Assembly (NCBI GenBank): GCA_035549255.1
Contig: DASZRD010000009.1
Location: 1-47,070 of the forward strand
Reading direction: 5' to 3'
From: Minisyncoccota bacterium
GTDB lineage: Bacteria; Patescibacteriota; Minisyncoccia; Phycocordibacterales; SBAW01
Length of the DNA: 47,070 bases
The notes under the pieces were generated by a model that had not been told where the DNA came from, did not search any database, and was given only the letters and a program-made list of their open reading frames with translations. The position numbers and the translations under genes were made by a program. This document shows, piece by piece, positions 1-47,070 of the stretch; position 1 is the first letter of the stretch, and every line of letters starts with the position of its first letter.

Positions 1-2
1 CC

Positions 3-842
3 ACCGTCCATGTCACGCCCAAGCTCTGGCCTGCGCGCGCGGCGTATCCGGAAGATAGCCGCGCGCTCCTGCCCTTTAACCGCATCGTCGCGTACTACGG
101 CAACTTCTACTCGACCGGCATGGGCGTGCTCGGTCAATATCCGCCGGATGTTATGATCCCCAAGCTCCTTGATGCGGCGCAGGAGTGGCGCGACGCCGAC
201 CCGTCGACACCGGTCATCCCCGCGATCCATTACATCGCAGTCGTGGCGCAGGGGAGCGCCGGCAAAGACGGCAAGTACCGCGCGCGCATGCCCGATGACC
301 AGATCGAGAAGGCGATCGACTTGGCGCACCAGATCAGCGGCATCACCTTCCTTGATATCCAGGCGGGCTTAAGCACGGTCGAGGTCGAGGCGCCGCTCCT
401 TGAGCAGTATCTCAAAGAGCCCGACGTCGAGCTCGCGATCGACCCTGAGTTCGCCATGCACAACGGCACGGCGCCCGGGCGCGTGATCGGCTCCCTTGAC
501 GCGAGCGATATCAACGCGGTCGCGCAGTATCTTGCGACACTCGTTGATGAATATAATCTCCCGCCCAAGATTTTGGTCGTGCACCGCTTCACGGAAGATA
601 TGGTGACCAATGCCGATGAGATCAAGCCTCTGCCCGAGGTGCAGATCGTCATGGATATGGACGGCTGGGGCGGGCAGGCTAAGAAGATTGGCACGTATAC
701 CTACGTCGTTGCCGCGGAGCCCGTACAGTTCACCGGCTTCAAGCTTTTCTACAAGAACGACACGCTCGCCTCAACGACGATGCTAAGCCCCGCGCAGGTT
801 CTCAACCTGACGCCGTCGCCGAGCTATATCCAATACCAGTAG
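3..842 (+). CDS. conserved hypothetical protein, 5' end off-window
   Basis: Frame 3 stays open from the window edge into the listed 120..842 ORF (upstream codons read ...LLPFNRIVAYYGNFYSTG before MGVLGQ). Blocks DPEFAM, LVVHRFTEDM and MDMDGWGG look enzyme-like, but I cannot name a family. Confidence 0.7.
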   Translation, partial: TVHVTPKLWPARAAYPEDSRALLPFNRIVAYYGNFYSTGMGVLGQYPPDVMIPKLLDAAQEWRDADPSTPVIPAIHYIAVVAQGSAGKDGKYRARMPDDQIEKAIDLAHQISGITFLDIQAGLSTVEVEAPLLEQYLKEPDVELAIDPEFAMHNGTAPGRVIGSLDASDINAVAQYLATLVDEYNLPPKILVVHRFTEDMVTNADEIKPLPEVQIVMDMDGWGGQAKKIGTYTYVVAAEPVQFTGFKLFYKNDTLASTTMLSPAQVLNLTPSPSYIQYQ

Positions 843-851
843 AATAGGGGC

Positions 852-1886
852 ATGAGCCTCCGGAGGGAACATATCATCCAAGCGCTCCTGGTCGCTGCTG
901 CCGCGGCGATCCTTATCTTCTGGCCTAATGGTTTGCAAGAGAGCATATACAAAGTAGAGCAGGGGATTGCGCCATGGGGCGACACGACGCTCCATACGCT
1001 CTTCGTTGGCGACGTGATGCTCGACCGCAATGTCGCAGTACACGCGAGGCAAGTGGGGGATGCGGCGCTTTTCGCGGGTGTCGAGCCGCTTTTTAAGAGT
1101 AAAGACATGGTGATCGGCAACCTCGAAGGCACGATCACCGACAATCAGTCGATTGCGCAGCAGGACCATACGATACTGCGCTTTACCTTCGACCCGCACT
1201 TTGCAATGTTCCTCAAATCAGTAGGCTTCACGGCGCTGAGCCAAGCCAATAACCACTCACTTGATTTCGGCAATGAAGGATACCTCCATACCATCGCATA
1301 TTTGCAGGCCGCGGGTATCGGCTACTTCGGCCATGCGCTCAATGAAGAGAACCTCTCGCTACAGCTTCAAGGCAAAGGGCAGATGCTGTGCCTGGTGGGC
1401 TACATGGAGCTCTTCAGGCCCGACCCGACGAGCGTCATAAACGAAATCAAGCGCTTGCGGCCGCTGTGCAGCGAAGTGGTCGTCATGCCGCATTGGGGTG
1501 TCGAGTATATGCATGAGCCAACGGATGCACAAGTGAGCCTCGCGCATGAGTTCATCGACGCTGGAGCGGATGTGATCGTAGGCGGGCACCCGCATGTCGT
1601 GGAACCTTTGGAAATTTATAACAACCATGCGATCTTCTACTCGCTCGGCAACTTCCTCTTCGACCAACCTTTCTCGCCGCAAGTGAGGCGCGGGCTTGCA
1701 GTCGGTATAGACTTCGCGGCCACCTCGACAAACTTTACTCTTATACCAACCAATACCTACCTCGAAGCGTCGCTTGCCGACGCCACAACCTCGCAAGCCG
1801 TCATGAGTGACGTAGTAACCGACGCACTGCCGCCGACAGTAGCGAAATCCATACAAACAACAGGCTCATTCGAGCTTGTAAAGTGA
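852..1886 (+). CDS. CapA family (PGA_cap, metallophosphoesterase-like) membrane-anchored protein
   Basis: Motifs GNLEGTITD, ANNHSLDFG, PHWGVEYMHEPT, GGHPHVVEP and YSLGNFLFDQ. N-terminal TM helix IIQALLVAAAAAILIFW. Confidence 0.85.
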   Translation: MSLRREHIIQALLVAAAAAILIFWPNGLQESIYKVEQGIAPWGDTTLHTLFVGDVMLDRNVAVHARQVGDAALFAGVEPLFKSKDMVIGNLEGTITDNQSIAQQDHTILRFTFDPHFAMFLKSVGFTALSQANNHSLDFGNEGYLHTIAYLQAAGIGYFGHALNEENLSLQLQGKGQMLCLVGYMELFRPDPTSVINEIKRLRPLCSEVVVMPHWGVEYMHEPTDAQVSLAHEFIDAGADVIVGGHPHVVEPLEIYNNHAIFYSLGNFLFDQPFSPQVRRGLAVGIDFAATSTNFTLIPTNTYLEASLADATTSQAVMSDVVTDALPPTVAKSIQTTGSFELVK

Positions 1887-1899
1887 TATACTAGGGTCA

Positions 1900-3621
1900 A
1901 TGCAGGAAGATCCTAACAAGATTACCTACTTCGCTCAGACCAACTCCCGCGGGAAGGAGGTGCCCTTCGGCATCAAGCGCAAGGACCGCGCACGCCACAT
2001 GTATGTGATCGGCAAAACCGGCATGGGGAAGTCGACTCTGCTTGAGAACATGGCTATACAAGACATCCGCAACGGCGAGGGCATGGCCTTCATCGACCCG
2101 CACGGCTCGACCGCTGACCGCATCATGGAGTACGTGCCCGAACATCGCATCAAGGACGTCGTGTACTTTGCGCCCTTCGACATGGACTACCCGGTGGCCT
2201 TCAACGTCATGGAGGACGTCGGCTACGACAAGCGCCACCTCGTGGTCTCGGGGCTCCTTGCTGCCTTCCGCAAGATCTGGGTCGACGCATGGTCGGCGCG
2301 CATGGAATATATTCTCTCCAATACCTTGCTCGCGCTCCTCGAGTACGAAGGCTCGACCCTGCTTGACGTCAACCGCATGCTCATCAACAAGGCTTTCCGC
2401 AAGAAGGTGGTCGAGAATGTCACCGACCCTATCGTGAAATCGTTCTGGGTCGACGAATTTGCCAACTATACCGACCGCTATACGCAGGACGCGACACCGG
2501 CGATCCAGAACAAGGTCGGACAATTCACGAGTAATCCTTTGATTCGCAACATTGTGGGGCAGGCGAAGTCCTCTTTCGACATCCGCAAATTGATGGACGA
2601 GAAGAAGATCCTCATCATGAACCTCTCCAAGGGCCGCGTCGGCGAGGTCAACGCGACGCTCTTGGGCTCGATGCTCGTTACCAAAATTTATCTCGCGGCG
2701 ATGTCGCGCGCCGACGTGCCGGCCAACGTGCTCAATGCCTTGCCTAACTTCTACTTCTACGTCGACGAGTTCCAAAACTTCGCCAACGAGAGCTTCTCGG
2801 ACATTCTCTCGGAGGCGCGCAAATACAAGCTCAATCTCCTGATCGCGCACCAGTATGTGGAGCAGATGGAGGAAGAAGTGCGCGACGCGGTCTTCGGCAA
2901 CGTGGGCACGACGGTGGCATTCCGCGTTGGGCCGTTCGACGCAGAGACCTTGGAGACCATCTTCAGCCCGCAGTTCACGCAGACCGACCTTGTGAACCTC
3001 GGCTTCGCGCAGATTTACCTCACCCTTATGATCGACGGCGTTGGCAGCCCGCCCTTTAGCGCCACGACGCTGCCACCCTTCGACCCGCCGCCCTCAAAGT
3101 ATGTCGATCAAGTGATCGAGAATTCGCGCCGCGAGTTCGGCAAGCCGCGCGCAGAGGTAGAGGATACGATCAAGAAGTGGCAGGAGAGCGACCCGGTCGT
3201 ACAAGAGCCCCCGAAGCCTAAAAAGTCGTACGGCGCTGCGAGCAAGCCTACACCAACGACTTCTCCATCGAGGCCAGTAGTGCAGCAGCCGCGAGAAAAT
3301 CGACCTGCACCAGTAGCACATCATCAGCAGGAAGAGCACAAGCCTCCGCAGCACGAGGCCCCGCCGCTTGAAGGCTCGCTGAGCTTGCGCGATGCTCTTG
3401 CGCGCGTGACGAGGACCAAGGAGGCGAGCGAGCCGCCTGCGCCGAAACCCGCGTCTAAGCCGGCGCCTAGGCCGATTACTCCAGACCCCTCGATCGATCT
3501 ACGGGCAGCGCTTCAGAATGTTGCTCCGCAAACGGCAAAGAAAGACGAGCCTGCGGGCTTGCCGGAAGACGTGCTTCGGTCTATGCTCGCCGTTGATGAA
3601 GGCGAAAATACTGCTGCTTAG
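1900..3621 (+). CDS. soluble P-loop NTPase of the VirD4/TraD/TraG (T4SS coupling-protein-like) family with a Pro-rich disordered tail
   Basis: Walker A GKTGMGKST and Walker B-like FYFYVDEFQNF, followed by LLIAHQYVEQM and GNVGTTVAFRVG as in TraG-D_C type ATPases. No N-terminal TM segments. The last ~170 aa are P/K/A/E-rich low complexity. Confidence 0.8.
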   Translation: MQEDPNKITYFAQTNSRGKEVPFGIKRKDRARHMYVIGKTGMGKSTLLENMAIQDIRNGEGMAFIDPHGSTADRIMEYVPEHRIKDVVYFAPFDMDYPVAFNVMEDVGYDKRHLVVSGLLAAFRKIWVDAWSARMEYILSNTLLALLEYEGSTLLDVNRMLINKAFRKKVVENVTDPIVKSFWVDEFANYTDRYTQDATPAIQNKVGQFTSNPLIRNIVGQAKSSFDIRKLMDEKKILIMNLSKGRVGEVNATLLGSMLVTKIYLAAMSRADVPANVLNALPNFYFYVDEFQNFANESFSDILSEARKYKLNLLIAHQYVEQMEEEVRDAVFGNVGTTVAFRVGPFDAETLETIFSPQFTQTDLVNLGFAQIYLTLMIDGVGSPPFSATTLPPFDPPPSKYVDQVIENSRREFGKPRAEVEDTIKKWQESDPVVQEPPKPKKSYGAASKPTPTTSPSRPVVQQPRENRPAPVAHHQQEEHKPPQHEAPPLEGSLSLRDALARVTRTKEASEPPAPKPASKPAPRPITPDPSIDLRAALQNVAPQTAKKDEPAGLPEDVLRSMLAVDEGENTAA

Positions 3622-4294
3622 CGCACTTATATTTCTTCCCGCTCTTGCGAGCGCGTCGGTCGATATTACGTATGTCGAATACGACCTTCCGGGCAGCGAC
3701 GCCGGCCGCGAGTGGATTGAGATAACGAATAATGGCAGTGAATCGGTTGATATTTCCAAGTACAGATTCCGCGAGGGCGGCGTTAACCACAAGCTGACGC
3801 TGGTAAGCGGCACGTCAACGCTTGTTGCGGGCGCTTCGGCGTACATCGCCGAAGACCCGGCGACATTTGCGAGCGAACACCCGGGTACGACCGAAGCAAT
3901 TTTCAAAAGTTCCTTCTCGCTCTCTAACTCCGGCGAGACGCTCGCGCTCGTCGACGCGAGCAGCAGCGTTGTCGCGACCTATACCTATACCGCTGCGCCA
4001 AAGCCGGCGCCTGTACCGAAAGCCCCGACAGCAAAATCCTCGTCGTCAAAAACTTCTTCCAAATCTTCGAGCGTAGCCACGAGCCCCGCGAATGCTTCGT
4101 ATACGTACAGCGACCCGTCGAGCGTTGCGGCTGCCACGGCGATGGTAATCCCAGCGACATGGCTCTGGCTCGCGGGGCTCGGCGGCATTATCGTCCTGGG
4201 CGTTGCCGGGGTGGTCTACGCGCGCATGCAGAATCGCTCAAATGGAGTTGAAACTCGTGAGCCAGGCGCGGAGTTTCAGATAATTGAAAGTTAG
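3596..4294 (+). CDS. secreted, C-terminally membrane-anchored lamin-tail-domain (LTD) protein
   Basis: The ATG at 3596 overlaps the upstream gene by 26 nt and gives signal peptide MKAKILLLSALIFLPALASA. EYDLPGSDAGREWIEITNNGSESVDIS ... FSLSNSGETLALVD fits the LTD pattern. A Ser/Pro/Lys linker leads to TM helix WLWLAGLGGIIVLGVAGVVYA. The 3518 start in the ORF track is probably an upstream extension. Confidence 0.8.
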   Translation: MKAKILLLSALIFLPALASASVDITYVEYDLPGSDAGREWIEITNNGSESVDISKYRFREGGVNHKLTLVSGTSTLVAGASAYIAEDPATFASEHPGTTEAIFKSSFSLSNSGETLALVDASSSVVATYTYTAAPKPAPVPKAPTAKSSSSKTSSKSSSVATSPANASYTYSDPSSVAAATAMVIPATWLWLAGLGGIIVLGVAGVVYARMQNRSNGVETREPGAEFQIIES

Positions 4295-4323
4295 TAAAAA
4301 GTATTGTAGAATATAGGCATTCT

Positions 4324-5196
4324 ATGGCTGTAGGTACAGGAGAAAAGGTTATCGTCGTAACCGGCGGGGCGGGCTTCGTCGGCTCGCATCTTGTCGAGCG
4401 CCTGGTTAAATTGGGGTATCGCGTCATTAGCCTCGACAATTATTTCACCGGCTCAACAGAGAATCATATCCCCGGCGCGGATTATCGCATTGGGCATACC
4501 AAGGATATCGAAGCGCTCGTGCCCGAGACCCCCGATCTTGTCTATCATCTCGGCGAGTATTCGCGCGTCGATCAGAGCTTCAACGACCCGCACCTGGTGT
4601 GGGATTTCAACAAAGTCGGCACTGCGGCGGTGCTCGAGTTCTGCCGCAAGCGCGGCTGCAAGATCGTCTATGCCGGCTCGTCGACCAAGTTTGCCGATGG
4701 CGGGCTGGGCCGCACGCAGAGCCCGTATGCCTGGAGCAAGGCCAGCAATACCGAGCTCGTGAAGAACTATGGCATCTGGTATGGCGTACCATACGCGATC
4801 ACGTACTTCTATAATGTCTACGGCCCGCGCGAGCGCGCAGGGAAGTACGGCACGGTGGTCGAGATATTCCGGCAGAAGCGCCTGCGCGGCGAGCCGCTCA
4901 TGATAACCTCGCCTGGGACCCAGAAGCGCAACTTCACGCATGTGCATGACATCGTGCGCGCGCTCGTGCTCATCGGCGAGCAGGGTGAGGGCGACAACTT
5001 CGGCATCGGGCATGAGCGAGCGTATACCATACTTGAGGTAGCCGAGCTCTTCGGTGGCGAGATCGTCATGGCGCCGGCGCTGCCCGGCACGCGCATGGAC
5101 TCGATACTCGAGACCGAGAAGACTCGCGCGCTCGGCTGGGAGCCGAAGCACGAGTTGGAGCAGTATATCGAAAGCCTCCTTACATCGGTACATTGA
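4324..5196 (+). CDS. NAD-dependent epimerase/dehydratase (extended SDR, sugar-nucleotide modifying)
   Basis: Rossmann motif VTGGAGFVGSHLVERL, DNYFTG and catalytic YAWSK (YxxxK). Confidence 0.85.
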   Translation: MAVGTGEKVIVVTGGAGFVGSHLVERLVKLGYRVISLDNYFTGSTENHIPGADYRIGHTKDIEALVPETPDLVYHLGEYSRVDQSFNDPHLVWDFNKVGTAAVLEFCRKRGCKIVYAGSSTKFADGGLGRTQSPYAWSKASNTELVKNYGIWYGVPYAITYFYNVYGPRERAGKYGTVVEIFRQKRLRGEPLMITSPGTQKRNFTHVHDIVRALVLIGEQGEGDNFGIGHERAYTILEVAELFGGEIVMAPALPGTRMDSILETEKTRALGWEPKHELEQYIESLLTSVH

Positions 5197-5234
5197 TCGT
5201 TTTCTTTTCTCATATAAAGTCGTAGGCTAAAGAC

Positions 5235-6425
5235 GTGAAGAAAAAGATTCTCATATTTACGCTCGCGTATTACCCCAAGTTTATCGGCGGGGACGCGGTC
5301 GCAATCAAGGAGAAGACTGACCGCATCGACGACATTGAGTTCCACATGGTGACGCTGCGCTTCGATCGCTCGCTTCCCAGGGTCGAGAAGGTCGGCAACG
5401 TGCTCGTGCATCGCATCGGCTGGAGCAAGCGCGGCATCGCGATCGGGGACCTCAAAAAGTTCCCCTGGAAGTACGTCAAATATATCTTTCAGATCGCTGC
5501 TGGCTTCAAGGCGTTGTCGCTCCATCGAAGGTATCGCTACGATGCGACGTGGGCGATGATGGCCCATTCGGCCGGCATACCTGCGGGGCTATTTAACTTG
5601 TTTGCGCCGCGCGTGCCGCTGGTGCTCGAACTCCAGGAAGGCGACCCGCTTGAATATATCGAGCGCACGGTGCGCCCGTTGTGGCCACTTTTCTCGCGGG
5701 CGTTCACGCATGCGCGCATCGTATCGGCGATCTCGACCTTCTTGGGCGCGTGGGCGCGCCGTCGCGGGTTCCAGGGCGACCTTGAGATCGTGCCCAACGG
5801 CGTCGATTGTGCAAAGTTCGCGAGCCCGCACGACCGCTTCGCCGTGCGCAAAGCGCTCGACATCCGTGAGGACGAGACAGTGCTCATTACGTCGTCTCGA
5901 TTGGTGCACAAGAACGCCATCGACGACGTGATCCGCGCGCTGCCGCATCTGCCCGGCGTGCAATTTCTCATCCTTGGCATCGGGCCGGACGAAGCGATGC
6001 TCAAGTCGCTCGCTCGCGAGCTTGGTGTCGAATCGCGCGCACATTTCCTCGGCCAGATAAGCCACCAGGAGCTCCCGGCGTACCTCCAGGCCTCGACGAT
6101 ATTTATCCGCCCTTCCCGGTCGGAGGGCTTTGGCAACTCCTTTGTCGAGGCAATGGCTGCCGGCGTCCCCGTGATCGCTACCCAGGAGGGCGGCATCGCG
6201 GACTTCCTCTTCGACGCCAAGCGCAATCCGGAGAAGCCGACAACCGGCTGGGCGGTCGATAAAGACTCGCCTGGGCAAATAGTCTTTGCAGTTAAGGATA
6301 TTTTGAGCAACCCCGGGCAGGCAAGAAAGGTTATAGAAGTTGCGAAGAAGCTTGCATTTGAGAAGTACGATTGGGATATGATTGCGCAGGATATGCGCGA
6401 GAAAGTCTTTGCCCGGGTGCTCTAA
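5235..6425 (+). CDS. glycosyltransferase family 4 (GT-B)
   Basis: GTG start. C-terminal EX7E region PSRSEGFGNSFVEAMAAGVPVIAT. Confidence 0.85.
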   Translation: MKKKILIFTLAYYPKFIGGDAVAIKEKTDRIDDIEFHMVTLRFDRSLPRVEKVGNVLVHRIGWSKRGIAIGDLKKFPWKYVKYIFQIAAGFKALSLHRRYRYDATWAMMAHSAGIPAGLFNLFAPRVPLVLELQEGDPLEYIERTVRPLWPLFSRAFTHARIVSAISTFLGAWARRRGFQGDLEIVPNGVDCAKFASPHDRFAVRKALDIREDETVLITSSRLVHKNAIDDVIRALPHLPGVQFLILGIGPDEAMLKSLARELGVESRAHFLGQISHQELPAYLQASTIFIRPSRSEGFGNSFVEAMAAGVPVIATQEGGIADFLFDAKRNPEKPTTGWAVDKDSPGQIVFAVKDILSNPGQARKVIEVAKKLAFEKYDWDMIAQDMREKVFARVL

Positions 6426-6443
6426 AGAAGATACGATTTAGTC

Positions 6444-7436
6444 ATGCGCATAGTCATCGCTACCGGGATCTACCCGCCGCAGGTGGGCGGGCCCGCCTAT
6501 TACGCCAAGGGCCTCGCTGAGGCTTATACAGAGCTCGGCCATGTCGCTGTGCCGGTGACCTACGGTGCGCTCTTGCGGCTGCCGATAGGCGTGCGGCATT
6601 TGGCTTACCTCGCGCGCCTTATCCCCAAGATGCGCAGTGCTAGCGCTGTCATTGCACTCGATACTTTTAGCGTTGCGATGCCAGCCGCTGTCGCGTGCAA
6701 GATCATGCGCATCCCACTTATCATCCGCACCGGCGGAGACTTCCTGTGGGAAGAGTACCTTGAGCGAACCGGAGAGATTATTTTGCTTAAAGATTTCTAC
6801 AACGCGCCGCGCGCACTTAACGTTAAAGAGAAGCTTATTGTCCGCATGACGCGCTTCGCTCTCGATCGTGCAAAATATATTGTCTTCAGCACCCGGCTTC
6901 AGCGCGATATCTGGACGAAGGCGTATGAGATCGACAGTAGCAAGACAAAGATTATAGAGAACGCCATCGAGCCGATGCTCGAGCCGGCTCCCGCAGCAGA
7001 AAAGAACTTTCTTTGGTATGTCCGGCCGACGGCGTTTAAGAATGCTGCACGCGTGCGCGAGGCGTTTTCCCTCGCGAAGAAAAAGTTTCCCGACATCACC
7101 CTCGAAGAAGGGCAGATCCCCAAAGCTCAACTTCTCGAGCGCATGAAAGGCTGCTACGCGGTCATATTGCCGTCGCTCACGGAGATCAGCCCCAATTACG
7201 TCATCGATGCGCTGCGCTTCCATAAGCCGTTTATCATGGACAAGTACTCGGGCTTGGCCGACGAGCTTGCACCCTATGGATTGCTTGTCGACCCGTTGAA
7301 GGTCGAGGATATCGCACGCGGCATCGAAGAGCTCGCGAGCGATGATGGCTACCAGCGCGCATTGGGGAAGGCAAAACAATTTAATCGCGCGCGTACGTAC
7401 CGCGAGATCGCTCAAGATTTTCTTGCACTTATATGA
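6444..7436 (+). CDS. GT-B fold glycosyltransferase (GT4/GT1-like)
   Basis: N-terminus MRIVIATGIYPPQVGGPAYYAKGLAEA. C-terminal PSLTEISPNYVIDALRFHKP block. Confidence 0.75.
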   Translation: MRIVIATGIYPPQVGGPAYYAKGLAEAYTELGHVAVPVTYGALLRLPIGVRHLAYLARLIPKMRSASAVIALDTFSVAMPAAVACKIMRIPLIIRTGGDFLWEEYLERTGEIILLKDFYNAPRALNVKEKLIVRMTRFALDRAKYIVFSTRLQRDIWTKAYEIDSSKTKIIENAIEPMLEPAPAAEKNFLWYVRPTAFKNAARVREAFSLAKKKFPDITLEEGQIPKAQLLERMKGCYAVILPSLTEISPNYVIDALRFHKPFIMDKYSGLADELAPYGLLVDPLKVEDIARGIEELASDDGYQRALGKAKQFNRARTYREIAQDFLALI

Positions 7437-8323
7437 GGGTTCTCATGATTACCGGCGACAAGAGCTTCGGCCCGGGTAATGCACGGTACGAGCTCCAACG
7501 CGCGCACGTTGAGGAATTGAAAGCCGTATATTGGGGCCGCGGCAGCGCCGGCGTGCCCGACGCATCCGGCTTTGACATCGTTACGTCGCAAGATCCTTTC
7601 TTGCGCGGGCTCGCGGCATTACGAGCAGCTCGCCGCGCCAAAGCAAAGCTCAACATTCAAGTGCACGCCGATCTCAAGGGGCAATCGTGGTGGAAGCGGC
7701 TCATCGCTCGCTATGTTTTGCGCCGGGCAGACTCGATCCGCGTCGTATCGCAACGCGCCGCAAACTCTCTGGAATCGATGCGATTGCGCGCCACGATTAC
7801 CGTCTTGTCGGTGTTCGTCGATAGTGAGGCATTCCGTAAGATTGTGCCGGTGCCGCATGAAGGAAAAATCATCCTCTGGATCGGGCGCTTCGAGCGCGAA
7901 AAAGATCCGCTCGGAGCGATTGAAATATATAAAGGAGTCCGCGCCGCGGGTATCGATGCCAAGCTCGTGATGCTTGGGAAGGGAAGCCTGGAGAAAAGTT
8001 TGCGTGCGGAAGCAGAGGGGTTGCCAGTAGACTTTCCCGGATGGGTCGACCCTAAGCCATACCTCGCGCAAGCGGATGTGGTGCTCTGTACCTCGCGGCA
8101 CGAGAGCTGGGGCGCAAGCATCGTCGAGGCGCTCGCGGCCGGCGTACCCGTTGTGGCGCCCGATGTTGGCATTGCGCGCGAGGCGGGCGCTACTGTCGTG
8201 CCGCGCTCGGACTTGGCCAAGGCAGTCGCAGAAGTGGTGCGTTCGGGCACCCGAGGGGCACTAGCGTTCCCGCTCCTCTCGCCGCAGGAATACGCGGCCG
8301 CCTTTGCCGCTTCGCTGTCATAG
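7433..8323 (+). CDS. glycosyltransferase family 4 (short form)
   Basis: ATGA start/stop overlap with the upstream gene. Motifs GRFEREKDP and SRHESWGASIVEALAAGVPVVAPDVG. Confidence 0.8.
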   Translation: MRVLMITGDKSFGPGNARYELQRAHVEELKAVYWGRGSAGVPDASGFDIVTSQDPFLRGLAALRAARRAKAKLNIQVHADLKGQSWWKRLIARYVLRRADSIRVVSQRAANSLESMRLRATITVLSVFVDSEAFRKIVPVPHEGKIILWIGRFEREKDPLGAIEIYKGVRAAGIDAKLVMLGKGSLEKSLRAEAEGLPVDFPGWVDPKPYLAQADVVLCTSRHESWGASIVEALAAGVPVVAPDVGIAREAGATVVPRSDLAKAVAEVVRSGTRGALAFPLLSPQEYAAAFAASLS

Positions 8324-8393
8324 GAGCCTGCGCAGGTTGCGTGGAAAAGCTTTTTTTAGTAACTTGCCTAGGCTTAGGAAGGTTGTAAAGGCC

Positions 8394-9212
8394 ATGAAAA
8401 AACGCGTCGGAATCGTAGGATACGGGTACGTAGGCAAGGCCATCGCGGCCTTTTTTGGCGACAAATTCGACGTAGCCGTATACGACCCCGCGCTGGGATA
8501 TGCCGATCGCGAGGCAGTCGCCGGCGCCGACCTTGCGGTCATTTGCGTGCCGACGCCGATGAAAGAGGACGGGAGCGTCGACGCGTCGGCGGTCGAGGAG
8601 ACGCTCATGTGGCTGCGCACGCCTTCGATCGTCATCAAGAGCACCGTGCCGCCCGGCACCACCGCGCGGCTTGCTGAGCGTTTCATGCTCCATGATCGTC
8701 TCGCCTTTTCTCCTGAATACATCGGCGAGGGCGGCTACCCGGTGCCGCACTGGGAAGGGATCCCGCACCCTACCGACATGAAGCTGCATACCTTTCATAT
8801 CTTCGGCGGCGCGCCGGAAGCGACATCTAAGGCGATACCATACTTCCAGCGCGTTGCGGGCCCCTTCGCTACGTACCACGCAACCGATAGCACGACCGCC
8901 GAGCTTACCAAATACGTGGAGAATACCTGGATCGCCACAAAGGTCGCGTACTGCAATGACATATACGATGTCGCCAAGACGTTCGGCGTCGATTACAACG
9001 CCCTGCGCGAATTGTGGCTGCTCGACGGCCGCGTCGGGCCATCGCATACGCTTGTCTATCCGAACAAGCGCGGGTTCGATGGCAAATGCATCCCTAAAGA
9101 CACGTTCGGCCTCTATCGTGCGGCGCAGACTGCCGGCTACGAGTCCAACCTCCTGCGCGGCGTGCTGGAGCAGAATCAGGCTTGGCAGCAGCAGAACCAG
9201 AAGAACGAATAG
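8394..9212 (+). CDS. UDP-glucose/GDP-mannose dehydrogenase family protein lacking the C-terminal nucleotide-sugar-binding domain
   Basis: RBS AGGAAGG lies upstream of the ATG at 8394. NAD motif VGIVGYGYVGKA. Catalytic-Cys motif GFDGKCIPKD (canonical GFGGSCFPKD). The protein is only 272 aa and ends soon after the central domain. Confidence 0.75.
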   Translation: MKKRVGIVGYGYVGKAIAAFFGDKFDVAVYDPALGYADREAVAGADLAVICVPTPMKEDGSVDASAVEETLMWLRTPSIVIKSTVPPGTTARLAERFMLHDRLAFSPEYIGEGGYPVPHWEGIPHPTDMKLHTFHIFGGAPEATSKAIPYFQRVAGPFATYHATDSTTAELTKYVENTWIATKVAYCNDIYDVAKTFGVDYNALRELWLLDGRVGPSHTLVYPNKRGFDGKCIPKDTFGLYRAAQTAGYESNLLRGVLEQNQAWQQQNQKNE

Positions 9213-9233
9213 GCTACAATAAAGGCATCTTTC

Positions 9234-10256
9234 ATGCGCCTACTTGTCTGCACCCAAGTGCTCGATCGTAATGACCCGTACCTCGGATTCTTCCATGCAT
9301 GGGTCGAAGAGCTCTCAACGCATTTCGAGAAGATAACGGTTATTTGCCTCAAGGAGGGGAGTCATGCGTTGCCGGAGAATGTGCGCGTGTTGAGCCTCGG
9401 TAAAGAAAATAATTCCTCGCGTCCCGCGCGCCTGTGGCGGCTCTTGCACTATGCGGCAAGCCACCGCGGCGAGTATGATGCCGTGTTTGTGCATATGAAC
9501 CAGGAATATATTCTTGCCGCGGGATGGCTTTGGAAATTCTTTGGCAAGCGTATATATCTGTGGCGAAACCACTACGCGGGCAGCGTACTTACTGATATTG
9601 CTGCGGCATTTTGCACAAAAGTATTTTGCACGTCGAAGTTTTCTTACACGGCTAAGTATGCCAAGACTGAGCTTATGCCGATCGGGGTCAACACAACGCT
9701 CTACCGGGATACAGGAGCTGTGCGCAAGCCGCGGTCGATACTCTTTTATGCACGCATGTCGCCAAGCAAGCGGCCGGACATCCTTGTCGAAGCGCTCGGT
9801 CTATTGCAACAAAGGGGAGTTGCATTCGTGGCTGATATCTACGGTACGCCGCTTCACAAAGATGAGGAATTTTTGGCAAAGCTCAAGCGCCGCGTCGAAG
9901 GTCTTGGCTTTGCGGATGTCGTGACGTTCTATCCCGGCACGGCACCGGCGGATGGGCCGGCGATATTCTCCGCGCACGAAATCTTCGTCAACCTTGGCGC
10001 AAGCGGCATGTACGACAAGACGCTCTTCGAGGCCGCAGCGTGCGAATGCTTGGTTGTAGCTGCGAGCAAGGATTGGACCGATCTTGTCGACGGTACTGTT
10101 GTTACGGACGAGATTTCTCTCGCTGGTATCCTCGAAAAAGAACTCTCGCTTACTGAATCTGAAAAACAGGCACAGAAAGCTTCGCTTCGCCGCGCGGTAG
10201 AGGATAACAGCCTCGAGAAGCTCGGTGAACGGCTCGCAAGTGCATTGCGCGCGTAG
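9234..10256 (+). CDS. GT-B fold glycosyltransferase
   Basis: N-terminus MRLLVCTQVLDRNDPYLGFFHAWVEEL. The size and the C-terminal GASGMYDKTLFEAAACECLVVA block resemble GT4-type enzymes. Confidence 0.7.
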   Translation: MRLLVCTQVLDRNDPYLGFFHAWVEELSTHFEKITVICLKEGSHALPENVRVLSLGKENNSSRPARLWRLLHYAASHRGEYDAVFVHMNQEYILAAGWLWKFFGKRIYLWRNHYAGSVLTDIAAAFCTKVFCTSKFSYTAKYAKTELMPIGVNTTLYRDTGAVRKPRSILFYARMSPSKRPDILVEALGLLQQRGVAFVADIYGTPLHKDEEFLAKLKRRVEGLGFADVVTFYPGTAPADGPAIFSAHEIFVNLGASGMYDKTLFEAAACECLVVAASKDWTDLVDGTVVTDEISLAGILEKELSLTESEKQAQKASLRRAVEDNSLEKLGERLASALRA

Positions 10257-10275
10257 CGGGTATACTTATCTTTAT

Positions 10276-10638
10276 ATGGCATACGTATTTTTACTCCTCG
10301 CATTTGTCATCAACGCGCTCGCGAGCATTCTGCTCAAGGTAGACGCGGCCTCGGCGCCGCTCTCGCTCGACAGGGGGTTCGGCGCGCTTATTGTCGAACA
10401 CAAGCTTCTCATCGCGGGGCTCGCGGCCTTCGGTGTCAATGTCATCCTCTACTGGCTCGCGCTCAAATCGCTGCCGCTCACGGTCGCGTACCCGGTTATG
10501 GTGGGCGGGAGCTTCGTCATCGTGCTCGGCTACGCGGCGCTGGCGCTCCACGAGGGGATAACCCTCTGGCAGCTCATGGGCTACGTACTTATTTTCGTCG
10601 GTATTCTTCTCGTACTCCTCAAAGGCTCGCAGGCGTAA
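10276..10638 (+). CDS. SMR/EamA-like 4-TM small membrane transporter (ArnE/ArnF size class, possible lipid-linked sugar flippase)
   Basis: 120 aa with four hydrophobic helices: MAYVFLLLAFVINALASILLK ... LPLTVAYPVMVGGSFVIVLGY ... LMGYVLIFVGILLVLL. The ATG at 10276 avoids overlap with the upstream GT. Confidence 0.65.
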   Translation: MAYVFLLLAFVINALASILLKVDAASAPLSLDRGFGALIVEHKLLIAGLAAFGVNVILYWLALKSLPLTVAYPVMVGGSFVIVLGYAALALHEGITLWQLMGYVLIFVGILLVLLKGSQA

Positions 10639-10643
10639 GGATA

Positions 10644-10672
10644 TTGACAAATATTATTTATTAATGTACAAA
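10644..10672 (+). promoter_or_regulatory. candidate sigma70-type promoter (TTGACA-17-TACAAA)
   Basis: Perfect -35 TTGACA at 10644-10649, a 17-nt AT-rich spacer, then TACAAA at 10667-10672. It lies about 40 nt upstream of a strong RBS. Confidence 0.45.
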
Positions 10673-10713
10673 GAATAAGGAAAATTCAACGAGGAATCCT
10701 AGGAGGAGATCCG

Positions 10714-10875
10714 ATGCTTCAGTTGGCTATTATTACTGGTTCTGCAAGCGTGGTGTTCGGCGGCGGCGTCTGGCAGGCAGCGAAAGCACAAAATGCTATA
10801 GCTGCCACTGGGCTGGCCGTGATAGGAATTACGGCAACTGCAGCGGCCCTGTTTTTCGGCCATCTATCTGTCTAA
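10714..10875 (+). CDS. unlisted 53-aa two-helix membrane peptide
   Basis: Consensus RBS AGGAGG at 10701-10706 sits 7 nt before the ATG. Translation: MLQLAIITGSASVVFGGGVWQAAKAQNAIAATGLAVIGITATAAALFFGHLSV. It is followed by an intrinsic terminator and is below the ORF-track length cut-off. Confidence 0.6.
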   Translation: MLQLAIITGSASVVFGGGVWQAAKAQNAIAATGLAVIGITATAAALFFGHLSV

Positions 10876-10893
10876 GACAAATTTCTGTCTCCA

Positions 10894-10935
10894 CCGGCAG
10901 CGCGTCCTCTTGACGCACTGCCGGTTTCTGTTGTT
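10894..10935 (+). terminator. rho-independent terminator
   Basis: Stem CCGGCAGCGCGTC / GACGCACTGCCGG (13 bp with one mismatch), loop CTCTT, then TTTCTGTTGTT. Confidence 0.7.
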
Positions 10936-10968
10936 CTAAAAGTGTTTTTGTAGTACAACGATGCTGTC

Positions 10969-12222
10969 ATGCGTTTGCAGGATATCAGCGGTATCAAGGG
11001 CGCAACCATCATACTCGACATCGACGGCACGCTTACCGTGCCGGGCGGCACGATTGTTGACCCGGTGCTTGTCGCGGTTGCCGCCAAATTGCGCGAGCAC
11101 AACGACGTATACCTCCTCTCCAACCGCGGCGACCATAAGCGCGACGCCCTTATTGCCGCGAGCTTGGGCATCGACTATATAACGACTCCGTTTCGCAAGC
11201 CGCATCCGGCCACGCTGCGTGGCGTTACGCGCAAAGAGACGCTCGTCGTCATCGGCGACAAGGTGCTTACCGACGGGCTGCTTGCGCTCTTTACTCGCGC
11301 GCGGTTTATCCGCGTCGAGCGGCTCGTCGGCGAGCGCGACGGTATGGCCGATCGTATCGCGCACGCGATAGACGACGTCGTTGCGTACGCCTGGAATGCG
11401 CTCCACCTGATGCGCCCGACCCAATGGGTCAAGAACGTGCTTGTCTTCGCGCCGCTCTTCTTCGCGCGCGAATTTTTTAACCCCTCGATCCTTTCTGCGA
11501 CAACTGCGGCGTTCGTAGCTTTCTGTTTTATCGCGAGCGCGGGGTATATCGTCAACGACGTACTCGATGTTGCCGCCGATCGGCTGCATCCGCACAAGAA
11601 GTACCGCCCGCTCGCGATGGGTTCGGTCACGGTCGGTATGGCGCTTGCGCTCTCCGCCGCACTCGCGCTCGCGGCGCTCGGCTTCCTTTTCATATACGCG
11701 CCGGGCGCGATCCTTATCAGCATTATCTACGGCATCTCCTCTGTCGCGTATAGCACCTACTTCAAGCGCGTACCGGTGATCGAAATGCTCGGCTTCATCT
11801 GGTTCTACTTCGCGCGGGTGCTTGCGGGAAGCATGGCGGGGAATGTGCCGCTCTCGGCGTGGATCGTGCTCGCGATCATCTTCCTCGCGCTGTTCCTCGT
11901 TGCCGCCAAACGCTACGCGGAGAAGACGCTTGGCCGCAGCCGCAGCGTGCTCGCTGCATACCCCGAGCGCTTCCTCGAGGGGCTACTTTTCCTCAGCGCG
12001 GGGCTGGTCGTCGTTTTCTACGGCGTCTACAGCGTGCTGGGCGTCGCCTCGCCGATCGCGGTCTACTCGGCAATCCCCGTACTCGCCGCTATACTCCGCT
12101 ATCTCCAGTTGGCATTTACAGGGCAGGCGGCAGAGTATCCCGAGCAGCTCCTCCTGCGCGACCGCGGGCTCCAGATAGCGGGCATAGCATGGTTTCTCAT
12201 CATGCTCGCGGTCTTCTATTGA
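10969..12222 (+). CDS. fusion protein: YqeG-type HAD-IIIA phosphatase domain + UbiA-superfamily polyprenyl-phosphate phosphoribosyltransferase-like domain
   Basis: N-terminal HAD motifs occur in order: ILDIDGT, LLSN, RKPHP, IGDKVLTD. The C-terminal multi-TM part has WVKNVLVFAPLFFA and NDVLDVAADRLHPHKKYRPLA (UbiA Asp-rich motif, DPPR-synthase-like). Confidence 0.8.
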   Translation: MRLQDISGIKGATIILDIDGTLTVPGGTIVDPVLVAVAAKLREHNDVYLLSNRGDHKRDALIAASLGIDYITTPFRKPHPATLRGVTRKETLVVIGDKVLTDGLLALFTRARFIRVERLVGERDGMADRIAHAIDDVVAYAWNALHLMRPTQWVKNVLVFAPLFFAREFFNPSILSATTAAFVAFCFIASAGYIVNDVLDVAADRLHPHKKYRPLAMGSVTVGMALALSAALALAALGFLFIYAPGAILISIIYGISSVAYSTYFKRVPVIEMLGFIWFYFARVLAGSMAGNVPLSAWIVLAIIFLALFLVAAKRYAEKTLGRSRSVLAAYPERFLEGLLFLSAGLVVVFYGVYSVLGVASPIAVYSAIPVLAAILRYLQLAFTGQAAEYPEQLLLRDRGLQIAGIAWFLIMLAVFY

Positions 12223-12246
12223 CTTTTTTATAAAGTTGGTTAAAAT
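12219..12246 (+). promoter_or_regulatory. candidate sigma70-type promoter (TTGACT-16-TAAAAT)
   Basis: TTGACT at 12219-12224 overlaps the upstream stop codon and TAAAAT is at 12241-12246. RBS GGAGG at 12271-12275 precedes the ATG at 12285. Confidence 0.55.
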
Positions 12247-12284
12247 ATATTCGGATTTTGGCATCGAAATGGAGGTACTGATTC

Positions 12285-12896
12285 ATGCTCGTCCCGGCGC
12301 ATTCTCGCGCATGGCTTGAATGGCAGCTTGCCAGGCGGCCGTTCGTACCGAAGCAATCGCCGCTTTCCTCGCTCGGCTCGGCTGTGGCGGTGATCGCGGT
12401 ACCCTTCAACTGTTATCTGCACGAGCAGCCGCCCGACGCATCCAACCAGAAGATTGCGGAAATTGCTGCAAAGTACATGGAGATCTGCAGTCTTCCTTTC
12501 TTCGGCCAGTGGGAACACACGTCGCTCCTGCGGGAATTCCAGTTGAAGGGCAAGCTGAGCGCTGTTCGCATCGAAGAGTTCCAAAGCTCGAACGGCGAGC
12601 GCGTGATGTCGCAACGCCTGGTCAAGTGGCAGGCACAGCAAGTGCTTGGCTGCGGCAAGGGCGGCAATAAGGTGATTCTCGTCGGCATGCCCGAGCATCT
12701 CGGACGCGTCAAGATCCTGTGCGAATATTTCGGGCTCGACCCGCGCATCCCCGCGGACTGCATGGATGTTCCGTACGACCCGTCTGCGCGCTCCGGCGCT
12801 CAGGATTGGTGCAAGTCGTGGGAAGCGTTTTCGCGCTATGAAGTGACGACCGGCCGGCTCGGCACGATTGCCTATGCTCTGCTCGGTCTGGTCTGA
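12285..12896 (+). CDS. hypothetical protein (weak DUF218/YdcF/SanA-like resemblance)
   Basis: Good RBS. KVILVGMPEHLGRVKILCEYFGL loosely resembles the DUF218 block (VTsxxHmxRAxxxfxxxG). The family call is tentative. Confidence 0.6.
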   Translation: MLVPAHSRAWLEWQLARRPFVPKQSPLSSLGSAVAVIAVPFNCYLHEQPPDASNQKIAEIAAKYMEICSLPFFGQWEHTSLLREFQLKGKLSAVRIEEFQSSNGERVMSQRLVKWQAQQVLGCGKGGNKVILVGMPEHLGRVKILCEYFGLDPRIPADCMDVPYDPSARSGAQDWCKSWEAFSRYEVTTGRLGTIAYALLGLV

Positions 12897-12912
12897 TCTG
12901 CTCGGCTTCTTT

Positions 12913-12949
12913 TGGACGGCGCTTCTTCAGCGCCGTCCATTTTCTTTTG
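12913..12949 (+). terminator. rho-independent terminator
   Basis: Perfect 11-bp stem TGGACGGCGCT / AGCGCCGTCCA, loop TCTTC, then TTTTCTTTTG. Confidence 0.85.
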
Positions 12950-12958
12950 TGGTATAGT
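12950..12958 (+). promoter_or_regulatory. extended -10 element TGGTATAGT, 9 nt upstream of the start codon (near-leaderless arrangement)
   Basis: TGnTATAGT sits directly after the terminator. There is no Shine-Dalgarno sequence between it and the ATG at 12968. Confidence 0.5.
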
Positions 12959-12967
12959 GCCTCACGT

Positions 12968-14002
12968 ATGCGATTTTTCATCACCGGTGGGGCGGGGTTT
13001 CTTGGTATCAATCTGACGCGGCATCTGCTGAAGTCGGGCCACCAGGTGCGCTCGTACGACCTCATGCCTTTTGATTACCCGGAGAAGGACCAGGTCAGCG
13101 TCGTTACGGGCGACATCCGCGACTATGCCGCGCTCGCGGCCGCCATGGAGGGCGCCGACGTCGTCGTGCACACCGCCGCGGCGCTGCCGCTCTACAAGGC
13201 CGAAGATATCCGCAGTACCGATATCGACGGCACGCGCAACGTGCTGCGCGCCGCGAAGGCTAACAACATCCCGCGCGTCGTGCACATCTCATCGACCGCG
13301 GTGTACGGCATCCCCGACCATCACCCGCTCTTTGAGGACGACAAGCTCGACGGCGTCGGCGAGTACGGCAAGGCCAAGATTGCCGCGGAAGAGCTGTGCC
13401 GCGAATACCGCGCGCAGGGAATGATCGTGCCGATTATCAGGCCCAAATCATTCGTCGGGCCCGAGCGCCTCGGCGTCTTCGCGCTCTTCTACGACTGGGC
13501 GGCGGATGGGCACAACTTCCCGATGATCGGCTCCGGCCGCAACCGCTACCAACTCCTCGACGTCGAGGATCTTTGCGAGGCAATTTCGCTCGCCTCGACG
13601 CTTCCGGCCGACCGCGCTAATGACACGTTCAATATCGGCGCCAAGGAATTCACAACCATGAAGGAAGATTATCAGGCCGTGCTCGACCGCGCCGGCTTCG
13701 GCAAGCATATCGTCGGGCTTCCTGCGGCGCCGGCCATTTGGACGCTCAGGTTCCTCGAGATGCTCCACCTCTCGCCGCTCTACAAGTGGGTCTACGAGAC
13801 CGCAAGCAAAGACAGCTTCGTCTCTATAGACCGCGCCAAGCTCAAGCTTGGCTACGCGCCAAAATATTCCAACAAGCAGGCGCTCGTGCGCAACTACGAC
13901 TGGTATCTCTCCAAGCGCGAGAGCTTCAAGGGCGAGAGCGGCGTCACGCACCGCGTGCCGTGGAAGCAGGGCATACTCTCGGTCGCGAAGCTCTTCTTCT
14001 AA
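12968..14002 (+). CDS. NAD-dependent epimerase/dehydratase (extended SDR)
   Basis: Motifs MRFFITGGAGFLGINLTRHLL, VVHTAA, SSTAVYG and catalytic YGKAK. Confidence 0.85.
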   Translation: MRFFITGGAGFLGINLTRHLLKSGHQVRSYDLMPFDYPEKDQVSVVTGDIRDYAALAAAMEGADVVVHTAAALPLYKAEDIRSTDIDGTRNVLRAAKANNIPRVVHISSTAVYGIPDHHPLFEDDKLDGVGEYGKAKIAAEELCREYRAQGMIVPIIRPKSFVGPERLGVFALFYDWAADGHNFPMIGSGRNRYQLLDVEDLCEAISLASTLPADRANDTFNIGAKEFTTMKEDYQAVLDRAGFGKHIVGLPAAPAIWTLRFLEMLHLSPLYKWVYETASKDSFVSIDRAKLKLGYAPKYSNKQALVRNYDWYLSKRESFKGESGVTHRVPWKQGILSVAKLFF

Positions 14003-14010
14003 TATCGCCT

Positions 14011-15084
14011 ATGCGCCTTTCTCTACGCGATGGCGCAGTTGTTCTTGCGATACTCTACGTCATCGTGTCTTCAATAGCGTTCGCCTGTGGGATACATAAA
14101 GACATCTCAACGGAACCCGACAAGGATCGCACCTATTATCAGGAGTTCTATACCCACATTTGGCATGCCGGCCTCCTGCAGCATCCCTCCAGCCCACCTA
14201 ATGGCACCAATATAATCTATGGCGGCCCCGACGGTGCCGCAGGCTTCAACGCGGCAATACACTTCGAGCCGATAAAATATGTCGCTGCTGCAGTATTTGA
14301 TGCTTTCGGCACGATACATGCGGTTGAGATTTTCTATATACTCCTGTTTTTTATGCCGTTGCTGTATGGGGCGTATCTGCTCCGCAGCGGCACGGGCGGC
14401 GTCGTACTCTTCGTGTGCATGGCCGCCTATGCCATATCTCCTGCCGCCCTACCGACTGCAGTCGACGACCTGCGCCCCTACATTGCACTCCTCCCTGCGC
14501 TGCTCATGTTCTTTATCTCGGTGCGGTATGCTCGGCCAGCGCGGGAGCAGCTACTATTCCTCAACCTGCTCCTTGCCGTGCGCGAGGAAGGGCTGTTCCT
14601 CGCGCTGCCGGTGCTGGCGTATACGCTGGCGCGCGACTACCTGGCAAGAGGCTCAACCTCCCGCACCAACATGCTGCTCTGTGCCAATTGGCTTGCATGG
14701 CTGGGCATCGAGTCGGCGTACTATACGTGGCTCAGCGCGTATTACTCTGTCCGGGGCGGCTGGCTCGCGCTCTACCGGCTTGCCGCCCATCGTTGGTATA
14801 TTGCCGCTGCTCTTTGCGCTATGCTTGCTGGATTGGCGTATGGCTTCCGGCGGGTTGTGTTGAGAGTCAAGTATCTTCCCGAATTGCTGCTCGCCGGACC
14901 CTTCGTGGCAGCACTGCTGGCTTCGCCGTTTTTAGGCCTATCGCAGCCGCCTGGCTCGCCGGGGTTCCTGATCCAGGACCTCTCCGGCCGCTTCGGCATA
15001 GCATTGACCGTGACGGCGCTTATGATCGCGCTTGCGTGCTCTCCAAATGGAAGTGCCGAGAACAGGCGCGGGTATCTAGCGTAA
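14011..15084 (+). CDS. polytopic integral membrane protein, function unknown (possibly DUF2079/GT-C-like)
   Basis: The ATG at 14011 follows the SDR stop. The upstream part of the listed 13738 ORF overlaps the SDR gene in another frame. About 9 hydrophobic segments. An IHFEPIKYV block resembles DUF2079, but weakly. Confidence 0.6.
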   Translation: MRLSLRDGAVVLAILYVIVSSIAFACGIHKDISTEPDKDRTYYQEFYTHIWHAGLLQHPSSPPNGTNIIYGGPDGAAGFNAAIHFEPIKYVAAAVFDAFGTIHAVEIFYILLFFMPLLYGAYLLRSGTGGVVLFVCMAAYAISPAALPTAVDDLRPYIALLPALLMFFISVRYARPAREQLLFLNLLLAVREEGLFLALPVLAYTLARDYLARGSTSRTNMLLCANWLAWLGIESAYYTWLSAYYSVRGGWLALYRLAAHRWYIAAALCAMLAGLAYGFRRVVLRVKYLPELLLAGPFVAALLASPFLGLSQPPGSPGFLIQDLSGRFGIALTVTALMIALACSPNGSAENRRGYLA

Positions 15085-16722
15085 TTTATACACGGCAACC
15101 GTCGGCCCAAGCAGCTTATCGGAGAAAAAGAACGGCAGCGGCGTAATAAAGAAGCTGTGTGCTACTGAGAACGAGTTGCCGAAGCCGTCCCATTGCGCGA
15201 CGAGCTTGCCTTGCGCGGCGAGTTGGGAGAGCTGGCTTGCGACCGCAGGATCGCTTATATCCGCGGGCGTATATATGAGGTAGTCATATCCCTCGGCCTT
15301 GGCATATGCGGCAAGATTATCGAGGAAATGCTCGTTGTCGACTGCGTAGAGATTCAACGCATAGGGAACGCCGAGATTAAGGGCAGCTTCTGCTTGATCG
15401 GTCTTGCGTACGGCGGCAGGGTCGATGTTATTGAGCTCTTGCGTCGAGGAGGCGGTTACGGGGAAGCGCATAAGCTCGCCGTATACGAGCACTTTGTCCG
15501 CGGGATCGAGCGTGAGCTCCCATTGTCGCGCGAGCTGCCGCGTGTCGCCCTGGTATGCAAGCCATGACAGCCGGAGCGAGGCGACGAGCGGTACAAGCAA
15601 TACTAGCAGGAACAGTATGGCCACCGGCTTCCATTGCCGGCACAAATTCCATAAGAATCCGCCGAGCAGCGCATACAAAGGTACGAGCGGCAGCAGGAAA
15701 CGGGGCTCGAATATCGCCAGGCAATAAAACAGCAGCGAGTAGAAGATAAAGAACGAAACGAAGAACGCGAACCATCGCCGCTTTTCAAACCACAATGCCG
15801 TCGCTCCCAGTACGGCGAGGCCTGCAAGCACCGGCTCCGCAAGGCCATGGGTTCTGAGCGCGGAAAGGGGGCTGGCGAGTATGCCGCCCAGGGAAGTATA
15901 TTGATGCAGTTCAAATACGCCGCCGAGGAAGCCCTGGCTGTAGGGGTATATGAGGGAAGGCAGGGGCGCTAAGATAATGAATGCGGCAGCGCCGGCAAGT
16001 ATCCACCGGTCGCGTAGCGCGTCTTTGAAGCTGAGATGTCCGATCGTAAAGAACCAGAACGCGAGAAGGACTACGGTTACTGAGGAAAAGGTTGAGATAC
16101 CCATTCCCAGGCCTGCGGTAAGAAGCGAATAGCATATGCGCTTGTTCTCCGGTATGCGCTCGCGAGTCAGGATGTAGAGCACGATAACAAATAGCAGGGA
16201 GATAGGCAGCCAGTGCCTGCCGACCATGGAGAGGCTTTCGTGGATGAGGCTTGTCGCGAGCAGGAATGCGCTGACCGCCGCGCCTCCTCGCGACTTAAAG
16301 ATGGTATACGAGATCTGGTATACCAGCCACACCGAGGCGGCGCCGAGCAAGGCGCTGATGAGCCGCGCTGCCATGAAGAAGTATGACAGGTCGCTCATTA
16401 CATGCGGGATGAAAAGCGTGCCATGCCAGAAAACGTACTGGATACCGATGATCGCGGCAAAGGGAATCAGGTAAAGGTAGCTCAGGTAGGGAGGATAGTA
16501 GAGTATGTTTTTAAATGCATCCGCGTGCAGCGCCGGAATGATGGTGTGAGTCTGAAGCATTTGCAGGGCTCCCAGCGTGAAGGGAGGCTCGTCATCGACG
16601 AGGGTTAGCGGGAGGCCGTAATGCACTCCTGCTATACGCAGCAAGAATGCAAGCCCGACGATAATCCAGATGACGGAGCCGGACTCAACCCATAAGCGTA
16701 TTCGAAATACAAGCTGCTGCAT
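15076..16722 (-). CDS. GT-C fold glycosyltransferase (GT39/GT83, PMT/ArnT-like)
   Basis: The first-loop acidic motif GLPLTLVDDEPPFTLG follows TM1. About 12 TM helices are followed by a soluble C-terminal domain. Confidence 0.8.
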   Translation of the reverse strand: MQQLVFRIRLWVESGSVIWIIVGLAFLLRIAGVHYGLPLTLVDDEPPFTLGALQMLQTHTIIPALHADAFKNILYYPPYLSYLYLIPFAAIIGIQYVFWHGTLFIPHVMSDLSYFFMAARLISALLGAASVWLVYQISYTIFKSRGGAAVSAFLLATSLIHESLSMVGRHWLPISLLFVIVLYILTRERIPENKRICYSLLTAGLGMGISTFSSVTVVLLAFWFFTIGHLSFKDALRDRWILAGAAAFIILAPLPSLIYPYSQGFLGGVFELHQYTSLGGILASPLSALRTHGLAEPVLAGLAVLGATALWFEKRRWFAFFVSFFIFYSLLFYCLAIFEPRFLLPLVPLYALLGGFLWNLCRQWKPVAILFLLVLLVPLVASLRLSWLAYQGDTRQLARQWELTLDPADKVLVYGELMRFPVTASSTQELNNIDPAAVRKTDQAEAALNLGVPYALNLYAVDNEHFLDNLAAYAKAEGYDYLIYTPADISDPAVASQLSQLAAQGKLVAQWDGFGNSFSVAHSFFITPLPFFFSDKLLGPTVAVYKLR

Positions 16723-16774
16723 GGCAATGGCAATACTATACCGGGTAGGATACTATAACGCCATACTCATACTT

Positions 16775-17224
16775 ATGAAACCCCTCGCGAGGCGCTTCTC
16801 GCTGTTTATCCAGGTTGGAATCGTTGGCGCTATGGGTGCGGTTATCCAAGAATGCCTCTTGTTCGCGCTCGTGCGATGGTGCGGGCTGCACCCCGTGCTC
16901 GCTAATACAATCGCAGCAGAGACGGCGATCATCTGCAACTTTACCGTTAATAACTTGTGGACATTCGGCAATGTCAGCGCGCACATCCTCCCCAAACGTT
17001 TTGCTATCTTCAATGCGAGCGCGTTGGTATCGATCGGTATTCAGGCGCTTGTGGTCTGGGCGGGGATTCGCTTCCTAAGCTCGGAATGGTATCTGGTGTA
17101 TGCCGGCATCGGAATTTTTATAGGGTTGCTGTTCAATTATGTACTGTATACTCGGGTAATTTGGAGAAGGGGAGCGAGCGCATCCCATGACGCCGAACCC
17201 GAGCCAAAGCCTGAATCCGCATGA
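16775..17224 (+). CDS. GtrA family membrane protein (putative polyprenyl-P-sugar flippase)
   Basis: FSLFIQVGIVGAMGAVIQECLLFALV ... ETAIICNFTVNNLWTFG is the typical GtrA pattern. The ATG at 16775 leaves a 52-bp divergent promoter region. Confidence 0.8.
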   Translation: MKPLARRFSLFIQVGIVGAMGAVIQECLLFALVRWCGLHPVLANTIAAETAIICNFTVNNLWTFGNVSAHILPKRFAIFNASALVSIGIQALVVWAGIRFLSSEWYLVYAGIGIFIGLLFNYVLYTRVIWRRGASASHDAEPEPKPESA

Positions 17225-17937
17225 AGACCCTTTCGATCGTCATACCGTGCTACAACGAAGAATCTACTATCGGAGAGCTGCTTGACCGCGTGCTTGCGGT
17301 AGCATTGCCCGGCTGGAATAAGGAAGTGATCGTCGTCGACGACTGCTCCAAGGATGGCACGCGTGCCATACTTAAAGGGTATGAGAGTCGTATCAAGGTC
17401 ATTTATCAGGAGAAAAACGGCGGTAAGGGAACTGCGGTACGCCGTGGCTTGAGCGAAGCGAGCGGAGATCACGCGCTTATACAAGACGCCGATCTCGAAT
17501 ACGATCCTGCTGATATTCCGCGCCTGCTTGCGAAGATAGACGGCGGTGCTGCTGATGTCGTTTTTGGCTCGCGGAACCTCGACCCGCAGGGCAGGCGGGG
17601 CGGCCTTATCCCATACCTCGGCGCAAGCCTCATCACGCTAGAATTAAATCTGTTATACGGCCTTGCGCTTACAGATGCTTGCACGTGCTACAAACTTTTC
17701 CCCGCTGCCACTGCGCCGGACTTCGGTACCGGCGGCTTCGAATCGGAGCTTGTATTTACCGCAGAGCTTGCCCGGCGGGGATACCGTTTTGCCGAAGCTC
17801 CGATATCGTATGATCCGCGTGACGTAGCGCATGGAAAGAAGATCCGCTATCGAGACGGCGTACAGGCGATTATCGCGATCCTTGCTGATTGGCTGCGCCA
17901 TGGCAGGCGGGTCACAGAGGGTGATGAGCGGAATTAA
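17221..17937 (+). CDS. GT2 polyprenyl-phosphate glycosyltransferase (GtrB/DPM1-like)
   Basis: Motifs LSIVIPCYNEE, VVVDDCSKDGT and QDADLEYDP. ATGA overlap with the GtrA gene. Confidence 0.85.
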   Translation: MKTLSIVIPCYNEESTIGELLDRVLAVALPGWNKEVIVVDDCSKDGTRAILKGYESRIKVIYQEKNGGKGTAVRRGLSEASGDHALIQDADLEYDPADIPRLLAKIDGGAADVVFGSRNLDPQGRRGGLIPYLGASLITLELNLLYGLALTDACTCYKLFPAATAPDFGTGGFESELVFTAELARRGYRFAEAPISYDPRDVAHGKKIRYRDGVQAIIAILADWLRHGRRVTEGDERN

Positions 17938-17938
17938 T

Positions 17939-19678
17939 ATGGAGTTGCAAACTAAGCATACGCAGTATCTCGATTTCTGGGCTTGCGTGCTGCCATGGCT
18001 GATATCCGCCGCCGCTCTTTTCGCGATCGCTCTGTATGTTTTTGTAAGCATAAGCGCCGGAAGCAGTGTTTGGGACGACAGCCTTATGTTCGTACGCTAT
18101 GCGCATAACGTACTTTCGCATGGCGCTATCGCATGGAACAATAACCAGCCGACCTACGGCCTCACCTCTCTCGCGTATTTGTTGCTCGTAGTCCCGCTGG
18201 CTAATGTGTTCTCTAATGCGGCTATGGTAGTTATTGCCGCGAGCATATGCGGATTCGCACTCTTTCTTGCTGTGGCATACTTCCTTATCCATGTCTTCGC
18301 TGGGGAAGATCGCAAAGCCGTGCCGGTAATAGCCGCTATCGCTGCGACGGCTTTGGCACTGGGGCACAGTTCTCTCGCATCTATTATCGCAAGCGGGATG
18401 GATACGACATTCGGCATAGCGTACCTGGTGTTGTATCTTGCCGCCGTCGCGGCTTTTGTCCGCTCCGGATCGGACAGCAAACCGGTTGCTTTCCTTACCG
18501 GTATGGTCGGCGGTTGCGCCTATGCAGTGCGGCCCGACCTCCTCATATACAGCGTTATTATTCCGGTTGCTCTTGCTATATGGTCTGATAATCCGGCGCT
18601 TCGCCGCAATGCGCTAATCATGATGGTGGCGACGGTCGGTACCGCACTTGCCGCCGCCGGCGCGGCGTGGATGTATTTCGGCACCCCGCTTCCGCTGCCG
18701 TTTTACGCGAAGAGCGGCCTTCTCTACGACCCAACACTCGCACATCGGTATAGGTTCTTTCCCATATTTCAGCTGATCACGCATATAGACGCCTTCGCGC
18801 CGTTATGGCTGACATTACCGGCAGCGCTGGTCGTCTGGAGGAGGGAATTCTTTCACCGAACGCCATCCGCTCTGCTGATCGGCATCGCGCTTTCAGTTAT
18901 GGCCGTTGCAACCTACTATTTATTCTTCGTCATACAGATCATGCCGTACGAAGGACGCTTCTATTACCCCGTGCTGCCCGGCTTGATCGCCCTCCTTGCC
19001 GCGCTCATGGCGCGCGGCTGGTCCTGGGGCCGGTCGCTGTCGCGAGAAGCATTGCTGCCTACGACCGTTCTAGTGGCTTGCGCGGTATGCGGCGCGCTGC
19101 TTGTCGCGCCGCTGGTGCAAGCGTCGGAATACACAGCGTACGCGTTGCTTCGTGAGCGGGGCGCAATCAGTACCATCCTTCATGGCACCACACTGCAGAA
19201 TTATGAGGACGACGCCGAATCTCAGCTGGTCTGGCCATGCCTTGATGCGGTAGATGCGCTGCCGCCTACGGCTTCTGTCGCGACGACAGAAGTGGGCTTG
19301 CCGGGAGTGCTTGCGCCATTCCGACCGATCATTGATCTTGCTGGTCTGAATGATACGCAGATCTCGCTTCGCGAAGCGACGCCCGCGGATCGCATCAAGG
19401 AAGAAAAGGTGGATGTCGTATATCTTCCGACCGAGTACTATTATCCTGTCATGCGTTCGGCAATACTCGCACAGCCGTGGTTTACTACCGACTATACGAT
19501 CTATCCCGCTACGTCTACGGGCGGATTCCCCGATGTTGCGGTACGCAAGGGAAGTCTTGCGGCAGATCCTATGGCGGCGTGTATGCAGAAATTTGCCGCG
19601 ACCCATTCGACTTCAACGACGAGCGATACTGGCGGCTATTATTACCTTACGCTCCCGTTTCCTCTTGGCAGTTTTTAA
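17939..19678 (+). CDS. large polytopic membrane protein, GT-C-like (GtrC position), uncharacterised family
   Basis: The ATG at 17939 is 1 nt after the upstream stop. The VWDDSLMFVRYAHNV motif follows TM1. About 12 TM helices precede a soluble C-terminal domain containing IIDLAGLNDTQIS. Confidence 0.7.
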   Translation: MELQTKHTQYLDFWACVLPWLISAAALFAIALYVFVSISAGSSVWDDSLMFVRYAHNVLSHGAIAWNNNQPTYGLTSLAYLLLVVPLANVFSNAAMVVIAASICGFALFLAVAYFLIHVFAGEDRKAVPVIAAIAATALALGHSSLASIIASGMDTTFGIAYLVLYLAAVAAFVRSGSDSKPVAFLTGMVGGCAYAVRPDLLIYSVIIPVALAIWSDNPALRRNALIMMVATVGTALAAAGAAWMYFGTPLPLPFYAKSGLLYDPTLAHRYRFFPIFQLITHIDAFAPLWLTLPAALVVWRREFFHRTPSALLIGIALSVMAVATYYLFFVIQIMPYEGRFYYPVLPGLIALLAALMARGWSWGRSLSREALLPTTVLVACAVCGALLVAPLVQASEYTAYALLRERGAISTILHGTTLQNYEDDAESQLVWPCLDAVDALPPTASVATTEVGLPGVLAPFRPIIDLAGLNDTQISLREATPADRIKEEKVDVVYLPTEYYYPVMRSAILAQPWFTTDYTIYPATSTGGFPDVAVRKGSLAADPMAACMQKFAATHSTSTTSDTGGYYYLTLPFPLGSF

Positions 19679-19717
19679 GGCGCATCCTTATAAAAGCTGG
19701 CGTGTTATAACAGGCGT

Positions 19718-21481
19718 ATGTGTGGAATATTAGGCCTATCAGAAGGGGATGAGCCGCTTGTACGCAAGGCGGCAAGTACCATTTCTTATCGAGGTCCTGA
19801 CGCCTCTGGCGTATATACCGATGGGGAGGTAACTCTGGGCCATAACCGGCTTTCGGTTATTGACCTCGACCCTAGATCCAATCAGCCTTTTTTTGATCCA
19901 GAAGGTAAGGTCGGTCTTGTGTATAACGGCGAGATCTATAACTACCGCTCAATCAAAACTGAATTGGAACGGACAGGTAAGTATGTCTTTCGCACCAACT
20001 CAGATACTGAAGTAGTGCTCTATGCCTATAAAGAGTGGAAGGAAAAGGTGGTAAATCATCTAGAGGGTATGTACGCCTTTGCCGTATACGACCGAGAGCG
20101 CCAGCAAATAATATTGTGTACCGATCAGGCGGCGATCAAGCCGCTCGTGTATGCCAACATTCAAGGCGTGTTGGCGTTTGGCTCAGAAGTTAAGGCTGTG
20201 GTTGCTATGTTGCGAGAGAAGAATATTTCTATCCATGTCGACCAAGATGCGCTCTCGCTTTACTATGCGGTTGGATATATTCCCGCGCCTGCAACACTGT
20301 ATCAGGAAGTGCGCCGGTTGCGGCCTCGAACCTGGGGGGTCTTTGATCTTAAGACACACACCTTTACAGAGACACAATACGCGTTGCCGTTGGTATCGGC
20401 GCAGAGCCAAGAAGGAATGCGAGCTCTTATTGAAAAGTCAGTAGAACAACATCTTGTCGCTGATGTGCCGGTCGGGCTCTTTTTTTCTGGCGGGACTGAC
20501 TCTTCTCTCATTGCTGCTGTACTAAAGAAGTTTGGCGTACAACTCGAAGCCTTCTGCGTTGAGATAGCAGACCGCCCAGAGGACGCGCAGTATGCACAGA
20601 AAATCAGCATAGAACTTGGGATGTCACTACATAATTTTACATTCGGGCCTAAAGAGTTTGATGACATATATGAGTCTATCGTCTCCCGTTTGGATGAACC
20701 GTTGGCCGACAGCTCGCTCTTCCCAACATGTTTCGTTGCACAAAAGGCCGCAGAAAAAGTAAAAGTCGTACTCTCCGGCGAGGGGGGAGACGAATTTTTC
20801 TTTGGTTATCCGCGCAGTCGATACCTCCAAAAGCTACACGGCGCTCCTCTTGATTCGGAGGCAGGCTTATTCGAAAGGATATTTTTCCTGCTGCCCATAT
20901 TCAAGGGTAAAAACAAATTGTTCGAACGAATTTTCATATTGATGCGCAAGCCAGTAGCGTTCTACCTACTCACAATGTCGCCCACTAAAAGCCGGATGAG
21001 TTTTCTAATGTGGAAAGGAGCAAAACGCACGCTTGCGGCGTTGGCGCAAAACGCTGACGCTCTCGATGCCGACACCTACTTGCCGTATGACCTCCTGCGG
21101 AAAACGGATATAGCGACTATGTATGCTTCTCTCGAAGGCCGTGTGCCTTTGCTTGCGCCAGAAGTTATCTCTGCCGCGCGAGCAACTCCACAGCACCTGG
21201 GTACCGGTGAGCTCAAACCGCTCCTTAAAAAGATATTGGCGTCGTACATTCCTGCGGACTTGGTATATCGCAAGAAGACCGGCTTCGGCCTGCGCGCGCG
21301 CAGTTTCTTTTCACAGTCGGCGCATGTGCGCGCTGATCTTGAGAATGCAAAGTCGTACTTATCTTCTCGCGGATATTTACCGATAGACGTACCAAGAGAG
21401 GAAGATATGCTTGCTCATTACCCCAACCTTTGCTGGCAATTGATCTCTCTCTACCATGTTTTGCGAAACGCTGGCATATGA
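19718..21481 (+). CDS. asparagine synthase (glutamine-hydrolysing) family amidotransferase
   Basis: N-terminal nucleophile MCGILG. PP-loop motif SGGTDSS. Confidence 0.9.
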   Translation: MCGILGLSEGDEPLVRKAASTISYRGPDASGVYTDGEVTLGHNRLSVIDLDPRSNQPFFDPEGKVGLVYNGEIYNYRSIKTELERTGKYVFRTNSDTEVVLYAYKEWKEKVVNHLEGMYAFAVYDRERQQIILCTDQAAIKPLVYANIQGVLAFGSEVKAVVAMLREKNISIHVDQDALSLYYAVGYIPAPATLYQEVRRLRPRTWGVFDLKTHTFTETQYALPLVSAQSQEGMRALIEKSVEQHLVADVPVGLFFSGGTDSSLIAAVLKKFGVQLEAFCVEIADRPEDAQYAQKISIELGMSLHNFTFGPKEFDDIYESIVSRLDEPLADSSLFPTCFVAQKAAEKVKVVLSGEGGDEFFFGYPRSRYLQKLHGAPLDSEAGLFERIFFLLPIFKGKNKLFERIFILMRKPVAFYLLTMSPTKSRMSFLMWKGAKRTLAALAQNADALDADTYLPYDLLRKTDIATMYASLEGRVPLLAPEVISAARATPQHLGTGELKPLLKKILASYIPADLVYRKKTGFGLRARSFFSQSAHVRADLENAKSYLSSRGYLPIDVPREEDMLAHYPNLCWQLISLYHVLRNAGI

Positions 21482-22548
21482 CCCGCCCTCAACCGAGAGT
21501 GCTTCTTCTCATAAATTCTTTTGCCGTAGGCGGTGCAGAGCGCGTATTTATAAAGGATAGCAATGCGCTCCACGACAGCGGATGGAATGTCTCTGTAGCG
21601 ACGCTTTTTAAGCCAGGTACCCTTGCTTCGGAGCTTACAATAGATCCCGCGCATGTTATAAACCTCGGTTTTGCTTCGGTGTGGAATATTCATGGTATCG
21701 TGCGCTTAGTGCATTTACTGCGTCGAGAAAAGATCGACGTACTCTACACGACGCTTAACGAAGCCAATCTTATTGGGCGTATCGCCCGCCTATTTATGCC
21801 GCACCTACGCCTGTATACCCGCGAAGCGAATATGGCCGACATAAAATCTCCGATTTATAAATTCGGCGATATTGTGCTCGGGTGGCTCTCAACGCGAATT
21901 GTTGCGGTGTCGCACGCGGTCGAAGACTCTGTTGCCAAGTATGCGCCCTGGCTGCGTGGCAGAATCGTTGTTCTGCATAATGGCGTCGAGATTCCTCCAC
22001 TAGTTAAGCGCCCGCCTCATTATGAAATGAAGCTGCTCACCGTAGGAAGCTTAACCGAAAAGAAAGATCACGAGATCCTTCTACGCGCATGCGCTTTGCT
22101 GCCGGCTTCTTACAAGCTAACCATTGTTGGAGATGGAACTCTGCGCAAATTTCTCGCCGAATTGAGCCAAGAATTGGGCCTTGCAGAGAGAGTCGTCTTT
22201 ACGGGGGCCTTGCCGTTCGATAAAGTGGCGCAACACTACCGCACCCATGATATATTTGTTCTGCCTTCAAAATACGAAGGATGTCCGAATGTAATCTCCG
22301 AAGCACAAAGTTTTTCGCTGCCGAGCGTAGCATTCGACATCGCGGGCATGCGAGAATTTATTACCGATCAATCGGGTGTGATAGTGGTTCATAGAGACGC
22401 CCATGCCCTCGCCGAAGCACTGAGCAGATTAGGGGGTTCTCAAGAATTGCGGCTCAGTATGGGCAATGCGGGTAGGGAAGAAGTGCAAGAGCGGTCCCTA
22501 GAGCATCACATTTCCCAGCTTGAGAGGTTGCTGCACAGAATAATATGA
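21478..22548 (+). CDS. glycosyltransferase family 4
   Basis: ATGA overlap with the upstream gene. Motifs INSFAVGGAERVF and PSKYEGCPNVISEAQSFSLPSVA. Confidence 0.85.
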   Translation: MTRPQPRVLLLINSFAVGGAERVFIKDSNALHDSGWNVSVATLFKPGTLASELTIDPAHVINLGFASVWNIHGIVRLVHLLRREKIDVLYTTLNEANLIGRIARLFMPHLRLYTREANMADIKSPIYKFGDIVLGWLSTRIVAVSHAVEDSVAKYAPWLRGRIVVLHNGVEIPPLVKRPPHYEMKLLTVGSLTEKKDHEILLRACALLPASYKLTIVGDGTLRKFLAELSQELGLAERVVFTGALPFDKVAQHYRTHDIFVLPSKYEGCPNVISEAQSFSLPSVAFDIAGMREFITDQSGVIVVHRDAHALAEALSRLGGSQELRLSMGNAGREEVQERSLEHHISQLERLLHRII

Positions 22549-23687
22549 TGTCCTCAAAACCAAAGATAGCTCTCATGACCTATGCCGTCGATAACCGGCC
22601 CGCGAAGGGTACGGCCATCGTGGCGCGCAAATGGACCGAAGCATTGATCGCCGCTCAAGACCAGTTCGACCTGACGTTCGTTCATTATGAGAAGTGCGAC
22701 GACCCGATCTACCACCACGGAGTAAAAGAAGTGATATTCCCGGAGTTTAAGTGGAAATTCTTCAATCGACGTTCTCTGCGCCAGGTCTACTACTTCCTAA
22801 CCACTAAAGACCGCTACGACATCGTGCAATGGTTCCAGCCGCGCCTCTACCCATTTTTCTGGCGGGCGCCTGCGGACCACATTGTCGTCGCGGTTCATGG
22901 TGCGGGAGACATCGGCAAAGCAAATGCATTCAATGTCATGCGCCACGTATTTAATTGGACAGTTATTCTTTTTAGGAAGCATATCGCGATAGCGACCGCC
23001 GGTTCCCAATATGCTGCGCAAGACATCATCAAAAAATATAAATTCGATCCGGCACAAGTGCGCATTATCCACTACGGCGCCGAAGAGTCCTTTGAGCCTG
23101 CGACGTCTGCGGAGGTAGACGCGGTAAAGAAAAAATATAATCTGCCCGAGAAATTCTTCCTCAATATAGCCCGCCTCAATCCCGGTAAGAATGCGTATCC
23201 GACCATACGGGCATTCGACCGCTTCGCTCGCACGCATCCCGAAGCCGATGTCCACTTTGTGAATGTGGGAGACAAGGGCACGGACAGGCCCTTAATAGAC
23301 GCATTTATTAGAGCGAGCCCGGTCCGCGAGCGGATTCATTTGGTTGGATATATAGAAACCCAAGATCTGCCGGCACTCTATAGCGCCGCACTCGCGCTTG
23401 TATTTCCTCTCATCGGCGAAGGTTTCGGACTTCCGGTCATGGAAGGCATGCGATGCGGAACGCCCATGGTCATAGCCGAGACTTCCTACCCCGAAGTCCA
23501 ACATGATGAAGCAGTGCTGGTCGATGCGTGGAGCGAAGATAGCATCGCTAAGGGAATGGAGACTATATATAATGATCCTGAACTGCGTGTCTCTATGGCG
23601 CGCAAAGGCCTTGAGCGAGCCAAGCACTTTACATGGAAAGAGTCGGGAGAAAAACTCATTGCAGCATATAAAGAGCTGATGCTTTAA
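22545..23687 (+). CDS. glycosyltransferase family 4
   Basis: ATGA overlap with the upstream gene. C-terminal motif FPLIGEGFGLPVMEGMRCGTPMVIAE. Confidence 0.85.
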   Translation: MMSSKPKIALMTYAVDNRPAKGTAIVARKWTEALIAAQDQFDLTFVHYEKCDDPIYHHGVKEVIFPEFKWKFFNRRSLRQVYYFLTTKDRYDIVQWFQPRLYPFFWRAPADHIVVAVHGAGDIGKANAFNVMRHVFNWTVILFRKHIAIATAGSQYAAQDIIKKYKFDPAQVRIIHYGAEESFEPATSAEVDAVKKKYNLPEKFFLNIARLNPGKNAYPTIRAFDRFARTHPEADVHFVNVGDKGTDRPLIDAFIRASPVRERIHLVGYIETQDLPALYSAALALVFPLIGEGFGLPVMEGMRCGTPMVIAETSYPEVQHDEAVLVDAWSEDSIAKGMETIYNDPELRVSMARKGLERAKHFTWKESGEKLIAAYKELML

Positions 23688-23690
23688 ATA

Positions 23691-24953
23691 TTATTTTCTT
23701 ATTATCTCAAAACGAGGGCATGGGACTATGAATGCGCCTCCGTTATCGAGAAATTCTTGTTCGCGACGTACAAAAGAGTCTATAAAATGCCAAGGTAGTA
23801 CCAATAAGTAATCGGGTTTAGCCGTACGCATTTCATCTTCTGATGTGATCGGGATATTGCTCCCGACTGTCTTAAGACCGAATTTAGGCCCTGAGCGTTC
23901 TGCAATCCCATCGATTAGGTTATTGTCGATACCCCACCATTGAAGCAATGTATTGCCTTTTGTTGATGCTCCATAAGCCCAGATCTTCTTACCCTTGGTC
24001 TTCTCAGCTTTAAGGAATGTGAGCGTCTGATCGCGCAGCTCGGAAGATTTCTTAAAGAAATTAAGATATGTATCAACATTCTTGAGGTCGAGAGTTTTCT
24101 CATATTCGAGGATGGAGCGGATACGATATGTTGCGACATCGCGATAAGGAGCGGATGCGAAGGCTTCTGGAGCGCCATCCTTATGCCGTACGTAGATTCT
24201 GAAACTACCGCCATTTACATCATTGAGTTGGCAGTCGACGATTGAGAGGTGGTGGCGGTCAAGCAGGAACTTAAGGGACGTGAGACTGTAGTACTCAAGA
24301 TGTTCATGGCAGATATTGTCGAAAGCAAGTTGCTCAAGCATGAGCGGCAGATAACTCATCTGGATTACCCATAGGCCGTCCTTGTCGAGTGTCTGCACCA
24401 CATCATCTACAAAGGCGTTGGGATCTTCAAGATCATAGAACATCGCTATTGATGTAATAACCTTAGCCTTTTTGCTGCCATACACAGAAGCTTTGTATGA
24501 CGCAGCGTTAAAATAATCCTTGACGATAAGGTTCGCATGCTGCTGCGAAAGCTCTCTATAATCGTTTGGATCAAAGCCAATGCGAATGGCGTCTTTAGGC
24601 AGGAACGAAAGCAGGGTACCGTCATTGCAGCCGATGTCGACCCAAATATCATCCCTGCCGACACGCATCTGTTTGGTAATCGAGGCCGCGATATCCTTAA
24701 GCTCGGCAACCATTGACTCGTTGATGCCAGAGCGATACCAATAGTGCTCATACATCTTTTCAAAAGGTGCAGTGTGGGCGAGTTGTACTAACCCAGAGGC
24801 AGGAGCCAAGCACATTTCAAGCGGCACCTTGGGGGCGTTCGGTTTGGCATCTTTGGGTATGAAGTCAGACATGTAAAGTTCTCCCAAAGAAAAGAGGGGT
24901 ATCAAGGGCTCGCCCGATACCCGACAAACTTCCCAATGTTTTATGTCTGCCAT
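23691..24953 (-). CDS. SAM-dependent sugar C-methyltransferase (TylC3/NDP-hexose 3-C-methyltransferase-like)
   Basis: SAM motif VDIGCNDGTLL, FDNICHEHLEYYS, and a C-terminal AYGASTKGNTLL Rossmann-like domain. The start is uncertain: ATG at 24953, or GTG at 24974 as listed. Confidence 0.8.
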   Translation of the reverse strand: MADIKHWEVCRVSGEPLIPLFSLGELYMSDFIPKDAKPNAPKVPLEMCLAPASGLVQLAHTAPFEKMYEHYWYRSGINESMVAELKDIAASITKQMRVGRDDIWVDIGCNDGTLLSFLPKDAIRIGFDPNDYRELSQQHANLIVKDYFNAASYKASVYGSKKAKVITSIAMFYDLEDPNAFVDDVVQTLDKDGLWVIQMSYLPLMLEQLAFDNICHEHLEYYSLTSLKFLLDRHHLSIVDCQLNDVNGGSFRIYVRHKDGAPEAFASAPYRDVATYRIRSILEYEKTLDLKNVDTYLNFFKKSSELRDQTLTFLKAEKTKGKKIWAYGASTKGNTLLQWWGIDNNLIDGIAERSGPKFGLKTVGSNIPITSEDEMRTAKPDYLLVLPWHFIDSFVRREQEFLDNGGAFIVPCPRFEIIRK

Positions 24954-25051
24954 TTCGAGAAGATAGTACCACACGCAAGCAACTTTCTCTAGGGTTTTAG
25001 GGTTACTATATATTGCAAAAAGCTATAAAAGAGGTCATAGTGTAGCTTCCA

Positions 25052-26077
25052 ATGAAAAAAGCACTTATTACAGGAATTACCGGTCAAGATGGGTCGTATT
25101 TGGCGGAATTTTTATTGGGTAAGGGTTATGAAGTCCATGGCCTCGTACGCCGCTCGAGCACATTTAACCGCCAGAATATCGAACATCTAGGAGAAAGCGA
25201 GCATAGCATCAAAAGTCTACATTACGGCGACATGTCCGATATTAATTCGCTTATTAACGTACTTGAGCAAGTAAAGCCTGATGAAATTTATAATCTCGCG
25301 GCGCAGTCCCATGTGCGCGCCTCTTTTGATATTCCGTATTATACGGCACAAGTTGACGCAATAGGCGTGCTCTCATTGCTTGAGGCAGTGCGAATCTTGA
25401 AGCTATCCGCAAAGATATATCAGGCGTCAACATCGGAACTCTACAGCGGTAATCAAAATGAAGCGCCTCAGCACGAGGGCACACCTTTCAAGCCGCGCAG
25501 TCCTTATGGCAGCGCAAAACTCTATGCTTTTGAAACAGCTCGTATCTATCGCGAGAGTTATGGAATGTTTGTCGTGAATGGAATTCTCTTTAATCATGAA
25601 TCGCCACGTCGCGGGTATAATTTCGTTTCGAGGAAGATCACGCAAGGAGTAGCAAAGATAAAGCTTGGCCGCCAGAATTCTATCCCGCTAGGCAACCTTG
25701 ATGCCCATCGCGACTGGGGGTATGCAAAAGAGTATGTAGAAGCCATGTGGCTTATGCTCCAGCAAGAAATGCTCAAGGATTATGTTATTGCGACTGGTGT
25801 GACACACTCTGTACGAGAGTTCGCAGAGCTTGTTTTTGCCCATGCGGGGATCCCTATTACATGGACTGGCACTGGACTCGACGAAAGGGGGATCGATAAG
25901 GATGGTAATGTGCGCGTGACTATTGATCCCGTATATTTCCGCCCAAATGAAGTATCCTATCTTCGAGGTGACCCCACGCGAGCTCGTGTTGACTTAGGTT
26001 GGCAAGCAAAGACCAGTTTTGCAGATTTGGCAAAACTCATGTACGAAAGCGATCTCGAAGCTCTTCGCAAGAAGTAG
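25052..26077 (+). CDS. gmd: GDP-mannose 4,6-dehydratase
   Basis: Motifs [52 protein letters not shown] and [10 protein letters not shown]. Confidence 0.9.
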
Positions 26078-26084
26078 GCAAAAT

Positions 26085-27098
26085 ATGTCGAAAAAGATTG
26101 CACTGATCACAGGTATTACAGGTCAGGATGGATCCTATCTCGCAGACCTTCTTCTTAAGAAGAAGTACCAGGTCATCGGTATTACCTCTGGAAAAGGTGC
26201 TCGCGATAATATCGAAACCATACAAGATCGCATCGAATGGGTAGAAGGGGATCTGACAAATGAGGAATTTGTGCGCAATATTGTCGGCCGTTACCTACCG
26301 GACGAAATATATAATCTTGCTTCGATTGCGACTGTTGCTAAGCCCTGGGAGCACATGCGCGAACTTGTGCACCTCACCGGGCTGACGCCGATTTACTTTT
26401 TGGAGAGTATACGGACACTGAGTCCCACAACACACTTTTTTCAAGCATCCTCATCGGAGATGTTTGGAGCTGTAGAAGTGACCCCTCAAGACGAGTCTAC
26501 ACCGCTTCACCCACGCAATCCGTATGGCGCGGCAAAAGTGTTTGCACATAATATGGTCGATGTGTATCGCAGCGGCCACAACATATTCGCCGTTTCGGGC
26601 ATCCTCTACAACCACGAGTCCCCACGCCGGCCTGAGCATTTCGTAACACGTAAAATTACTTCGACGCTGGCAAAAATTTCTCTCGGTATGGACAAGAATC
26701 TTTCGGTAGGCAATCTCGATGCGCGGCGCGACTGGGGATTTTCGGGCGACTACGTACGAGCCATGCACCTTTCTCTGCAACACGAGAAAGCCCAGGATTA
26801 CGTTATTGCAAGCGGCACGGCACATTCGGTGCGGGAGTTCATCGAGGCTGCGTGCGCAGAGCTCGGTATCAAGATCTCCTGGGAAGGTGAGGGACTCTCA
26901 GAAGTTGGCGTCGACGAGAAGGGCACATCTATCGTGACTATAGCGAAAGAATTTTACCGACCGCTTGAGCTGCACATACTCCAGGGCGATGCATCTCGCG
27001 CTCGCAAAGAACTCGGATGGTCGCCGGATGTTACTTTTGAAGACCTAGTGGCGCGTATGGTGCGGGCTGACATCAAGCACCAGAAGGGCCTGATATAG
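26085..27098 (+). CDS. divergent GDP-mannose 4,6-dehydratase paralogue (possibly altered function)
   Basis: Retains [35 protein letters not shown] and NHESPRRP. The AQSHV block is replaced by ASIATV, and the RRSS..FN segment is replaced by TSGKGARDN. Confidence 0.8.
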   Translation: MSKKIALITGITGQDGSYLADLLLKKKYQVIGITSGKGARDNIETIQDRIEWVEGDLTNEEFVRNIVGRYLPDEIYNLASIATVAKPWEHMRELVHLTGLTPIYFLESIRTLSPTTHFFQASSSEMFGAVEVTPQDESTPLHPRNPYGAAKVFAHNMVDVYRSGHNIFAVSGILYNHESPRRPEHFVTRKITSTLAKISLGMDKNLSVGNLDARRDWGFSGDYVRAMHLSLQHEKAQDYVIASGTAHSVREFIEAACAELGIKISWEGEGLSEVGVDEKGTSIVTIAKEFYRPLELHILQGDASRARKELGWSPDVTFEDLVARMVRADIKHQKGLI

Positions 27099-27115
27099 CA
27101 AGTTACTTGCTATAT
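27093..27115. repeat. 23-bp perfect-arm palindrome spanning a stop codon, the whole intergenic gap and the next start codon
   Basis: ATATAGCAAGT t ACTTGCTATAT with 11-bp arms. It covers the TAG at 27096-27098 and the first two bases of the ATG at 27114. Confidence 0.9.
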
Positions 27116-28700
27116 GTTCGCTGCGGGCGCTACACTGACTTTTATGTTATTGCTCAAAAGGTATAATCCGCTCGCGCCTATTCTGTTGGCTGCAGCGGCA
27201 CAGTTGTATCTCATTGCTAAGCCCCTCTCTTTTCTCATAACCAACATTCTCCCAGATGATGCCTTTTATTATTTCCAAATAGCGCACAATATTGCCTTCG
27301 GGCTCCACTCGACCTTTGACGGCGTCAATGCGACCAACGGCTATCACCCACTCTGGATGATCATACTGGTCGGCATATATAAGGTGTGGGGCACAGTGGC
27401 GACGGGGGACATGCTGCCGATACATATTGCGCTTCTCTTGAGCGTCGCGCTCAATGTGTTGACTGGCATATTCGTCTGGCGGATCCTCACGCACTTTTCA
27501 AATAACGAGTGGCTTGTCTTGGTGGGGGTCTTTATCTGGTCGCTCAACCCCTTCATGCTCTACGAGACCATTAACGGCCTCGAGACCTCGCTCTCGCTTG
27601 CGCTCTTTACACTCTTTTTCCTGTTCGCGCTACGCTTTGAGGAGGAGAAGGCTCCGCGAGACGTGCTTGCTGCGCTACTGATCGGCCTCATCGGCGGGCT
27701 TATGACCCTTGCCCGGCTCGACCTCGGGTTCTACTTCGCCGCATGGTGGATATGGATCCACGCACGTAACTGGAGGACTGCGTGGCCCTTGGCTCTTGAA
27801 GCAGGAGCAGGTGCGGTACTTGTCATATCGCCGTGGTTTATCTGGAATTGGGAACACTTCCATATGCTCCTTACCTCGGCATCGCGCGCGACCGACCTCA
27901 TCAACCATACGCTTATCTATCAGGACAACGGGCACGGCCTTGCGCAGACGATCAAAGCGATATTCTACAGCACTTACAATGGCGGGCAGCTGCTGCTGGA
28001 GCGCACGGGTGCCATGGTGCTGGCGCTTGTAATGCTTGGGGCAGGGGCTGCCTATGCTGCGGTCGGGCGATTGCGCATGCCCAAGCTGCGCGAATGGAGC
28101 GTATCTTCTGCGCTGCTCGGCGGCTTTATCGTCATGTTTCTACTCAACACGGCCGTGCGCTGGGGCGGAAGGCCGTGGTACTTTATGTCGCTCGAGCTCT
28201 TTGTAGCGATCGGCGCCGTGCTGATGCTTGAGCAATTCTTCCGCGATGTGCGATATAAGCGGCTCTGGGCTGCGGGGTTGTTCTTGCTTACACTCTTTTT
28301 TTTCGCCGTGTCATGGAGCAAGGAGCTGCGTGGGCAATACGCCAATCAGGCTGACATGTATTCGATGGCACAGTGGATGAATACCAATTTGCCAGCAGGA
28401 ACGATAGTTGGCACGTTCAACTCGGGCGTTGAAGGATACTTTTCGACCGTGCGCGTTGTCGACCTCGACGGGCTGGTGAATTACTCCGCGTATCAAGCGC
28501 TCGTGCAGCGCCGGCTCTGGTCGTATATCAAAGAAGAGAATCTGGCATATGTAAGCGACTGGCCGATATCGCTTAATTACCGGTTCAAGAGCTTCCTCGA
28601 TATCTCCGATGTCTTCTCGGGTCTTGAAGTAGTGCGCGCGGAGTCTGGAGACACGAGCGGGCGCTTTGAGGGCGGGCTCACGCTCTATAAGATCAAATGA
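27114..28700 (+). CDS. large polytopic membrane protein, GT-C-like, paralogue of 17939..19678
   Basis: The LPDDAFYYFQIAHNI motif follows TM1. Many TM helices precede a soluble C-terminal domain containing VVDLDGLVNYSAY. Confidence 0.7.
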   Translation: MFAAGATLTFMLLLKRYNPLAPILLAAAAQLYLIAKPLSFLITNILPDDAFYYFQIAHNIAFGLHSTFDGVNATNGYHPLWMIILVGIYKVWGTVATGDMLPIHIALLLSVALNVLTGIFVWRILTHFSNNEWLVLVGVFIWSLNPFMLYETINGLETSLSLALFTLFFLFALRFEEEKAPRDVLAALLIGLIGGLMTLARLDLGFYFAAWWIWIHARNWRTAWPLALEAGAGAVLVISPWFIWNWEHFHMLLTSASRATDLINHTLIYQDNGHGLAQTIKAIFYSTYNGGQLLLERTGAMVLALVMLGAGAAYAAVGRLRMPKLREWSVSSALLGGFIVMFLLNTAVRWGGRPWYFMSLELFVAIGAVLMLEQFFRDVRYKRLWAAGLFLLTLFFFAVSWSKELRGQYANQADMYSMAQWMNTNLPAGTIVGTFNSGVEGYFSTVRVVDLDGLVNYSAYQALVQRRLWSYIKEENLAYVSDWPISLNYRFKSFLDISDVFSGLEVVRAESGDTSGRFEGGLTLYKIK

Positions 28701-28701
28701 T

Positions 28702-29757
28702 ATGACGCGCATCCATGTCGCGCCGAAAGTCCCCGGCGAGCAGGTGCTCTTCCTGATCGAGTCATGGGAGAAGGATTTCACCCAGCATGATGACTCGACT
28801 ATCTTTAACAGCGCGCTTCCGAAAGATTGGAAGTACGAAGGCTTTACGCTCGATGCTGCGCCCGAGGAGGCCGACTATATTTTGGCCCCGCACGCGGTGC
28901 GCCGCATGGACGAGAAGGGCAGGAAATACGCCGACGACGTGCGCGCGTATGCGCGCACATACGGCAAGGAGCTCATTATCTTTACCGGCGGCGACCTGCA
29001 GCATGATGTCTTTATCGACGGCGCGATCGTGCTCAAAGGTTCGCAATACCGGCCGCTCCTGCGTTCCAACGAGATACTCGTGCCTCCGTTTGTCGAGGAT
29101 TTGGGCGATGCCCAGCCTATAGAGCTGCGCCGGAAGAGCGAGCGGCCTGTTGTCGCCTTCTGCGGCTACGCGGGCATTAATTCGACTGCAGGATGGGCTA
29201 AGTTTTATGTGCGCAATGCCTGGCTCGATATACAGGCACTGCTCGTGGGTGACCCGCTCATCCGTGCGTATAAGCGCGGGATCTACTTCCGCCGCAAGGC
29301 AATGCACGCGCTCGAGCGCGACCCGCGAGTGGAGACGCAATTCATTATTCGCAACACGTTCTCCGGCAATAAGAACCTTATCTCGCTCGACCCGGCGCGT
29401 GCGCGGCGTGAATATGTTGAGAACATGCGCGACTGCGACCTCATGCTCGCGCCCAAGGGCGACGGCAACTTCTCGCTGCGCTTCTACGAGGCGCTCTCGA
29501 TGGGGCGCCTGCCGCTCTTCGTAGATACTGAGACCGTGCTGCCGCTTGAGGATGTCATTGATTACTCGAAGTGTATGCTGCGCGTGCCATATGCCGACCT
29601 CGCGCGCCTGCCTGATATCGTAATGAATTTCTGGGACTCGCTGTCCGAGGAAGAATACGCCGCGATGCAGCGGCAGGCGCGCAAGGCCTTCGCGCGGTAT
29701 CTGCGCGTCGATTCCTTCTTTAGTTATCTGTTCGGGACGCGGCTCGCCCGTACATAA
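28702..29757 (+). CDS. exostosin-like (GT47-type) glycosyltransferase
   Basis: C-terminal block CDLMLAPKGDGNFSLRFYEALSMGRLPLFVDTETVLPLEDVIDYS. The ATG at 28702 follows the upstream TGA by 1 nt. Confidence 0.7.
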   Translation: MTRIHVAPKVPGEQVLFLIESWEKDFTQHDDSTIFNSALPKDWKYEGFTLDAAPEEADYILAPHAVRRMDEKGRKYADDVRAYARTYGKELIIFTGGDLQHDVFIDGAIVLKGSQYRPLLRSNEILVPPFVEDLGDAQPIELRRKSERPVVAFCGYAGINSTAGWAKFYVRNAWLDIQALLVGDPLIRAYKRGIYFRRKAMHALERDPRVETQFIIRNTFSGNKNLISLDPARARREYVENMRDCDLMLAPKGDGNFSLRFYEALSMGRLPLFVDTETVLPLEDVIDYSKCMLRVPYADLARLPDIVMNFWDSLSEEEYAAMQRQARKAFARYLRVDSFFSYLFGTRLART

Positions 29758-31000
29758 AAAGCCCGGCTGAGAGCGCGCTCGTAAGCGCGGCGGAGACAAC
29801 CTTGGCGCCTACAAGGCCCCATAGCCCCCAGGTGATGATGCCGCCGTAGAGGAGGATGAGCTGCAGGAGCGGCGAGATTATATTGTAAATATAGAGCTCG
29901 CGCGTATGACGCTGGGCCGTGAGCGCCGTGAGCGGAATATTGCCGACGACGGTGAGCATCGAGAGCGCGTAGAGGATTGAATAGGGCACCGACGGCTCGT
30001 ACTGCGGGAAAAATATCTGGAAGAATAGCGGCGCTACGATCATATACATGCCCGCGCCCAAGAGTACGACTGCGGTGAGCTGGATCAACTTGGGGCCAAG
30101 CGTGCTCCGGATCTCCTCACTCGATTTCTCCGAGAATTTTGGCAGCGCGGTGAGCGGCACGAATTTGAAGAGCCCAGCGAGTCGGTCGGGCACCGCCGTG
30201 GCGAACGAATAGAGCGCCAAGTCGACCGCGCCGAGGAAGTGGAATACCAGGATGCTGTCGAGCTGCGAGACAAGCATGGAGAAGACCCCCATGATTGTGA
30301 GGTGCTTGCCGTAACGCAGGGCTTCCTCGTCGACGCGATCGTTAGGCCGATATACCCTGATCGTCTTGCGATAAGCCCACGCGAGCATGATTGCGGTCGA
30401 GCCGAGATTGACCGCGAGCAGGACGACCGGATTCTTAAAGAAGAACGACGCGAGTATGAGGAGGGCGTAAAAGGGGATGTTGGTCGCGAAGTTGTAGAGA
30501 AAGACGCGCATAAAATCCTTCTTGCCAAGGAGGAAGGACATATACGTGTTGTACGTGTTAACGATGGGGGTGAGGAGCCCCACCAATATGAAGCCGATTG
30601 CAAGGGTATAGTTGCCTACGAAGGCGTAGTACGCGCCGCCCGCAAACGCGCCGAAGAACGACAGCAACCCCCACCGCAGCTGCACCGGGATCGACGCGCG
30701 CAAAGTGCCCTCGTACCCGCGCGCGACCGCCTGGCCGACGGCCGAGTTCATGCCCGAGAGCGTGAAGCCTCCCGCAATCGCGGTGATGGAGAGCAGGTAT
30801 TGGTAGTTGCCGTAGACGTCCTTGGGCAGGAAATGCGCAAACGCAACATATAGGGCGAGCGAGAAGAGAGAAATGCATATCGAGGAAAGCGTGATCCAAA
30901 AGCCGCCGCCCGCGAGATACACCATGTCGGTTTTGGTATACCGCTCGCTCCAGCGCAGGAGACGCACGAGCCGTTCCTGCCATAATTCAATTACAGGCAT
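29720..31000 (-). CDS. Wzx-like oligosaccharide flippase (MOP superfamily polysaccharide biosynthesis protein)
   Basis: 426 aa with about 12 TM helices and a glycan-locus context. Its 3' end overlaps the convergent exostosin-like gene by 38 nt. Confidence 0.7.
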   Translation of the reverse strand: MPVIELWQERLVRLLRWSERYTKTDMVYLAGGGFWITLSSICISLFSLALYVAFAHFLPKDVYGNYQYLLSITAIAGGFTLSGMNSAVGQAVARGYEGTLRASIPVQLRWGLLSFFGAFAGGAYYAFVGNYTLAIGFILVGLLTPIVNTYNTYMSFLLGKKDFMRVFLYNFATNIPFYALLILASFFFKNPVVLLAVNLGSTAIMLAWAYRKTIRVYRPNDRVDEEALRYGKHLTIMGVFSMLVSQLDSILVFHFLGAVDLALYSFATAVPDRLAGLFKFVPLTALPKFSEKSSEEIRSTLGPKLIQLTAVVLLGAGMYMIVAPLFFQIFFPQYEPSVPYSILYALSMLTVVGNIPLTALTAQRHTRELYIYNIISPLLQLILLYGGIITWGLWGLVGAKVVSAALTSALSAGLFMYGRAASRTDN

Positions 31001-31053
31001 ACCACGATACTAGCACTTCCCCTGGTGCATGAGTATGTAAACCATGTGGGGTA

Positions 31054-31062
31054 TGCTATAGT
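31054..31062 (+). promoter_or_regulatory. extended -10 element TGCTATAGT, 7 nt upstream of the ATG at 31070
   Basis: TGnTATAGT with no Shine-Dalgarno sequence before the ATG. This supports 31070 as the start and a leaderless transcript. Confidence 0.5.
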
Positions 31063-31069
31063 TTCTGCC

Positions 31070-33307
31070 ATGTCATATACCACCTACCTGCGCTGGGGCG
31101 TGATCGGCGGGCTCATCCTTATACCTTTTGTCTCATTTATCGTCGCGACCGGCGGAATATTCCCCAATATGTTCTTCCCGTTCATCACAGGGAAGAACTT
31201 CGCATTCAGGATTTTGGTGGAAGCGCTTCTCCTTATATACGTTATTCTCGCGATGCGCGAGCCCAAGTACCGGCCCAAGGCGTCGCTCCTCATGTGGTCA
31301 GTCGGCATCTTCGTCGCATGGATGGCACTCGCGACGGTGCTGAGCGTCGACCCGATTAAGAGCTTCTGGAGCAACTTCGAGCGCATGGACGGCTACATTA
31401 CCGTCATCCATCTCTTCGCGCTCTTTATCGTCGCAGGCGCCGTGCTCTCGGCGGAGAAGGCGTGGGACATGCTCTTCCGCGCGTCTGTTATCGCGGGCGC
31501 CATACAGGGAGCCTATGCGCTTATGCAAGTTCTTCACCTCTTTGGCCTTGCGCCCTCTTCCCAAAGCGGCCCGCGCGCCGACACCTCCTTCGGCAATGCG
31601 ACCTACCTCGCTGTCTTCATGCTCTTTAATATCTTCTTGACGCTCTATATGCTCTCGCGCGAGTGGCGCAGCCTTACCGCGCGCACGCTTTATATTATTG
31701 CGCTCCTGCTCCAGCTGCCGGCGCTCTACTTCACCGAGACGCGCGGCGCGGAGCTGGGGCTGGTAGGCGGCCTCATAATCATGACGCTTTATATCGCCCT
31801 GTGCGGGCGCGGAGCGGAGCTGCGAAGGGCACGCCAGGCTTCGTTCGTAGGCATCGGGCTTATCGTCATATTGTTCGGGGGATTCTTCGCAATACGCAAC
31901 GCGCCGTTCGCCACCCATATCCCCGGTTTCTCCCGCCTTGCCTCGCTATCGCTCAGCGACCCGACCGTACAGGCGCGCCTCCAATTCATCTGGCCGATCG
32001 CAATCAAGGGCGGGCTCGAGAAGCCCATCACCGGCTGGGGGCAGGAGAATTTCAACTTCATCTTCAACAAGTATTACGATCCCGCGATGTACTCGCAGGA
32101 GCAGTGGTTCGACCGTGCGCACAACGAATTCCTCGATTGGTTCGTCGCGGGCGGCGTCCCAGCGGCCCTGATCTATATATCGTTCTTTGCGCTTGCCGCA
32201 TGGGCGATATTCAGGAGCGACGCGCTCTCGGTGCCTGAGCAGGCGATCCTGCTGGGGCTCCTCGCCGCGTACGCCTTCAATAACCTCTTCGTGTTCGACA
32301 ACCTTATGAGCATCGTGTACTTCTTCCTGATCCTTGCGTTCGTGCATAGTCTCTCGTGGAGGCCGCTCCCGCGCTTCATGGCCCTGTCGCGGCCGATGGG
32401 CGAGCATGGTATTGCGGTTGTTGCGCCGCTGGCCGCAGTCGTCATACTCGGCGGCATGTGGTACTTCAACGCGGACGCGATCGCCCGCGCGCAGACGCTT
32501 ATTGCGGCCATAGAGAGCAATGACCCCTCAACGGGCGCAGCTCGCACGCCCGAGCAAAGCCTTGCGGCATTCAAGACCGCGCTCGGGCAAGGAGAGCTGG
32601 GTTATCAGGAGACTGTCGAGCAGCTCTTCCAATACGCATCCAATACGATTGCGCCCTCCAGCTCGGTGAACCCGGATACGAAGCAGGAGTTCTACAACCT
32701 CACGCTTTCTGCCGGCAATACGCTCCTCGCGCAGCGCCCCAACGACGCGCGAATCGAGCTCTTCGACGGCATCTTCCTATCCCAATTCGGCCAATACGAC
32801 CAGGCGCTCGCCCATCTCCAGCACGCGGCGGCGCTTTCCCCGGACAAGCAGCAGATCCTCTTCCAGGAAGGGCTCATGTATGTGCAGGAAGGGGACACGG
32901 CAAGTGCGCTCCCTGTCTTGAAGAAGGCATTCGACCTCGCGCCAGATTACGACCAGGCGCGCATCATCTATGCGGGCGGGCTCTATTACGCCGGGCAGCA
33001 AGCCGCTGGGGACGCGCTTCTGACCGAGCGCTTCGGTACCACGACCGTAGACGATGACCAACTGCTTCAGTTCTACCAGAACACCAAGCAGTATGAGCGT
33101 GTCATTGATATCTGGAATCTCCGCGCGGCGAAGAATCCAGCCGACGCCAATACGCTCTACGGCCTTGCGTCGGCGTACTTCGCGGCGGGAAATACGACCC
33201 AGACGATCACGATCCTGCAGCAGATCATCAAGGACAACCCCTCGCTCGCAAGCCAGGTAGAGCCGATCATCACGCAGATCCAAAACGGCACGCTCAAGGC
33301 TCAGTAG
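31070..33307 (+). CDS. O-antigen ligase/Wzy_C family membrane protein with C-terminal TPR repeats
   Basis: A polytopic N-terminal part carries the YFTETRGAELGLVGGLI loop region. The C-terminal ~270 aa has TPR-like repeats (ALAHLQHAAALSPD, ALPVLKKAFDLAPDY, YGLASAYFAAGN). Confidence 0.8.
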   Translation: MSYTTYLRWGVIGGLILIPFVSFIVATGGIFPNMFFPFITGKNFAFRILVEALLLIYVILAMREPKYRPKASLLMWSVGIFVAWMALATVLSVDPIKSFWSNFERMDGYITVIHLFALFIVAGAVLSAEKAWDMLFRASVIAGAIQGAYALMQVLHLFGLAPSSQSGPRADTSFGNATYLAVFMLFNIFLTLYMLSREWRSLTARTLYIIALLLQLPALYFTETRGAELGLVGGLIIMTLYIALCGRGAELRRARQASFVGIGLIVILFGGFFAIRNAPFATHIPGFSRLASLSLSDPTVQARLQFIWPIAIKGGLEKPITGWGQENFNFIFNKYYDPAMYSQEQWFDRAHNEFLDWFVAGGVPAALIYISFFALAAWAIFRSDALSVPEQAILLGLLAAYAFNNLFVFDNLMSIVYFFLILAFVHSLSWRPLPRFMALSRPMGEHGIAVVAPLAAVVILGGMWYFNADAIARAQTLIAAIESNDPSTGAARTPEQSLAAFKTALGQGELGYQETVEQLFQYASNTIAPSSSVNPDTKQEFYNLTLSAGNTLLAQRPNDARIELFDGIFLSQFGQYDQALAHLQHAAALSPDKQQILFQEGLMYVQEGDTASALPVLKKAFDLAPDYDQARIIYAGGLYYAGQQAAGDALLTERFGTTTVDDDQLLQFYQNTKQYERVIDIWNLRAAKNPADANTLYGLASAYFAAGNTTQTITILQQIIKDNPSLASQVEPIITQIQNGTLKAQ

Positions 33308-33364
33308 CCGGTATGGTATACTAGGAGCGTGAGTCCAGGGCTGATGCGACTCCGACATTGTCGC

Positions 33365-33396
33365 GAAGAGTCCGCCGTAAGGCGGGCTTTTCGTTT
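33365..33396 (+). terminator. rho-independent terminator
   Basis: GAAGAGTCCGCC GTAA GGCGGGCTTTTC forms 12 bp including two G-U pairs, with a GTAA tetraloop and a U-rich 3' side. Confidence 0.7.
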
Positions 33397-33404
33397 GCTA
33401 TAAT
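33396..33404 (+). promoter_or_regulatory. extended -10 element TGCTATAAT
   Basis: Consensus TGnTATAAT lies immediately after the terminator, about 100 nt upstream of murB. Confidence 0.5.
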
Positions 33405-33504
33405 AAAGATTGGTGCGCTTCGCGTGGGGAGCGACTGCACTCACATTAAGACAATGTTTTGGAGCTCGCATCCGCTTCCCACACGGTGCACACCACTCTG
33501 AGTC

Positions 33505-34506
33505 ATGGAGCTAACAGAGCACATACCGCTCGCGCCTTTCACGACCTTCGGCATTGGCGGTCCCGCGCGGTACTTCGCTCGCGCGAAAGATATTTCGCAG
33601 TTGCAAGAAGCGCTGGCGTTTGCGAAAGAGAGGAATCTTAAAGTATTTTTCCTCGGCGGCGGTTCCAACTTGCTCGTCTCTGACGAAGGCTTTGATGGAC
33701 TCATTATCAAAATTGAACTCGCAGGCGTCGAGCAGGAAGGAGACACGATCATCGCTGCGGCAGGCGAAGGATGGGATGCGCTCGTCCTGCGCGCCACGCA
33801 AGCCGAGCTTTGGGGCGTTGAGAATCTCTCCGGTATACCGGGAACAGTAGGCGGAGCAGTCGTGCAAAATATCGGTGCGTATGGCGCGAGCCTCTCGCAA
33901 ACGCTCGCGTGGACGGAAGTGTTTGATACGACGACCAATACATTAAAAAGACTTTCCAATAATGACTGCCGCTTTGGGTACCGCGACAGTGTTTTTAAAA
34001 AAGAATCGGGCCGCTATGTCGTGCTGCGGGCGGCGCTCGCGCTCGAGCGAGATTCTGCGCCGAATATATCCTACAAGGACCTTGCCGCCCGCTTCGACGG
34101 CTCATCGGCAAGCTTGCCGCAGATCCGCGCGGCGGTGCTTGAGATACGCAAGAACAAATTTCCTGATCTTGCGGTCGAGGGCACGGCTGGCTCGTACTTC
34201 AAAAACCCGCTCATGCCGCGAGCCGAGGCGCTCAAGCTCCAAGAAAAGTATCCTGATATGCCGGTTTTCGATCTGCCTGAGTCAAGCAACATAAAAATTC
34301 CGCTCGCGTGGCTCCTCGACCGCGTACTTAATCTTCGCGGATATCGCGTAGGCAGCGCGCGGCTTTTCGAGAAGCAGCCGCTCGTCATCGTGGCGGACAA
34401 TAACTCGCGCGCAAGCGACGTGAAGCGGCTCGCGAGCGATGTAAGAGAAAAAATTCGCGCGGAGTTCGGCGTTATTGTTGAGCCTGAAGTGTGCGCGCTT
34501 GGGTGA
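33505..34506 (+). CDS. murB: UDP-N-acetylmuramate dehydrogenase
   Basis: FTTFGIGGPARYF and GGGSNLLVSDEGFDG (FAD-binding), plus GIPGTVGGAVVQNIGAYG and GSYFKNP. Confidence 0.9.
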   Translation: MELTEHIPLAPFTTFGIGGPARYFARAKDISQLQEALAFAKERNLKVFFLGGGSNLLVSDEGFDGLIIKIELAGVEQEGDTIIAAAGEGWDALVLRATQAELWGVENLSGIPGTVGGAVVQNIGAYGASLSQTLAWTEVFDTTTNTLKRLSNNDCRFGYRDSVFKKESGRYVVLRAALALERDSAPNISYKDLAARFDGSSASLPQIRAAVLEIRKNKFPDLAVEGTAGSYFKNPLMPRAEALKLQEKYPDMPVFDLPESSNIKIPLAWLLDRVLNLRGYRVGSARLFEKQPLVIVADNNSRASDVKRLASDVREKIRAEFGVIVEPEVCALG

Positions 34507-34660
34507 TAAAACCTGCCTCGGCGACAAGGCGGGAGTTATCCACACAATTTTTGATTTTTTCGTTGTATGTTCATTTTTAATAATCGATACTTGTAGGTAG
34601 GGCATCGAACATTTGTCAGCACGTCGTCCCTCGCGAGCGCGTGACAGGCAAGGTCGATCG

Positions 34661-34753
34661 ATGCATAACTTTAAGTGCGATCAAATCGCAAATTGTATGG
34701 CAAAGAAAAAGAAGGCAGCAAAGAAAAAGAAGGCCTCGAAGAAGCGCAGATAA
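34661..34753 (+). CDS. unlisted 30-aa polybasic mini-ORF (or 18 aa from the ATG at 34697)
   Basis: Translation MHNFKCDQIANCMAKKKKAAKKKKASKKRR. AAGG lies 7 nt upstream of the ATG. The ORF contains an 18-bp tandem duplication (gcaaagaaaaagaaggc x2) and is followed by a strong terminator. Coding status is unproven. Confidence 0.4.
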   Translation: MHNFKCDQIANCMAKKKKAAKKKKASKKRR

Positions 34754-34812
34754 CGCTTCCACAATCCGCAGCCTCAACCTGTAGGGGGCGCGGAATCCTC
34801 TCGAAAGAAAAG

Positions 34813-34838
34813 CCGTCTGTCCTGGGCAGACGGTTTTT
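34813..34838 (+). terminator. rho-independent terminator
   Basis: CCGTCTG tcctggg CAGACGG followed by TTTTT. Confidence 0.8.
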
Positions 34839-34846
34839 CTATTGTG

Positions 34847-34855
34847 TGGTATGAT
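34847..34855 (+). promoter_or_regulatory. extended -10 element TGGTATGAT, 6 nt upstream of the secA ATG
   Basis: TGnTATGAT sits directly after the terminator. No Shine-Dalgarno sequence precedes the ATG at 34862. Confidence 0.5.
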
Positions 34856-34861
34856 GCGCCC

Positions 34862-37351
34862 ATGATTTCGCTGAGTTCTCTCTTCGGCTCCGCTCCGGCG
34901 GCGAGCCTTAAGGACGCGTCGCGCGTGGTCGAGGCGGTAAACTCGCATGAGCCCGCGATGCAGGCCCTCAGCGACGAGGCGCTCCGCAAGCTGACCCACG
35001 ACTTCCGCAACCGCCTTGCCGCGGGCGAGACGGTCGACGACCTCCTGCCCGAAGCCTTCGCCGCGGTGCGCGAAGCCGCGCGTCGCACGATGAAATTGCG
35101 CCACTTCGACGTGCAGCTCATGGGCGGCCTGGTGCTCCACCGCCGTGGCATCGCCGAGATGAAGACCGGCGAAGGGAAGACCCTGGTCGCCACGCTTCCG
35201 GCATATCTCAACGCGTTAATGAACAAGGGCGTGCACGTGGTCACCGTCAACGATTACCTCGCGCGCCGCGACGCGGTGTGGATGGGCCAGGTATATGCGG
35301 CGCTCGGGCTCTCGGTCGGCGTCATCAACCACGACGCGTCGTACCTCTATGACGGATCGCATGTGCAGAAAGAGGAAGACGCGATGCGCGACGAGGAGGG
35401 AAGCTTCCGCGTTTTTTACGAATATCTCCGGCCGGTCACGCGCCCCCAGGCATATCAGGCAGACATTACGTATGGCACCAACTCGGAGTTCGGCTTCGAC
35501 TACTTGCGCGACAACATCGCCTACGACCCGCGCGAGCTCCGGCAGCGCGGCCATCATTACGCGATCGTCGACGAGATCGACTCTATCTTGATTGACGAGG
35601 CGCGCACGCCGCTTATTATTTCGGCACCGGCGCAAGAGTCCGAGGATCTCTATCGGACCTTTGCGCAACTTGCGAACAAATTAAAACCCGAGAAGGATTA
35701 TACGATCGACGAGAAGCGTCGTGCGATCCAGATGACCGACGCGGGCATCGAGCATGCGGAAAAATTGCTCGGCATCGACAACCTGTATACCGAGAAGGGC
35801 ATCAAATACGTGCACCATCTCGAGACTGCGGTGCGCGCCCGTGCGCTCTACAATCGCGACAAGGAGTACGTCGTGCGCAACGGAGAGGTAGTCATTGTCG
35901 ACGAGTTTACCGGCCGCCTCCAGCCCGGCCGCCGCTGGAGCGAGGGGCTCCATCAGGCCATCGAGGCCAAAGAGGGCGTTGCGGTGCAGAAAGAAAGCCG
36001 CACCTTCGCCTCGATTACCTACCAGAATTATTTCCGCCTCTACGACAAGCTGGGCGGCATGACCGGTACGGCCAAGACCTCGAGCGAGGAGTTCTTTAAG
36101 GTTTATGGGCTCGAGGTGGCAGAGATCCCGACCAATAAGCCGGTCGTGCGCAAGGATCATAACGACCTCATCTTCCAGACCGAGCAAGGTAAGTTCAGCG
36201 CGCTTGCCAAGCAGGTAAAGACGATCCACGAAAAGGGCCAGCCAGTGCTGATCGGCACCGTGTCGATTGAGAAGAACGAATTGCTTTCGGCATTCCTCAA
36301 GCGCGAGGGCGTCCCGCATGAGATCCTCAATGCCAAGAACCACGAGCGAGAAGGCGAGATCGTCGCCGAGGCGGGCAAAAAGGGGAGAGTCACGGTCGCG
36401 ACCAACATGGCGGGCCGCGGCGTCGACATCAAGCTTGGCGGAGCGATGGCCAGCGCCGACGAGGCTGAAGAGGTGAAGAGCCTCGGCGGGCTCTTCGTGA
36501 TCGGCACCGAGCGGCACGAGGCGCGCCGCATCGACAACCAGCTGCGCGGCCGCTCCGGCCGCCAGGGCGACCCGGGCGCCACACAGTTCCTCGTGTCGCT
36601 CGAAGACTCGCTCATGCGCGTCTTCGCCTCCGACTCGATCAAGCATATGATGGGGCGCTTCGGCATCCCCGAGGACGAGCCGATCCAGAACAAGCTGGTG
36701 AGCCGCGCGCTTGAAAGCGCGCAGACCAAGATCGAGGGTTTCAACTTCGACGCCCGCAAGCACGTGCTCGAATTCGACAACGTGCTCGACCGCCAGCGCC
36801 GCGCCGTCTACGACAAGCGAAGAGCGGTGCTTGTTGGAAGCAAAGAGGAAGTTGCGGCGGTGCTGGTAGAGCTCGCCGGCGAGAGCCCTGAAGCGGCGGA
36901 ATTGCTAAAGAAAAAAGAGAGTGAGCTCGGCCGCGACCAGCTCCTCGCTGCGGCGCGCCGCCTCGTGCTCCAGACCCTCGATCAGCTCTGGGTTGAGCAC
37001 CTTGAATCGATGGAATACCTGCGCGGCTCGGTAAACCTCCGCGCCTACGGCCAGCGCGACCCTTTGGTCGAGTACCGCAAGGAGGGCACGCGCATGTACA
37101 AGGATATGGAGATGAACCTCCGCGGGCAGGTCTTCGAGCTTATCGATAGGCTCACCAAGGAGGGAACGCAGAATACCACCTCGCTTGCTGCGACACCTGC
37201 TCCGGCGCCTGTCATCAACATTCAGAATATCGCGCAGGAAGTAGAGATCGGCCGCAACGACGCGTGCCCCTGCGGCAGCGGCAAAAAGTGGAAGAATTGC
37301 GGCCTCAAAAATACGCCCGAGCACCAGCAGCTCATGGCCGCGAAGAAGTGA
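34862..37351 (+). CDS. secA: preprotein translocase ATPase SecA
   Basis: Walker A MKTGEGKTLV and DEAD-like VDEIDSILIDEARTPLIIS. Also GRSGRQGDPG and the C-terminal zinc motif CPCGSGKKWKNCG. Confidence 0.95.
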   Translation: MISLSSLFGSAPAASLKDASRVVEAVNSHEPAMQALSDEALRKLTHDFRNRLAAGETVDDLLPEAFAAVREAARRTMKLRHFDVQLMGGLVLHRRGIAEMKTGEGKTLVATLPAYLNALMNKGVHVVTVNDYLARRDAVWMGQVYAALGLSVGVINHDASYLYDGSHVQKEEDAMRDEEGSFRVFYEYLRPVTRPQAYQADITYGTNSEFGFDYLRDNIAYDPRELRQRGHHYAIVDEIDSILIDEARTPLIISAPAQESEDLYRTFAQLANKLKPEKDYTIDEKRRAIQMTDAGIEHAEKLLGIDNLYTEKGIKYVHHLETAVRARALYNRDKEYVVRNGEVVIVDEFTGRLQPGRRWSEGLHQAIEAKEGVAVQKESRTFASITYQNYFRLYDKLGGMTGTAKTSSEEFFKVYGLEVAEIPTNKPVVRKDHNDLIFQTEQGKFSALAKQVKTIHEKGQPVLIGTVSIEKNELLSAFLKREGVPHEILNAKNHEREGEIVAEAGKKGRVTVATNMAGRGVDIKLGGAMASADEAEEVKSLGGLFVIGTERHEARRIDNQLRGRSGRQGDPGATQFLVSLEDSLMRVFASDSIKHMMGRFGIPEDEPIQNKLVSRALESAQTKIEGFNFDARKHVLEFDNVLDRQRRAVYDKRRAVLVGSKEEVAAVLVELAGESPEAAELLKKKESELGRDQLLAAARRLVLQTLDQLWVEHLESMEYLRGSVNLRAYGQRDPLVEYRKEGTRMYKDMEMNLRGQVFELIDRLTKEGTQNTTSLAATPAPAPVINIQNIAQEVEIGRNDACPCGSGKKWKNCGLKNTPEHQQLMAAKK

Positions 37352-37352
37352 A

Positions 37353-37380
37353 TTGACTTTCTTTAGAGTTAATGTATAAT
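37353..37380 (+). promoter_or_regulatory. near-consensus sigma70 promoter TTGACT-16-TATAAT
   Basis: TTGACT at 37353-37358 and TATAAT at 37375-37380. RBS AAGGAGG at 37402-37408 sits 6 nt before the ATG at 37415. Confidence 0.7.
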
Positions 37381-37414
37381 CTATTCCAGTAATGAACCAT
37401 AAAGGAGGCCTCCC

Positions 37415-37969
37415 ATGGCCAACGCGCTCATTCCTACGATTGCGGTGGGTCTCGCGGCGCCCAGTGATGCGCACGGGATTCAAGACGTCTTTTACTGGAG
37501 CTGGATTACTACCTATCCCAGCGCCGAGTTCGGCATAACTGTCGAGGATATCGAGTACCGATACCAAGACCGGCATTCGATTGAGCGGATCGGCAGGACG
37601 CAGGAGCGAATAATTCTCGAGTGTCCCGCGATTATCTTGTTGGTTGCCAAAGACGGAAATTCGGTCGTCGGCTTGTGCCGCATACAGCCGGGCAAGGATA
37701 GCCACTTTCTTCAGTCGCTCTATATTCTGCCGGCCTATCAAGGCCGGGGTATCGGCGGCATGTTGTGGAAGGAGGCGCAGAAGTACCTTTCCCCTTGCTT
37801 CCCCGTGAAGCTTTGGGTAACCACGTACAATGCACGGGCGATCCGAATCTACGAGCGGTGGGGATTTGCGAAGCAGGGTACCAGCTTCTTGTCCCCACAG
37901 CTTCAAATGAGAAACGGCTCGCGATTCCCACTGTACGAAATGATCCGCCAACCAAAGCCGGCACCCTAA
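37415..37969 (+). CDS. GNAT family N-acetyltransferase
   Basis: Acetyl-CoA motif A YILPAYQGRGIGGMLW, and a C-terminal AIRIYERWGF block. Confidence 0.85.
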   Translation: MANALIPTIAVGLAAPSDAHGIQDVFYWSWITTYPSAEFGITVEDIEYRYQDRHSIERIGRTQERIILECPAIILLVAKDGNSVVGLCRIQPGKDSHFLQSLYILPAYQGRGIGGMLWKEAQKYLSPCFPVKLWVTTYNARAIRIYERWGFAKQGTSFLSPQLQMRNGSRFPLYEMIRQPKPAP

Positions 37970-37982
37970 GGGTGTCGGCTTT
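37954..37982 (+). terminator. hairpin/terminator with the GNAT stop codon in its loop
   Basis: AAAGCCGGCACCC TAA GGGTGTCGGCTTT forms 13 bp including one G-U pair. The downstream U tract is weak. Confidence 0.5.
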
Positions 37983-38014
37983 CGCTTTATATAAATGGGC
38001 GCTAAGCTAAGGGC

Positions 38015-38500
38015 ATGGAAAACAAGTATCTCCACGAGATCGCCATCACCGCTATTATCGTTAAGGACGGAAAGTATCTCATCACCAAACGCGCTCCTAC
38101 GAAGAAGCGCTTTCCTAACATGTGGACCGTGCCGGGCGGCAAGCTCGAGACCGATGATTATGTAAACTTGCCCAAAGACACGACCGACTATTGGTACAAC
38201 GTGCTCGAGAAGGTCTTGCGCAGGGAAGTGAAGGAAGAGGTTGGGCTTGAGATCGAGAACATCGCCTACGTGACGAGCCTCGCGGCGGTGCACGAAGGCA
38301 AGGACCCTTCGCTCGTTATCTCGTGCATGGCCGACTATGCCGGTGGTGAGGTGACGCTCCAACAAGAAGAATGCGACGAGTTTGCCTGGATCAGCCTTGA
38401 GGAAGCCAAGAACTATAAGCTCATCGACGGCATTGAAGACGAGCTCCAGATGGCCGACAACCTCCGCAAAGGCATAAAGACCGAATGGTCGCGGCACTAG
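38015..38500 (+). CDS. NUDIX hydrolase
   Basis: GGKLE ... RREVKEEVGLEI forms a Nudix box with a ~14-aa insertion relative to the 23-aa consensus. Confidence 0.85.
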   Translation: MENKYLHEIAITAIIVKDGKYLITKRAPTKKRFPNMWTVPGGKLETDDYVNLPKDTTDYWYNVLEKVLRREVKEEVGLEIENIAYVTSLAAVHEGKDPSLVISCMADYAGGEVTLQQEECDEFAWISLEEAKNYKLIDGIEDELQMADNLRKGIKTEWSRH

Positions 38501-38520
38501 CCGCGTAGTACAATACTTCC

Positions 38521-39276
38521 GTGGCATCGCTTGACCCTCTGCTGCTCGCTCCGGCGGCTTTTCTCTCCGGAGTTTTGATGTTCCTTGCTCCTTGCACGCT
38601 CCCGATCGTGCCGGGATACTTGGCGTTTATTTCCGGAAGTGGAGTCGTAGGTAATGGACAAAACAAAAGGCGGGGGAATGTCGTCGGCAACGCGGTCGCC
38701 TTCGTGCTCGGGTTCTCGATTGTTTTTATATTGCTTGGCACCTTTGCCGCTTTTTTTGGCGCGCTCCTCGGCGAGTGGCGCGATCTTGTCTCGCGCGTTG
38801 CAGGGCTCATTATCATCGTCTTCGGCCTCACGATGCTCGGCATCATCCGTCCGCCAGTCGTGGGGAGCGAGCATCATATAAAGTTGCCAAAATTCCTCGC
38901 ACTCGGCCGCCCCGAAAGCTCGGCGCTCATTGGCGTCTTATTTGCCCTCGGCTGGAGCCCGTGTATCGGGCCCATACTCGGTACGGTGCTCCTTTTCGCC
39001 TCAAGTTCCGCGACCGCGCTTCAGGGCGCGCTCTTGCTCGCAGTATTCTCGGCCGGGCTTGGGCTGCCATTCATACTCTCGGCCATTTTCCTCAACCGAC
39101 TGAGTGATACTTTCGTGCGCTGGGGCAAGGCTGCGCACGTGCTGTCCACGGTCGGCGGGATTGTGCTCGTGTGCCTGGGCATCCTTATGGTCTTCGGCGA
39201 TATGGGGCTCCTCATCTCGTGGGGCTACGGGCTCTTTAACTTCCTCGGCTACGACCGGTTGCTGCAGTATCTCTAA
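38521..39276 (+). CDS. ccdA: cytochrome c biogenesis / thiol-disulfide transfer protein CcdA (DsbD transmembrane domain family)
   Basis: GTG start. Two conserved Cys motifs, FLAPCTLPIVPGYLAFISG and WSPCIGPILG. Six TM helices. Confidence 0.85.
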   Translation: MASLDPLLLAPAAFLSGVLMFLAPCTLPIVPGYLAFISGSGVVGNGQNKRRGNVVGNAVAFVLGFSIVFILLGTFAAFFGALLGEWRDLVSRVAGLIIIVFGLTMLGIIRPPVVGSEHHIKLPKFLALGRPESSALIGVLFALGWSPCIGPILGTVLLFASSSATALQGALLLAVFSAGLGLPFILSAIFLNRLSDTFVRWGKAAHVLSTVGGIVLVCLGILMVFGDMGLLISWGYGLFNFLGYDRLLQYL

Positions 39277-39293
39277 CCCGCTACTATATATAC

Positions 39294-39629
39294 ATGCTTA
39301 AACTTATCGCACGCGTAATTATTATGGCGGCTGCACTTCTGCTTATAGCGGAGTTCGTGCCGGGTATCAGCGTCTCAAGCTTTTATATCGCGCTGGTGGT
39401 CGCGGTCATCTGGGGCCTCATGGGGCTCACGATCCGCCCGCTCCTCATGATCTTGACACTCCCGATCAACATCCTCACCTTCGGGCTCTTCTCTTTCGTC
39501 GTTAACGCGCTCCTGTTCTGGTTCCTCGCAAGCTTCATCGCTGGCTTCTCGGTTGCAGGGTTCGTGCCGGCGCTCATAGGCTCCGCGATACTCATGGTCG
39601 TTGGCTGGGCCTTGCACGCGGCGCTGTAA
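39294..39629 (+). CDS. 4-TM membrane protein of the putative phage-holin-4_2 (PF04020-like) family
   Basis: 111 aa. AEFVPGISVSSFYIALVVAVIWGLMGLTIRPLLMILTLPINILTFGLFSFVVNALLFW is the typical pattern for this family. Confidence 0.6.
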   Translation: MLKLIARVIIMAAALLLIAEFVPGISVSSFYIALVVAVIWGLMGLTIRPLLMILTLPINILTFGLFSFVVNALLFWFLASFIAGFSVAGFVPALIGSAILMVVGWALHAAL

Positions 39630-39646
39630 GCCGGTAAAACTCTAGG

Positions 39647-40615
39647 ATGGCATTTGTCGATGAACTGACGATCCAGGCCCGCGCGGGCCGCGGCGGCGAC
39701 GGCGTCGTGCGATGGCTTCATCTTAAGGGCAAGGAGTACTCCGGCCCCGCGGGCGGCAATGGGGGCGACGGCGGGAACGTCTATATCCGCGGCGTGCGTG
39801 ATATCAACCTCTTGTCGCGCTATCGCGGCGAGAAGCGCTTTGAAGCGGGCAATGGCAATGCCGGCGAGAATCAAAACAAGGCCGGCAAGCGCGGGGAGAA
39901 CCTCACCATAGACTTGCCGGTGGGCTCGGTTGTTATGAACAAGGAAACCGGCGAAGTACACGAGCTATTGCATGAAGGCGAAGAAAAGCTGGTCCTCAAG
40001 GGCGGCCGCGGCGGCGCGGGCAATGCGGTGTTCAAGTCGTCGGTGAATCGCCGGCCGGAAGAATCGACGCCAGGTGCCAAAGGTGAAGAGGCCGATCTCC
40101 GCATCGAGCTGCGCCTCTTTGCCGACGCGGGGCTGATCGGCCTCCCTAACGCCGGCAAATCCTCGCTCCTCAATGCGCTCACGGGCGCGGGAGCGAAAGT
40201 CGGCGCATATGCCTTCACCACGCTCGACCCGAACCTGGGCGCGCTCTACGGCTATATCATCGCCGATATCCCCGGCCTTATTGAGGGCGCTGCGGACGGG
40301 AAGGGTTTGGGATTTAAATTCTTGCGCCATATCGCGCGCACGCGCTTGTTGGTGCACTGTATCTCGCTCGAATCCCCGGATCCGTTTGTAGATTACAGCG
40401 TCGTCCGCAAAGAAATCGATCAATTCGAGGGCGGCATACTGAAGACCAAGCCGGAGGTTATCGTCTTTACCAAGTCCGACACGAAAACCCCGCAGGAAAT
40501 CGATGAGCTGCTCGCGCATGTTCGTGAAAAGAAGCAGGATATCTATACAGTCACGGTCTTGGATGATTCCTCGGTAGAAGCGCTGCGCAAGGTGTTGGTC
40601 GAACATCTGCGGTAA
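39647..40615 (+). CDS. obg: GTPase Obg (short form without a C-terminal extension domain)
   Basis: Gly-rich Obg fold FVDELTIQARAGRGGDGVVRW ... GGNGGDGGNVY. G1 motif GLPNAGKSSLLNALT, G3 motif DIPGLIEGA and G4 motif TKSD. Confidence 0.9.
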   Translation: MAFVDELTIQARAGRGGDGVVRWLHLKGKEYSGPAGGNGGDGGNVYIRGVRDINLLSRYRGEKRFEAGNGNAGENQNKAGKRGENLTIDLPVGSVVMNKETGEVHELLHEGEEKLVLKGGRGGAGNAVFKSSVNRRPEESTPGAKGEEADLRIELRLFADAGLIGLPNAGKSSLLNALTGAGAKVGAYAFTTLDPNLGALYGYIIADIPGLIEGAADGKGLGFKFLRHIARTRLLVHCISLESPDPFVDYSVVRKEIDQFEGGILKTKPEVIVFTKSDTKTPQEIDELLAHVREKKQDIYTVTVLDDSSVEALRKVLVEHLR

Positions 40616-40624
40616 ACTAGAGAA

Positions 40625-42703
40625 GTGATCACGCGGCACAAGCTCATCTTCATCGGATTGGCGGGCATATTTTTTCTGCCTGCTTTCGCGCAGGCGTCGG
40701 TTTTGGGCAGGCCTACCAATAATCTCGGGCTTGTCTCGTACTGGCCGCTCGACGAAGGCTCAGGGTCAATAACGGATGACGTTACTGGCGCCCATGACGG
40801 CACCCTGCATGGCTCGCCCGCATGGGTTGCGGGAAAGTTCGGCGACGCTGTGAGCTTTAATGATAACGGCAGCCAGTATATAAGCGCGGGGACCAATACC
40901 ATTACCGGAGCAAATCCTTTTACGCTCGCCGCGTGGGTCAATACGGCGCAATTAACGAATTATGCAGGGGCAGTCGCTATCGGGCCCTCGGCGTCATATG
41001 AGTCGGCTTATATAGGCGTCGTAGCAGGCGCCCAATACGGCACTTCTAATTCGCTCGGAGGCGGCTTGTACGGGGTAAACATCGGCTCGGGTGTTACAAC
41101 CATCGGCGCATGGGTGTATATAGCGATGACGTCGGATGGAACCAATATAAGGATGTATATAAATGGCACGCTTACTAATACCGTGGCGGCGACGCCTTCG
41201 CTTGCGAGCGGGCCGATTGGCATCGGCCGGATCGGTACTGACACCACATATGACTTCAAAGGCGTAGTAGACAGCCCGCGTATCTACAGCCGCGCGCTTT
41301 CTGGGGCTGAAGTATCCGCGCTGTATCGGGCGGGCCAAGCGAAATTTACCTCGCTCAACAGCAACGGGCTCACAGGGTATTGGAACTTCAACGAGGGAAG
41401 CGGTTCGACTGCGAAGGATTTCATCAGCGGTTCTCCCAACGGAAGTGTTATGGGGTCGCCCTCGTGGGTCGCCGGCAAGCAGGGGAGCGCACTCTTGCTC
41501 AACGGCTCCTCGCAATACGTTGACGTCCCGATAACTGTCAATTACCCAGCCTTCACCGTTTCAGCATGGTTTAACGCAACCTCTCTCTCGGCGAGCAACT
41601 CTCGTATCGTCGCCAACAGCCATACTGATGACGCGGCGGAACACAACGGCTTCCAGCTCATGTTTAATACCGGAGGCACTTCCGGATTTTTCGATGTAGG
41701 TAACGGTTCGAGCGAGGGCAGGGCAACCTGGAGCCAGACGCTCTCGACCGGCACGTGGTACCACTACGTCGGTGTCTACGACGGCTCCAGCGTATACGCG
41801 TACATCAACGGCGTGCAAGTAGCCTCGACGAGTTACGCAGGGGGTCCTATCGCGCCATCGGGCTATGACGTCAGTATCGGCCGCAATAATAATGCGGAGT
41901 ATACGGGCGACTACTTCAGCGGCGTCGTTGACGACGTGCGCATCTACGACCGCGCACTCTCCCCGAGCGAAGTTGCGGCGATGTATACTGCCAACATCCC
42001 TGCAGGCAAGGTGAATGTTAATACGTCGTCAGCGAACTTGTCTGCAGACAACAGCTTAGGCAGCGGGCTCGTCAGCCTGTGGACCTTCGACGGGGCAGAC
42101 CTCACCTCAACAACCGCGGCTGACCGCAGCGGGCAGGGGAACAGCGGCACCCTTACCGGATCGCCGGCACCGACGATAGGGAAGCTCGGCCAGGCGCTTT
42201 TGTTTAACGGCTCGAGCTCGTATGTCCGCCGGGCGACGCTCGCCACTTCCATCGGCTCGAATGCGACGATCTGCGCATGGATAAAGACTTCCTACACCGG
42301 CGGCGATCAGGTCATCTGGACCATCGACCGCAACGCAAGCAGCATCGTCAACGAGGGCATATTCAAAATCATTGCCGGCAAGCTGCGCTACTGGGATTAT
42401 ACGGGCTCCGCATACGGGTTTACCGACAACACGCCTGACGGCAATACGACCGTGACCGACGGAGCGTGGCACGACGTCTGCTTTACGAAGAGCGGCACTG
42501 CAGGAACGTTCTATGTCGACGGACTTTCGGACGGCACCAAGACAGCCGCCACCAACATCTCGTACGGCGCAACCGATATGGTCGTAGGTACTGACTATCG
42601 CGGCAGCAGCTCTTACTTTAATGGCGCCATAGATGATGTGCGGGTCTATGGTCGCGCTCTCTCGTCAGCCGAGATACAGCAGCTCTACCTCATGGGCAAG
42701 TAG
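40625..42703 (+). CDS. secreted protein with three LamG/concanavalin-A-like (Laminin_G_3) repeats
   Basis: GTG start and signal peptide MITRHKLIFIGLAGIFFLPAFAQA. Repeat entries are YWPLDEGSGS, YWNFNEGSGS and LWTFDGADL. Repeat ends are DSPRIYSRALSGAEVSALY, DDVRIYDRALSPSEVAAMY and DDVRVYGRALSSAEIQQLY. Confidence 0.85.
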   Translation: MITRHKLIFIGLAGIFFLPAFAQASVLGRPTNNLGLVSYWPLDEGSGSITDDVTGAHDGTLHGSPAWVAGKFGDAVSFNDNGSQYISAGTNTITGANPFTLAAWVNTAQLTNYAGAVAIGPSASYESAYIGVVAGAQYGTSNSLGGGLYGVNIGSGVTTIGAWVYIAMTSDGTNIRMYINGTLTNTVAATPSLASGPIGIGRIGTDTTYDFKGVVDSPRIYSRALSGAEVSALYRAGQAKFTSLNSNGLTGYWNFNEGSGSTAKDFISGSPNGSVMGSPSWVAGKQGSALLLNGSSQYVDVPITVNYPAFTVSAWFNATSLSASNSRIVANSHTDDAAEHNGFQLMFNTGGTSGFFDVGNGSSEGRATWSQTLSTGTWYHYVGVYDGSSVYAYINGVQVASTSYAGGPIAPSGYDVSIGRNNNAEYTGDYFSGVVDDVRIYDRALSPSEVAAMYTANIPAGKVNVNTSSANLSADNSLGSGLVSLWTFDGADLTSTTAADRSGQGNSGTLTGSPAPTIGKLGQALLFNGSSSYVRRATLATSIGSNATICAWIKTSYTGGDQVIWTIDRNASSIVNEGIFKIIAGKLRYWDYTGSAYGFTDNTPDGNTTVTDGAWHDVCFTKSGTAGTFYVDGLSDGTKTAATNISYGATDMVVGTDYRGSSSYFNGAIDDVRVYGRALSSAEIQQLYLMGK

Positions 42704-42712
42704 CCCGCTCTC

Positions 42713-42721
42713 TGCTATATT
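42713..42721 (+). promoter_or_regulatory. extended -10 element TGCTATATT, 10 nt upstream of the gatB ATG
   Basis: TGnTATATT with no Shine-Dalgarno sequence before the ATG at 42732. Confidence 0.45.
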
Positions 42722-42731
42722 CTCCTTATAT

Positions 42732-44186
42732 ATGGAGTATCGCCTTACGGTCGGCCTCGAGATACACGCCGAGCTCAAGACTCGCACGAAGATGTTCTGC
42801 GCCTGCCTCAGCGACCCCGATGAAAAGGAGGCCAACAAGAACATCTGCCCCGTCTGCATGGCCCATCCGGGCACACTGCCGGTTATCAATAGAGAGGCGG
42901 TGCACAAGGTACTGCTTGTAGGTTCGGCCGTGGGTGGGAACCTTGCTGATTTCACCGAGTTCGACCGCAAGAACTACTTCTATCCGGACATCCCCAAGGG
43001 GTATCAAATCAGCCAGTACAAATACCCGCTCGTATCCGGCGGCAGCCTTGCGGGCGTAGAACTGACCCGCATTCATCTTGAAGAGGACACGGCGCGGTCG
43101 CAGCACTCAGGCGAGAAATCTCTGGTCGACTATAACCGCGCGGGCGTTCCGCTGATGGAATTGGTGACCGAGCCGGTTATCCGAGACGCCGAGACGGCCG
43201 GCCGCTTCGCTAAAGAATTGCAGCTCCTCCTGCGCTACCTCGGGGCGGGGGAGGCGAACATGGAAAAGGGGGAAATGCGCGTGGAGGTCAACATCTCGGT
43301 AGCGCCCGTTAGGAGTGCTACCGAGATCAATCAAAAAGAGTCGCCCGTTCTCGGCACCAAAGTAGAGGTAAAGAACCTCAACTCCTTCCGCTCGGTTGAG
43401 CGAGCTATCGCGTTTGAGTTTAAGCGTCAATCCAAACTTTTAGATAAAGGCGGAAAGGTCGTGCAAGAGACTCGTGGTTGGGACGAGGCCAAGCAGGAAA
43501 CCTTCAGCCAGCGCAAGAAGGAGTCATCCCATGACTATCGCTACTTCCCGGACCCCGATCTCCCCAAACTCAAGATTTCGGAGATCCCTGAATTCTTACC
43601 TGAACAATTGAAGAGCGCATTGCCGGAACTCCCGTGGGCTAAGCGCGAGCGATACATGAGTTACGGTCTAAAAGAAGATGAAGCCAATTTCCTCGTTGAG
43701 GAGGATGGATTTCTTCAAATTATGTTTGAGGTAGTTACAAGACGAACAGAAGACAGAGAACTTACCCGACTTGCGGCTAATTACATCATTTCTGATGTAA
43801 GAGGTTACCTAAATAAAGCTGTTGTGAACTGGGATAAAAATGCATCGTCGAACATGGGCCCAGAAGCTTTTCTTGAACTAATGACTATGGTCAAAGAAGG
43901 TGAAGTATCTTCGCGTGCAGCTAAAGATATTATCCCTGAAATGTTTGTTTCCTCTAAGTCACCAAAGGCCATAGCAAAAGAAAAGGGCATCCTGCAGCAG
44001 AGCGACGCGGGCGCGCTGGCAGAGATTGCCAAGAAGGTGGTCGAGGCCAACCCCGCAGTTGTCGCCGACTACAGGGCGGGCAAGGATGCGGCAATGCAAT
44101 TTTTGGTAGGGCAGGGGATGAAGGTAAGCCGAGGTTCAGCAAATCCCGCAGCGCTCCGCGAGGCCATAGGAAAGGCCATCGTATAA
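42732..44186 (+). CDS. gatB: Asp-tRNA(Asn)/Glu-tRNA(Gln) amidotransferase subunit B
   Basis: Motifs MEYRLTVGLEIHAELKTRTKMFC, CPVCMAHPGTLPV, DRKNYFYPD and HLEEDTA, plus a C-terminal GatB_Yqey-like tail. The listed 42633 start overlaps the LamG gene and is unlikely. Confidence 0.9.
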   Translation: MEYRLTVGLEIHAELKTRTKMFCACLSDPDEKEANKNICPVCMAHPGTLPVINREAVHKVLLVGSAVGGNLADFTEFDRKNYFYPDIPKGYQISQYKYPLVSGGSLAGVELTRIHLEEDTARSQHSGEKSLVDYNRAGVPLMELVTEPVIRDAETAGRFAKELQLLLRYLGAGEANMEKGEMRVEVNISVAPVRSATEINQKESPVLGTKVEVKNLNSFRSVERAIAFEFKRQSKLLDKGGKVVQETRGWDEAKQETFSQRKKESSHDYRYFPDPDLPKLKISEIPEFLPEQLKSALPELPWAKRERYMSYGLKEDEANFLVEEDGFLQIMFEVVTRRTEDRELTRLAANYIISDVRGYLNKAVVNWDKNASSNMGPEAFLELMTMVKEGEVSSRAAKDIIPEMFVSSKSPKAIAKEKGILQQSDAGALAEIAKKVVEANPAVVADYRAGKDAAMQFLVGQGMKVSRGSANPAALREAIGKAIV

Positions 44187-44250
44187 GGATTTTTATCACT
44201 TTCTCACAACCCTCGCGTAACCGAGATGCGGCGTAGGGTATACTTACTGT

Positions 44251-45177
44251 ATGGATGAATTGGAAATCTCGGGCAAGCGGTATATCTCGACTCGCTTTGC
44301 CGCAAAGCTCCACAAATATCACGCCGACTATATCGGCCAGCTGATCCGCGGCAAGAAGGTGCCGGGGCAGAAGGTCGGCCGCGCATGGTACGTCGACGCC
44401 AAGGCGCTGGATGCTTATTTTAAAGGGGAGGCGAAGTCTCCCGCTCGTCCGCGAACGATACTCTCGATTGAACGCGTCGAACCGCGGGTTGCGGCGCGCA
44501 CGATTGTGCAAGAGGAGGAGCTGGTGGAAGCTCCTGAGGAAGAGGCCCCAGAGGGGATCGAGGAGCCTGCTCGCGAGGCTGCCGGAGCGATGGCTGACTT
44601 TGAGGAAGAGCAGCGGCAAAGCGATGAGCGCGAGGAGATCACGCCGCGCACCGTTCACGCTGCCATCGAGCCGGAGCCGGCGCGTGCGCCCGAACCGATG
44701 CAAAGCTTCCGCCGCCCGCTCCAGATAGAGCGCCACGACGAAGCAGGGCAAGAAGCGGTGGGCGAAGAACAGCCGCAAAGCGTATTCGAGACGATCGCAG
44801 AAGAATTGCGCGAAGAGGAATCCGTCCGCGAATCGATACGCATACCGATACGCCATTCGTCGGCGCACGCGCCCTCGCACCTTATGTATGTCGATGAGAT
44901 GGAAGCGGCGATCCCGACACTTACGAAGAAAGGAAATAGATCTGGTCTGGCTCCGGTGACGCGCATGCCGCGTTCGCAGGAAGAGCGCGAAGATATGGAA
45001 GAGGATACCGGCATGGCGCCGCGCAGCGCAGTACTGGTGCCGGTCATTGGCGTCGTTGTTGCGGGGGCACTGGTATTCGGCTTCGTTATGCTCTCGTCAG
45101 TGTTTGTAAATTCCACGACAATCGTTGATACGGGAAATGCATCTAACGCAGCCACAGCGCTACAAGCACAGCCCTAA
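44251..45177 (+). CDS. tail-anchored membrane protein with an N-terminal excisionase/MerR-type (HTH_17-like) domain and an acidic disordered linker
   Basis: The N-terminus YISTRFAAKLHKYHADYIGQLIRGKKVPGQKVGRAWYVDAKALDAYF fits an HTH_17 pattern. About 200 aa are Glu/Arg/Pro-rich. TM helix VLVPVIGVVVAGALVFGFVMLSSVFV lies near the C-terminus. Confidence 0.7.
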   Translation: MDELEISGKRYISTRFAAKLHKYHADYIGQLIRGKKVPGQKVGRAWYVDAKALDAYFKGEAKSPARPRTILSIERVEPRVAARTIVQEEELVEAPEEEAPEGIEEPAREAAGAMADFEEEQRQSDEREEITPRTVHAAIEPEPARAPEPMQSFRRPLQIERHDEAGQEAVGEEQPQSVFETIAEELREEESVRESIRIPIRHSSAHAPSHLMYVDEMEAAIPTLTKKGNRSGLAPVTRMPRSQEEREDMEEDTGMAPRSAVLVPVIGVVVAGALVFGFVMLSSVFVNSTTIVDTGNASNAATALQAQP

Positions 45178-45204
45178 CAAGAAATTATATATTTGAGATC
45201 ATAT

Positions 45205-45231
45205 AGCGCTTTTGTCAAAAAGCGCTTTTTT
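45205..45231 (+). terminator. rho-independent terminator
   Basis: AGCGCTTTT gtc AAAAGCGCT (9-bp perfect stem) followed by TTTTTT. Confidence 0.8.
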
Positions 45232-45288
45232 CTTATAAAAGATTGCTAAAGTTCCCCAAGCATTATCTTAAAATGTGCCGCAACTAAA

Positions 45289-45399
45289 CGAGATATTACC
45301 GAGATCTCGGATAACCTATACCGATATATCGTATAGGAGAGCCGATAAGTTATTTTTTATGAATGTTTATCTCCTATACGAGATTAATAAAAATCTCGG
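45289..45399. repeat. array of two interleaved short motifs (CGAGAT/ATCTCG and CCTATAC/GTATAGG) forming nested palindromes
   Basis: CGAGAT at 45289. Perfect 12-bp palindrome CCGAGATCTCGG at 45299-45310. CCTATAC at 45315-45321 pairs with GTATAGG at 45331-45337. GTATAGGAGA at 45331-45340 pairs with TCTCCTATAC at 45370-45379. CGAGATT at 45379-45385 pairs with AATCTCG at 45392-45398. Confidence 0.85.
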
Positions 45400-45457
45400 G
45401 ATGTAATTTTACTGGATTGATCCATAAAAATTTGAATCAAAGGGAGAATAAAATCTT

Positions 45458-45486
45458 TTGAAAATTTATTTTTTGGATTTTAAAAT
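45458..45486 (+). promoter_or_regulatory. near-consensus sigma70 promoter TTGAAA-17-TAAAAT with an overlapping 12-bp palindrome
   Basis: TTGAAA at 45458-45463, a 17-nt spacer, then TAAAAT at 45481-45486. The perfect palindrome GATTTTAAAATC at 45476-45487 covers the -10 element. Confidence 0.6.
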
Positions 45487-45573
45487 CGCTTTGCACTGTA
45501 ACAAACTATCCACATCATGAAGCGCATAGAGAGATAAAAAATTCGTGAACTCCGCGTAAAATAATAAGCACAG

Positions 45574-45612
45574 GGTAGCAATTCCTCCGGTGGAATTGCT
45601 ACCTCTTCTGTT
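45574..45612 (+). other. strong 12-bp hairpin in the putative 5' leader (attenuator/terminator-like)
   Basis: GGTAGCAATTCC tccggt GGAATTGCTACC followed by TCTTCTGTT. It lies 48-86 nt upstream of the ATG at 45660. Confidence 0.6.
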
Positions 45613-45659
45613 GCAGGAAGTTACCGAACTTTCCGCATAAACAAAAGTTTTTTCGGAGC

Positions 45660-47070
45660 ATGGCACCAGCAAAAAAAATAATTTCGGATAATGGCGCACC
45701 AATGCTCTCGGCACGTGCAGCTGCTAAGCGTCTTTCCTGCGCCCCCGATTATATCGGCAAGCTGTGCCGCGAAGGCAAGCTCCATGGTACGCAAGTCCAA
45801 GGGGCTTGGTTTGTCGAGGAAGTGTCGGTGCATGAGTTTGAAATCGCGCGCGCCGAAGCTAAGGCGAAGCGTTCCGCGTCACTCGCGCGCGAACGACGCG
45901 CTGAAAGCGCGCAGTACGCACACGTCCGTGAGACGGCACAGGCCCGCGCGGCGCGGAGCGAAAGGGCGGAAACCGAACCCGTGCGCGCGACCGCCCCGAT
46001 ATCTTCGCCCCTCTTATCTTCGAGCGTGCGCCAGGGGATCCTCCTCGCGGTAGGCGGCGTATTTCTTTTCGGTGCGATCGCTTTCGCGGGCGGAATACAC
46101 GGTCGCGATGCAGCCTTGGCGCAGCAGCAAGACCTTTCCGCATCGGTTGCGCAGGTAGACTCGCCTTTCTTCGGAGCGCGCCCGCTCGCAGTCGACACGA
46201 CATCGCTTCCGAATCCGCACACGTCGCTTATCTCGGACGTTGTCGCCTTTCTCAGCTCGCTCTTCGGCGGCGCACACTACGCGCAGGTGCAGTCGCCGTT
46301 CTTCAATGTCGCTCCGTCGACTAGCACTACGAGCGCAGCCCCGGCGTCTGGCGCCTCGCAGCAGCCGGTAGTGGCCGAAAATAATCCGCAGCCTTCAGAC
46401 CTGCCATCATCGCCGGCTGCGGCTACAACCACGATCGTGCAAAATACTTATCCGGTCATCGAGCGCACCGTCGAGCATCTGGTCTCGGGTGTTACCGAGG
46501 ATGAGCTTACACAAAAATTAAACCAGCTCGACAGCGAGCTCACCAGCAAGATCTTCTCCTCGGTCAATTCGAATCCGGCCCCCGTATATTCCTCCGGCGG
46601 CCCTACCAATAACATTGCGCTCTCGCAGATCATCAATAACCTCAATGGCGTCACGATCACGGGCGCAACCATCACTGGCAGCTCGATTGACGGGTATCTT
46701 GCGCTCTCCGGCGGCACGCTTACGGGCCCGCTCAATAACACCTCGGCCGGCACCTCGACCTTTGCTGGCTCGATCGAGCTCACCGGTGGCTGCTTCTCGA
46801 TCAATGGTACCTGCATCGGCCAGGGCAGCGGCTTCGGTTCCGTCACCTCGGTCGACGCCTCCGGCGGCTCGACCGGCCTCGCATTCACCGGCGGTCCGAT
46901 CACCGGCGCGGGCACGCTGACGCTCGGCGGCGTTCTCGCGGCGGCAAACGGCGGTACCGGCACCTCTACCGCCCCCGGCTATGGCATGATTCTGGTCGGT
47001 AATTCAAGCGGCGGCTATGACCTCGTGGCGACATCGAGCCTGGGGCTCGTGGCCTCGGGTGGTACTGGCT
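45660..47070 (+). CDS. large surface protein, 3' end off-window: HTH_17-like N-terminal domain, one TM helix, extracellular Gly/Thr/Ser-rich fibre-like region
   Basis: Not in the ORF track because it has no stop. I translated frame 3 from the ATG at 45660 to 47070 and found no stop codon. The N-terminus MLSARAAAKRLSCAPDYIGKLCREGKLHGTQVQGAWFVEEVSVHEF is paralogous to the 44251 gene. TM helix GILLAVGGVFLFGAIAFAGGI. Later LSGGTLTGPLNN, GGCFSINGTCIG and VTSVDASGGSTGLAFTGGPITGAGTLTLGGVLAAANGGTG resemble tail-fibre repeats. The exact start is uncertain: no good SD, and the ATG at 45702 is an alternative. Confidence 0.75.
   Translation, partial: MAPAKKIISDNGAPMLSARAAAKRLSCAPDYIGKLCREGKLHGTQVQGAWFVEEVSVHEFEIARAEAKAKRSASLARERRAESAQYAHVRETAQARAARSERAETEPVRATAPISSPLLSSSVRQGILLAVGGVFLFGAIAFAGGIHGRDAALAQQQDLSASVAQVDSPFFGARPLAVDTTSLPNPHTSLISDVVAFLSSLFGGAHYAQVQSPFFNVAPSTSTTSAAPASGASQQPVVAENNPQPSDLPSSPAAATTTIVQNTYPVIERTVEHLVSGVTEDELTQKLNQLDSELTSKIFSSVNSNPAPVYSSGGPTNNIALSQIINNLNGVTITGATITGSSIDGYLALSGGTLTGPLNNTSAGTSTFAGSIELTGGCFSINGTCIGQGSGFGSVTSVDASGGSTGLAFTGGPITGAGTLTLGGVLAAANGGTGTSTAPGYGMILVGNSSGGYDLVATSSLGLVASGGTG

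Follow-up and report, generated by a model that had tools for sequence, protein, structure and literature searches.

The locus described here raises the question of whether one polypeptide can both transfer phosphoribose from PRPP to a lipid carrier and remove the 5-phosphate that such glycosyl transfer leaves behind. In M. tuberculosis, the 5-phosphatase is a separate PAP2 enzyme, Rv3807c, unrelated to the HAD family (PMC11127046). The DNA analysed, a stretch of 47,070 nt from a Minisyncoccota bacterium of the CPR (contig DASZRD010000009.1; hereafter the window), contains a gene that the initial annotation had described as a fusion of a HAD phosphatase with a UbiA enzyme resembling decaprenyl-phosphate phosphoribosyltransferase (DPPRS). 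An ORF of 417 aa was found on the + strand, with the ATG at 10969 and the stop codon at 12220-12222. The AF2 model of the whole 417-aa protein had a pLDDT of 91.9 and a pTM of 0.85, and conservation was read from an alignment of 29 full-length homologues with 34-100% identity. The gene is divided as follows.

10969..12222, + strand: fused gene for a HAD phosphatase, a linker helix and a UbiA-type phosphoribosyltransferase, as assigned from the ORF, the AF2 model and the homologue alignment
10969..11343, + strand: HAD domain, residues 1-125, with a capless Rossmannoid core, YqeG/PgpP-like class IIIA (motifs, profiles, DSSP)
11344..11412, + strand: linker helix ahead of TM1, residues 126-148 (helix in the AF2 model)
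11413..12219, + strand: predicted UbiA-superfamily polyprenyl-phosphate 5-phosphoribosyltransferase domain, residues 149-417, with 9 TM helices (phmmer, Foldseek, conservation)

The four HAD motifs and the UbiA motifs quoted in the initial annotation were all present in the ORF and in the 29-homologue alignment. In motif I, D17, D19 and G20 were invariant and T21 was kept in at least 90% of the homologues; the predicted nucleophile, D17, is encoded at 11017-11019 and D19 at 11023-11025. S51 and N52 of motif II were invariant, as were P78 of motif III, next to K77 (at least 90%), and G96, D97 and D102 of motif IV. All four motifs were thus retained, mostly at invariant positions, down to 34% identity.

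In family scans, the HAD domain matched class IIIA models only. TIGR01668, the NCBIfam model for YqeG HAD-IIIA, matched residues 8-126 with an E value of 9e-11, the score of 44.8 bits being about half of the curated cutoff of 89.1. TIGR01668 and TIGR01662 gave matches, always below cutoff, in 24 of 24 members of the family tested; no other family had as many. The match to PF09419 was weak (19.6 bits; cutoff, 20.4), and hhalign against a presumed B. subtilis YqeG sequence gave a probability of 98% and an E value of 7e-14. DSSP placed the strands of the model at residues 12-17, 46-50, 91-96 and 112-115, and no cap insert was seen. Since a Foldseek search of the PDB with the HAD-only model returned just weak generic HAD matches (best E value, 3e-3), with no YqeG or Gep4 structure among the matches listed, the subfamily was assigned through sequence profiles. 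Judged by these profiles, the nearest HAD subfamily is YqeG/PgpP (Gep4), class IIIA, as the initial annotation had held.

YqeG/PgpP of B. subtilis and S. aureus and Gep4 of yeast are HAD-IIIA PGP phosphatases, and the characterised YqeG/PgpP members remove the phosphate from PGP, a phosphomonoester at a lipid head group (PMC11804483). They share with the HAD domain of the window the capless core and the DxDxT and GDxxxTD motifs, and their proven lipid substrate ends in a phosphomonoester chemically analogous to polyprenyl-P-ribose-5-P. Unlike YqeG, the domain has no N-terminal extension of roughly 25 residues; its setting is a glycan cluster in place of the yqeG housekeeping operon, with a PRPP-dependent transferase fused to it or encoded beside it, and its substrate is predicted to be different. 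Certain stand-alone HADs of the same subfamily adjoin GT2, Bac_transf and Wzy genes and have no UbiA gene within 5 kb, so the subfamily is not exclusively tied to the proposed reaction.

Downstream of residue 149, the AF2 model showed 9 long helices, and Pfam identified PF01040 (UbiA) with an E value of 5e-21. The best NCBIfam matches were decaprenyl-phosphate phosphoribosyltransferase models, all below cutoff: NF008978 (195.2 bits; cutoff, 207), NF008977 (164; cutoff, 234) and NF008976 (156; cutoff, 474). Other models scored far lower, UbiA, CyoE and DGGGPS spanning 28-37 bits (UbiA, 31; CyoE, 28). In a phmmer search of the PDB, residues 145-411 matched residues 18-294 of Rv3806c (8J8J) with an E value of 2.8e-41, whereas the second-best family reached 2e-5. 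Foldseek superposed the model on 8J8J with a TM score of 0.86 normalised to the target, an rmsd of 2.7 Å and 36% identity. These comparisons bear out the initial assignment to a DPPRS-like enzyme and not to a quinone or haem prenyltransferase; on sequence and fold similarity, the UbiA half is a homologue of decaprenyl-phosphate phosphoribosyltransferase. An aromatic or haem prenyltransferase identity (UbiA/CyoE/DGGGPS) was effectively refuted by the profile scores.

Conservation of the active site agrees with this assignment. N196, D197, D200 and D204 (11554-11580), forming the motif NDxxDxxxD, were invariant in 29 of 29 sequences, and K314 and R315 were likewise invariant. Eleven of the 13 Rv3806c residues that contact PRPP and the lipid phosphate were conserved in the UbiA half, the positions of R22, K28, Y70, N73, D77, K87, R90, Y138, K143, Y157 and K191 being kept in 28-29 of the 29 sequences. 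They include ligands of the PRPP pyrophosphate (R22, K87, R90, K143, Y138), of the 5-phosphate (K28, Y70, Y157) and of the lipid phosphate (K28, Y157, K191), together with N73 and D77, which within the Rv3806c motif N73, D74, D77, D81 coordinate Mg and PRPP. The predicted 5-phosphate pocket of the window protein comprises K155, Y193 and Y280. Q135, which contacts ribose O3, is replaced by S or N in the family, and the alignment column of K208 is unreliable. The Rv3806c structure paper reported that the phosphoribose-binding residues are not conserved over the wider UbiA superfamily. Rv3806c (8J8J/8J8K) is a homologous transferase with about 36% identity over 267 residues, the same 9-TM fold, shared PRPP-, Mg- and lipid-phosphate-binding residues and the same need for later removal of the 5-phosphate. 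It has no phosphatase domain, whereas the protein of the window carries the HAD.

The fused gene lies in a module extending from 8.3 to 17.2 kb, in which the following neighbours were identified.

8304-9212: short UDP-glucose-dehydrogenase-like gene, preceding the GT4 gene (Pfam)
9234..10256, + strand: GT4 glycosyltransferase, a conserved upstream neighbour (Pfam)
10276..10638, + strand: SMR/ArnE-ArnF-like small membrane protein, about 120 aa long, which may flip a lipid-linked pentose
12968..14002, + strand: extended SDR whose active site resembles that of epimerases, candidate polyprenyl-P-ribofuranose epimerase (PF01370, E 1.7e-39)
14011..15084, + strand: 357-aa multi-pass membrane protein, possibly a glycosyltransferase or polymerase of the module
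15076..16722, - strand: putative glycosyltransferase of the GT-C fold (PMT_2), which may use the lipid-linked pentose on the outer side of the membrane
16670..17224, + strand: GtrA-family membrane protein, second candidate flippase (PF04138, E 6e-20)

Several of these genes recur with the HAD/UbiA genes in other genomes. Loci L003, L007, L008, L009 and L014 have a GT4 homologue (33-68% identity) upstream of their fused gene. The small membrane protein weakly matched EamA, Multi_Drug_Res, ArnF and ArnE (Pfam/NCBIfam), and its homologue directly adjoins the HAD/UbiA genes in L003, L004, L012-L015, L017, L038 and L092; most of the CPR loci examined have SMR-like and SDR genes alongside HAD/UbiA. 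The SDR ORF was listed from TTG 12947, with homologues aligning from about ATG 12968, and it contains the motifs GGAGFLG, SSTAVYG and YGKAK. Across UbiA-carrying CPR loci the SDR is 63-84% identical, against 32-65% for the UbiA domain, and over its full length it was 35% identical (E 6e-70) to the epimerase encoded beside an SMR gene in the PPPRS cluster of NGR234. Neither the 203-aa ORF at 12285-12896 nor the membrane protein at 14011-15084 had a Pfam or NCBIfam match; the latter is 50% identical to its positional counterpart in L003. The GT-C candidate matched PF13231 (E 7e-6; 26.7 bits; cutoff, 26.1), and the module has a PMT_2 homologue beside it in L003 (44% identity), L006 and L091. In R. 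leguminosarum, the gene after that for PRK08238 is of the GtrA family, and the corresponding cluster of B. stagnalis also includes a GtrA-family gene. Immediately upstream in the L003 locus (63% identical) lies a PRPP synthetase gene, for which tblastn gave no match in the window. Pfam scans of the module's genes detected no PAP2 or other phosphatase, and the surrounding locus encodes many sugar-nucleotide enzymes. By analogy, the flippase, GT-C and SDR genes beside the fused gene match the published three-component pentofuranose system, their roles being predicted from this likeness.

The domain identities, the conservation of catalytic residues and the gene linkage, established by sequence and comparative data, are best explained if the protein is a bifunctional polyprenyl-phosphate ribofuranose synthase, a reading to which we assign a probability of about 80%. 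From these data we infer both activities, the lipid acceptor, the topology, the substrate of the SDR, the roles of the flippase and GT-C enzymes and the final sugar, as follows. The C-terminal 9-helix UbiA domain would reside in the membrane with its Asp-rich loops toward the cytoplasm and would transfer 5-phosphoribosyl from PRPP to polyprenyl phosphate, giving polyprenyl-P-ribofuranose-5-P. The N-terminal HAD, held to TM1 by the interfacial helix on the same cytoplasmic face, would strip the 5-phosphate through an aspartyl-phosphate on D17 to yield polyprenyl-P-ribofuranose. The adjoining SDR would probably epimerise the lipid-linked ribose to Xylf or Araf, the SMR-like and/or GtrA protein may flip the donor across the membrane, and the GT-C enzyme may place the pentofuranose onto a surface glycan made by the surrounding GT4/Wzx/Wzy cluster.

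This scheme presupposes that the fusion is genuine and that the UbiA half uses PRPP. Related genomes do have split HAD and UbiA genes, and in L015 and L017 the two parts are carried as overlapping ORFs in different frames, as might be expected if loss of a stop codon or a chimeric junction had joined neighbouring genes in the window. The junction (about 11340-11400), however, falls within the confidently modelled helix of residues 126-148, in which D135 (11371-11373) is invariant in the 29-sequence alignment. The fused architecture recurs in about 46 full-length representatives (clustered at 50% identity) from independent data sets, in independent assemblies from several CPR lineages and in 8 species-representative genomes, all CPR. 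Because of this recurrence and the conserved junction helix, a chimera or hidden frameshift is ruled out at the level of the sequence data and the fusion is taken as real; the chance of an assembly or gene-calling artefact is negligible. An ordinary aromatic or haem prenyltransferase of the UbiA, MenA, CyoE or DGGGPS type, with a HAD unrelated to sugar chemistry, is likewise highly improbable as the identity of the UbiA half. The protein does belong to PF01040, and annotation pipelines name such proteins 'UbiA family prenyltransferase' or '4-hydroxybenzoate polyprenyltransferase', but the bit scores and PDB E values given above favour DPPRS and Rv3806c by a wide margin, and the K/R cluster specific to the PRPP-using enzyme is invariant.

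For the HAD, two other roles were considered. It might be a housekeeping phosphatase of the PgpP/Gep4 type, acting on PGP or another lipid, which the fusion merely anchors while a different enzyme removes the 5-phosphate. The nearest characterised subfamily, YqeG, is indeed that of PgpP, and some stand-alone relatives have no adjacent UbiA gene. Against this, the TIGR01668 score is about half the cutoff, the module of the window carries no other phosphatase detected by Pfam, and the HAD was fused or adjacent to a DPPRS-like gene, in three gene orders, in each of the 12 species-representative CPR loci found to contain it. To our knowledge, phospholipid synthesis is largely missing in CPR bacteria, which also makes this role unlikely. 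Equally, the HAD might supply substrate instead of processing the product, by converting polyprenyl-PP to the polyprenyl-P acceptor or by acting on a soluble sugar phosphate of the glycan pathway; HAD enzymes are catalytically versatile, and the abundance of sugar-nucleotide enzymes at the locus would suit the latter. We regard this as very unlikely: the HAD co-varies with the UbiA gene and not with the sugar-nucleotide genes, and it is capless, capless HADs usually taking large or macromolecular substrates and not small soluble ones. In the ORF15 precedent described below, moreover, it is the product that the fused HAD dephosphorylates.

A bifunctional synthase of this design is known. ORF15 of C. 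youngae O1 (Kelly et al., PNAS 2024, PMC11127046) is a bifunctional PRP-PPPRS with an N-terminal HAD and a PPPRS domain; it makes farnesyl-P-Ribf from PRPP, and its D18A mutant accumulates the 5-phosphate intermediate. It has the same order as the protein of the window, an N-terminal HAD phosphatase followed by a C-terminal Rv3806c-like UbiA phosphoribosyltransferase, and the same two-step PRPP chemistry is predicted for both; its neighbourhood is also alike, with a small flippase, a GT-C glycosyltransferase and an optional SDR epimerase; ORF13 of C. youngae is a C3 epimerase. The claim that a single polypeptide joins both steps is therefore supported as the best explanation of the sequence data, but not as a novelty, since ORF15 already performs them (PMC11127046). 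With the two-step design already demonstrated for Citrobacter in 2024, the window protein is a variant with a different phosphatase and not a new kind of enzyme. Likewise, a route outside the Actinobacteria does exist, as had been proposed, but the characterisation of ORF15 and the common proteobacterial fusions had already established it.

ORF15-like architecture (NCBIfam NF006088/PRK08238, 'UbiA family prenyltransferase') is widespread on proteobacterial plasmids. ORF15 is probably of this type, given its length of about 490 aa, its NCBI name and the tBLASTn homologues that the paper names for it in Burkholderia multivorans and Rhizobium. The hosts of ORF15 and NF006088 proteins are Proteobacteria, whereas that of the window is a CPR bacterium. 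The phosphatases differ as well: the examined fusions of the NF006088 type (L001, L002, L086-L088) carry a capped HAD-IB/PF12710 domain of roughly 190 aa, in contrast to the capless YqeG-like IIIA domain of roughly 125 aa found here. With hhalign, the window HAD aligned to the PRK08238 HAD profile at motif I alone (17 columns; probability, 39%), and BLASTP between the window HAD and NF006088-type HADs gave nothing significant. The protein of the window scored 161 bits with NF006088 (cutoff, 351), through its UbiA part only (profile positions 191-371), while the controls L001 and L002 scored 576 and 639 bits. In addition, gPRT-PRP ribofuranosyltransferases join a soluble glycan phosphoribosyltransferase, dependent on PRPP, to a HAD phosphatase (PMC11127046). 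They follow the same logic, ribose-5-P transfer from PRPP and then 5-dephosphorylation by a HAD in one polypeptide, but their transferase is cytoplasmic, unrelated to UbiA and acts directly on the glycan with no lipid-linked donor, and their HAD is of the PRP type.

The survey of fused against adjacent genes suggested in the initial annotation found both arrangements. Besides the fused loci, the same type of HAD was a separate ORF beside a UbiA gene in 4 further species-representative genomes, and the metagenome contigs L091 and L092 also have it next to a UbiA gene. In L038, the stand-alone HAD gene encodes a C-terminal helix comparable to the linker, with a DD motif, and ends '...NSVDDIAFKFFKLWGIFS'. 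In NJ trees, the UbiA domains of NF006088 proteins formed their own clade (96 of 100 bootstraps) with no IIIA-fused protein inside. The CPR group of fused and split proteins was recovered as a clade in just 1 of 100 replicates, deep nodes being unresolved, and the fused proteins P0022 and P0159 were placed outside it. Since its HAD is YqeG-like IIIA and not capped HAD-IB, the CPR fusion probably arose independently of the NF006088 type. Our literature search for links between CPR bacteria and DPPRS-like enzymes or pentofuranose systems found no paper.

A broader reading is conceivable, although as a whole we hold it to be somewhat doubtful: that CPR bacteria built a PRPP transferase with a 5-phosphatase independently, a PgpP/Gep4-type HAD taking the place of the HAD-IB PRP. 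The module would then have been repeatedly fused, split and re-fused, the HAD occurring with a UbiA domain, with a GT-B domain or alone. Together with the unusually well conserved, membrane-associated extended SDR, it would provide a polyprenyl-P-Xylf/Araf donor without DprE1/DprE2; epimerisation in M. tuberculosis is carried out by DprE1 (FAD) and DprE2, whereas the neighbour in the window is a single extended SDR.

The known chemistry is unchanged by these findings, the core idea having been demonstrated in 2024. If the broader reading is true, the fusion would represent a second, independently derived solution for the 5-phosphate left by PRPP-dependent glycosyl transfer and a case of convergent domain recruitment. 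In the HAD subfamily recruited, the characterised enzymes work on a lipid head group, which hints at the substrate range of the poorly known YqeG/PgpP family, and the highly conserved SDR may be an epimerase that converts lipid-linked pentoses as a single protein. The three-component pentofuranose pathway would be extended to the CPR, whose surface glycans are essentially uncharacterised and probably mediate attachment to host bacteria; these ultrasmall episymbiotic bacteria would be coated with pentofuranose-bearing glycans.

The ORF at 10969–12222 (+) encodes a protein of 417 residues, in which all of the motifs quoted in the initial annotation were found. Database searching retrieved 29 full-length homologues of 415–441 aa (34–100% identity), the named ones being from Candidatus Paceibacterota. 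When 1.84 billion cluster representatives were searched exhaustively with HMMER, 8,748 matched at E ≤ 1e-10; the HAD + UbiA architecture was present in about 46 full-length proteins, which outranked thousands of stand-alone relatives of 280–310 aa. The AlphaFold2 model built on the alignment (pLDDT 91.9, pTM 0.85) consisted of three parts: a HAD core, a long helix (residues 126–148) and nine membrane helices. Since the junction between the two halves lies within this conserved helix, in which D135 was invariant in the 29-sequence alignment, an assembly artefact is very unlikely, and the many full-length homologues also show the fusion to be real. Two other architectures were observed: P0190 (767 aa) is a HAD-UbiA protein with an additional soluble C-terminal domain of roughly 380 aa, and P0233 (780 aa) joins a long N-terminal half of multi-pass membrane type, seemingly GT-C/ArnT-like by eye, to a C-terminal domain resembling decaprenyl-phosphate phosphoribosyltransferase (DPPRS).

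A Pfam UbiA domain was detected at residues 163–382 (E 5e-21). The top NCBIfam models were decaprenyl-phosphate phosphoribosyltransferases (NF008978, 195 bits; NF008977, 164; NF008976, 156), whereas models for quinone, haem and archaeal-lipid prenyltransferases scored merely 28–37 bits. With phmmer against PDB sequences, residues 145–411 aligned to residues 18–294 of M. tuberculosis Rv3806c (8J8J) at E 2.8e-41, the next-best family being DGGGP synthase at 2e-5; Foldseek superposed the model on 8J8J with a TM-score of 0.86 (normalised to target) and an rmsd of 2.7 Å. The DPPRS-type assignment first made by eye is thus upheld, and we give low weight to an ordinary prenyltransferase. N196, D197, D200, D204, K314 and R315 were invariant among the 29 homologues. 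The Rv3806c residues contacting PRPP and decaprenyl phosphate, as named in the cryo-EM study (PMC10994848), were transferred to the 29 members through the alignment, in which the K208 column is unreliable. R22, K28, Y70, N73, D77, K87, R90, Y138, K143, Y157 and K191 were kept in 28–29 of the 29; Q135, which contacts the ribose O3, was replaced by S or N. Since conservation of the phosphoribose-binding residues does not extend to the wider UbiA superfamily (PMC10994848), finding them kept in this family points specifically to PRPP as the donor.

The HAD half matched TIGR01668, the YqeG family of HAD-IIIA phosphatases, at residues 8–126 (E 9e-11, NCBIfam scan), in agreement with its initial classification as YqeG/GEP4-type. 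All 24 family HAD domains scanned matched both TIGR01668 and TIGR01662 (class IIIA), and just one matched a HAD-IB model, marginally. The predicted fold is a minimal capless Rossmannoid core (strands 12–17, 46–50, 91–96 and 112–115), with approximately 34 residues between motifs I and II. The nucleophile D17 was invariant among the 29 homologues, as were D19, G20, S51, N52, P78, G96, D97 and D102. The HAD profile aligned with B. subtilis YqeG over 110 columns (probability 98%, E 7e-14); D34 and D36 of the YqeG sequence used are consistent with the residues of the PgpP paper (PMC11804483). YqeG is PgpP, a homologue of yeast Gep4 that serves Gram-positive bacteria as the phosphatidylglycerophosphate (PGP) phosphatase (PMC11804483). 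Since the lipid on which this subfamily acts has a head group with a terminal phosphomonoester, polyprenyl-P-ribose-5-P would be a natural substrate. The same kinship is what a PgpP-like PGP phosphatase would show; this possibility carries low weight, as does a HAD domain that makes a substrate for the UbiA half rather than processing its product.

Bearing on the latter is ORF15 of Citrobacter youngae O1, which has an N-terminal HAD domain ('PRP') and a C-terminal Rv3806c-like domain, converts PRPP to farnesyl-P-ribofuranose, and accumulates the 5-phosphate intermediate when its nucleophile is mutated (D18A) (Kelly et al., PNAS 2024, PMC11127046). It acts together with a small flippase and a GT-C glycosyltransferase for which family GT136 was founded; serotype O2 has an SDR epimerase that turns the ribofuranose into xylofuranose, and homologous systems are listed for Burkholderia, Rhizobium, E. 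coli, Xanthomonas, Bacillus and a phage (PMC11127046). Precedent thus gives good support to the two-step mechanism proposed initially, but also takes away its novelty: the idea of a bifunctional PRPP-transferase/5-phosphatase was already established by Kelly et al. (2024).

The bifunctional logic is shared with ORF15; the HAD domain is non-orthologous, the host belongs to the candidate phyla radiation (CPR), and fused and split forms occur as a mosaic. HAD-UbiA fusions were also retrieved from plasmids of Paracoccus, R. leguminosarum, S. fredii NGR234, Vibrio and B. stagnalis, with near-full-length homologues in 80 plasmid records; the two scanned (Paracoccus and R. leguminosarum) scored 576 and 639 bits on NF006088/PRK08238. 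Fusions of this type carry a HAD-IB/PF12710 domain of about 190 residues, with about 75 residues forming a cap between motifs I and II, in contrast to the capless class IIIA domain here. BLASTP between the two HAD domains gave nothing significant, and in profile-profile comparison the alignment was confined to motif I (17 columns, probability 39%). The match of the window protein to NF006088 was limited to its UbiA part and reached 161 bits, the cutoff being 351. The five NF006088 UbiA domains formed a clade in 96 of 100 bootstrap replicates of an NJ tree whose deeper nodes were unresolved, and this clade held no IIIA-fused protein. These sequences are most economically read as the product of a separate fusion event, in which another HAD subfamily was joined to the same kind of transferase.

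One genome per species was scanned, and tblastn and HMM surveys were made on the best 80 loci. Fused IIIA-UbiA genes occurred in 8 (labelled Paceibacterota, Zambryskibacteria, Saccharibacteria, Peribacteria and Minisyncoccia) and a separate IIIA ORF adjoined the UbiA gene in 4; the other 68, mainly Actinobacteria, had no such HAD, and all 12 HAD-positive loci were from CPR. The four loci without the fusion differed in layout. In the Peregrinibacteria locus L038 the order was UbiA, a 154-aa HAD, SMR and SDR. At L015 (7328–8846; labelled Gracilibacteria) and L017 (7082–8412) the HAD and UbiA parts lay in overlapping stop-to-stop ORFs of different frames, which could be overlapping genes or MAG frameshifts; Gracilibacteria use an alternative genetic code in which UGA encodes Gly. 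In L012, from a MAG labelled Saccharibacteria, a YqeG-like HAD was fused to a GT-B-like glycosyltransferase domain (10188–11735 (+), 515 aa in total), downstream of UbiA, SDR and SMR genes, with the UbiA gene about 1.4 kb upstream. Among the 120 clusters listed of 204 matches to the HAD-domain profile, nearly all were stand-alone HADs of about 150 aa. Four of the clusters were sampled. Two had the HAD directly beside a DPPRS-like UbiA gene, in the orders UbiA, SDR, HAD (L091) and UbiA, HAD, SMR (L092). In the other two (L090, 5001–5447, and the P0271 contig), the HAD gene was directly followed by genes for a GT2, a Bac_transf phosphoglycosyl transferase and a Wzy-like protein, and no UbiA gene lay less than 5 kb away. 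The fused and adjacent occurrence is a genuine Rosetta-stone pattern; the latter two HADs show that the subfamily is not exclusive to this reaction, and it may have a second lipid-linked phosphosugar substrate.

The genes around the fused gene were as follows.
10276–10638, small SMR/ArnE-ArnF-like protein, before the fused gene
12285–12896 (+), 203-aa ORF, between the fused gene and the SDR gene
12968–14002, extended SDR, after the 203-aa ORF
After the SDR gene, 357-aa membrane protein
15076–16722, PMT_2 GT-C enzyme, on the strand opposite to the fused gene
After the PMT_2 GT-C gene, GtrA protein

SMR and SDR genes lay beside the HAD/UbiA genes in most CPR loci examined. The 203-aa ORF had no match in Pfam or NCBIfam and no tblastn homologue in any related CPR locus searched; in L003, the closest related locus (63% identity), the SDR gene starts about 50 nt after the UbiA gene. 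Across CPR loci (L003–L019 and L038) SDR identity was 63–84%, compared with 32–65% for the UbiA domain and about 30–65% for the whole HAD-UbiA protein. The SDR resembles GalE in its active-site motifs (GGAGFLG, SSTAVYG and YGKAK), and inspection of its sequence showed that the Asp-Glu pair typical of 4,6-dehydratases is missing. Over its full length it shared 35% identity (E 6e-70) with an epimerase whose gene adjoins an SMR gene in the phosphoribosyltransferase (PPPRS) cluster of NGR234; its C-terminal 100 residues are likewise common to an epimerase of that cluster. In L003 the fused gene has a PRPP synthetase gene (6917–7903 (-)) directly upstream, on the other strand, whereas tblastn gave no match to one in the 47-kb window. 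A UDP-glucose/GDP-mannose dehydrogenase-like gene at 8304–9212 (+) is short, as is its L003 counterpart (4709–5581); the two encode 290–302 aa and have the N-terminal and central domains only, without the C-terminal PF03720.

The best explanation, to which we assign a probability of about 0.8, is a five-step route through a lipid-linked pentofuranose. The UbiA domain would move phosphoribosyl from PRPP onto polyprenyl phosphate, and the tethered HAD would remove the 5-phosphate on the cytoplasmic face; these two steps are supported by residue conservation, by precedent and by the linkage of the genes. From gene context, the lipid-linked ribose would then probably be epimerised by the SDR, the donor flipped across the membrane by a small transporter, and the pentofuranose passed to a surface glycan by a GT-C enzyme. 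The final sugar could be Ribf, Xylf or Araf.

The remainder of the window to about 33 kb is a surface-glycan cluster encoding GT4 enzymes, an asparagine synthase, a C-methyltransferase, two GDP-mannose dehydratases, Wzx and a Wzy/ligase, beyond which are housekeeping genes. The G+C content is 47–52% at 20001–28000, compared with 57–60% elsewhere; this stretch covers the asparagine synthase tail, two GT4 genes, the C-methyltransferase gene, two GDP-mannose 4,6-dehydratase paralogues and the start of an unannotated ORF, and may be a horizontally acquired glycan sub-cluster. At the left end (852–3621 (+)), upstream of the glycan cluster, are a PGA_cap (CapA-like) gene and a gene for a VirD4/TraG-type coupling-protein-like ATPase.

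The chemistry of the system is not new, its logic being that of ORF15; its value lies in illustrating convergent recruitment of domains and in offering a concrete way into the surface glycobiology of CPR bacteria.

Follow-up and report, generated by a model that had tools for sequence, protein, structure and literature searches.

A conserved gene pair for predicted single-pass membrane proteins with winged-helix heads and a giant fiber in Patescibacteria

A large part of bacterial diversity belongs to the Patescibacteria (Candidate Phyla Radiation), which live attached to other cells and are believed to be poor in classical regulators. To our knowledge, their host sensing and attachment are largely unexplained. 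At the end of the window analyzed here (the whole stretch of DNA, 47,070 nucleotides), two adjacent genes of an uncultured Patescibacteria bacterium encode predicted membrane proteins whose inner ends resemble DNA-binding domains, one of them joined to a fiber outside the cell; such a pair could link the cell surface directly to DNA.

The gene pair and its family

Two adjacent ORFs, reported in an earlier note made from the sequence alone, were confirmed:

44251..45177, + strand: ORF1, 308 aa; predicted winged-helix head, acidic disordered linker, C-terminal transmembrane (TM) helix and short conserved outside tail
45660..47070, + strand: ORF2, first 470 of 7,526 codons; head, long charged helix, TM helix and tail-fiber-like ectodomain

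ORF2 opens with an ATG at 45660 and continues without a stop through 47069, giving 470 aa inside the window. The full-length gene, recovered from the parent contig CAYTYW010000014.1 (GCA_964442315.1), is called at 7,526 aa, and its product matches LVIVD and Bact_surface_Ig-like. The reading frame proposed for the second peptide stood, but its start at M15 did not: because homologues conserve the extension MKxxKKIxSxxGxxMLSAR, the true start lies 14 codons farther upstream.

The order murB–secA–dsbD–obg–gatB–ORF1–spacer–ORF2 is kept in 52 of 63 related Paceibacteria loci, and 6 of the 11 loci without it end at a contig edge. In this Paceibacteria lineage, ORF1 belongs to the syntenic core; 487 homologues were found at E ≤ 1e-3, with the N-terminal 60 aa 70 to 85% identical. 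The flanks are housekeeping genes (murB, secA, obg and gatB, and in locus L035 also gap, rpiB and rpe-like ORFs). A phage or prophage gene was considered and rejected on account of these neighbors, no PHROG matches and no IMG/VR relatives.

The two proteins had been called paralogues, which is right as to homology but understates the family: both belong to a superfamily in which the head and TM module matched 5,356 cluster representatives (50% identity clusters), many of them giant. The superfamily layout is one or two heads, a linker, one TM helix and a variable, often giant, ectodomain, the head being tandemly duplicated in 68 of 297 family members. The named members are Patescibacteria, and databases label head–TM proteins only "helix-turn-helix domain-containing" or "hypothetical"; we found no published description of this head–TM family.

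A shared winged-helix head

The N-terminal module common to both proteins covers the following segments:

44251..44436, + strand: ORF1 head, residues 1–62; predicted β-β-α-α-β-β-α winged helix, AF2 pLDDT 87–96
45699..45839, + strand: ORF2 head, residues 14–60; predicted winged helix, AF2 pLDDT 96–98

The heads share 42% identity across 43 aa (BLASTP, E 9e-7), and profile–profile comparison with hhalign aligned the two modules over 50 columns (probability 97.4%, E 1e-11), so the common origin suspected from the sequence was borne out. In AF2 models (pLDDT >90) and Foldseek searches, their fold (β-α-α-β-β with a wing) superposes on Xis, BldC and MerR-N. The ORF1 head matched Pukovnik Xis 4j2n (TM 0.70, rmsd 1.4 Å), BldC 6amk (0.80) and RacA 5i44, and the ORF2 head matched Xis 4j2n (TM 0.73–0.75), BldC (0.72–0.77), TraN and RacA. 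The best PDB matches of both heads are all DNA binders (4j2n, 6ama/6amk, 5i44, TraN 4p0z, RdfS 8dgl and pSK1 Par 8csh), with Foldseek probabilities of 0.9–1.0, target TM-scores of 0.55–0.80 and rmsd of 1.4–2.4 Å; the E-values are weak (0.02–0.07) because the domain is short. No PDB relative of the heads was found by sequence, the structural matches sharing 8–22% identity.

HTH_17 (PF12728), the identity first suggested for the module, is the sole Pfam family matched by the heads across the ORF1 and ORF2 families. Among ORF2 relatives, 14 of 31 matched it (best E 9e-7), as did 12 of 38 among ORF1 relatives, so that it holds at the family level, whereas the two window proteins score 19.0 bits (ORF1) and 17.2 bits (ORF2), under the gathering score of 27; for TIGR01764, the score was 16.1 against a threshold of 28.8. 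Profile search and structure prediction both gave a winged HTH, and the cytoplasmic tip is predicted to be a small basic winged helix of the Xis/BldC/RacA/MerR-N (HTH_17) kind. The net charge of the head averages +3 over 47 residues (n = 365), and basic positions are conserved in helix 2 and the wing of the module (R23, K26, and R/K at 30, 31 and 34).

Membrane topology and outer parts

Beyond the heads, the proteins are divided as follows:

44437..45024, + strand: ORF1 linker, residues 63–258; disordered and acidic, pLDDT mostly <50
45025..45099, + strand: ORF1 TM helix, about residues 259–283; Kyte–Doolittle 19-residue peak 2.74, AF2 helix 262–285 with pLDDT up to 95
45100..45174, + strand: ORF1 extracytoplasmic tail, about 25 aa; family consensus IEAGKxASVGYSL
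45819..45968, + strand: ORF2 single long R/E/A-rich helix, residues 54–103; rigid spacer or coiled coil
46020..46100, + strand: ORF2 TM helix, residues 121–147, from hydropathy (about 124–146) and AF2
46101..47070, + strand: start of the ORF2 ectodomain; conserved juxtamembrane motifs AQVDSPFFG and NTYPVIERTVE..., then Gly/Ser/Thr fiber repeats

ORF1 is tail-anchored behind a charged linker, as the earlier note had it: residues 61–257 contain 47 D/E against 24 K/R, and the single hydrophobic peak in the whole protein, at about residues 259–283, is followed by about 25 residues. Two short linker motifs are conserved, RDSIHIPIR and LxYxxDxxPxxP (alignment A1; L211 and Y213 invariant). In ORF2, the charged stretch ahead of the TM helix spans residues 61–122, and R71, L75, R79 and E82 of the long helix are almost invariant.

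The sequence data predict that ORF1 and ORF2 are N-in single-pass membrane proteins with a cytoplasmic head. Exactly one TM helix was seen in 224 of 237 relatives and no signal peptide was found. Among 248 relatives, the mean number of K and R per 15 residues was 2.66 before the TM helix and 0.87 after it, the positive-charge bias favoring the N-terminal side in 187 and the C-terminal side in 16.

The fiber-like character noted for the ORF2 ectodomain is evident both in its composition beyond the TM helix (S 15%, T 14%, G 13%, and R+K+E+D <6%) and in its repeat, GSVTSVDxSGGSTGLxFxGGPITxxGTLTLxG...GGTG, which is shared with Peptidase_S74-bearing proteins. The ORF2 counterpart in L035 has Peptidase_S74 and Bact_surface_Ig-like; in ORF2 itself, the first 3,172 of the 7,526 aa, the stretch examined, contained no Peptidase_S74. 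ORF2 is a 7,526-aa surface filament with tail-fiber-type repeats, its head held inside the membrane on a rigid charged helix of about 50 residues.

A conserved spacer between the genes

The noncoding DNA around the pair contains these elements:

44239..44244, + strand: -10-like TATACT, ending 6 nt before the ORF1 ATG
45178..45659, + strand: conserved AT-rich spacer, 482 bp; GC 0.34 vs. 0.56 for the window
45205..45236, + strand: intrinsic-terminator-like hairpin and T-run after ORF1, a 9-bp stem then TTTTTTCTTAT (repeat I25)
45299..45332, unstranded: two palindromic operator-like sites, CCGAGATCTCGG and CCGATATATCGT, 22 bp apart; family core CGA(G/T)AT(A/C)TCG
45507..45514, + strand: TATCCACA box, DnaA-box-like, one copy, lying 42 nt ahead of the conserved -10
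45557..45562, + strand: conserved -10-like TAAAAT for ORF2, family consensus gTAnAAT (alignment of 50 spacers)
45573..45604, + strand: 13-bp hairpin in the ORF2 leader (repeat I5)
45624..45656, + strand: conserved leader CCGAACTnnCnGnnnAAACAAAAGnnTTTTCGG, ending 3 nt before the ORF2 ATG

Upstream of ORF1, TAnnnT ends 4–9 nt (mode 6) ahead of the ATG in 59 of 61 loci, compared with 6% of random positions, and an SD-like motif was present in 0 of the 61; ORF1 is probably transcribed on its own promoter as a leaderless mRNA. The gap between ORF1 and ORF2 is 311–843 bp long with GC 0.28–0.44 in 52 loci and reaches 1,639 bp in a 53rd (L057). Within it, the palindrome core is invariant in 24 of 24 aligned spacers and occurs 38 times in 25 kb of spacers against 14 times in ~800 kb elsewhere, an 85-fold enrichment; 3 of the 14 nonspacer copies directly follow ORF1 in loci cut short of ORF2, and in our 47-kb window the palindrome is present in the spacer only. 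Repeats in the spacer are phased, for example 22 bp apart in the window (repeat D9), and the leader CCGAACTnnCnGnnnAAACAAAAGnnTTTTCGG resembles a split version of the palindrome half-sites.

The TATCCACA box was found in 46 of 52 spacers, on the + strand every time and in most cases 105 to 112 nt upstream of the ATG (33-fold enriched). Extra head–TM paralogues in L053 and L058 likewise have the box and scattered half-sites in their upstream DNA. A replication origin was rejected for the spacer, as there is one box, always on the + strand, no cluster at ≤2 mismatches, and the genes are not divergent. For the ORF2 promoter, a simple scan picks another candidate than the conserved -10, TTGAAA-17-TAAAAT at 45458–45486. 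The 13-bp leader hairpin is an insertion that the window shares with few other loci, namely L003 and L004; L009 and L043 have counterparts.

A structured ncRNA was likewise rejected, the best Rfam match having E 0.95; RNAalifold gave three invariant pairs in the palindrome block and none in the leader, and thus no conserved RNA structure. By these alignments, the spacer is conserved at the DNA level rather than as RNA.

What the heads may bind

Our leading reading, which we hold tentatively, is that the heads are membrane-tethered DNA-binding domains regulating or tethering at this locus, with a ToxR-like logic but a different fold. Binding to DNA would take place on the cytoplasmic side of the membrane, with the invariant palindrome and related half-sites as the best candidate targets; these are arrayed in helical phase (~11 or 22 bp) about 300 bp upstream of ORF2; a split palindrome-like site would recur directly ahead of the ORF2 start codon. 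Transcription of the giant gene would in that case be controlled by ORF1 and by the ORF2 head, whether nascent or in the assembled protein, and the heads would also keep the locus at the membrane where the fiber inserts. As in ToxR and CadC, a sensor or structure outside would be joined to a DNA-binding domain inside with no relay, and the binding mode could resemble the cooperative repeat-site binding of Xis and BldC. This reading is supported because the closest PDB folds are all DNA binders, the heads are basic and homologous, the topology is N-in, the palindrome is enriched in the spacer, the box and half-sites recur upstream of the extra paralogues in L053 and L058, and the order and spacing of the pair are kept in 52 of 63 loci. 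The three outcomes that the earlier note named as refuting its idea (no HTH fold in profile or structure prediction, a head outside the cell, a pair conserved nowhere else) were each checked, and none arose. The palindrome could instead serve a different regulator, and TATCCACA resembles a DnaA box.

A further property of the heads bears on their ligand. Helix 2 is near-invariant in 162 nonredundant modules (D 0.94, Y 0.98, L 0.95, R 0.96, G 0.84 and K 0.82), and these sit on proteins with differing, unrelated ectodomains. Such constancy of the recognition helix across paralogues would be unusual for sequence-specific regulators and seems to fit a common ligand better, and it equally allows a shared protein partner. 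The heads could thus be protein-binding adaptors, with one cytoplasmic partner (a cytoskeletal, divisome, RNA polymerase/sigma or secretion component) docking on helix 2 and the wing, as in a RodZ-like hub that positions or couples many surface proteins, the giant fiber among them; ORF1 would be a scaffold whose linker motifs recruit partners. The conserved linker motifs agree with this, LxYxxDxxPxxP recurring in the remoter two-head relatives P0352, P0356 and P0375, as does the lineage-wide identity of the ORF1 head (60–85%), on a par with that of SecA (72–92%). Against it, every close structural match binds DNA, the heads are basic, a specific conserved palindrome array lies exactly between ORF1 and ORF2, and the housekeeping neighbors encode no candidate partner; we consider adaptors possible but rather unlikely.

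The invariant recognition helix would also suit a single shared DNA ligand, as expected if the heads formed a general, nonregulatory chromosome–membrane tether of the RacA/Noc kind, with little or shared specificity, that pins the nucleoid to the envelope and aids chromosome organization or segregation in very small cells. On this view, other factors would use the spacer motifs. RacA and pSK1 Par are among the fold matches, and the family has thousands of members, several per locus in some genomes. We nevertheless find such a tether improbable: the palindrome is confined to the spacer in the 47-kb window with no dispersed site family visible, and the tight, orientation-fixed promoter architecture beside the genes looks regulatory. 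That the head serves only as a plug on the cytoplasmic side, passive or vestigial and keeping the N terminus in, with the TM helix as signal anchor and the spacer an ordinary strong promoter, is very improbable even if many surface proteins require a signal anchor alone, given the very strong purifying selection on ~15 surface and core positions over thousands of clusters, the tandem head duplication and an ORF1 almost without an outside part, whose head is then not merely topogenic for an ectodomain.

There is also a bolder reading, which we offer as a long shot. The head–TM module may be the main surface-to-genome wiring of Patescibacteria, with fiber attachment or tension passed through the rigid helix to chromosomal sites. 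Thousands of surface proteins, including host-contacting fibers of 5,000–7,500 residues, would share one DNA-binding head with no kinase or second messenger between fiber and chromosome, and the nascent N terminus of the giant protein would regulate its own gene in cis during transcription and insertion.

Significance

Because the head–TM module is abundant, constant in layout, often fused to giant fibers and annotated in generic terms only, it is an obvious candidate for the missing link in host sensing and attachment. With two small soluble heads and a single 480-bp DNA fragment, the gene pair and the conserved spacer with its invariant palindrome lend themselves to a specific and inexpensive test. 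Either outcome would give a very large dark family its first function: DNA binding, if true, would define a new class of membrane-integrated one-component systems, and a protein partner would define a new cytoplasmic hub for surface structures.

Comparison with known systems

The outer part of ORF2 has its counterpart in phage tail and endosialidase-type fibers with the C-terminal intramolecular chaperone Peptidase_S74 (PF13884), a domain also carried by the proteins that share the ectodomain repeat and by the L035 counterpart; such fibers are trimeric. Unlike them, ORF2 is chromosomal in a housekeeping context and has an N-terminal TM anchor and a cytoplasmic head, both absent from phage fibers.

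Single-pass anti-sigma factors of the RsgI/RskA type have a small cytoplasmic N-domain, one TM helix, a variable and sometimes large outside domain and many paralogues, and they share the overall layout and paralogue expansion of ORF1 and ORF2. Their helical anti-sigma domain contrasts with the predicted β/α winged helix of the heads, and zf-HC2 and RskA gave no match in a Pfam scan of the two proteins.

RodZ, in which an MreB-binding N-terminal HTH of XRE type is joined through one TM helix to a periplasmic domain, is likewise a single-pass, N-in protein with an HTH head and shows that such heads need not bind DNA. HTH domains of membrane proteins can bind proteins instead, and SepH binds FtsZ. 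The HTH class of RodZ is a different one, and the pair is set apart by the 200-aa acidic linker ahead of the ORF1 tail anchor and by the giant ectodomain of ORF2; the RodZ hallmarks HTH_25 and DUF4115 had no match in the Pfam scan of ORF1 and ORF2 at E ≤ 1.

Among the best structural matches are Xis and BldC, which bind cooperatively to arrays of short repeats, and RacA, an anchor of the chromosome at the cell pole. Cooperative array binding and RacA anchoring match the phased repeats of the spacer and the tether idea. Xis, BldC, RacA and TraN are soluble, unlike ORF1 and ORF2, and RacA reaches the membrane through DivIVA rather than its own TM helix.

ToxR, CadC, TcpP and VtrA are membrane-integrated one-component regulators (PMC6320335, PMC5430869, PMC9214523). 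Like the pair, they are bitopic and N-in, with an N-terminal cytoplasmic winged helix, a linker, one TM helix and an extracytoplasmic part, and in the "co-component" pairs ToxR/ToxS and VtrA/VtrC the gene adjoins that of a second bitopic protein, as with ORF1 and ORF2. Unlike in the ToxR-type pairs, both ORF1 and ORF2 carry a head. The heads are of Xis/MerR HTH_17 type where the ToxR family has OmpR/PhoB Trans_reg_C, and Trans_reg_C (PF00486) gave no match in either protein at E ≤ 1 in the Pfam scan. A compact sensor domain in the ToxR family is opposed to a multi-thousand-residue fiber in ORF2 and almost nothing in ORF1, and the ToxR family is proteobacterial, whereas the DNA binding predicted here is in Patescibacteria. 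The "ToxR/CadC-style" label of the earlier note is therefore apt for the layout, with one TM helix and the head inside, but not for the OmpR-type winged helix, and the analogy is one of logic.

Architecture of the two proteins and fold of the shared module

The window ends in two adjacent genes, here ORF1 and ORF2, separated by a spacer:

44251-45177, + strand: ORF1, 308 aa
45178-45659: spacer, 482 bp
45660 to the window end, + strand: ORF2, opening with ATG and without a stop over 470 codons

The earlier note, made from the sequence alone, had the two genes open with a common N-terminal module, and this was confirmed by pairwise alignment of the N-termini (42% identity over 43 residues, E 9e-7, BLASTP) and by alignment of the two family profiles (97.4% probability, E 1e-11). 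Both peptides quoted there were correct, but we place the ORF2 start 14 codons 5' of the methionine chosen, as the N-terminal extension MKxxKKIxSxxGxxMLSAR is conserved among ORF2 homologues. The only Pfam family matched was HTH_17, at 19.0 bits in ORF1 and 17.2 bits in ORF2 and thus below the threshold of 27; it also matched 14 of 31 ORF2 relatives and 12 of 38 ORF1 relatives, with a best E of 9e-7. AlphaFold2, run with family alignments for both heads, gave a winged helix with pLDDT > 90 in each, and the proposed HTH fold holds, with HTH_17 recurring in relatives though sub-threshold in both window proteins.

Elements of the two heads in the AlphaFold2 models
ORF1 head: E3-6, E9-13, H14-21, H25-33, E39-42, E45-49, H50-62
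ORF2 head: E14-17, H18-25, H29-38, E43-46, E49-53

The closest PDB folds found with Foldseek are DNA binders, namely Pukovnik Xis (target TM 0.70-0.75, rmsd 1.4-1.5 A), BldC (0.64-0.80), RacA, TraN, RdfS and the pSK1 Par DNA-binding domain. The probabilities were near 1 and the E-values just 0.02-0.07, because the head has only ~50 residues; searches of PDB sequences with both family profiles gave no meaningful match. The heads have a mean net charge of +3. In a logo of 162 modules at ≤70% identity, D16, Y17, L21, C22, R23, G25, K26, W36 and V38 were near-invariant, and helix 2 and the wing hardly differed between paralogues. Position 22 (C36 of ORF2) is a lone Cys within the recognition helix (LCR) in 79% of the non-redundant modules and Ile in ORF1-type heads; a redox-sensitive switch at this Cys is conceivable.

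After the head, residues 63-258 of ORF1 are predicted to be disordered and are strongly acidic (47 D/E vs 24 K/R), with two conserved short motifs, RDSIHIPIR and LxYxxDxxPxxP, and are followed by a single TM helix at ~259-283 and a conserved tail of ~25 residues. In ORF2, residues 54-103 are confidently modeled by AlphaFold2 as one unbroken R/E/A-rich helix with a conserved stripe, R71-L75-R79-E82, after which come a TM helix at 121-147, conserved juxtamembrane motifs and Gly/Ser/Thr-rich repeats. These repeats match proteins bearing the Peptidase_S74 tail-fibre chaperone; among the related loci, the ORF2 counterpart of L035 carries Peptidase_S74 and a surface Ig-like domain, and the ORF2-type proteins of L001 and L040 contain LVIVD repeats. 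The giant gene is readable for 3,172 codons without a stop in L001, and the ORF2 product is called at 7,526 aa as a single gene, with LVIVD and Bact_surface_Ig-like matches, on CAYTYW010000014.1 (GCA_964442315.1), a contig of 177 kb to which the window was assigned by identical sequence. No signal peptide was found in ORF1 or ORF2. Across 248 relatives, K+R per 15 residues averaged 2.66 before the TM helix vs 0.87 after it, with the excess on the N-side in 187 and on the C-side in 16. The predicted topology of both proteins is N-in, with the head inside the cell. A 308-aa minus-strand ORF antisense to ORF1 (43954-44880) was taken as a shadow ORF of the GC-rich coding strand, homologues and gene calls all favoring the plus strand.

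Family size and conservation of the gene pair

ORF1 has 487 homologues at E≤1e-3, 190-310 aa in length and 70-85% identical over the first 60 residues, and nearly all named ones are Paceibacterota or Patescibacteria MAG proteins. A profile built from the N-terminal part of ORF2, covering head, helix and TM, was compared by HMMER with 1.84 billion cluster representatives and matched 5,356 of them at E≤1e-3; 984 pass 1e-10 and 53 pass 1e-30. Many of the matches are 2,500-5,800 aa long, and many others have two tandem heads in 300-430 aa. A separate homologue search with no more than the first 150 aa of ORF2 retrieved 6 short fragments. In 290 of the 297 fetched proteins that carry the module, it begins no later than residue 40. 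Of the 237 with enough sequence, 227 have a TM helix after it and 224 have exactly one, and the part beyond spans ~25 to 5,672 residues. Databases label these proteins "hypothetical" or "helix-turn-helix domain-containing protein". In tandem members (P0004, P0049, P0340, P0352, P0356 and P0375; loci L012, L027, L029, L049 and L061), each head has its own charged helix, and in one subgroup, P0340, P0362 and P0374, the chain closes with a small conserved domain on the outside (...SFSDxVxVxPDxSGxxGVITPVFK...).

A scan with ORF1 patterns, one genome per species, gave 63 loci labeled Adlerbacteria, Nomurabacteria, Paceibacterota or generically. The pairing of the genes is borne out: an ORF2-type gene lies on the same strand 311-843 bp 3' of ORF1 in 52 loci and 1.6 kb away in a 53rd (L057), and six of those without one are contig ends. 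The ORF2-type genes usually stay open for >1,700-3,100 codons, often past the flank end. Upstream, the order murB-secA-dsbD-obg-gatB-ORF1 is held in essentially all loci, and the genes downstream of the pair, where readable, are housekeeping. The two genes therefore belong to the syntenic core of this lineage and are not a local duplication. A phage or prophage source of the fibre gene was rejected, given these housekeeping flanks, no PHROG matches and no relatives in IMG/VR.

Some loci depart from the common layout. Between obg and gatB, a 692-aa secreted Laminin_G_3 protein (40625-42703) is encoded in the window and 3 of the 63 loci (L003, L004 and L010); its gene is a recent insertion into the otherwise fixed order. 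In L058 (10990-15543) and L053 (6599-11150), a short protein of head and TM helix (273-320 aa) is encoded next after ORF1, and another head gene follows 3.5-4 kb further on, likewise preceded by a TATCCACA box and by scattered half-sites; the L058 interval between the two head genes contains ORFs whose N-termini are hydrophobic.

Conserved DNA around the genes

The following elements lie in the window:

34536-34544: perfect TTATCCACA box in the murB-secA gap (34536-34838)
34697-34753: tiny ORF downstream of this box, encoding MAKKKKAAKKKKASKKRR (18 aa)
44239-44250: region of a -10-like hexamer ahead of ORF1
45299-45332: palindromes in the spacer
45507-45514: TATCCACA box in the spacer
45573-45604: hairpin in the ORF2 leader, 13-bp perfect stem (GGGTAGCAATTCC...GGAATTGCTACC)
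45624-45656: conserved leader sequence ahead of ORF2

The spacer has a GC content of 0.34 vs 0.56 for the window, and the 311-843-bp gap is AT-rich in all 52 loci. A terminator-like hairpin lies 3' of ORF1. At around -300 from the ORF2 ATG, a block with the palindromic core CGA(G/T)AT(A/C)TCG was invariant in 24 of 24 aligned spacers. Spacers show an 85-fold enrichment of the core, with 38 copies per 25 kb of spacer vs 14 in ~800 kb elsewhere, and 3 of the 14 other copies are just 3' of ORF1 in loci cut before ORF2. Related half-sites are phased by ~11 or 22 bp, the window having two sites 22 bp apart. RNAalifold found no covarying structure in the block, which is thus conserved as DNA.

Closer to ORF2, a TATCCACA box occurs as one copy, always on the + strand, in 46 of the 52 spacers, 42 nt 5' of a conserved gTAnAAT in the window and similarly in aligned spacers. 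A conserved leader, CCGAACTnnCnGnnnAAACAAAAGnnTTTTCGG, ends 3-6 nt 5' of the ORF2 ATG and gave no consensus fold with RNAalifold; by our reading its ends resemble the palindrome half-sites, inverted. The TATCCACA box is not spacer-specific, being found also in the murB-secA gap (34537) and ahead of the extra head genes of L053 and L058. An oriC was rejected for this reason and because the box, although DnaA-box-like, is single per spacer, on one strand and unclustered at ≤2 mismatches. A noncoding RNA or riboswitch was likewise rejected (best Rfam E 0.95; no covarying structure in palindrome block or leader). A TATCCACA box is found at this place of the murB-secA gap in ~40 related loci; in the window, a hairpin with a T-run lies between the tiny ORF and secA. 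The leader hairpin is present in the window, L003 and L004, where its insertion puts the TATCCACA box at about -153 instead of about -108, and L009 and L043 have counterparts of it. Attenuation or stabilization of the 5' end is a possible role for this hairpin.

A TAnnnT hexamer ends ~6 nt 5' of the ORF1 ATG in 59 of 61 loci, with no Shine-Dalgarno sequence. These two features suggest that the ORF1 mRNA is probably leaderless and has its own promoter in the short interval between gatB and ORF1. The CCGAGAT...ATCTCGG pair that flanks the start of ORF1 was dismissed as a second operator: its downstream half falls in codons of a conserved peptide, EISG, while its upstream half is not conserved among the nine other loci inspected, L010 being the only one to share it.

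What the head binds

We regard the layout and topology of the proteins, their homology and fold class, the size of the family, its synteny and the motifs conserved in the DNA as established, and the ligand of the head as a matter of weighing. Tentatively, we favor DNA, as every close structural relative binds DNA, the heads are basic and have conserved basic residues on helix 2 and the wing, and an invariant phased palindrome array sits exactly between the two genes. Xis and BldC bind cooperatively at multiple sites, and by analogy the array would fit binding of this type. The ORF1 head would bind the array sites at the membrane, as would the ORF2 head, nascent or assembled, and the bound heads would control the giant gene and keep its locus where the fibre is inserted.

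What speaks most strongly against this reading is that the recognition helix is nearly invariant among paralogues whose ectodomains are unrelated, which points to a single shared ligand. That ligand might equally be a common protein, the head acting as an adaptor as in RodZ-MreB; we consider this possible, if doubtful. The barely varying helix would also suit a tether to a common DNA site or to DNA generally, which we think unlikely. A purely topogenic role is very improbable, since ORF1 exposes hardly any residues on the outer side and many members have duplicated heads.

Relation to known systems

Bitopic proteins with HTH heads are already known (ToxR, CadC, TcpP, VtrA and RodZ). This head class, its fusion to tail-fibre-like giants, the tail-anchored partner and the scale of the family in Patescibacteria appear to be undescribed; the literature searched contained no account of the architecture, which is absence there and not proof of absence. 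The "ToxR/CadC-style" label of the earlier note stands for the logic of the proposed model, which is comparable to that of membrane-integrated receptors of this type (PMC6320335, PMC5430869), but not for family membership, as the OmpR-type domain that defines the family is absent from ORF1 and ORF2 in the Pfam scan. The model is also reminiscent of two-gene "co-component" cassettes (PMC9214523).
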